A DNA stretch of 32,000 nucleotides. Source: Crocosphaera sp. Its GTDB lineage: Bacteria > Cyanobacteriota > Cyanobacteriia > Cyanobacteriales > Microcystaceae. The DNA is taken from the NCBI RefSeq assembly GCF_030064895.1, contig NZ_JASJEB010000104.1, positions 1,745 to 33,744 on the forward strand. Direction: 5' to 3'. This document shows, in pieces, positions 1-32,000 of this stretch. The position numbers and the translations under genes were made by a program. Numbering within the stretch: position 1 is the stretch's first letter; each line of letters opens with the position of its first letter. The notes under the pieces were generated by a model. That model worked only from the letters and a program-made list of their open reading frames with translations, made no database searches and was not told the origin of the DNA.

Positions 1-424
1 CTGCGATCGCTTCTTCCCTATTGCCTAATTGTAAATAGACTTTTGCCCTTTCTATGTAGAGACCGGGTATGGTTTGGTTCAGGGCTAAAGCTTGAGTCAA
101 ATCAGCCATTGCTGCTTGATAATTGTTAATTCGAGTATAGGCAATTCCCCGATTATAATAAGCTTCTACTTCACTAGGACTGAACTGTAAAATTTTGCTA
201 AATAGTGCGATCGCCCCTTGATAATCTCCTTGAATTCCTTTTTCCATCCCCTGAATTAATAACTCATTGAGATAGGGATCACGAATATAGATTTGAGAGA
301 TCGTCGAGTAATTTTTCCTTAAACTCTCATTAAGAGACTGACTGAAAACTAGATCAGGAAAACTAAGAAAGACGAAAATTAGTAAGCCTACCACTAAGCG
401 AGAAATTGTTGTTGATAAAGACAC
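1..424 (-). CDS. TPR-repeat protein, N-terminal portion (gene continues beyond window start)
   Basis: Not in the supplied track. The minus-strand frame is open from GTG (424-422) to the window edge. It reads VSLSTTISRLVVGLLIFVFLSF (hydrophobic N-terminus), then GDYQGAIALFSKILQFSPSEVEAYYNRGIAYTRINNYQAAMADLTQALALN, a canonical TPR pattern. Two HIP1 sites (3-10, 207-214). Confidence 0.6.
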   Translation of the reverse strand, partial: MSLSTTISRLVVGLLIFVFLSFPDLVFSQSLNESLRKNYSTISQIYIRDPYLNELLIQGMEKGIQGDYQGAIALFSKILQFSPSEVEAYYNRGIAYTRINNYQAAMADLTQALALNQTIPGLYIERAKVYLQLGNREEAIA

Positions 425-770
425 GGTTTATTTCCTAATTATCAATGACCTATTGATCGGTATAGCAGACAAAATTGAATGACAAGACGATTTTAAACAT
501 ATTCTTCAATTTTTGCACTTTCAATTGAAGCAAAGACTGCTATAGCAATCACAATCATCATTGATGAGATATCTTTTTTCTTATTTCCTGTTCCCTTGTC
601 GGGAGTTCCCTTCTACTCAAAGTTAATTATCACAACTGATTACTGATTGCTATATTACAGTCTAGAAGACTTTTTACGCACATATAGGAGATGGCCTGCT
701 TGTCTAGTATCTATAATTAACTTAAAGTGAGCTATTACTTCTGATCAAACAAAACTTGTTAACCTTATCT

Positions 771-2243
771 ATGATTGACACCTCATTTATAAAACGATTT
801 CGCTGGTTAGGTTTAATTTTAATCAGTACCTTACTGGTCTTAATTTCTCGTTTACCGGCCGTTGCTCAAACCCCGAAACACTATACGGAGTTAGAGTTTC
901 CCCCTTTAGCGGAAATTTCTCTACCTGAATACAAACGCTACCAACTTAGCAACGGGATGGTTATCTATTTGATGGAAGATAATCAGTTACCTTTAGTTAG
1001 GGGAAGTGCTTTAATTAAAACAGGTTCACGACTGGAACCGGGCCAAAAAGTTGGCCTCGCTCAAACTACCGGTAGTTTGATGCGTTTAGGGGGAACCCAA
1101 GAACATTCTGCCAACGAAATTAACCAAATCCTAGAACAACGGGCCGCTAGGGTTGAAGTTTCTATTGGTACAAGTTCGGGTAGTGCCGGGTTTAATACCC
1201 TCAGTGAAGATTTAGAGACGGTTTTTAACCTCTTTAGCGAAGTATTACAAGAACCTGCTTTTTCCCCTCAACTCCTCAGTTTAATCAAAAACCAACAACA
1301 GGGGAGTATTGCTCGTCGTAATGATGATCCCGGGAGTATTGCTAGTCGGGAGTTAGGTAAACTAATTTATGGGGAAGAGAGTCCTTATGCTCGTACCATA
1401 GAGTATGAAACCATCGATAACATTACCCGTGATGATGTTGTTGCTTTTTATGAGAAATATGTGCGGCCTGAGAACATTATTTTAGGGATTGTAGGGGATT
1501 TTGAACCAAAGGCTATGAAATCCTTGATCGAGAATACTCTGGGAAAATGGCAACCTAATACCCCAGAACCCGAGATAAATATTCCCTCAGCCCAACAAAA
1601 ACAAAGCCAGGGGGTCTTTTTCGTCAATCAACCTCAACTCAACCAAAGTAATGTCTTATTGGGGCATTTAGGGGGCAAATTGGACAGTCCTGATTATCCT
1701 GCATTGTCGGTGGTAAACGGTTTATTGAACGGGTTTGGGGGTCGTCTTTTTAATGATTTGCGATCGCGTAAGGGGTTGGCTTACACTGTTTACGGGTTTT
1801 GGAGTGCTGGTTATGATTATCCTGGGGTGTTTATTGCTGGAGGCCAAACTGCTTCTCAAACCACTGTAAAGTTTATTAGCTCTTTGCTGAACGAAATTAA
1901 ACAAGTACAAATTAGTCCTATTTCTTCTGATGAATTGGACTATGCAAAAGAGTCGATTTTAAACTCGTTTGTATTTAAGTTCGAGAACCCATCTCAAACT
2001 TTATCTCGTCTCACCACTTATGAATATTATGGCTATCCTCAAGACTTTATTTTTGATTATCAAAAAGGAGTTAAAGCAACTACTATTGAGGAGGTACAAA
2101 GGGTTGCTCAAGAATACCTGAAACCGGAAAATATTGTTACTTTGGTGGTGGGGAATGAAGAAGAAATTAATCCTCCTTTATCTCAACTAGGACAAACGGT
2201 TAAATCTCTTGATGTCACCATTCAGGGAGAAGTTAAAAGTTAA
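771..2243 (+). CDS. M16 (insulinase/pitrilysin) family peptidase homolog, apparently lacking the zinc motif
   Basis: ORF-track frame 756..2243; ATG at 771 preferred over TTG at 756. Signal-like N-terminus (LISRLPAVAQTP). M16-type two-domain layout. Where active members carry GxAHxxEHxxFxGT, this protein has GLAQTTGSLMRLGGT. HIP1 at 1760-1767. Confidence 0.75.
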   Translation: MIDTSFIKRFRWLGLILISTLLVLISRLPAVAQTPKHYTELEFPPLAEISLPEYKRYQLSNGMVIYLMEDNQLPLVRGSALIKTGSRLEPGQKVGLAQTTGSLMRLGGTQEHSANEINQILEQRAARVEVSIGTSSGSAGFNTLSEDLETVFNLFSEVLQEPAFSPQLLSLIKNQQQGSIARRNDDPGSIASRELGKLIYGEESPYARTIEYETIDNITRDDVVAFYEKYVRPENIILGIVGDFEPKAMKSLIENTLGKWQPNTPEPEINIPSAQQKQSQGVFFVNQPQLNQSNVLLGHLGGKLDSPDYPALSVVNGLLNGFGGRLFNDLRSRKGLAYTVYGFWSAGYDYPGVFIAGGQTASQTTVKFISSLLNEIKQVQISPISSDELDYAKESILNSFVFKFENPSQTLSRLTTYEYYGYPQDFIFDYQKGVKATTIEEVQRVAQEYLKPENIVTLVVGNEEEINPPLSQLGQTVKSLDVTIQGEVKS

Positions 2244-2257
2244 GACAAAATTTGTAG

Positions 2258-2278
2258 GGGCTTAATAATATTAAGCCC
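2258..2278 (+). terminator. Stem-loop downstream of the M16 gene (9-bp stem GGGCTTAAT/ATTAAGCCC, 3-nt loop)
   Basis: Read directly: GGGCTTAAT-AAT-ATTAAGCCC, 15 nt after the stop codon. No U-tract follows, so terminator function is uncertain. Confidence 0.35.
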
Positions 2279-2368
2279 TGATAATCTAGAATACAGTTAT
2301 TAACTTTATAGATAATGTCACCTTTAACTATTGAATTACTTTGTAGCGAAGCAGAACAATTTTAAATT

Positions 2369-2974
2369 TTGGAATCTCAACATAAAGAATCTTCTCTCTA
2401 TGGTGTAACAGATGGCAAAGCAGTGGGAACTTATTTAGAACAAAAATTCAAAGCCTATTTACAAGAAAAGTATGATTTTGTGGCAGGAAGTTCTGCAAGT
2501 GGTATTGATTTTCCTGATTTATTGGTTGATATGAAAGTAACCAGTATTAAGCAACCACAGTCATCTTGTCCTTATAAGTCTGCTAGACAAAAAATTTTTG
2601 GGCTAGGATATTCACTGATTATTTTTGTTTACAATAAAATTGATAATAATAGTGAACAAGTTACACAATTAAATATTCTACATACTATCTATGTGGATGC
2701 AGAAAGAACAGCAGATTTTCAAATGACTAGAGGTATCAATAACATCATCGAGAATGAAGGGAATGAAGATGATATTATTGCTTTTATGTTAGATCGGAAT
2801 TTGCCTGTGGATGAAATTGAAGCAGCAAACTTAGCTCAAGAAGTTATTAATAATCCTCCTAAACAGGGTTTCTTGACTATCTCTAATGCGTTACAATGGC
2901 GGTTACAATATAGAAGATTTATTTCTCTTGCTGGACAAGAAGAGGGTTTGATAGACATTTATCGAACGAATTAA
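2369..2974 (+). CDS. Type II restriction endonuclease candidate with MutH/Sau3AI-like PD-(D/E)xK core; possibly N-terminally disrupted
   Basis: DGKAVGTYLEQKF...SGIDFPDLLVDMKVTS has the same D-x6-(D/E)-x-K spacing as E. coli MutH (DFAALGVELKT). The only start is TTG. The stop lies 2 nt before the MTase ATG, indicating an operon. An in-frame ATG at 2315 is separated from this ORF by a TAA at 2363-2365. Very AT-rich. Confidence 0.55.
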   Translation: MESQHKESSLYGVTDGKAVGTYLEQKFKAYLQEKYDFVAGSSASGIDFPDLLVDMKVTSIKQPQSSCPYKSARQKIFGLGYSLIIFVYNKIDNNSEQVTQLNILHTIYVDAERTADFQMTRGINNIIENEGNEDDIIAFMLDRNLPVDEIEAANLAQEVINNPPKQGFLTISNALQWRLQYRRFISLAGQEEGLIDIYRTN

Positions 2975-2976
2975 TA

Positions 2977-4404
2977 ATGAAGAAAAAATCTAACAATAAA
3001 ATTGAATATGGAGACTTCCAAACTCCGTTGACTTTAACAGATAAAATTTGTCAAAAGCTAGTAGAAATAAAAGTATTGCCTGATCTTATTATTGAGCCAA
3101 CTTGCGGTATTGGGAACTTTGTAAAATCTTCTAATATGTATTTTAAAGACTTTAAAAAAATCATAGGAATTGATATCAATATAAACTATATAGAACAATT
3201 GAAAAACAACCAAAATAAAAACAATAATAAGGTTACAGTTATTCATGATGATTTTTTTGATTTTGAGTTAAGTCAATTAATAAAAAAAAGAGATGATAAT
3301 ATTTTAATTCTTGGTAATTTCCCTTGGGTAACTAATTCACAACTAGGAAGAATAAAAGGATTAAATTTACCCGAAAAAAATAATTTTCAGCATAATAAGG
3401 GACTAGACGCAATTACAGGGAAAAGTAATTTTGATATATCAGAATGGATGTTAATTAAATGTGTGAATTTTTTACAAAATTATCAGGGTTATCTAGCTAT
3501 GCTTTGTAAAACATCAGTTGCTAGAAAAATAGTTAATTATTTATATAAACAAAATTGTCATCTGTCTTATTGTGCAACTTATGGAATAGATAGCAAAAAA
3601 TATTTTAATGCAACCGTTGAAGCTTGTTTATTATTTTGTCAATTTAAACCTGAAACAAAAAATTATACTTGTGATGTTTTTGAAGATTTATATACATCAA
3701 AGTACAACACTATCAGTTATATTAATAATCGTCTAATTAGAGATAGTAAAACATTTAAACAATTTAGTTATCTTTATACAAATAAACCCACAATTAAATG
3801 GCGTTCTGGTGTTAAACATGATTGCTCAAAAATCATGGAATTTGAGAAAGTAGGAGATTTTTTAATCAATGGTTTAGGAAAAAAAGTAAAATTAGAAGAT
3901 GATTATATTTATCCATTATTGAAAGGTTCAAATGTTTTCAATCAAGATAAAAATAGAACAAAAAAATATGTGTTGATAACTCAAAAATACATTGGAGAAG
4001 ATACTAATAATATAAGAAAATATGCACCAAAAACCTGGAACTATTTACAATCTCATGCTAGTTACTTGGATAAACGTGCAAGTCGAATTTATAAAAATAA
4101 TCCTCAATTTTCTATTTTTGGTGTTGGTGAATATAGTTTTTATCCTTGGAAAATTGCCATTTGTGGTTTATATAAAAAATTAGAATTTAGACTATTTAAT
4201 TTAATAGATAATAAACCTATTATGTTTGATGATACTGTTTATTTTCTTAGCTTTGAAGAAGAAGAAAAGGCTAGACAATTTTTTGATATATTAACCTCTA
4301 CTGAAGTAATTAGCTTTTACTCATCGTTAATTTTTTGGGATGAAAAACGTCCTATCAAAGCAAGTATTTTAAATTGTCTTGATTGGAAAAATGTTTTTAA
4401 ATAA
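2977..4404 (+). CDS. Gamma-class N6-adenine DNA methyltransferase (TaqI/Eco57I-like layout)
   Basis: Motif I IIEPTCGIGNFV (EPxCGxGxF) precedes a motif IV-like LILGNFPWV (NPPW with the first Pro replaced by Phe). A long C-terminal region is the presumed target-recognition domain. Hand counts of sample lines (3181, 3541) give 20-25% G+C. Confidence 0.75.
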   Translation: MKKKSNNKIEYGDFQTPLTLTDKICQKLVEIKVLPDLIIEPTCGIGNFVKSSNMYFKDFKKIIGIDININYIEQLKNNQNKNNNKVTVIHDDFFDFELSQLIKKRDDNILILGNFPWVTNSQLGRIKGLNLPEKNNFQHNKGLDAITGKSNFDISEWMLIKCVNFLQNYQGYLAMLCKTSVARKIVNYLYKQNCHLSYCATYGIDSKKYFNATVEACLLFCQFKPETKNYTCDVFEDLYTSKYNTISYINNRLIRDSKTFKQFSYLYTNKPTIKWRSGVKHDCSKIMEFEKVGDFLINGLGKKVKLEDDYIYPLLKGSNVFNQDKNRTKKYVLITQKYIGEDTNNIRKYAPKTWNYLQSHASYLDKRASRIYKNNPQFSIFGVGEYSFYPWKIAICGLYKKLEFRLFNLIDNKPIMFDDTVYFLSFEEEEKARQFFDILTSTEVISFYSSLIFWDEKRPIKASILNCLDWKNVFK

Positions 4405-4423
4405 TGGAAATTATTAAAACTGA

Positions 4424-4753
4424 TTACGAAAAATTATCGTCATTACGAACTCGTCCAGGAGTAAATTTACCAGAGAAACTTAAATCAGAATCTCTGACTA
4501 TTTTACGGACTTTATTTTTCCGTGATTCCCCTAATTCTTTCCTGTTATTTTCACAGTGAACTTTCTCCACTTCTAGCAAAAATTCAATATCGTTGATAGC
4601 TTTGTTTAAGTCTTCTTGTAGTTTATGTCTATTAGCAATTGTTTTACCAATCAAACCAGCAGTTAACGCAGCAATTAATGTATTGATAATAGAGAATATT
4701 CCAGAAATTAAAGCTTTTTGAATATCAATATTAGATAGGTCTAAATAAGTCAT
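4424..4753 (-). CDS. Hypothetical small membrane-anchored protein (one N-terminal TM helix, charged helical C-terminus)
   Basis: 109-codon ORF, convergent with the MTase across a 19-bp gap. ALISGIFSIINTLIAALTAGLIG is a predicted TM segment, followed by a Lys/Glu/Arg-rich region. No family recognised. Confidence 0.4.
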   Translation of the reverse strand: MTYLDLSNIDIQKALISGIFSIINTLIAALTAGLIGKTIANRHKLQEDLNKAINDIEFLLEVEKVHCENNRKELGESRKNKVRKIVRDSDLSFSGKFTPGRVRNDDNFS

Positions 4754-4840
4754 AGGTGTTAGTTATATAAACTGTTTTATATTATCATATTTTATATTTT
4801 AAATTTAAAAAAAGGGGCAGTTTTACACCTTTCAACTATA

Positions 4841-6163
4841 CTAAAGAATCTTAACTTTTAAGCCATCACTAGGACGAGGACTAGGAATAGTTATCATCTC
4901 TAAGTTTTGGTCGGGTAATAGTTCCCAATGACAGTTACGAACCAAGAGACTAGCAAAAATTTTCATTTCTAATCTAGCAAATTCTTTGCCTAAACATTCT
5001 CTTAAACCTCCCCCAAAAGGAACATAAGCAAAACTTTTTTGTTTATCTGCCATATTTTCAGGAGAAAAGCGTTCAGGATCAAAGGTTTGATAATTAGGAA
5101 AAGTGTCTTTTTCTTGATGGGTTTGGGCGATTTGATATTGTACTGTCCAATCTTTAGGAATACGATAACCTTCAAATTCAAACTCTTGAATGACCTTTCT
5201 AAATGCGCCACCAACTGGAGGGATTAACCTTAAAACCTCTTTTAATACCTGTTCTAAATAGGTCATTTCTTTTAATTTTTCTGAAGTTATATTTTCAGTA
5301 ATATTCAAATTTTCTTGTTCCTTTCTTACTTTTTCTAAAATATCAGGATGTTGCGCCATTAATAAGCTAAAAGAAGAAATTGCAGAGGTTAATGTTTCGT
5401 GACCAGCAAATAGAAGTAATAATATTTGATCTTTTAGTTCTTCTAGAGTAAGACTATTTCCTTCCTCATCTTTTGCCTCTAATAAAATACCAAGTGCATC
5501 ATTTTGATGTTTGGGTTGTTGTTGTCTATCAACGATAATTGTTTCGAGTTCTTGTAACATTTTCTCACGACATTTTAACGCTTTACCAAAACTTGTCCAA
5601 GGTAAATCAATCGCTAAACTAAATAGTCCTTGACTCCAGGTTTCAAAATAACTTGCTAAATTTGTTTGAGAAGCATTATCGAAACTAATTAATAAACTAC
5701 AAGCAACATCAAAGGTATAGTCTCTTAATTCTGGATACCAGGTTAACTCTTTAGTTTGTAACCATCTGTTTATATATTGTTGGGTAATTTCGGTCATTTT
5801 CGGAATATAACTATTTAAAGCCCTGGGTTGAAAAGCTTGGGCTAATAATTTCCGTCTGGAAGTATGAAAATTACCATCTTTAATAACTAAAGATAATTCT
5901 CCTAAAAGAATTCTGGTACTTTTTGGCCAGCTTGAAACAACATATTTATTTTCATTACGGAATAAAAATTGATTAGCATCTGCACCAATCATGATAACAG
6001 CATCATTCCCAAAGATATTGGTTTTATAAACTTGACCATATTTTTTTAGTTTCTTCTTACCAAAATCAGGATCAAATAAAAAACTAAGAGTTTCACCTAT
6101 CAAGGGTAGTCCTCTATCTCCAGGGGGTAAAGATAAAGATTTTTTACTGTCTAATTGTGTCAT
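4841..6163 (-). CDS. Cytochrome P450, CYP120-like
   Basis: Heme-thiolate loop FGGGLRECLG (FxxGxRxCxG), I-helix AGHETLTS and ExxR (EVLR). N-terminal PPGDRGLPLIGETLSFL resembles Synechocystis CYP120A1. ATG at 6163 is preferred because the track start at 6226 would run through the ndhF1 terminator hairpin. Confidence 0.9.
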   Translation of the reverse strand: MTQLDSKKSLSLPPGDRGLPLIGETLSFLFDPDFGKKKLKKYGQVYKTNIFGNDAVIMIGADANQFLFRNENKYVVSSWPKSTRILLGELSLVIKDGNFHTSRRKLLAQAFQPRALNSYIPKMTEITQQYINRWLQTKELTWYPELRDYTFDVACSLLISFDNASQTNLASYFETWSQGLFSLAIDLPWTSFGKALKCREKMLQELETIIVDRQQQPKHQNDALGILLEAKDEEGNSLTLEELKDQILLLLFAGHETLTSAISSFSLLMAQHPDILEKVRKEQENLNITENITSEKLKEMTYLEQVLKEVLRLIPPVGGAFRKVIQEFEFEGYRIPKDWTVQYQIAQTHQEKDTFPNYQTFDPERFSPENMADKQKSFAYVPFGGGLRECLGKEFARLEMKIFASLLVRNCHWELLPDQNLEMITIPSPRPSDGLKVKIL

Positions 6164-6209
6164 TTTTGATTGATTAAAATTAAAGATTGATCTATTAATT
6201 TTTAATTTT

Positions 6210-6236
6210 AAAATAAAAAGGGGCAATATTGCCCCT
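6210..6236 (-). terminator. Intrinsic terminator of ndhF1
   Basis: Perfect palindrome GGGGCAAT/ATTGCCCC (6220-6235). On the minus strand it is followed by TTTTTATTTT. It lies 25 nt downstream of the ndhF1 stop. Confidence 0.8.
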
Positions 6237-6260
6237 TCAAACCAACTTTAAAAAAATGAG

Positions 6261-8309
6261 TTAAACTACACTAAAAACAATCACAAACCCTAACACTGCC
6301 CCAAATACAATTAAGGCATAAAATTGGGCGCGACCATTTTCTAGATACTTCAAACCTTCCCCACTCACTAAAGTAGCTAAACCAGTCAAATTAACCGCGC
6401 CATCAATAACACGATAATCCACTTCCATAATTTGACGGGCTAAGCGACGACATCCCATAACAAATACATTATTGTAAACATCATCGAAATACCACTTATT
6501 GAGGGAAAATTGATACAACGCAGGAAACTTATCCGCGATCGCTTTGGGATCAATTTTGTGTTGTAAATACATCAAAGAAGCGATGGTAATACCAATTAAA
6601 GCAATACCAACAGAATTTCCGGCCATGATACCAAACTCCGTCCAGTCGAAGTGAGAAACCTCTTCTATAACCTCTCCTGGGGCGTATATAAAGCCCTCAA
6701 AAGTATTATCCCAAGGTTTACCCAATAAACCGATCAACGTGGAAGGAACGGCTAAAATAAGCAGGGGTAAGGTCATAGTCAAAGGAGACTCATGGGGATA
6801 TTCGCTATGGCCATGATCATCGTGACCATGATCTTCGCTATCATGATCCAATTCCTTCACATCCATTGCCCCAGGACCAAACACAGGAGCAACTGCTGCG
6901 GATAACTCGGCCCGAATGTCCATATCATTGCCTCGGAAGTCTCCTTCAAAGGTCATAAAATACATCCGGAACATATAAAAAGCGGTTAAACCGGCAGTTA
7001 ACCAACCCACTAACCATAAACTGGGGTTCGCTTCAAAGGCTAAGCCTAAAATCTCGTCTTTTGACCAGAAACCAGCAAAAGGAGGAATTCCACAAATAGC
7101 TAAAGTTCCGATCAAAAACGCTAAGGAAGTCAGGGGCATATATTTTCTCAGTCCCCCCATTAAACGCATATCCTGGGCCAAGACCGGATCATGTCCAACA
7201 ACCTCTTCCATGCCATGAATAACAGACCCAGAACAAAGGAATAACATCGCTTTAAAATAAGCATGGGTCATCAGGTGAAACAGTCCAGCAGTATAAGCAC
7301 CGATACCCATAGCCATCACCATGTAACCCAGTTGGGAAATCGTCGAGTAAGCTAAACCCTTCTTAATATCGTTTTGAGTTAAAGCGATGGTTGCACCTAA
7401 AAAGGAGGTGACGGCCCCAGTCCAAGCAATAGTTGTCATGGCTACAGGGATGTTCTCAAACACAGGATACATCCGCGCTACCAAGAATACACCTGCTGCT
7501 ACCATGGTCGCAGCGTGAATCAAGGCAGAAATAGGTGTGGGGCCTTCCATTGCGTCTGGTAGCCAAACATGAAGGGGAAACTGTGCCGATTTAGCCACAG
7601 GTCCAAGGAAGACTAAGACAGCGAATAATGCTGCTAATGCCGGGGCGATCATTCCTGAAGAAACTAACCCTTCTAAACGTTCCCCCATCAGATCAAATTC
7701 AAAGGTTCCGGTTGCCCAGTAAATACCTAACATTCCCAGAAGCAGGCCGAAGTCACCGACACGGTTGGTGACAAAGGCTTTTTGGCAAGCATCGGCCGCT
7801 GCTTTGCGATCGAACCAGAAACCGATGAGAAGATAGGAACACATCCCCACCAGTTCCCAGAAGATATATACCTGCACTAAATTAGGACTGATTACTAAGC
7901 CCAACATGGACGCGCTAAAGATACTTAAGTAAGCATAAAAGCGGACATAACTTGGATCGTGGGCCATGTAACCATCGGTATAAACCATCACCAAAAAGGC
8001 CACTGTGGTGACAATGACACACATCAAGGCACTAATATGATCCAGGGTGTAACCCATTTGTAGAGTAAAATTGCCGGCTGCTGCCCATTCGATCATCTTA
8101 GTGTATTCTTCATGACCTTGGATTTGACTCCACAACAGGGCAAAAGATAACACCATCGACGCGCCTATCAGGGAAATAATAAATACTGCGTTGACTTGTC
8201 TGAGGCGGTTGGTTGCTTCATTAAAGGAAATTAAGCCTAAGCCCACCAGCATCGCCCCCAACAAGGGCAACACTGGAATAAGCCAGGCGTATTGATAAAG
8301 AGGTTCCAT
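6261..8309 (-). CDS. ndhF1: NAD(P)H-quinone oxidoreductase (NDH-1) subunit 5, NdhF1 type
   Basis: 682-aa polytopic membrane protein. The N-terminus MEPLYQYAWLIPVLPLLGA and the length are typical of NdhF1 rather than the shorter NdhF3/F4 paralogs. HIP1 at 6535-6542. A sample line (7561) is 48% G+C. Confidence 0.9.
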   Translation of the reverse strand: MEPLYQYAWLIPVLPLLGAMLVGLGLISFNEATNRLRQVNAVFIISLIGASMVLSFALLWSQIQGHEEYTKMIEWAAAGNFTLQMGYTLDHISALMCVIVTTVAFLVMVYTDGYMAHDPSYVRFYAYLSIFSASMLGLVISPNLVQVYIFWELVGMCSYLLIGFWFDRKAAADACQKAFVTNRVGDFGLLLGMLGIYWATGTFEFDLMGERLEGLVSSGMIAPALAALFAVLVFLGPVAKSAQFPLHVWLPDAMEGPTPISALIHAATMVAAGVFLVARMYPVFENIPVAMTTIAWTGAVTSFLGATIALTQNDIKKGLAYSTISQLGYMVMAMGIGAYTAGLFHLMTHAYFKAMLFLCSGSVIHGMEEVVGHDPVLAQDMRLMGGLRKYMPLTSLAFLIGTLAICGIPPFAGFWSKDEILGLAFEANPSLWLVGWLTAGLTAFYMFRMYFMTFEGDFRGNDMDIRAELSAAVAPVFGPGAMDVKELDHDSEDHGHDDHGHSEYPHESPLTMTLPLLILAVPSTLIGLLGKPWDNTFEGFIYAPGEVIEEVSHFDWTEFGIMAGNSVGIALIGITIASLMYLQHKIDPKAIADKFPALYQFSLNKWYFDDVYNNVFVMGCRRLARQIMEVDYRVIDGAVNLTGLATLVSGEGLKYLENGRAQFYALIVFGAVLGFVIVFSVV

Positions 8310-8593
8310 AGAGTAATGCCTAAGTTATTTGTTTTGCTACATAAAACCGATACAATGCGCCATCATAAGACACATTAAAGTTTACTTCCTGCTTCACCCA
8401 GAACCGTCGCCGGTAACGGAGTTCAATACGCGCCCACAGGTGGCGCGTCCAGTCCCCCTCTGTCCACAGGCTAACACGGTATAGCCTACCGGTTGATTAG
8501 CTAACACTTTAGCTCCACCTTAGTGGATAGATAACGCTAACCCTTCAGTTATAGACTTTTTTTAAGGAATTCTTCAACGAATCAAGGCACAGA

Positions 8594-8631
8594 CCGTCTC
8601 CCCACACTCCCCCTCTCCCCCTCTCCCCACC
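8594..8631 (-). repeat. Degenerate GGGGAGA-type G-tract array (G-rich on the minus strand)
   Basis: The minus strand reads GGTGGGGAGAGGGGGAGAGGGGGAGTGTGGGGAGACGG. It shares the GGGGAGA core and the 10-mer GGGGAGACGG with the array at 13915-14014, in inverted orientation. Confidence 0.9.
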
Positions 8632-8928
8632 AAACTCCAAAGATAATTTTTCTATAAAAAGGCAATAAGATTTTCTAATTTTTATCGACTAATTCGAGAT
8701 ATTTACTAAACAATTATACTGAGAATTTCAGTAATTTTACCCTTGGATTTTTTATTAAAGATAAAGAACTTTTTTGTTTCTTTATACTACTCCTAATCTA
8801 TTTACAAAATCTTTAAAAAATGTTGATTATATAAAGAAATAAATTCTCTGTAAATACTTGCAAAATTAGAAAAAAATGATAAGCTGTTATGTGTAAATCC
8901 CCAGAATTATGTTTAACTATTTATTTCT

Positions 8929-10122
8929 ATGAAACTCACTAACCTTCTGCCACTTATCAGAAAAAATAACTATCATAATGGTGCTACGTTGATAGAACTA
9001 TTATTAGGAAGTAGTTTAAGTTCCTTTGTTGTTGGTCTAGCGGGATGGGGTTTAGTACACTCTACAACCCTTGATCAAAAAGCATCAGCAAAAGGTGATA
9101 TTCAATATAATTCTAACCGCGCGTTAGAATTTATTGCAGACGAAGTTAAACTAGGTACCAAAATTGAATCTGATGCAGTTGGAGCTTTATCAGAAGCACC
9201 TGACTTTACTCTTCCTAATGGAGCAAAACCCATTCTTGTTGTACAAGTACAAGGTTTGGAGCAACCGGTTATTTACTATACAAAACAAGCAGAAGGTATT
9301 TGGGATGGTCCTTATATGATGGAGCGATGGGGTCCTGATTTTAATGCAGAGGGAGAATATTATCCAACGCAAATTAATGACCCTAAAACTTGGAAAGCTC
9401 ATGTTGTAATGGATAGAATTGATGACACACCAGAAACTCCAAATTGTCCCAGAGATTGGCGAGCAAGTAATAGTAATTCAACTCGAGGATTTAATGCTTG
9501 TGTTAATCCCAATGAAAAACTGGTAAAACTGAACATAGCAACTACTGTGGATAACAAAACTTGGCAGAATAATGTTAATTATCAAGTTGAAACTATGGCT
9601 TTTGCTAGAAGTAGTATGTTTACTATTATAAGTAAAAAGTTAATTCCTAATACACCTTCTGATATCACGTTTGAAGTTTTAGGAGGTGAGATTACTTGTG
9701 GTACAGGAGGGGGAAATATTCCTGTTCAAACGAATCTTTATATTAATGAAAATAAGCAAACTTGGAACACGAATTCTGCTTTAACTTTACCCAATCAAGC
9801 AGCCGGAACTACTTTTGATGTGGAATCAATTTCAGGGGATGGCTCAATTTGTAATGGTTTAGGAATGACTGTGTCTACCACTGATGAGAATACATCACAG
9901 CTTCAGGTTTTGGTTAATGGTGACGATGTCCCTAATATTACCCCTTTTGCTAATCAAAATACTATTGATTTCTTTTTACAACAGTATGTAGAAAATGGCA
10001 AAATAAAAATTGCTGAAAACCAGGCTATCTATTTATTTGAGTTAGGAGTAACTAATCAAAACTCACCCGCTTTTGATTTACAAGATAATGTTGTTTTGGC
10101 AACGGTTGAACCGTCTAATTAA
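8929..10122 (+). CDS. Prepilin-type N-terminal cleavage/methylation domain protein (large, atypical pilin or pseudopilin-like)
   Basis: MKLTNLLPLIRKNNYHNG|ATLIELLLGSSLSSFVVGLAGWGLV shows a basic leader, Gly at -1, Glu at +5 and a hydrophobic helix, the class III signal. The 397-aa length is far above major pilins. Cys pair CPRDWRASNSNSTRGFNAC. Flanked by about 620 and 750 bp of AT-rich non-coding DNA. Confidence 0.65.
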   Translation: MKLTNLLPLIRKNNYHNGATLIELLLGSSLSSFVVGLAGWGLVHSTTLDQKASAKGDIQYNSNRALEFIADEVKLGTKIESDAVGALSEAPDFTLPNGAKPILVVQVQGLEQPVIYYTKQAEGIWDGPYMMERWGPDFNAEGEYYPTQINDPKTWKAHVVMDRIDDTPETPNCPRDWRASNSNSTRGFNACVNPNEKLVKLNIATTVDNKTWQNNVNYQVETMAFARSSMFTIISKKLIPNTPSDITFEVLGGEITCGTGGGNIPVQTNLYINENKQTWNTNSALTLPNQAAGTTFDVESISGDGSICNGLGMTVSTTDENTSQLQVLVNGDDVPNITPFANQNTIDFFLQQYVENGKIKIAENQAIYLFELGVTNQNSPAFDLQDNVVLATVEPSN

Positions 10123-10876
10123 CTTTTCTCTTGTTTATTAGAGTCTTATCCTCATCAAATTTTCTTGACAGCAAAAATCTCTTCTACACTCAATTTTAAC
10201 TCAGAAAAAATCAACGATTAGATTCTCTGTTTTTCTCTAAAAAATCTTTTTTCGTAGTGATCGCCTTCTAAAGATACCGTCATTAACGATGGAGTTTAAA
10301 AATCAACAACGGGTTAAGGTGGATTATTTCGGTGTAGCAATATTATTTTTGTTGGGAGTTGTACAATAATTTAATTTTTACTTGAAACACATTTTTGTAT
10401 TTTTGTCAAGTTATAAGCAATCACACTTAGCTATTATTTAGTACAAAAGTTCAAAATAAGTACTGAAAATAGTAATTTATCCCTTAAACAGGAAGCTACA
10501 ATAACGAAAGAATCATAGTTATAGATGCTTTTCTGAAAATTACACAGAAAGGCTACAGATTTTTATTCTTGTCCATCATACCACAAAGGCTTGACTTCGT
10601 TACTTATTAAGAATAATTTTCATTAGTTGTCAAGAGCAGTAAAATACGAATCTTTTATATTTTAAAATTTAATAAAATAAAAGATAATAAAAACTTATAT
10701 AATGAGGCGATTTATGATCATTTCAGCAAAATAGTTCACTTGTCCCTTCCATATTTAGTGTCTTATGCCTAATATTGTAGATCCAAACGCTACATATAGA
10801 GCATGGTCAGTATCAATCTTAAGTTTTGGCCTTGCGTTATGAAGTTTGTCGGAATTCAATTGTCGGGAGAAGGAAA

Positions 10877-13800
10877 ATGAACCATCAACAAGAATGGTTA
10901 AATAGTTGCGTTGATCAGCAAGTAATAGAACTAAATGTAAGGAGCTTAGAAGGGATGTCCCCTTGCGAGCATTTATTATACTCAGATGAGCTTCCCCGAC
11001 GGAACGATGGCAGACTAAGTAACTATATTTTACAGCGTTATCAACACACAGAATTAGGGGGTTGGTGGTGTTCAGGAATTGATGTGATGACGGGAGATAA
11101 GGACCTTTGGGGATGTTTTAAACCGGAGCAACCACGCTTAAGTTATGACCAGGGTAAACCCATCAAGTATGAACATCCACCCCAAACCACTACAGGTATC
11201 TTTGCTTTAAGAGTCCCCTTACATCTTTGGAAGACTATTGCGCAACAGTATGACATTGAGTTTACCCCGGACATGGTTGATTACAGGCAACCAGACGGAG
11301 GCTTTTGGCAATGGGTGATAGCTCATCCTTCTATTCCCCTTTGTATTACAGAAGGAGCCAAAAAAGCAGGAGCTTTATTAAGTGCCGGATATGTAGCGAT
11401 CGCTCTTCCTGGGATTAATAATGGTTATCGTACCCCCAAAGATAAACAAGGAAATCGTATCGGTAAATCTTATTTAATTCCTCAGTTACAGAAGTTAAGT
11501 TCTGGGAGAAGAGAAATTTATCTAACTTTTGATCAAGACAGTAAACCCAATACTATCAAAGCGGTTAATCATGCCATTAGAAAGTTAGGTTATTTGTTAA
11601 GCCAAACAGGATCTAAAGTTAAAGTGATACATTGGCAACCAGAGCAAGGTAAAGGGGTGGATGATCTGTTGTTTCATCAAGGCAAAAAAGTCTTTGATGA
11701 CTGTTATCAAAAATCCTTACCATTAGAGTTATGGAAAGCAAGAGAGTTTACCCAATTAACCCATGGAGTAAGTGTAGAGGTTAATAGTCGTTATCTTCCT
11801 AATTTAGTTATTCCTGATACGGCCAAATTAATTGGTATTAAGTCTGCTATTGGTACAGGGAAGACCGAAGCATTAGCAAAAATTGTTCGACAAGCGATCT
11901 GCAATAAGCAAAAAGTTTTAGTTATCGGCCATCGCATTAAATTAGTTGAACAGTTATGTCAACGTTTTGGACTTCCTTATATTACAGATATCAAGGATAA
12001 TTCTTTTGGTAAATCATTAGGGTATGGATTATGTATTGACTCTTTACACGAAAATTCTCAAGCTAATTTTAATCCTGAAGACTGGCAAGATGCGTTAGTT
12101 ATTATTGATGAAATAGAACAAGTTATTTGGCACGCTTTAAACTCCCAAACCTGTAGCAATAAACGTGTTGATATTTTGAAATGTTTTAAGCAACTTATGC
12201 AAACTATTGTAGGCAGTCAAGGTAATATTTTTGTTGCTGATGCTGACTTAAGTGATGTTTCCTTGGACTACTTAATAGCTTTATCAGGAATTGATATAAA
12301 ACCGTTTATTATTCAAAATTATTGGAAACCAGCCCAAAAAGAAACATGGTCAGGTTATCATTATCCAGAAACAACCCCTAAACGTTTTCTTAAAGATTTA
12401 GTCGAACATATTCGAGAAGGAGGTAAACCATTTATTTGTTTATCTGCTCAAAAACTTACTAGTAAATGGGGAACTCAAACCTTAGAATCTTATTTCAAAA
12501 AACAATTTCCTGATGCTAAAATTTTACGCATTGATTCCCAATCATTAACCGATCCCAATCATCCTGCTTATCAATGTATTACCCAACTTGATGAGGTATT
12601 AATTAACTATGATATTGTTTTAAATAGTCCCGCTATTGAAACAGGAATTAGTATTGATATAAAAGAACATTTTAGTTCAGTTTGGTGTCTTGCTCAAGGA
12701 GTACAAACTCCCACATCTGTAATTCAATCTTTAGGAAGAATAAGAGATAATATACCCCGTTATCTTTGGTTAGCTTCCTATGGATTTAATAAAGTAGGAA
12801 ATGGAGCAACATCTATTCCTATTTTATTAACATCAGGTCATCGTTTAACCAACTTAAATATTAGATTATTACAACAATCTGATTTAGAATCATTAGACGA
12901 CTTAGATACAGGTTTTCAAGCAGAATCTTTATTATGTTGGGGAAAAATAGCTGTAAGAGTTAATGCACAAATGATTCATTATCGAGAAACAATAATCAGA
13001 ATTATTCAATCCAAAAATCATCGAATAGATATATCTAAAAGAAAGAAAAAAAATAAGACAAAAACAGTAAATAAAAGCAAAACAAAATATCCTAAGGCAA
13101 ACAATAAACTCATAGAAACTATTGAAGAAGTAAGACGCAAAAATTATCAATTAGAATGTGAACAAATTGCTCAATCTCCAGACTTAAACGAGACAGAATA
13201 TCAAAAAATAAAAAAATCTTTAATAAAAACCAATAAAGAAAGAAGAAAAATAAAAAAATATGATTTAAAACGTCGTTATTGTCTTCCAGTTACTCCTAAA
13301 TTAGTCGCTTTAGATAATGAAGGTTGGTATCAAAAAATTAGACTACATTACTTCTTAACAAAAGGCCGCAATTATTTAGCAGATAGAGATGCAATGAATG
13401 CTAAACAATTAATTGAAAAAGGACAAGGAAGTATCTTTTTACCCGATTTTAATAATAGTCAATTTGGTGCAATTATTGGCACAATGGAAGTATTAGGACT
13501 TCCTGTGTTATTAAAAGATATTAATCGTAAGTTAATCAATATTGATTCAGATTTAATAAAGATGGCAACCTTGGCTATCAATAATAGACAAGACATAAAA
13601 ACAATTATGGGAATTGGTATTGCCAAAAATGCTAGTCCAATTACTATTATTAGACGACTTTTAGATAAAATAGGATATGGTTTAACCTGTTGTGGAACCA
13701 AAACAATAAATAAGAAAAGAGTACGACTTTATCAAGTCGTTACTCCCAATGATGAACGAGAACAAGTCTTTCAACAATGGCTATTAAAAGACCAAAATAC

Positions 13801-13915
13801 TCCAGGAACTTCTGAACCTTGGTTTGAAGCTTATCTCTTGCCAAAATCTCAAAATGAAGATATCTCAAATAGTAGTAAACATATTCAGTTGAGTCTAAAT
13901 TTTGCTACTGAATAG
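10877..13915 (+). CDS. Toprim (DUF3854-like) + SF2 helicase replication protein, CyRepA-like
   Basis: ATG at 10877 is preceded by GGGAGAAGGAAA; the track start TTG 10826 is less likely. Toprim residues: CITEGAKKAG (Glu) and LTFDQDSK (DxD). Walker A AIGTGKTEA, Walker B LVIIDEIEQV, motif V-like SPAIETGISID and motif VI QSLGRIRD. Lys-rich tract SKRKKKNKTKTVNKSKTK. One HIP1 at 11396-11403. Confidence 0.75.
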   Translation: MNHQQEWLNSCVDQQVIELNVRSLEGMSPCEHLLYSDELPRRNDGRLSNYILQRYQHTELGGWWCSGIDVMTGDKDLWGCFKPEQPRLSYDQGKPIKYEHPPQTTTGIFALRVPLHLWKTIAQQYDIEFTPDMVDYRQPDGGFWQWVIAHPSIPLCITEGAKKAGALLSAGYVAIALPGINNGYRTPKDKQGNRIGKSYLIPQLQKLSSGRREIYLTFDQDSKPNTIKAVNHAIRKLGYLLSQTGSKVKVIHWQPEQGKGVDDLLFHQGKKVFDDCYQKSLPLELWKAREFTQLTHGVSVEVNSRYLPNLVIPDTAKLIGIKSAIGTGKTEALAKIVRQAICNKQKVLVIGHRIKLVEQLCQRFGLPYITDIKDNSFGKSLGYGLCIDSLHENSQANFNPEDWQDALVIIDEIEQVIWHALNSQTCSNKRVDILKCFKQLMQTIVGSQGNIFVADADLSDVSLDYLIALSGIDIKPFIIQNYWKPAQKETWSGYHYPETTPKRFLKDLVEHIREGGKPFICLSAQKLTSKWGTQTLESYFKKQFPDAKILRIDSQSLTDPNHPAYQCITQLDEVLINYDIVLNSPAIETGISIDIKEHFSSVWCLAQGVQTPTSVIQSLGRIRDNIPRYLWLASYGFNKVGNGATSIPILLTSGHRLTNLNIRLLQQSDLESLDDLDTGFQAESLLCWGKIAVRVNAQMIHYRETIIRIIQSKNHRIDISKRKKKNKTKTVNKSKTKYPKANNKLIETIEEVRRKNYQLECEQIAQSPDLNETEYQKIKKSLIKTNKERRKIKKYDLKRRYCLPVTPKLVALDNEGWYQKIRLHYFLTKGRNYLADRDAMNAKQLIEKGQGSIFLPDFNNSQFGAIIGTMEVLGLPVLLKDINRKLINIDSDLIKMATLAINNRQDIKTIMGIGIAKNASPITIIRRLLDKIGYGLTCCGTKTINKKRVRLYQVVTPNDEREQVFQQWLLKDQNTPGTSEPWFEAYLLPKSQNEDISNSSKHIQLSLNFATE

Positions 13916-14014
13916 GAGATGGGGAGATGGGGAGATGGGGAGACGGGGAGATGGGGAGATGGGGAGATGGGGAGACGGGGAGATGGGGAGATGGGGAGAT
14001 GGGGAGACGGGGAG
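13915..14014 (+). repeat. Tandem octamer array GGGGAGAY, about 12.5 units, with 32-nt super-periodicity
   Basis: Read directly. Units start at 13921 in the order T,T,C,T,T,T,C,T,T,T,C. The array begins at the last base of the replication-gene stop codon and lies between convergent genes. Confidence 0.97.
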
Positions 14015-14078
14015 TCAATCCATTCCTCAACTATTAATAAACATAAAAATTCTACATTTTTATGACTTAATTCTAAAT

Positions 14079-14897
14079 TTATTCGATCCTTTCTTCAATT
14101 TCCGCCGGTTTTTTCATAACCAGGGGCTTTTTCTCCAACTCTGGCAAAGCTAATACCTCCCGTTGGTGTTGTTTAACAGGTGTAGGCATTAACATGGGTA
14201 AAGGTTCTTGATCTTCGTCTTCGCGCCAGTAACTCGCCACAGGTAACGTATGTTCTAAATCTTCTAAGAGTCTGGGAATGATCATCATGGCGTGTAATTC
14301 GCCAATTTTCTCCGCTTCGTGCATTCCTGCTTCAATGGCTACGGCCACATTGGCAACTGTTCCGCGAATAATAGCCGTACAGAGTCCATCACCAATAATC
14401 TCGTAAGAAGCCAACTGCACATCAGCCGACTTTAACATCGCATCAGCCGCACCAACCATAGCAGGAAAGCCTCTGGTTTCGATCAGTCCGATAGAACGAT
14501 TACTGAGACGACTATAACCCTGTTGTTGTTGGGCCATTTCTACTAAATGACTCCCAATAGGAAAAACTGCCTCTAGATTAGGCATAGGACGAGGAATGAC
14601 CAACTTAGAAATTAATTGACCGAACTTTTCCGCCGTTTTTGCCCCTTCTTCCACCGCTAAACGAACATTAGCCACCTTACCCCGTACAATAGCGGTACAG
14701 TGTCCACTACCGATTTTTTCGTATCCCACTAAGGTCACATCTGCTGATTTGAGCATCATATCGGCAGTTCCGACAATGGCAGGGAAACTATGGGTTGAAA
14801 TAAGGCCAAGTGCGCTATCACTGGGTAAGTGAGATGATTTCATGCTAGATTGTGATTGTGAGGCGTAACGGTGGTTAGAATTAGCAAGACTTGTCAT
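14079..14897 (-). CDS. ccmO: Carboxysome shell protein CcmO (tandem BMC domains)
   Basis: Two BMC domains: LGLISTHSFPAIVGTADMMLKSADVTLVGYEKIGSGHCTAIVRG and IGLIETRGFPAMVGAADAMLKSADVQLASYEIIGDGLCTAIIRG. The 272-aa length is typical of CcmO. Confidence 0.85.
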   Translation of the reverse strand: MTSLANSNHRYASQSQSSMKSSHLPSDSALGLISTHSFPAIVGTADMMLKSADVTLVGYEKIGSGHCTAIVRGKVANVRLAVEEGAKTAEKFGQLISKLVIPRPMPNLEAVFPIGSHLVEMAQQQQGYSRLSNRSIGLIETRGFPAMVGAADAMLKSADVQLASYEIIGDGLCTAIIRGTVANVAVAIEAGMHEAEKIGELHAMMIIPRLLEDLEHTLPVASYWREDEDQEPLPMLMPTPVKQHQREVLALPELEKKPLVMKKPAEIEERIE

Positions 14898-15330
14898 TTA
14901 ATCCTGTCCGTATTGGTAGGTGGTGAAGGGTAATATCAAATTTTGTTTATATATTTCTATCTTAGTTTATTTTTTTTGATATACAGTGCCGATAGGCACG
15001 CTTATTTTTTCATATAAAACTGATAATAGTTGATTTTAGGTTAACTCATCAACTCAATGGTGTTAGAGGGGTGATGGGACTTTGACATTAAAGCATCCTT
15101 AAAATTTTGCTAAAAGAGAACGATAACTTAGCTGAACCGATAAAATAAGGAAGGTTAGTCGTTAATAACGATATTCACTCGCTCAGGGGATGAACCCCTT
15201 AAAGTTGAATTTACCCATCAATGTCAGCAAAATTGCCAAAATTATCCTGACATCATCGATCGTTTCGATGGGTCTTGTTACTTAACATTACCTTTGAATC
15301 GCAAAAAGTCCTTCGAGGTTGCTACTAATT

Positions 15331-18300
15331 ATGGTTGGTGAAGCGTCACAGTCCACAGTTAAAGAGATTAACGAGATTAACGAGATTAACATTTTTTCAA
15401 CATCCGATCTATTCTTACGTCAGCGTCTAGAATTAGTGGAAAGTTTATGGGAATCAGTATTAAAAGCTGAATGTGGTCTAGAATTAGTAGACTTGTTAAA
15501 AAAATTACGAAAAATCTCCTCACCAGAAGGACAAGTTACCAATCAACCCAAAACCTCCATCAATGAACTCATAGAAGAGTTAGAACTTAACGAAGCTATC
15601 CGCGCAACTAGAGCATTTGCCCTATATTTTCAGTTAATTAATATTGTTGAACAACATTACGAACAAAGAGATCAACAACTGAACCGACGAGCTACCTATC
15701 AAGCATCAGAAAAAGCTAGAGAAAATAATAAAATAGGAGAAAAACAAAGTAATGGCTCATTTGGAGCCGACTTATTAGAAAAAGCCCTAGTTGGAGAAAC
15801 AAAAAGTCAAGAAAAAGGCGGAACCTTTCACTGGTTATTCCCCCAATTAAAACGCTTAAACGTCCCCCCCCAACAAATTCAACGATTATTAGAACAACTC
15901 GATATACGCCTCGTTTTTACCGCTCACCCCACCGAAATTGTTCGTCATACCATCAGACTCAAACAAAGAAGAATAGCCACCTTGCTGCGGCGTTTAGACC
16001 AAGCAGAAGAAGCATTTAGGGGCATGGGTCTAAATAGTTCCTGGGAAGCAGAATCAATCACGGAACAACTCAACGAAGAAATACGCCTCTGGTGGCGTAC
16101 TGATGAACTGCATCAGTTTAAACCCAGTGTTCTCGACGAAGTAGACTACACCCTACACTATTTTGATGAAGTGTTATGTAATGCCCTACCCCAACTCTCT
16201 CAAAGACTGCAACAGGCCCTAAACGCAAATTTTCCCTGGATTAAACCCCCCCATAATACCTTCTGTCGCTTTGGGTCATGGGTAGGAGGCGATCGCGACG
16301 GAAACCCCTTCGTTACAACAGACATCACCTGGCGAACCGCTTGTTATCAACGCAACTTAATTCTAGAAAAATATTTAGCAGCCATCGAAGATTTAACAGA
16401 AATTTTAAGCTCATCTCTGCACTGGAGTAACGTTTCTCAGGACCTCTTAGACTCCCTAGAACGCGATCGCGTGGCCATGCCTGAAATATACGATCAACTA
16501 GCTATCCGCTATCGCCAAGAACCCTATCGCCTTAAATTAGCTTATGTTCAAAAACGACTAGAAAATACACGCGATCGCAACAATCATCTGGCCAAACCTG
16601 AACAACAACAAATTTTAAGCGAAGAAACCCCCCAAAATATCTACCAGTCCGGGGCAGAATTTGAAGCAGAATTACAACTAATTAAACGTAATTTAGAAGA
16701 AACGGGCTTAAAATGCCAAGCATTAGAAAATCTGCTTTTTCAAGCGCAAATGTTCGGCTTTACCCTAACACAATTAGATTTTCGCCAAGAATCTTCCCGT
16801 CACTCAGAAACCATTCAAACCATTGCCAATTATTTAAACATCTTACCCCGTCCCTACGGAGAACTATCCGAAGCAGAAAAAGTCAATTGGTTAGTAGGGG
16901 AACTACAAACCCGTCGTCCCTTGATACCTATGGAAATGCCCTTCGATGAGAAAACCATCGAAACCATCGAAACCATGCGGATGTTGCGCTACTTACAACA
17001 AGAATTTGGCATAGAAATTTGTCAAACCTATATCATTAGTATGACCAACGATGTCAGCGATGTCCTAGAAGTATTATTATTAGCCAAAGAAGCCGGACTA
17101 TACGACCCCGGAACCAGTACCACCACCATTCGCATCGTTCCCCTCTTTGAAACCGTAGACGACTTAAAACGGGCCCCTGAGATCATGGAAGCCTTGTTTA
17201 AATTACCCTTATATCGTGCTGCTTTAGCTGGAGGGTACGACTACTTAGACGAAGACAAAAAAGAACAATTACCTCCCCCTGAACTGCAACCGGCAAACCT
17301 ACAAGAGATCATGGTAGGTTACTCCGACAGTAACAAAGACTCAGGTTTCCTCAGCAGTAACTGGGAAATACATAAAGCCCAAAAATCCCTACAAAAAGTT
17401 GCAGAACCCTACAATTTAGCCTTAAGACTGTTTCATGGTCGTGGTGGTTCCGTAGGACGAGGAGGAGGGCCAGCTTACGCTGCTATTTTAGCCCAACCCA
17501 CCGGCACCATTAACGGACGCATCAAAATCACCGAACAAGGGGAAGTCTTAGCCTCTAAATACTCCCTACCGGAACTCGCTTTATATAACCTAGAAACGGC
17601 AACTACGGCGGTGATCCAAGGAAGTTTACTGGGCAGTGGGTTCGATGATATTGACCCTTGGAACGAGATCATGGAAGAATTGGCCAGTAGTGCCAGAAAA
17701 GCCTATCGTAGTTTGATTTATGAACACGCGGACTTCTTAGACTTCTTCCTCTCTGTCACCCCTATCCCCGAAATTAGCCAATTACAGATTAGTTCTCGCC
17801 CGGCCAGACGGAAAAGTGGTAAAAAAGATTTAAGTACCTTACGGGCTATTCCTTGGGTGTTTAGTTGGACCCAAAGTCGTTTTCTGTTGCCAGCTTGGTA
17901 TGGTGTCGGAACCGCGTTAGAAAACTTTTTAGAACAGGAACCCGAGGCAAATTTGAAATTGTTTAAATATTTTTACTTGAAATGGCCATTCTTTAAAATG
18001 GTTATTTCTAAAGTAGAAATGACCCTTTCTAAAGTAGATTTACAAATTGCTCACCACTACGTTAAAGAACTTTCTAACCCCGAAGATATAGAACGATTTG
18101 AAAAGGTATTTGAGCGTATTTCCCAAGAATATTATCGTACCTGTCAGATGATTTTAAACATCACTGGAAACACCAAATTATTAGATGGAGATGTCAGTTT
18201 ACAGCGATCGGTACAGTTAAGAAATGGAACTATTGTTCCCCTTGGTTTCTTACAAGTATCTCTCTTGAAACGATTACGTCAATATACTCGTCAAGCAGAG

Positions 18301-18399
18301 TCAGGAGTTATCCACTTCCGTTATTCTAAAGAAGAATTATTACGGGGTGCATTACTAACCATTAATGGTATTGCTGCAGGAATGCGGAATACTGGTTGA
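15331..18399 (+). CDS. ppc: Phosphoenolpyruvate carboxylase
   Basis: Signatures [18 protein letters not shown] and [14 protein letters not shown], with C-terminal [15 protein letters not shown] at 15331 preferred over TTG at 15319. Three HIP1 sites. Confidence 0.95.
15364..15390 (+). repeat. In-frame 9-bp tandem repeat GAGATTAAC x3 (EIN-EIN-EIN) in the ppc N-terminal region
   Basis: Read directly from the sequence. Confidence 0.95.
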
Positions 18400-18425
18400 T
18401 ACTTTGAATTATTATTAATTGACCT

Positions 18426-19490
18426 ATGGACAATCGTTTTAAAGTCATTGAAATTGTTGATCTGATCATCAGACTATTTCTGATTGGATTATTATTAGCT
18501 TGGTGTTTTCTACTCATTCGTCCTTTTATCGGGATTGTCCTCTGGGGAATTATTTTGGCTATCGCTATTTTTCCCCTATTTTTATGGTTAAAAAACCTTT
18601 TCGGGGGACGAGGAAAATTAGCAGGGGTTATCCTAACTTTATTGGGGGTAGGAGTGATTGTTGGACCGGTTAGTATTATTGCTACTATTTTCGTCAATAA
18701 TGCTCAAACCTTTGCAGATAGTCTTGCTTCTGGTAGTTTAGCTGTTCCTCCTCCCCCCGAAGGAATCGAAACATGGCCAGTGATTGGAGAAAGAATTAAT
18801 AGGATTTGGGAATTAGCATCGGTTAATTTGGCCTCAGTCTTAGGTAAATTTAAACCCCAGTTAGAAGCATTAACAAAAAACTTATTATTTTTGGCCGCTA
18901 ATATTGGGGTGGTGTTATTGAAGTTTATTATTTCGATTATTATTGCCGGAATTTTAGTTATGAATGCAGAGAAATTAAATTCTCGTATTAGACAAGTTTT
19001 TCTGCGAATAACCCCCAAACAAGGTCAAGAATTTTTACAATTAGCTACTGGTACTATTCGGGGGGTAACACGGGGTATTATTGGGGTTTCTGCGTTGCAA
19101 AGTCTTCTTATTGGTATTGGTTTATTACTAGGAGGAATTCCTTTTGCTGGTTTATTAACCCTATTATGTTTAGTTTTGACTATTATTCAAATTGGACCGG
19201 GTTTAGTGGTTTTTCCAGCAATTATTTTTGCTTGGTCAACTATGGGAAAGCTTACTGCATTATTGTTTACACTGTGGATGGTTCCTTGTACCTTGGTTGA
19301 TAATATCCTTAAACCTATATTAATGTCCAAAGGTTTACCTGTTCCCACTATTGTCATCTTAATTGGTGTTTTAGGAGGAACTTTAGTCCACGGAATTTTA
19401 GGGTTATTTATTGGTCCAGTTGTTCTTAGTTTAGGGTATGAATTATTAGTTGCTTGGGTTAATCAAGATTTACAACCCAATACCGATTAG
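18426..19490 (+). CDS. AI-2E family (PerM/UPF0118-like) transporter
   Basis: 354-aa polytopic protein. The C-terminal ILKPILMSKGLPVPTIVILIGVLGGTLVHGILGLFIGPVVLSLGYELLVAW pattern is typical of the family. It starts 27 nt after the ppc stop. Confidence 0.7.
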   Translation: MDNRFKVIEIVDLIIRLFLIGLLLAWCFLLIRPFIGIVLWGIILAIAIFPLFLWLKNLFGGRGKLAGVILTLLGVGVIVGPVSIIATIFVNNAQTFADSLASGSLAVPPPPEGIETWPVIGERINRIWELASVNLASVLGKFKPQLEALTKNLLFLAANIGVVLLKFIISIIIAGILVMNAEKLNSRIRQVFLRITPKQGQEFLQLATGTIRGVTRGIIGVSALQSLLIGIGLLLGGIPFAGLLTLLCLVLTIIQIGPGLVVFPAIIFAWSTMGKLTALLFTLWMVPCTLVDNILKPILMSKGLPVPTIVILIGVLGGTLVHGILGLFIGPVVLSLGYELLVAWVNQDLQPNTD

Positions 19491-19532
19491 TGTTGAGAAT
19501 GAGTAATTAATAATTATTTCATTAATATAATA

Positions 19533-19587
19533 ACTCAATCTTTGTATAGACATTTAGATGTGCTGTGTCTATACATTAAGATTGAGT
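19533..19587. terminator. Long imperfect palindrome (20-bp stem with a 2-nt bulge, 13-nt loop) between convergent genes
   Basis: ACTCAATCTTTGTATAGACA (19533-19552) pairs with TGTCTATACA-TT-AAGATTGAGT (19566-19587). Confidence 0.5.
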
Positions 19588-19685
19588 CTGGATAAATACC
19601 AATATTAAAGAATGCAAAATTAGTTTTTCCAGATAAGGTTAGGGAATCATCAACTAGAAGATAGGTATAGTTAAATTAGCCAAAA

Positions 19686-19940
19686 TTAGTGATCGTGACT
19701 GTGTGAACCAGCTACATTCATGACAACTTGATAAAATTCAGGATCACAGGAATCTCCTCTATCACAAATAGTTCCTTGCATTTTTACTACTTCATAAGAT
19801 GTAAATTCTAAATCTTTATGTGGTCCAGATGGATCTTTCAATTGTTTAATACCTTGAGCGACAGCATCGTCAAAACTTTGGTCAGAACTGGCAATAATGG
19901 TGATCACATCTTGATGCTCATTTTTATGAGTGCCTTTCAT
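19686..19940 (-). CDS. Dodecin-like small protein (tentative)
   Basis: 84 aa. VITIIASSDQSFDDAVAQGIKQLK...FTSYEVVKMQGTI...FYQVVMNVAG follows the dodecin pattern (vELiGtSe.sfe.Ai..Ai...WfEV.e.rG.i...yQV.l.V.f). His-rich tail HSHDH. Confidence 0.45.
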   Translation of the reverse strand: MKGTHKNEHQDVITIIASSDQSFDDAVAQGIKQLKDPSGPHKDLEFTSYEVVKMQGTICDRGDSCDPEFYQVVMNVAGSHSHDH

Positions 19941-20106
19941 GATACAAGATCCTTTCTTGATGAACTGCTCTTAATTATGGACTAAAAATGTACTTAATGT
20001 CTAGATACAAATATCCCAATTTAAAGGGATAAAAATCCAATAAAATGCTGCAAACTTTATTCTAAGCAGATTTAAGGTTTTTGTTAATTTTTTTATCTTA
20101 ATTATC

Positions 20107-20232
20107 TCAAAAATTTATATCTCTGAAATATTTTGTTATATGAATAACTTGAGCTAATTGTGTCTTTTGTGCTTCGTTCCCTTCATTATAAGTTAACTGT
20201 TCAAATTGAGTTTTAAAGGATGCAGTAACCCA
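20107..20232 (-). pseudogene. Unassigned C-terminal gene remnant (41 codons, no start codon)
   Basis: The minus-strand frame is open from just after a TAG (20235-20233) to TGA (20109-20107): WVTASFKTQFEQLTYNEGNEAQKTQLAQVIHITKYFRDINF. It has no ATG, GTG or TTG. An open run this long is unusual in such AT-rich DNA. Confidence 0.3.
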
Positions 20233-20327
20233 CTAAACCTTATTAACTTGGTGTATTAAGTTATGCAAATACACCCCAAAACTGTTTTCTGTTAAAATAA
20301 ATACTATCATACTATTCGTATCAAAAA

Positions 20328-21290
20328 ATGACTAAAGTTATGTCACAAGAATTAGTTAATACTGTATTACTGGGTGATTGTAGAGAAGTAATGAAAAAAG
20401 TTCCCGATAACTATGTATCTGCTTGTATTACCGACCCTCCCTATAATTATGAATTTATTGGTCATAAATGGGATAATTCAGAAATTCAAAGACGCATGGA
20501 AAGAGTTAATAATAAAAACAGCAAGACATTAGTTAAGAATATCCCTTATGGTAGTGGTTTAGCTGGTGGAGTTCGTAATAAGAAATGGTATCAAAGAAAC
20601 CGTGAGAATATTCTAGATTATGAACATTGGTGTTTTCAATGGGGAGAACAACTTTTTCGCATTTGTAAACCCGGTGCTACCATCCTAGTATTTAATAGTA
20701 CAAGAACAGTTGCTCATGTGCAAGTTGCCCTTGAAAATGCTGGTTTTTATGCTAGAGATATCATGGTTTATAGACGTTCTAGTGGTATTCCTAAAGGTAT
20801 TAATATCAAGAAAAAATTAGAACAAAAAGGTTATGATAATGCTGAACAATGGGAAGGTTGGCATAGTTGTTTAAGGAATGAATGGGAAGCTATTTGTATT
20901 TTACAAAAGCCATTACAAAATAATTATACAGAAACAGTTTTAAACTATGGAACTGGTTTATTTTTTACTAAAAATGAGCATGGTTTTCAATCCAATATTT
21001 TGGAGAATATTCCACGAGATAAACATGAAGACTTTAATATTCACTGTACAGTTAAACCATTAGATTTGATGGAAAAATTAGTAAAAATATTTGTTCCTTC
21101 TGTCAATGATTCAATTGTTATTGATCCTTTTGCTGGTTCTGGAACAACTTTACTTGCTGCTAAAAAATTAGGAATTAATTATTTAGGAATTGAATTAGTC
21201 CCCGAATATATTAATATTATTAATCAGCGTCTTGATGAGGTTATCTATGTACAGGAAACTCTCGCTTTCTATCAATCAGATATTGCTTAA
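20328..21290 (+). CDS. Beta-class site-specific DNA methyltransferase (N6-adenine or N4-cytosine), no cognate nuclease seen
   Basis: Motif IV ACITDPPYNY lies N-terminal and motif I VIDPFAGSGTTLLAAKKLG lies C-terminal, which is the beta-class order. 320 aa. AT-rich with no HIP1. Confidence 0.85.
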   Translation: MTKVMSQELVNTVLLGDCREVMKKVPDNYVSACITDPPYNYEFIGHKWDNSEIQRRMERVNNKNSKTLVKNIPYGSGLAGGVRNKKWYQRNRENILDYEHWCFQWGEQLFRICKPGATILVFNSTRTVAHVQVALENAGFYARDIMVYRRSSGIPKGINIKKKLEQKGYDNAEQWEGWHSCLRNEWEAICILQKPLQNNYTETVLNYGTGLFFTKNEHGFQSNILENIPRDKHEDFNIHCTVKPLDLMEKLVKIFVPSVNDSIVIDPFAGSGTTLLAAKKLGINYLGIELVPEYINIINQRLDEVIYVQETLAFYQSDIA

Positions 21291-21302
21291 GATCAAAGTT
21301 AC

Positions 21303-21446
21303 TTATTTCTTTGATAAAGTTAAATGACTGATCTCCTCTATATATTTATTTTGAGTATTTGAAATAATAGTAATCGCTTGTTTTGAAAGCATAGAACTTT
21401 CATCTAACCACCACAATAATATATGAGTATCAAGAAGATAATTTAT
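21303..21446 (-). pseudogene. vapC: vapC (PIN-domain toxin) remnant: start codon lost, truncated after 47 codons
   Basis: Not in the track. The minus-strand frame from 21446 reads (ATA)NYLLDTHILLWWLDESSMLSKQAITIISNTQNKYIEEISHLTLSKK*. This matches the N-terminal PIN signature MxxLLDTHxxLWWLxxxxxLS. It overlaps the antitoxin stop in the usual 4-nt arrangement, but as ATAA rather than ATGA. Confidence 0.55.
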
Positions 21447-21694
21447 TCACTTAAACCCATAAAAATATTTTGTATATCATCAGGTAAAGTATCAAAATCA
21501 TCAGCAATTTTTACTTTTCCTCGCCAATAACAGGGTTTTCTCGGTTCTAAACTAGATGGTAATTTATCATTTTCTTGTCTTTTTTTTATTTTTATAATAA
21601 TTGTTTCTTGTTGTTGAATAATCTCCACTTCTTGACTATCTCCTAATATTTCTCTAGGAATTAAGACCCCTTGTTTAGTTACTTTAAGTTTCAT
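21443..21694 (-). CDS. vapB: VapB-like antitoxin (AbrB/SpoVT-like N-terminus with a C-terminal ADDFD motif)
   Basis: ATG at 21694 (MKLKVTKQGVLIPREILGD) is preceded by GGTGG; the track start at 21754 is less likely. The C-terminal WRGKVKIADDFDTLPDDIQNIF matches the DUF2281-type antitoxin tail. Confidence 0.6.
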   Translation of the reverse strand: MKLKVTKQGVLIPREILGDSQEVEIIQQQETIIIKIKKRQENDKLPSSLEPRKPCYWRGKVKIADDFDTLPDDIQNIFMGLSE

Positions 21695-21766
21695 AAACCA
21701 CCTGATAACAGAATTAATTTTTTTTGCTTGACTATATAATAATAACATAATCACTTAAAATATATA

Positions 21767-21824
21767 ATAACTGATAACTGAAAAAACTGATGACTGATAA
21801 CTGTTCACTGATTACTGATAACGA
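21767..21824 (+). repeat. Degenerate heptamer array (ATAACTG-type, 8 units, STRR-like) containing the deaminase start codon
   Basis: Units read ATAACTG ATAACTG (AAAAAACTG) ATGACTG ATAACTG TTCACTG ATTACTG ATAACGA. The ATG at 21790 is the first three bases of unit 4. Confidence 0.9.
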
Positions 21825-23115
21825 TCGCTTTTGGCTAAAAAATGCTCATATTCCTCTTTGTTTGTTAGAAAATGTTTCCATACAATCCCAAACAAGAGAA
21901 CAATTGTGTAATGTTGATTTAGAAATAAATCAAGATAAAATTATTTCGATTATTCCTCATACTTCTAAACTCCCAGAATATCCTTATATTGATGTTAAAA
22001 AAGGGATTATTTTTCCTTGTTTTCTTGATAGTCATACTCACCTAGATAAAGGCCATATTTGGGAGCGATCGCCGAATGTTTCAGGAACTTTTGAAGAAGC
22101 TTTAAATACAGTTAGAAAAGATGCTCAAAACAACTGGAAATCAGAAGATGTTTATAGAAGGATGGAATTTGGATTACAGTGTAGTTATGCTCAAGGAACT
22201 ATTGCTATTAGAACCCATTTAGATTCTTTTGGAGAACAAGCAAACATTAGTTTTGATGTCTTTCAAGAACTAAAAGATCAGTGGAAAAATAAATTGATTT
22301 TACAAGCAGTATGTTTAGTTTCTTTAGACTATTTTTTGACTAAAGAAGGAGAAAATTTAGCCGATTTAGTAGCTAATTATGGACAAGTATTAGGGGGAGT
22401 AGCTTATATGAATACTCAACTTGACCAACAACTAGAACAAGTATTTAGTCTAGCAAAAGAAAGAAATTTAGATCTAGATTTCCATGCCGATGAGACCCTA
22501 GAGCCTAATTCTATTTGTTTGAAAAAGATTGCAGAAACTGCTATAAAATATCAATTTAAAAACCAAATTACTTGTGGTCATTGTTGTAGTTTATCTCAAC
22601 AGGAACCTGAATTAAGACAAGAAACTATTAACCTAGTAAAAGAAGCAAATATTAATATTATTGCCTTGCCAATGTGTAACTTATATCTGCAAGATAGAAC
22701 CCCAAACTATACCCCAAAAATGCGAGGAATTACCGATATTTATGAACTAAAAAAATATAGTATTCCTGTTGCTTTTGCCAGTGATAATTGTCGAGATCCT
22801 TTTTATGGTTTTGGCAATCATGACGGGTTAGAAGTATTAAAAGAATCAGTAAGAATTGGTCATTTAGATACCCCTTATGACAACTGGGTTAGTAGTATTA
22901 ATAAAGTTCCGGCACAGTTGATGAACTTACCCAATTTAGGCAAAATAGCTATAGGATTAAATGCAGATTTAATAATATTTAAAGCCCGTTATTTTAGTGA
23001 ATTATTTTCCCGCCCTCAAAGCGATCGCAAGGTGATGAGAAACGGTAAATTCATAGATACTACTTTACCTGATTATAGCCAGTTAGATGATTTAATTTTC
23101 TCCTCTCAAGTATAA
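21790..23115 (+). CDS. Cytosine deaminase-like amidohydrolase
   Basis: Metal ligand pattern of the CodA-type amidohydrolases: DSHTHLD (HxH), DLDFHADE, GHCCSL and AFASDNCRDPF. 441 aa. Two HIP1 sites (22065, 23021). Confidence 0.7.
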   Translation: MTDNCSLITDNDRFWLKNAHIPLCLLENVSIQSQTREQLCNVDLEINQDKIISIIPHTSKLPEYPYIDVKKGIIFPCFLDSHTHLDKGHIWERSPNVSGTFEEALNTVRKDAQNNWKSEDVYRRMEFGLQCSYAQGTIAIRTHLDSFGEQANISFDVFQELKDQWKNKLILQAVCLVSLDYFLTKEGENLADLVANYGQVLGGVAYMNTQLDQQLEQVFSLAKERNLDLDFHADETLEPNSICLKKIAETAIKYQFKNQITCGHCCSLSQQEPELRQETINLVKEANINIIALPMCNLYLQDRTPNYTPKMRGITDIYELKKYSIPVAFASDNCRDPFYGFGNHDGLEVLKESVRIGHLDTPYDNWVSSINKVPAQLMNLPNLGKIAIGLNADLIIFKARYFSELFSRPQSDRKVMRNGKFIDTTLPDYSQLDDLIFSSQV

Positions 23116-23195
23116 TTTAGACTTATTTTTTATAAAAAAAATCCCACCCTTGAAAATGGGTAGAATTTTTTGTAATAATTAACTAATATTTTAGT

Positions 23196-23651
23196 TCATC
23201 TAGTGTATTCAATCAGTTCTCTTCTAGCACCAATTAAGTAAAATACTTGCATAGAATTATCACTGAAACCATAATGATGTTTATCACAAACATCATACCT
23301 TTCTCCATTATAAAAAGTGTATCGATCTTGAATCACACATAAACTGACTGTTTGGATATCTTCCTCTTCTAAATCTAATAAATAAGTACGTTCTACGGTT
23401 TGATCTCGGTCAACTTCTATATAAGTGTACCAATTATCGGGATAGACCATACATTCCCCGGGTTGGACTAACCACCATCCCTTAGTCACCCAAGTATCGT
23501 CATTATTGATATAAGCACCGGAAACACGGATAATTTCATTGCGATAATTACACAATTCTGCTCCTTGCGCTATTTTAGGAGATAAAGCTAATTCTCCTAA
23601 CCCTGCACCCAGGATCATTAATGAGCATAAACCAAGTGATTTCTTCACCAT
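23196..23651 (-). CDS. Secreted DUF1036-like protein
   Basis: Signal peptide MVKKSLGLCSLMILGAGLG. ELCNYRNEIIRVSGAYINNDDTWVTKGWWLVQPGECMVY follows the DUF1036 pattern (CN...v.va......W...GWw.l.PGeC). Strong SD GAGGAGG upstream of the ATG. Confidence 0.5.
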   Translation of the reverse strand: MVKKSLGLCSLMILGAGLGELALSPKIAQGAELCNYRNEIIRVSGAYINNDDTWVTKGWWLVQPGECMVYPDNWYTYIEVDRDQTVERTYLLDLEEEDIQTVSLCVIQDRYTFYNGERYDVCDKHHYGFSDNSMQVFYLIGARRELIEYTR

Positions 23652-23790
23652 TTTTCCTCCTCAACAGTAGCTTGGTGAGTTATTTTTTGTTTCACCACTA
23701 ATTATAGTTCAATCATAATCAAGGAAACATTAACATCGACATAGATGAACTTTCTTTATATTTCTCGCGAAAAAGGGATAAGTTAATATA

Positions 23791-25440
23791 TTACTGATCA
23801 GAGATATCTAATTTTGTCACTGTCCAAACATTGCCAATTTTAAGTGAGGTTTTGTTATCTTCCATGAAGGGGTCTAATTCCCAATTTCTATTTTGCTTTA
23901 ATTGATTGGACATCTTTTTTGATGGTTTAAAGAGAACAATATCACTATAATCTTTATAGATTTTACCTTGATTATTGATCAGAAAAACATATCCTTGACG
24001 GGTTAAATGTGAATAGACGTTTTCATTTAACATATAACTCATGGTCAGAGCATCTCCCCAATCTTCATAAATTACCACTGGACGGGATAATTGATTGATT
24101 TCATTGGCAATATACGGATAATCTGGCGCTCCAAAGGCCCACCAACTTTGTGCAGTAGAAATCACGTAACAAGATAAGATTCCTCCCACAATTAAAAAAG
24201 ATAAAATAGTATTTGATAGTTTTTTCTTCCAAACAGATCTAGACTCGAATAATAAATAAAGTCCATAGACCACTATAAGTTGAATTCCAACCACATAAGT
24301 TAGCATATAGCGAAGACGGCCAGAAAAAGCATTACCTGTCAATAAATCTCTTAACATAAGCAAACCACCACCACCAATAATCAAACTAAATATGAAAAGA
24401 TTGATAGATGTTTTTCCTTTCTTAAAAAGATAAAAAAGACAAAATCCCAAAATTAATAAAATAGTTACCCTAAAGATACGATTAGGATATCTAAAAATTC
24501 GCGTCCAGAGAATCCAATGGTCATTGAAGTCAACAAAAATTCTGGTAATTCCATTAATCCAACCTTTGACTAAAAGGCCTAAAGACTGACTTGCACCGAC
24601 AGGTTGAGCAACAGAATATTCAAACAAACCAGATTTAGATAAAAATAATATAAACCAAGGAGAGAATAGAGCAAAACCGATACTACTATATGTAAGGTAA
24701 AGTATTGTTGTTTTACTGAAGCGAAATTTCTCTCTCAAAATTATGTAAATTCCATCTGCAATTAGGGTAAATCCAAAAATCAAATGAGAATATAAGCCAA
24801 AAGCAATAGTGATGGCATAAATTACCCAATCTTTATGATTTTTTCTTCTAATAGCTCTTAATAAAGCAGCACTAGAAATTAAAATTGCAGCAGTAGTTAA
24901 GCTATAGGTTCTAACAATTTGTGCATACTGTAAATACAAGGGTGACACAGAAAGTAGAGCCGTTCCTATCCAAGCAATTCTACTTGATTGAAACAATTCC
25001 CAGCATAACCAATACATTCCACCTAACGAAAAAAGACTAATAAATGCAGAAAAACTTTTATTAATTATAGAAGCTTCCTGAAAAAAATTGGAAAAAAATC
25101 TCGACCAAATTTGCATTCCAATTGAATACAAAGGAGGAAAAACATAAGGCTTTTCAACTAGCCTTTTAATAGATTGATTTAAACTCTCTTCTTTATTAAA
25201 ATGCTGATAACGTTGAAGTTGATCTGGAGCTACAATCTTGACATCGATAATATCTTCAACATAACGTCCAAAAATGTTGGTTGTACTAAAAGTTTCATCA
25301 AGAGAGTACATCTTTCCATCTAAGTTATTAAATCGCAATAATACTCCAAGAATTATTGCCGTTATGATAAGTATTTTAAAAAATATTGAAAAATCTTGTA
25401 AACTTTTCTTGAAAGGATCCAAAATATGTGTAAGATTCAT
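23791..25440 (-). CDS. GT-C fold glycosyltransferase (family 39/83-like; ArnT/PMT_2 type)
   Basis: 549-aa polytopic protein. It has the first-loop YSLDETFS (DE motif). FPPLYSIGMQIWSRFF...SFSAFISLFSLGGMYWL...SVSPLYLQYAQIVRTYSL matches the conserved PPLY...W...R..sal...sP..i.y..e.R.Ysl pattern. AT-rich with no HIP1. Confidence 0.75.
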   Translation of the reverse strand: MNLTHILDPFKKSLQDFSIFFKILIITAIILGVLLRFNNLDGKMYSLDETFSTTNIFGRYVEDIIDVKIVAPDQLQRYQHFNKEESLNQSIKRLVEKPYVFPPLYSIGMQIWSRFFSNFFQEASIINKSFSAFISLFSLGGMYWLCWELFQSSRIAWIGTALLSVSPLYLQYAQIVRTYSLTTAAILISSAALLRAIRRKNHKDWVIYAITIAFGLYSHLIFGFTLIADGIYIILREKFRFSKTTILYLTYSSIGFALFSPWFILFLSKSGLFEYSVAQPVGASQSLGLLVKGWINGITRIFVDFNDHWILWTRIFRYPNRIFRVTILLILGFCLFYLFKKGKTSINLFIFSLIIGGGGLLMLRDLLTGNAFSGRLRYMLTYVVGIQLIVVYGLYLLFESRSVWKKKLSNTILSFLIVGGILSCYVISTAQSWWAFGAPDYPYIANEINQLSRPVVIYEDWGDALTMSYMLNENVYSHLTRQGYVFLINNQGKIYKDYSDIVLFKPSKKMSNQLKQNRNWELDPFMEDNKTSLKIGNVWTVTKLDISDQ

Positions 25441-25780
25441 ATATATAGTTATTTAGCTAGTTAGTAATACAATTTTCTTACCTAATTTTAGCGCGTCCTT
25501 TCGGAGAAAGCAAAAAGTAAAAAATCAAGAGTAAAAACTTAGCCAGAATCGCACGTTTCCAAGGCGAGAAAACCTTACAAGAGTCGCTTTCCAGTTAGGT
25601 TTCAAGTATCTTCATTTATGAAGAGGAAGATCATTGTTTAAATTCCCTTCCTTTAGTAATAGGTAAAACTCTTGACTTTGAAGTTCTAACTTTTGATTTA
25701 TGAACTTTTGAGGCTTGGGGCAAGATTTGGGAAGAATTATAGCATCTTTTGCCTAACAAAAAAGTTGATTGCTAATTGTG

Positions 25781-25808
25781 CATTATCCATTATCCATTAT
25801 CCATTGAT
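25781..25808. repeat. Heptamer tandem repeat CATTATC x3 plus CATTGAT, spanning the lpxC stop codon
   Basis: Read directly. On the minus strand it encodes ...SMDNG-TAA, with further GGATAAT units after the stop. Confidence 0.9.
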
Positions 25809-26623
25809 AAAGCCTTAGCGAGTTGAACATGAAGTTTATGACTAGCTTTATAGGCTAAAAAATGAGCTTGAGGAACAGTTCCTAATAAACTCAAATCGCC
25901 GATTAAATCTAAGAGTTTATGACGCACTGGTTCATTTTCAAAGCGTAAAGGAGGATTAAGCCAACCCGAGCGATCGCAGACTAAAGCGTTGTCTAAACTA
26001 CCCCCTTTAATTAACCCTGATTGTTTTAACTGTTCGATTTGATCAGCAAAGCCAAAAGTTCTAGCCGGGGCGATAAACTCTTGGAATGATTCTTGTTTGG
26101 GGTTCCAACTAACCCATTGATTGCCGATCGCTTCGTAAGGATAATCAACACCGTAGCTAAAGCGGATTTCTGGGGCAGGAATAGCGGCAACAAAAGCATC
26201 TCCATCCCTAACCCATACAGGTTCGGTGATCGGGCTTCCTATGACCATTTCCGAGGGACTCAGACCAGATTCAACCATAGCCTCTAGCCAATTTTTAGCC
26301 GAACCGTCCAATAAAGGAACTTCGGGCCCGTCGATTTCAATACAAGCATTTTCGATACCACACCCATTTAAAGCGGCCAATAAATGTTCCACAGTGCGAA
26401 CTGTTGCCCCCTCAGCCATTAATTCTGTGGATAATAAGGTTTGATTCACCGCCGAAACAGTAGCGCGAATGATTGGTTTTTCAGGTAAATCAACCCGAAC
26501 AAAATAACGGCCTTGGTTGCCATAGTTAGGCAAAACTTTGACTTGAGTTTTTGCCCCAGAATGTAAACCAATCCCCGATACACTAAAGCCTTTTTCTATA
26601 GTAGATGCCATTTTAAACTCCAT
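25790..26623 (-). CDS. lpxC: UDP-3-O-acyl-N-acetylglucosamine deacetylase
   Basis: [30 protein letters not shown] and [14 protein letters not shown] are LpxC signatures. The start overlaps the bamA stop as TAATG, suggesting translational coupling. HIP1 at 25970. Confidence 0.9.
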
Positions 26624-29253
26624 TAAAACCTCTCTCCAATCCCAAAATGAACACGAGAGTCTCCTTCATCATTAATCCCAAAATCAACCCGAATTGGTCC
26701 CACTGGAGATTGAATCCTTACCCCCAGGCCATAACCATAACCATCACTGGGTAATGCTCGAACTACCCCAGGAATACCACGGACAGAACGTTGAGACTTA
26801 ATAGTTGTCCCATAATCGACGAAAACAGCAGCCCCAACCGCCGGAATAATAGGAAATCTGTATTCTGCCGTCGCCTGAAAATAACTGCGTCCGGTGCCTA
26901 ATTCCCCTTCTGCATAACCCCGTACTGAGTTACTACCACCAATGACAAAAGCCTCATAGGGGGGTAAATCTTCCAATACGGTTCCAGCTTGTACATTAAA
27001 CGCCAAAGCCTGGGGTTTGGGTTGATCGTCTTCAATAAATCCTAAATCGATCAAATTTAGGGGTAGAAAATAACTATAATTTCCGCGCAAACGGGTGAAA
27101 AGAATACTTCCCGAACCCACAGGAAGGGTTTGTTCTATACCTAAGCGAAGAACATAACCACTGGTGGGACGTAAGGGGTTATTACGAAAATCTTGAGCCG
27201 CCGCAAAGCTGAGGGTTAATAAGTCATCCCGTCCCGAATCACTAAAGGCCAGGGGTTGTTCCGGAAAACCATTAAGAGGGGCAGATAGAGGTGCAATATC
27301 CCCGTCAGCGTTTTCGATTTGTACCCGTTGATAGTTAACCCCAGCGGTGAGTCGCCAGTCTGGTTTAGTGAAGGGATCATCGGCTATGGGACGGGCAAAG
27401 GAAATACCGCCCCCTGTACGAATCACCCGAGGACTGTCAAACCCGTTGAGGGTTCTAATAGAGGTGTCATCCCCATCAAAGACCAGGGAAATAGTCCGAC
27501 GACGGAACCCGTTAACTGTATAGGCGGTACGGAAAGGATCACCAGCAATCCAAGGATCGGTAAAACTGACATCCAGCAACAGTTCCCTTTCCCCAACTTG
27601 TACTTCACCCCCGATGGTTTGACCGTTACCCCCTAAGTTTTGTTCTTGGTAACTAATGGTTCCAAACAGTCCACTACTGGAACTAATTCCTGTCCCTGCG
27701 GCCAACGATCCGGTGTTACCTTCAACAACATCGACGTTGACGATCACTTCTCTGGGGTCTTCCCCTGGACTGAAGGAAACCCGCACATCTTCAAATAGTC
27801 CTAAACCAAAAATCCTTTGTAGGTCAAACTGTGCCGTTCTTCTGTTAAAGACGGTGCCAGGTTTTAGCTGCATTTCACGGGTAACGATAAAGTCACGGGT
27901 TCGTCCTTCTAGAGGTTCGTCTTCCGCATCAAAAAAGCGTACCTGAATGTTTTCGATTACCCCTTCAGCAATTACCAAGGTGACAATGCCATCTTCGCTG
28001 ACTTGGGGGGAACCAATGACTTGCGCTAGATCAAATCCTTGTTGGGCGTACCATTCGTTAATGGCGGCGATTCCTTGTTGAAGATCCCGTAAGTTTAGGG
28101 TTTTACCGTATTGATCTGCAAAAATTTCTTGAACTTTTTCGGGGGGTAAAGCCCGTTTATCTTCCACGTCTGGTACGGTACTGACCACCACTTGCTCTAA
28201 AGTGGGGTTGACTTCGACGGCGTAAGTGATTCTTACCCCTAAAGGTGTGTCAGCAGGGGTCACTTCCACGTTAGCGAAGAAACCCGTAGCATAAATGGCG
28301 TTTACGTCTTCTTGGAGTTGGGAACGGGTGGCCGTACGCCCTGGACGGGTTTGAATTGTGTTATAAACTAGGTTTTCTAATTCTTGATCAGCCCCTTCAA
28401 CCACCACTTCCACTACTAAGACCCGGGGTTCTTGTTCGGTGGTTTGTATTTCTTCGGTTTCTCCTTCGGGGGCCGGAATTACTTCCGGGGTGGGAACCAC
28501 TGGAACATCAGGACTTTGGGGATCTTCACTGTTACTAGGAGGGGTTGTTTGTTGGGCTATTTCTTGTTGTTGACTGAACTCGGCTGCGATCGCTTGTTGG
28601 TCTATTTCTTCTTGGTCACTGAACTCGACGACAATCGCTTGATCTAGGTTGGCCTGGTATACACTATCCACGGTCGATTCTGGAGCTAAACCTTCATCTT
28701 CTGGCATGGCTTTAGCCGACTGAGAAGGGGGCTGAGAGGTTGCTTCGACTGCTTTGATATGAGTAACATTAGGATAAGGGTTAGCTGCCTCTGGGGACTC
28801 TTCTAACGGGGAATCTGAGGGGATGGAATCTTTATTTTCAGCAGCAACAACTGGGGTTGTTTTGTCAGTTGCTTCTTTGATTGTGGAAACTTTGGGATAA
28901 GGTTCAATGGTATCCTCAGACTCCTCTAACCAGGGATCTTCGAGGATTATCGGGTTATAATCTCTGGCTATTGGTTCCTTAATCTCATTTTGGGACTTCT
29001 CAGGGGAAGATGTGGCATCTTTAATATCAGAAACCTTGGTATAAGGCTCAACTTTTGTCGAATATTCATCGGCCTGTGAGTCCCAAGTTAGATTGTCCAG
29101 AAACTCAAAATCAGTTGCTTCTGGGTCTTTGATACTGGCCACTGACGGGACATTTTGCCCTCTTAATGGCCTGCCTGTTATCCATACGGTTGTCGTTGTC
29201 AGGATAATCCCCAGTAAGGGAGAAAAATGTAATCTTTTGCTCTGGTTTGACAC
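26623..29253 (-). CDS. bamA: Omp85/BamA-family outer membrane protein with Pro/Glu-rich N-terminal extension and POTRA domains
   Basis: 876 aa. The C-terminal beta-barrel ends in [10 protein letters not shown] (terminal Phe). POTRA-like region [24 protein letters not shown]-terminal signal sequence. Lies immediately upstream of lpxC, as in other cyanobacteria. Confidence 0.85.
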
Positions 29254-29424
29254 TTCCTACACACCCAATCAAGCTATAGCGTTTTTACTGTTATCCGTTG
29301 CCTGTGGTTAACTTAGATAGCTAACAGCTTGTCTAACAGCCGAGCCATATTACCCGTCTCCTTGACCCTGACTGTAACAAATTGTTCCAATTTTTGTTTC
29401 TTGAGAAACTCCTCACATTTTTGA

Positions 29425-30165
29425 TCACCCTCCATTATCACCTAATCCTAATTTATCTAAAACTCTCTTCTGGACTTGTTGATAAGCTGTTTCTATCTGT
29501 CCTAAGTCTCGACGAAAGCGATCTTTATCCATAACTCGTTTTTGGGGATCTGTTTCTGTTTTATCCCAGAGTCGACAGGTATCGGGGCTAATTTCATCTG
29601 CTAAAAGAATTTTGCCCTCCTTATCAATACCAAATTCGAGTTTAAAATCTACTAGGGTAATTTGACAACTGCTGAAAAATTCTTGTAAATGTTGATTGAT
29701 TTCTAAGGCTAGATTTTGTAGTTGTTTTAGTTGTTCTTCTGTGGCGAGTTCTAAAATTAAAAGACGATCTCTAGTTAATAAGGGATCGCCTAGTTCGTCG
29801 TTTTTAAAGTAGAATTCTACTAAGGAAAAGGGTAATTTATATCCTTCTTTTAACCCTGTTTGTCGACACAAACTACCAGCGGCAATGTTTCTAATTACTA
29901 CTTCTATGGGGATAATTTTAACCCGTTTAACTAATATTTTATCATCGGCAGATTGTTCTATTAAATGGGTAGGAATTCCTTGAGATTCTAACCATTGAAA
30001 TAGGGCAACTGTGATCTGACAGTTCATTTTCCCTTTTTCTACAATAGTTCCCCGTTTTTGAGCATTAAAGGCGGTAGCATCGTCTTTAAAATGGGTTAGC
30101 AAAATATCGGGGTCGTCGGTTGCATAAAGAATTTTTGCTTTGCCTTCGTATAGTTTTTCTGTCAT
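29425..30165 (-). CDS. purC: Phosphoribosylaminoimidazole-succinocarboxamide (SAICAR) synthase
   Basis: 246 aa. LYEGKAKILY N-terminus, IPIEVVIRN and LADEISPDTCRLWD motifs. Confidence 0.9.
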   Translation of the reverse strand: MTEKLYEGKAKILYATDDPDILLTHFKDDATAFNAQKRGTIVEKGKMNCQITVALFQWLESQGIPTHLIEQSADDKILVKRVKIIPIEVVIRNIAAGSLCRQTGLKEGYKLPFSLVEFYFKNDELGDPLLTRDRLLILELATEEQLKQLQNLALEINQHLQEFFSSCQITLVDFKLEFGIDKEGKILLADEISPDTCRLWDKTETDPQKRVMDKDRFRRDLGQIETAYQQVQKRVLDKLGLGDNGG

Positions 30166-30490
30166 TATTTTTTGGGGTTAAATAGAACAATAATTGTTGA
30201 ATTTTACTTTAGATATCTACCAAGAATGGAGCTTTACGCAAGAAAAACTGTAAGATGGTTTCTTCTTTTGTAATGATATCTGTATAAATTAACAATACTG
30301 TTTACTATGTTAACAATAAAGTATTAAACTCGGTTATAACAATAACTGGTTTGAGTTTCTCTCTGCTGAGGAACAAGCAGAAACGCTAAAAGATCCTCGG
30401 TCTGGAGCAATGTCCCCTTATCGAGTTTACAGTAGTGATGGTCGTCTGATCTCAGTGGCCTACGACGGAAATTATAAATAACTAAGCTGT

Positions 30491-30526
30491 AGACAAAACT
30501 GATGAGTTTTGTCTCAATTTCTTTTT
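30491..30526 (+). terminator. Intrinsic terminator-like hairpin (10-bp perfect stem, GATG loop, T-rich tail)
   Basis: AGACAAAACT-GATG-AGTTTTGTCT followed by CAATTTCTTTTT. It starts 10 nt after the stop of a short plus-strand ORF. Confidence 0.55.
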
Positions 30527-30550
30527 AAGATTATGATGATTAAAACTAAA

Positions 30551-31099
30551 TTAATAACTTGAATTATTGCAAGAAAGATAATTGGAATTTACCCAACCTT
30601 CTAAACCATTAACTTGACTATTAGGTCCTTGAACTACTTTAACTTTGTACCAAATATTTTGTTGAGAAATAAAGCGAACAATATTCCCATTATTCAGTCC
30701 TGCTCTTGATTCTCCATTGGGGTTAAAACGTAAAGCTAGTTGACCTCTTTGAATATTAATTACTTCACAAAAAGTTGCATTACTTGGGTTTGGCTGATTA
30801 GATTGTAAGCGAATTTGACTGCGATGAATATATCCCAGTTGCCCACAAGCATCTGTCAAATACCAACCGTTTTCTGACCCATAAATATTAATTGGTATTA
30901 CTCTATTTACCGAGCAAATAATTCTGCCATTGGGACTCATTCTTACATTAGAAGGAGGGTCAAAAACTACTGCTTGATTAATGGGTTGTGCTGTTAATTT
31001 TTGACTTTCTAATACCGAAAAACCATTACTTAGTAATAAGCTTAAACTAATTATGGCTAATTTAGTTCTATTTATCATAGAAAATAATGCTGCAATCAA
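30551..31099 (-). CDS. Secreted protein with two bacterial SH3-like domains
   Basis: Signal peptide. Two segments show the SH3b pattern: NVRMSPNGRIICSV...GWYLTDACGQLGYIHRSQI and LALRFNPNGESRAGLNNGNIVRFI...WYKVKV...GLEGWVNSNYL. Confidence 0.5.
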   Translation of the reverse strand: MIAALFSMINRTKLAIISLSLLLSNGFSVLESQKLTAQPINQAVVFDPPSNVRMSPNGRIICSVNRVIPINIYGSENGWYLTDACGQLGYIHRSQIRLQSNQPNPSNATFCEVINIQRGQLALRFNPNGESRAGLNNGNIVRFISQQNIWYKVKVVQGPNSQVNGLEGWVNSNYLSCNNSSY

Positions 31100-31184
31100 T
31101 TATATCAATCTTCACTCTATAACACCCAGAACCAAAATTATGTTAAAACATATATAGATTTGTAATTAAACTTAAGGAGTTATC

Positions 31185-32000
31185 GTGGTAGCCTCAGAAC
31201 CAAAACCCAACTTGATCAATGAAGAAAAGTTGTTTCTTCAACAAGAAGAAGAGACATTTCAATGGAAAAAACAATGGTATCCTGTAGCTGTTATTGATCA
31301 TATTGATGCCTCTCATCCCCATCAAATCCAACTATTAGGAAAAAACTTAGTTTTGTGGCGAGATGGAGACAATAAATGGCGATGTTTTGACGATGTTTGT
31401 CCTCATCGTTTGGTTCCTTTATCGGAAGGAAGGATTGAGTCTGATGGGACATTATTATGTGCTTATCATGCTTGGAGATTTGATGGAGAAGGTAATTGTG
31501 TCAAAATTCCTCAGTCAAAAGATGCAGTAACAGAAGCTAAAAATTGCTCTAATTCTAAAGCTTGTGCTATTAGTTATCCCGTCAAAGAATTACAGGGTTT
31601 AATCTGGGTTTGGGGTGAATCTGGACAACAAGCAAAAGTTGAAAGTGAGTTAAGAAAACCTCGTCTTATTCCTGAATTAGAAGAGACATCTGATCGTGTT
31701 ATAAAATTGTATTGGTATCAAAGAGATTTACCTTTTGGTTGGGATTTTTACATGGAAAATGTGATGGACCCGGCCCATGTTCCTGTGTCTCATCATGGTC
31801 TTTATGGGAACCGTTATTCTGATGCTAAGTATTATGATATGATTCCCGTTCGGAAGGTCTCAACTCAAGAGGGTTTTTCCTTTGAAATTCCTCCTATTGA
31901 TCCTAGTTTTGGCACAGGAATACAAGATTTTCAACCCCCTTGTCATCATCGTATTGAGTTAACCTCTAATGATCAAAGACAATTAATATTAGCCTTATAG
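31185..32000 (+). CDS. Rieske [2Fe-2S] non-heme iron oxygenase, PAO/Tic55/LLS1 family; ends at a TAG that is the last codon of the window
   Basis: GTG start preceded by AAGGAG. Rieske CPHRLVPLSEG...CAYHAWRF (CxH...CxxH). Mononuclear iron site ENVMDPAHVPVSHH. Only 271 codons, whereas family members are usually well over 350 aa. Confidence 0.8.
   Translation: MVASEPKPNLINEEKLFLQQEEETFQWKKQWYPVAVIDHIDASHPHQIQLLGKNLVLWRDGDNKWRCFDDVCPHRLVPLSEGRIESDGTLLCAYHAWRFDGEGNCVKIPQSKDAVTEAKNCSNSKACAISYPVKELQGLIWVWGESGQQAKVESELRKPRLIPELEETSDRVIKLYWYQRDLPFGWDFYMENVMDPAHVPVSHHGLYGNRYSDAKYYDMIPVRKVSTQEGFSFEIPPIDPSFGTGIQDFQPPCHHRIELTSNDQRQLILAL

Follow-up and report, generated by a model that had tools for sequence, protein, structure and literature searches.

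The stretch of DNA analysed here, referred to as the window, covers 32,000 nucleotides from Crocosphaera sp. Between ndhF1 and ccmO it contains two genes, which are bracketed by two G-rich tandem arrays in inverted orientation. The features of the locus are as follows.

6261 to 8309, minus strand: ndhF1, the left flank (NF005626 equivalog, 1281 bits)
8594 to 8631, minus strand: left G-rich array of about four degenerate 8-9-nt units in the divergent spacer between ndhF1 and the pilin-like gene; its plus strand is C-rich
8929 to 10122, plus strand: clade-specific minor pseudopilin-like gene, 397 aa, with the prepilin-type N-terminus NGATLIELLLG, in a variable slot
10123 to 10384, no strand: lineage-specific AT-rich spacer, coinciding with the breakpoint of the pilin/CyRepA mosaic
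10385 to 10876, plus strand: non-coding leader of about 490 nt in which GTCAAG/CTTGAC motifs are repeated three times
10712 to 10811, plus strand: ultraconserved core with ATATTTAGTGT, a -10-like TAnnAT hexamer and then the near-palindrome ACGCTACATATAGAG
10877 to 13915, plus strand: CyRepA1-family gene of the chromosomal clade, 1012 aa, with primase-like (DUF3854/Toprim-like) and SF2 helicase domains
13915 to 14014, plus strand: right array of 12.5 x GGGGAGAY in the convergent spacer between CyRepA and ccmO
14079 to 14897, minus strand: ccmO, the right flank (NF053792 equivalog, 374 bits)

Most of what an earlier note on this DNA had described was borne out. The arrays bracket exactly the prepilin-like and the DUF3854/SF2-helicase open reading frames, and AT-rich spacers of 297 bp and 754 bp lie inside the segment. 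The note had called a prepilin-like gene and a plasmid-type replication gene, and both calls were right: the first encodes a pseudopilin-like protein and the second a member of the NCBIfam family CyRepA1. In the right flank ppc was confirmed by an NCBIfam equivalog model as well. The note had also stated that integrase, transposase and tRNA genes are missing, and indeed the scans of the window detected no tRNA or tmRNA, nor any ORF of at least 25 aa that resembles a transposase or integrase. Rfam searches of the window at gathering thresholds gave no match. Promoter and terminator consensus scans showed no enrichment over shuffles, and GC skew over the 32 kb was uninformative, being dominated by gene orientation.

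The array sequences and the 10-mer that they have in common, GGGGAGACGG, were found where the note had placed them. The left array reads GGTGGGGAGAGGGGGAGAGGGGGAGTGTGGGGAGACGG on the minus strand. The right array starts inside the CyRepA stop codon (13915) and also forms a perfect 32-bp superunit repeated 3.1 times (TRF score 200). The longest exact match between the two arrays is the 10-mer. The window contains 16 copies of GGGGAGA where 2.84 would be expected, a count reached in none of 100 shuffles, and 14 of these copies are inside the two arrays. A two-unit pattern (up to 2 mismatches) had 14 matches against 0.16 expected, confined in the window to the two arrays. For the source genome the array count covers the 32 kb window, where both arrays flank the segment. 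Further 7-9-nt tandem repeats are present elsewhere in the window. A CRISPR-like array was ruled out, there being no spacers, and so were coding repeats, as the ORFs in the arrays are artefacts of the repeat.

The earlier note took the arrays to be the possible limits of a mobile or episomal segment, and the ends of the segment did not support this. When they were compared, no similarity was found past the low-complexity arrays. The search for extended inverted repeats returned only AT-rich chance pairs (e.g. I2, 76%, in the wrong geometry), and the outer flanks, GGCACAGA and TCAATCCA, do not form the direct repeat that a target-site duplication would leave. The segment has neither the termini nor the recombinase of a transposon, insertion sequence or MITE, and no empty site was found.

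Comparison of homologous loci in relatives (given by L numbers) revealed that the arrays change fast. At the right-array site the number of units is 0 in L006, about 4 in L005, 5 in L213, 8.5 in L002 and 12.5 in the window, although the flanks of L002 are 99.9% identical to those of the window. In Crocosphaera sp. Alani8 the CyRepA stop codon is followed by TAAGAGACTAC without any array. The left array is identical in L130, which comes from the same population, but L212 and L213 carry different C-rich repeats at this site (CTCCCCAAACTCCCC and others). A third array, (GGGGAGTGT)x3.5, is located in L212 between its second pilin-like gene and CyRepA, where L213 has only the proto-repeat GTGGGAAGCATGGAAAG. 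Both the sequence and the period of the arrays differ by lineage (GGGGAGAT, GGGGAGTTT, GGGGAGTGT). The 19-mer GGGGAGTGTGGGGAGACGG is common to the left array of the window and the right array of L005, and sequence could have been exchanged between the two array sites, which would make them not fully independent.

Similar arrays are widely scattered. At least three GGGGAGAN units were detected at at least 118 genome loci, of which at least 86 are cyanobacterial, and in Symploca, Moorena, Rivularia, Nostoc and Okeania one genome alone can contain at least 3-5 such sites. None of the GGGGAGAN loci encodes a CyRepA homologue among the matches listed. Arrays in other genomes mostly fall outside long open frames (98 of 136). 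Dispersal is seen in other cyanobacterial genomes and, among close relatives, at three spacers. The arrays resemble the short tandemly repeated repetitive sequences (STRR) of cyanobacteria, reportedly described by Mazel et al. in 1990 as heptamers such as CCCCAGT. Like these, they are built from tandem units of 7-9 nt around a C4/G4 core, are mostly intergenic, vary in copy number between strains, occupy several sites per genome in other cyanobacteria and are strongly enriched in cyanobacteria. They differ in that their units are octamers or nonamers (GGGGAGAY, GGGGAGTGT, GGGGAGTTT) rather than the classical heptamer, and in that the host is a unicellular Crocosphaera and not a heterocystous filament.

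By this comparison the arrays are ordinary, fast-changing cyanobacterial simple repeats, which appear to have arisen in situ. Each would have been seeded in place from a short sequence and then lengthened or shortened by replication slippage. Such growth and shrinkage would account for the differing unit numbers of near-identical strains and for the breaks that the arrays cause in short-read assemblies; the right array does terminate a metagenome contig (L001). The inverted orientation and shared core of the two arrays would then come from a common sequence bias and not from the ends of an insertion. In practice the arrays are useful as strain markers and have to be reckoned with as a cause of assembly breaks. 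Two simple repeats that face each other do not make a new mobile element, and recognizing this prevents a false "cassette" annotation.

Instead of being neutral microsatellites, the arrays could have a function of their own as G-quadruplex elements, for example as a regulator upstream of ndhF1 or as a bidirectional barrier that stops transcription or replication forks where CyRepA and ccmO converge. Their predicted stability is very high: one G-quadruplex is predicted in the left array (-34.2 vs -14.2 kcal/mol) and three stacked four-layer G-quadruplexes in the right one (-84.9 vs -20.4 kcal/mol). No hairpin terminator was found in the convergent spacer, and several lineages retain G-rich repeats in these same two spacers. 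However, relatives with the same genes have anything from 0 to 12.5 units, with no units and a CyRepA-ccmO gap of just 35 bp in Alani8, array sequence and period vary by lineage, and similar arrays occupy many unrelated sites. A functional role of this kind is considered unlikely.

The earlier note also proposed an inversion-prone cassette, in which recombination between the arrays would flip the block of pilin-like gene and CyRepA and switch expression or the direction of replication. Inversion through inverted repeats is possible in principle, and G-rich, G-quadruplex-forming repeats are recombinogenic in other systems. One metagenome is unassembled at this place (L130 breaks off at window position 9130, and L001 begins at 13928). 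However, only one orientation was seen in all independent assemblies: the right junction is the same in the window, L002, L005, L213 and Alani8, and the left junction is the same in the window, L130, L212 and L213. The uninterrupted identity between the arms is limited to the shared 10-mer, there is no invertase gene nearby, and relatives that share the gene order have minimal arrays or none. The repeat itself, together with heterogeneity of pilin alleles, accounts for the assembly breaks. Inversion of the segment is therefore very improbable, and the arrays are better understood as simple repeats.

The two enclosed genes do not share a history. Window and L212 share 93-99% identity over ndhF1 and the pilin-like gene, but 80-88% over CyRepA; with L213 the pattern is the opposite. 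The change takes place at the AT-rich spacer (10123 to 10384), which is unalignable to L212 and L213 (44-48% identity) while its flanks there are 83-99% identical, and which has only partial matches, in L134 and L003. Since the nearest relatives of the two genes are not the same and a breakpoint lies between them, they do not constitute one unit. The adjacency of ndhF1 and the pilin-like gene is common to the window and L212, and in L213 a homologous ndhF1-side spacer adjoins the pilin-like gene. CyRepA, ccmO and ppc are adjacent in L005, L213 and Alani8 as well. Alani8 keeps the whole order pilin-like gene, CyRepA, ccmO, ppc and AI-2E without arrays, and gene order is likewise conserved in L133, where arrays are also absent. 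By the refuting conditions of the earlier note itself, the idea that the arrays delimit a mobile or episomal segment fails on this array-free order and on the scatter of such arrays away from CyRepA genes.

The pilin-like gene is probably best described as a fast-evolving minor pseudopilin of Crocosphaera and Aphanothece. Its protein matches no Pfam family, and no Pfam or NCBIfam model reaches threshold, with a weak match to HpsC; an exact-sequence look-up returned no record. All 44 homologues belong to Crocosphaera or Aphanothece, and the source annotation of some names the PilW family, the PulJ/GspJ family or a prepilin-type N-terminal domain. These annotations, the HpsC match, the hydrophobic prepilin-type N-terminus (G-ATLIELL) and the length of about 400 aa are shared with minor (pseudo)pilins of type IV pili and type II secretion (PilW, GspJ/PulJ, HpsC). 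In contrast to those, the gene has no pilus or secretion genes next to it and its family is limited to two genera. Its dN/dS against Alani8 is 0.27. L212 has two tandem pilin-like paralogues, and the slot may be one in which such paralogues are gained, lost or exchanged through recombination.

The CyRepA protein scores 544.9 bits with the CyRepA1 model NF042913 (cutoff 200), with residues 333-955 aligned to positions 2-594 of 595. Pfam detects DUF3854 (PF12965, 1.9e-54), ResIII (7.7e-6) and, weakly, Herpes_ori_bp. Invariant in 17 orthologues are E159 (TEGAKKAG), D219/D221 (FDQD), the Walker A residues G328-K329-T330 and the Walker B residues D411-E412. An exact-sequence look-up of the version starting at ATG returned no record. 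The family was defined on the plasmids pSYSA and pAQ1 (PMC9978351; Sakamaki et al. 2023, PMC10079941). The gene in the window is not plasmid-borne and is found in the context of a housekeeping chromosome (ndhF1, ccmO, ppc). Its clade is monophyletic and comprises proteins 58-93% identical to it on chromosomes of 2-6 Mb. Orthologues were placed on chromosomes of 2.5-5.9 Mb, and matches at 58-81% are on the 4.93-Mb chromosome of ATCC 51142, the 2.5-3.1-Mb chromosomes of spheroid bodies and the chromosomes of PCC 7424 and Stanieria NIES-3757. None of the 284 plasmid records reaches 60% identity, and the highest value is 50.8%. Stanieria NIES-3757 possesses a copy of each kind, at 59% on the chromosome and at 42% on a plasmid. 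In the tree the split between chromosomal and plasmid proteins has a bootstrap support of 100/100. CyRepA is under purifying selection (dN/dS 0.15-0.20), and its dS of 0.55-0.70 is similar to that of the neighbouring ccmO and ppc. On this phylogenetic evidence the helicase gene belongs to an old branch of the CyRepA1 replication-initiator family that is carried on chromosomes and inherited vertically.

These results bear on the suggestion of the earlier note that an integrated CyRepA1 plasmid, part of one, or a non-classical mobile cassette was inserted between ndhF1 and ccmO, with the arrays as its decayed terminal repeats. The definition of the family on plasmids is consistent with it, as is the fact that inverted arrays with a shared core bracket exactly the two non-housekeeping genes; pSYSA and pANL are moreover able to integrate into chromosomes (PMC9978351, PMC7198777). 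However, the empty site that the note had envisaged, with ndhF1 abutting ccmO, was not found among the relatives: every one examined carries the CyRepA gene. No Crocosphaera-clade locus that was examined lacks the gene, its nearest relatives are chromosomal and its clade follows taxonomy, which is not the pattern of a genomic island or integrated plasmid. The selection on the gene and its dS, the different ancestry of the enclosed genes, the array-free order in Alani8 and the lack of target-site duplication, extended terminal inverted repeat, recombinase or tRNA speak against it as well, and the GC content of the segment is not anomalous relative to other parts of the window. Insertion as a plasmid or cassette has largely been refuted and is considered highly unlikely. 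The bracketed segment is probably three independent features side by side on the Crocosphaera chromosome, a likelihood that applies jointly to microsatellite arrays, a variable pilin-like gene and a chromosomal CyRepA with its leader. The note's further suggestion, a chromosomal auxiliary replication module, agrees with the evidence for the CyRepA unit alone and does not extend to the bracketed segment.

The more interesting object is not the arrays but the chromosome-specific CyRepA branch with its highly conserved putative control region upstream. The leader has a mean column identity of 86% in 7 lineages with differing upstream neighbour genes and a blastn identity of 76-90%, despite the dS of 0.55-0.70 of the gene itself; its distal two-thirds are missing in Alani8 and L008. 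It contains no conserved ORF of at least 25 aa, and a DNA search against PLSDB plasmids gave no match. The core is 88-97% identical in all Crocosphaera-clade loci and 77% in a spheroid body. An nhmmer search of 73 unique upstream regions detected it in 42. Each of these matches is just 5' of the gene and on the sense strand, and the core is traceable down to 54% CyRepA protein identity. It is absent from plasmid loci, from loci at 44-48% identity and from 118 unrelated cyanobacterial loci. RNAalifold predicted no structure for the 60-nt core on either strand; for the 490-nt leader the covariation term was unfavourable, with double changes at 6 of 93 pairs, mostly from close relatives. As no convincing RNA structure or covariation was seen, the structured-RNA interpretation was dropped in favour of a DNA-level element. 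The core appears to be a cis element specific to the chromosomal CyRepA clade, a putative promoter/operator or Rep-binding site.

The closest characterized relative of this arrangement is CyRepA1 (Slr7037) of the Synechocystis PCC 6803 plasmid pSYSA, where slr7037 and its upstream region make up a 3.6-kb minimal replicon (Kaltenbrunner et al. 2023, PMC9978351). Both proteins belong to the same NCBIfam family and have an N-terminal DUF3854/Toprim-like domain, an SF2 helicase and a long C-terminal region, and both genes are directly preceded by several hundred nucleotides of non-coding or regulatory sequence. In pSYSA this is a cis-acting origin or regulatory RNA region (ssr7036/asRNA1). The protein in the window is only 40% identical to Slr7037, is chromosomal and falls into a separate monophyletic clade, and its upstream region has neither an ssr7036-like ORF nor similarity to PLSDB plasmids.

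A role of the clade in chromosomal replication is plausible from these comparisons. Just as CyRepA1 of pSYSA acts together with the sequence that precedes its gene, the protein would bind the repeated core motifs, autoregulating its own promoter and/or marking a priming site. The primase-like and helicase domains would then start DNA synthesis, and the chromosome would gain a route of initiation independent of DnaA and oriC. It is not yet settled how cyanobacteria, and the endosymbionts descended from them, replicate without DnaA (PMC7198777; bioRxiv 10.64898/2026.03.19.712447). Spheroid bodies, which are diatom endosymbionts, universally lack dnaA (bioRxiv 10.64898/2026.03.19.712447), and they keep full-length CyRepA orthologues. 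A conserved, chromosome-only branch of a proven initiator family with its own cis element, present in dnaA-less spheroid bodies, is therefore a concrete and testable candidate for DnaA-less replication. A related case is the ΔdnaA strain of S. elongatus, in which, as summarized in a later paper, an integrated plasmid origin drives chromosome replication (Ohbayashi et al. 2016, via PMC7198777). There too a plasmid-type initiator resides in a cyanobacterial chromosome, and the lineages considered here include members without dnaA. That case is a recent, laboratory integration of a whole plasmid, whereas here a single ancient gene with its leader is inherited vertically.

The strongest form of the proposal is that the CyRepA clade and its leader and core are a functional second chromosomal initiator and origin in Crocosphaera, Cyanothece, Gloeothece, Stanieria-type cyanobacteria and diatom endosymbionts, and the sole one where dnaA was lost. 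It is put forward tentatively and is rather doubtful. If true, an anciently captured plasmid replicon would explain how those lineages tolerate or achieve DnaA-independent replication. Alternatively, the chromosomal CyRepA may be a domesticated primase-helicase that is not an initiator and serves, for example, in restart or repair priming, in incompatibility-type exclusion of CyRepA1 plasmids or in defence against foreign replicons. DnaA and an oriC with DnaA boxes are retained in free-living Crocosphaera (PMC4674748), which leaves no obvious need for a second initiator, and the leader shares nothing with plasmid origins. Two spheroid-body assemblies contain only partial CyRepA ORFs (340 and 574 aa), which, if they are real pseudogenes, count against an essential role there. 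On the other hand, the protein has all the domains of a replication-proven family, with its catalytic residues intact, the clade-specific cis element has repeated motifs typical of Rep-binding regions, and the gene is kept in reduced, dnaA-less endosymbiont genomes (bioRxiv 10.64898/2026.03.19.712447). A non-initiator role is possible but less likely than not. No named UCYN-A orthologue was found among the 120 matches listed, many of which are nameless. Proximity to dnaN or DnaA boxes was rejected as a general rule, since dnaN/oriC proximity was seen in ATCC 51142 alone among about 90 loci. In that genome, as an anecdote, the CyRepA gene starts at 1,890,727, 3.5 kb from oriC (1,886,587-1,887,114; PMC4674748).

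The two genes between ndhF1 on the left and ccmO and ppc on the right are a pilin-like gene and a helicase gene, CyRepA. The features of this segment are as follows.

8594-8631, minus strand: left array
8929-10122, plus strand: pilin-like gene (397 aa)
10385-10876: non-coding leader 5' of the CyRepA gene
10712-10811: core within the leader
10877-13915, plus strand: CyRepA gene (1012 aa)
13915-14014, plus strand: right array

The larger gene had been proposed to be of plasmid replication type, and its membership in the CyRepA1 family is clear (545 bits, cutoff 200). Further domain matches of the protein are DUF3854, ResIII, and a weak Herpes_ori_bp. The founder of the family, Slr7037 of pSYSA, is needed for plasmid replication, and its gene together with its upstream region constitutes a 3.6-kb replicon (PMC9978351; PMC10079941). 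In contrast to Slr7037, the window's CyRepA sits on a different branch of the family. Relatives with 58-93% identity are found on the chromosomes of ATCC 51142 (4.93 Mb), spheroid bodies (2.5-3.1 Mb), PCC 7424, and Stanieria NIES-3757. All plasmid records with a CyRepA homologue (284/284) are less than 60% identical, the best reaching 50.8%. Stanieria NIES-3757 has one copy on its chromosome (59%) and another on a plasmid (42%). All 100 bootstraps of the neighbour-joining tree set the chromosomal group apart from the plasmid copies, and the group's internal branching follows taxonomy. The window's CyRepA adds a new member to a known family, within a chromosome-specific subclade that has a conserved control region of its own; no paper describing a chromosomal CyRepA clade was found in the literature searched. 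The gene is not a relic, as had been suggested, but a maintained gene: dN/dS is 0.15-0.20, with dS close to that of the adjacent ccmO and ppc, and the 17 orthologues compared show no variation in the Toprim-like acidic residues or in the Walker A and B motifs.

The leader, the roughly 490 nt that precede the start codon, averages 86% column identity over seven lineages, all with different genes upstream, and it is more conserved than the synonymous sites of CyRepA. GTCAAG/CTTGAC occurs in it three times. Its distal part is absent from two lineages. Throughout the Crocosphaera clade the core (about 100 nt) keeps 88-97% identity, and it can still be recognised in the spheroid body. It comprises a ATATTTAGTGT motif (half-site), a -10-like TAnnAT hexamer, and a near-palindrome ACGCTAnATATAG(C/A)G. 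With an nhmmer profile, 42 of the 73 distinct upstream regions gave a match to the core, in every case on the sense strand and directly 5' of the CyRepA gene, and such matches extend to proteins of about 54% identity. The same profile had no match in plasmid loci, in loci of 44-48% identity, or in 118 unrelated cyanobacterial loci, and no DNA match to the conserved upstream region was found in PLSDB. The cis element is specific to the chromosomal CyRepA clade. RNAalifold detected no conserved structure in the region, which is therefore taken as a DNA-level element, a putative promoter/operator or initiator-binding site.

All spheroid bodies lack dnaA (bioRxiv 10.64898/2026.03.19.712447). Full-length CyRepA orthologues, with a recognisable core upstream, are nevertheless present in five spheroid-body lineages. 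Two spheroid-body assemblies contain only partial CyRepA ORFs of 340 aa and 574 aa (XTZ11403.1 and XTZ12115.1); these are either possible pseudogenes or possible products of frameshift errors. The spheroid-body sequences considered are the Rhopalodia gibberula locus (L004; AP018341.1, CyRepA at 10001-13036) and proteins P0025, P0026, P0029, P0032, P0045, P0165, and P0166. In C. subtropica ATCC 51142 (L003; CP000806.1 1,880,727-1,903,864, with dnaN at 6389-7570 and CyRepA at 10001-13138) a distance of 3.5 kb separates CyRepA from the DnaA-box oriC, which adjoins dnaN and has experimental support (PMC4674748). The DnaA boxes were confirmed in this locus. The proximity to oriC and dnaN is found in ATCC 51142 only and is absent at the other ~90 CyRepA loci. 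Cyanobacteria tolerate dnaA loss, at times via an integrated plasmid origin (PMC7198777), and free-living Crocosphaera retain DnaA (PMC4674748). The chromosomal CyRepA subclade can reasonably be considered a candidate for DnaA-independent chromosomal initiation, though this is unproven.

The gene order around CyRepA is variable. In Crocosphaera sp. Alani8 it is menD-like / pilin-like / CyRepA / ccmO / ppc / AI-2E transporter, while another locus (L133) has pilin-like / CyRepA followed by a different right flank. ATCC 51142 has dnaN / menD / CyRepA / acyltransferase, and its pilin homologue cce_3142 is located elsewhere, away from CyRepA. The neighbours differ again in each of L008, L131, and the spheroid body. 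The chromosome thus rearranges around CyRepA, which behaves as a resident gene. A comparison of synteny had been proposed in the earlier note, to see whether ndhF1 directly adjoins ccmO where the segment is absent; no relative shows such an empty site.

Sliding-window identity also uncovered a mosaic ancestry. Against one relative, L212, the window is 93-99% identical over ndhF1 and the pilin gene and 80-88% over CyRepA; against another, L213, the values are 73-94% over the pilin gene and 92-99% over CyRepA. The best matches over CyRepA–ccmO–ppc are L213 and L005, and over ndhF1 and the pilin gene L212. The switch point lies in the pilin/CyRepA spacer (10000-10750). Of the two tandem pilin paralogues in L212, the window retains one type and L213 the other. 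The segment between the arrays is not inherited as one unit. Contigs from metagenome ERZ23486753 (short-read, same population) are 100% identical to window positions 1-9130 (L130) and 13928-21049 (L001), the former terminating inside the pilin gene and the latter inside the right array. The assembly lacks positions 9130-13928, a gap that points to breaks induced by the repeat and to heterogeneity among alleles.

On re-reading, the arrays matched exactly the sequences reported earlier. They do enclose the prepilin-like and the 1012-aa ORF, the segment has no tRNA and no recombinase-like ORF, and the flanking ndhF1, ccmO, and ppc were recovered by NCBIfam equivalog models. The Rfam search of the segment found no family. 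Tandem Repeats Finder assigned 12.5 octamer units to the right array (equally a perfect 32-bp superunit x3.1) and ~3.9 degenerate units to the left. GGGGAGA occurs 16 times in the 32 kb (2.8 expected), with 14 of the 16 inside the two arrays, and a pattern of two units, allowing at most 2 mismatches, had no match elsewhere in the window. Past the arrays themselves the segment's two ends share no similarity, and there is no target-site duplication at them. The array at the site after the CyRepA stop varies among relatives.

Repeats at the site after the CyRepA stop
Alani8 (L006): 0 units; TAAGAGACTACAAAA; ccmO only 35 bp away
L005 (protein 93% identical): about 4 units; 37 nt of repeat
L213 (protein 92% identical): 5 units; GGGGAGAT and GGGGAGTTT
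L002 (flanks 99.9% identical): 8.5 units; exactly 32 bp shorter than the window
Window: 12.5 units; GGGGAGAY

At the homologous position of the left spacer, L212 and L213 have C-rich repeats of different sequence. In L212 the spacer that separates the second pilin gene from CyRepA holds a third array, (GGGGAGTGT)x3.5; L213 has just GTGGGAAGCATGGAAAG at the same position, so the L212 array was caught at birth. A scan for three GGGGAGAN units, with one genome per species, found at least 136 arrays at at least 118 loci. Among the matches listed, 86 of 118 loci are cyanobacterial (counted from record titles), Symploca, Moorena, Rivularia, Nostoc, and Okeania have 3-5 array sites in a single genome, and the majority of the arrays fall outside long open frames. 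None of the at least 118 loci listed from other genomes has a CyRepA homologue. The arrays are in-situ microsatellites, generic hypervariable short tandem repeats of cyanobacteria and not element ends, and their bracketing of two genes is a coincidence. The idea that they border a mobile or episomal cassette was wrong, since the repeats are generic and the segment is not inherited as a unit. The predicted potential to form G-quadruplexes is strong for both arrays; as the arrays are not conserved, any function would be optional.

Further 7-9-nt tandem repeats are present in the window.

Other tandem repeats in the window
15359-15390: TTAACGAGA x3.6, 5' end of the ppc ORF
21767-21822: ATAACTG x7.7, gene start or intergenic site
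25781-25805: CATTATC x3.6
28549-28641: 45-nt x2.1, within an 876-aa ORF

The pilin-like protein is 100% identical to Crocosphaera sp. MDJ0582301.1. It has a prepilin-type N-terminus and a weak HpsC match, with no model above threshold. Only 44 homologues were found, every one from Crocosphaera or Aphanothece, often as several paralogues per genome; some sources label them PilW or PulJ/GspJ family. The gene evolves rapidly yet is constrained (dN/dS 0.27). It is a lineage-specific minor pseudopilin, an orphan in having no pilus-gene neighbours but in no other sense. The stretch between the two pilin paralogues of L212 (9545-10000) holds a TAACTCC heptamer array (~4.5 units) together with a GC-rich palindrome that resembles a hairpin, GGGGTCAACGGCCGTTGACCCC.

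Between the left array and the start of ndhF1, a GC-rich stretch of ~150 nt (8390-8540, minus strand) is 89-95% conserved in L212 and L213. It has no match in Rfam and could represent the promoter region or 5' UTR of ndhF1. The conserved block to the left of ndhF1 (2369-6226 in the window, also in L130 and L212) comprises genes for a cytochrome P450, an NspV-domain protein, a methyltransferase-like product, and an M16 peptidase. Of the first two genes, L212 has truncated fragments.
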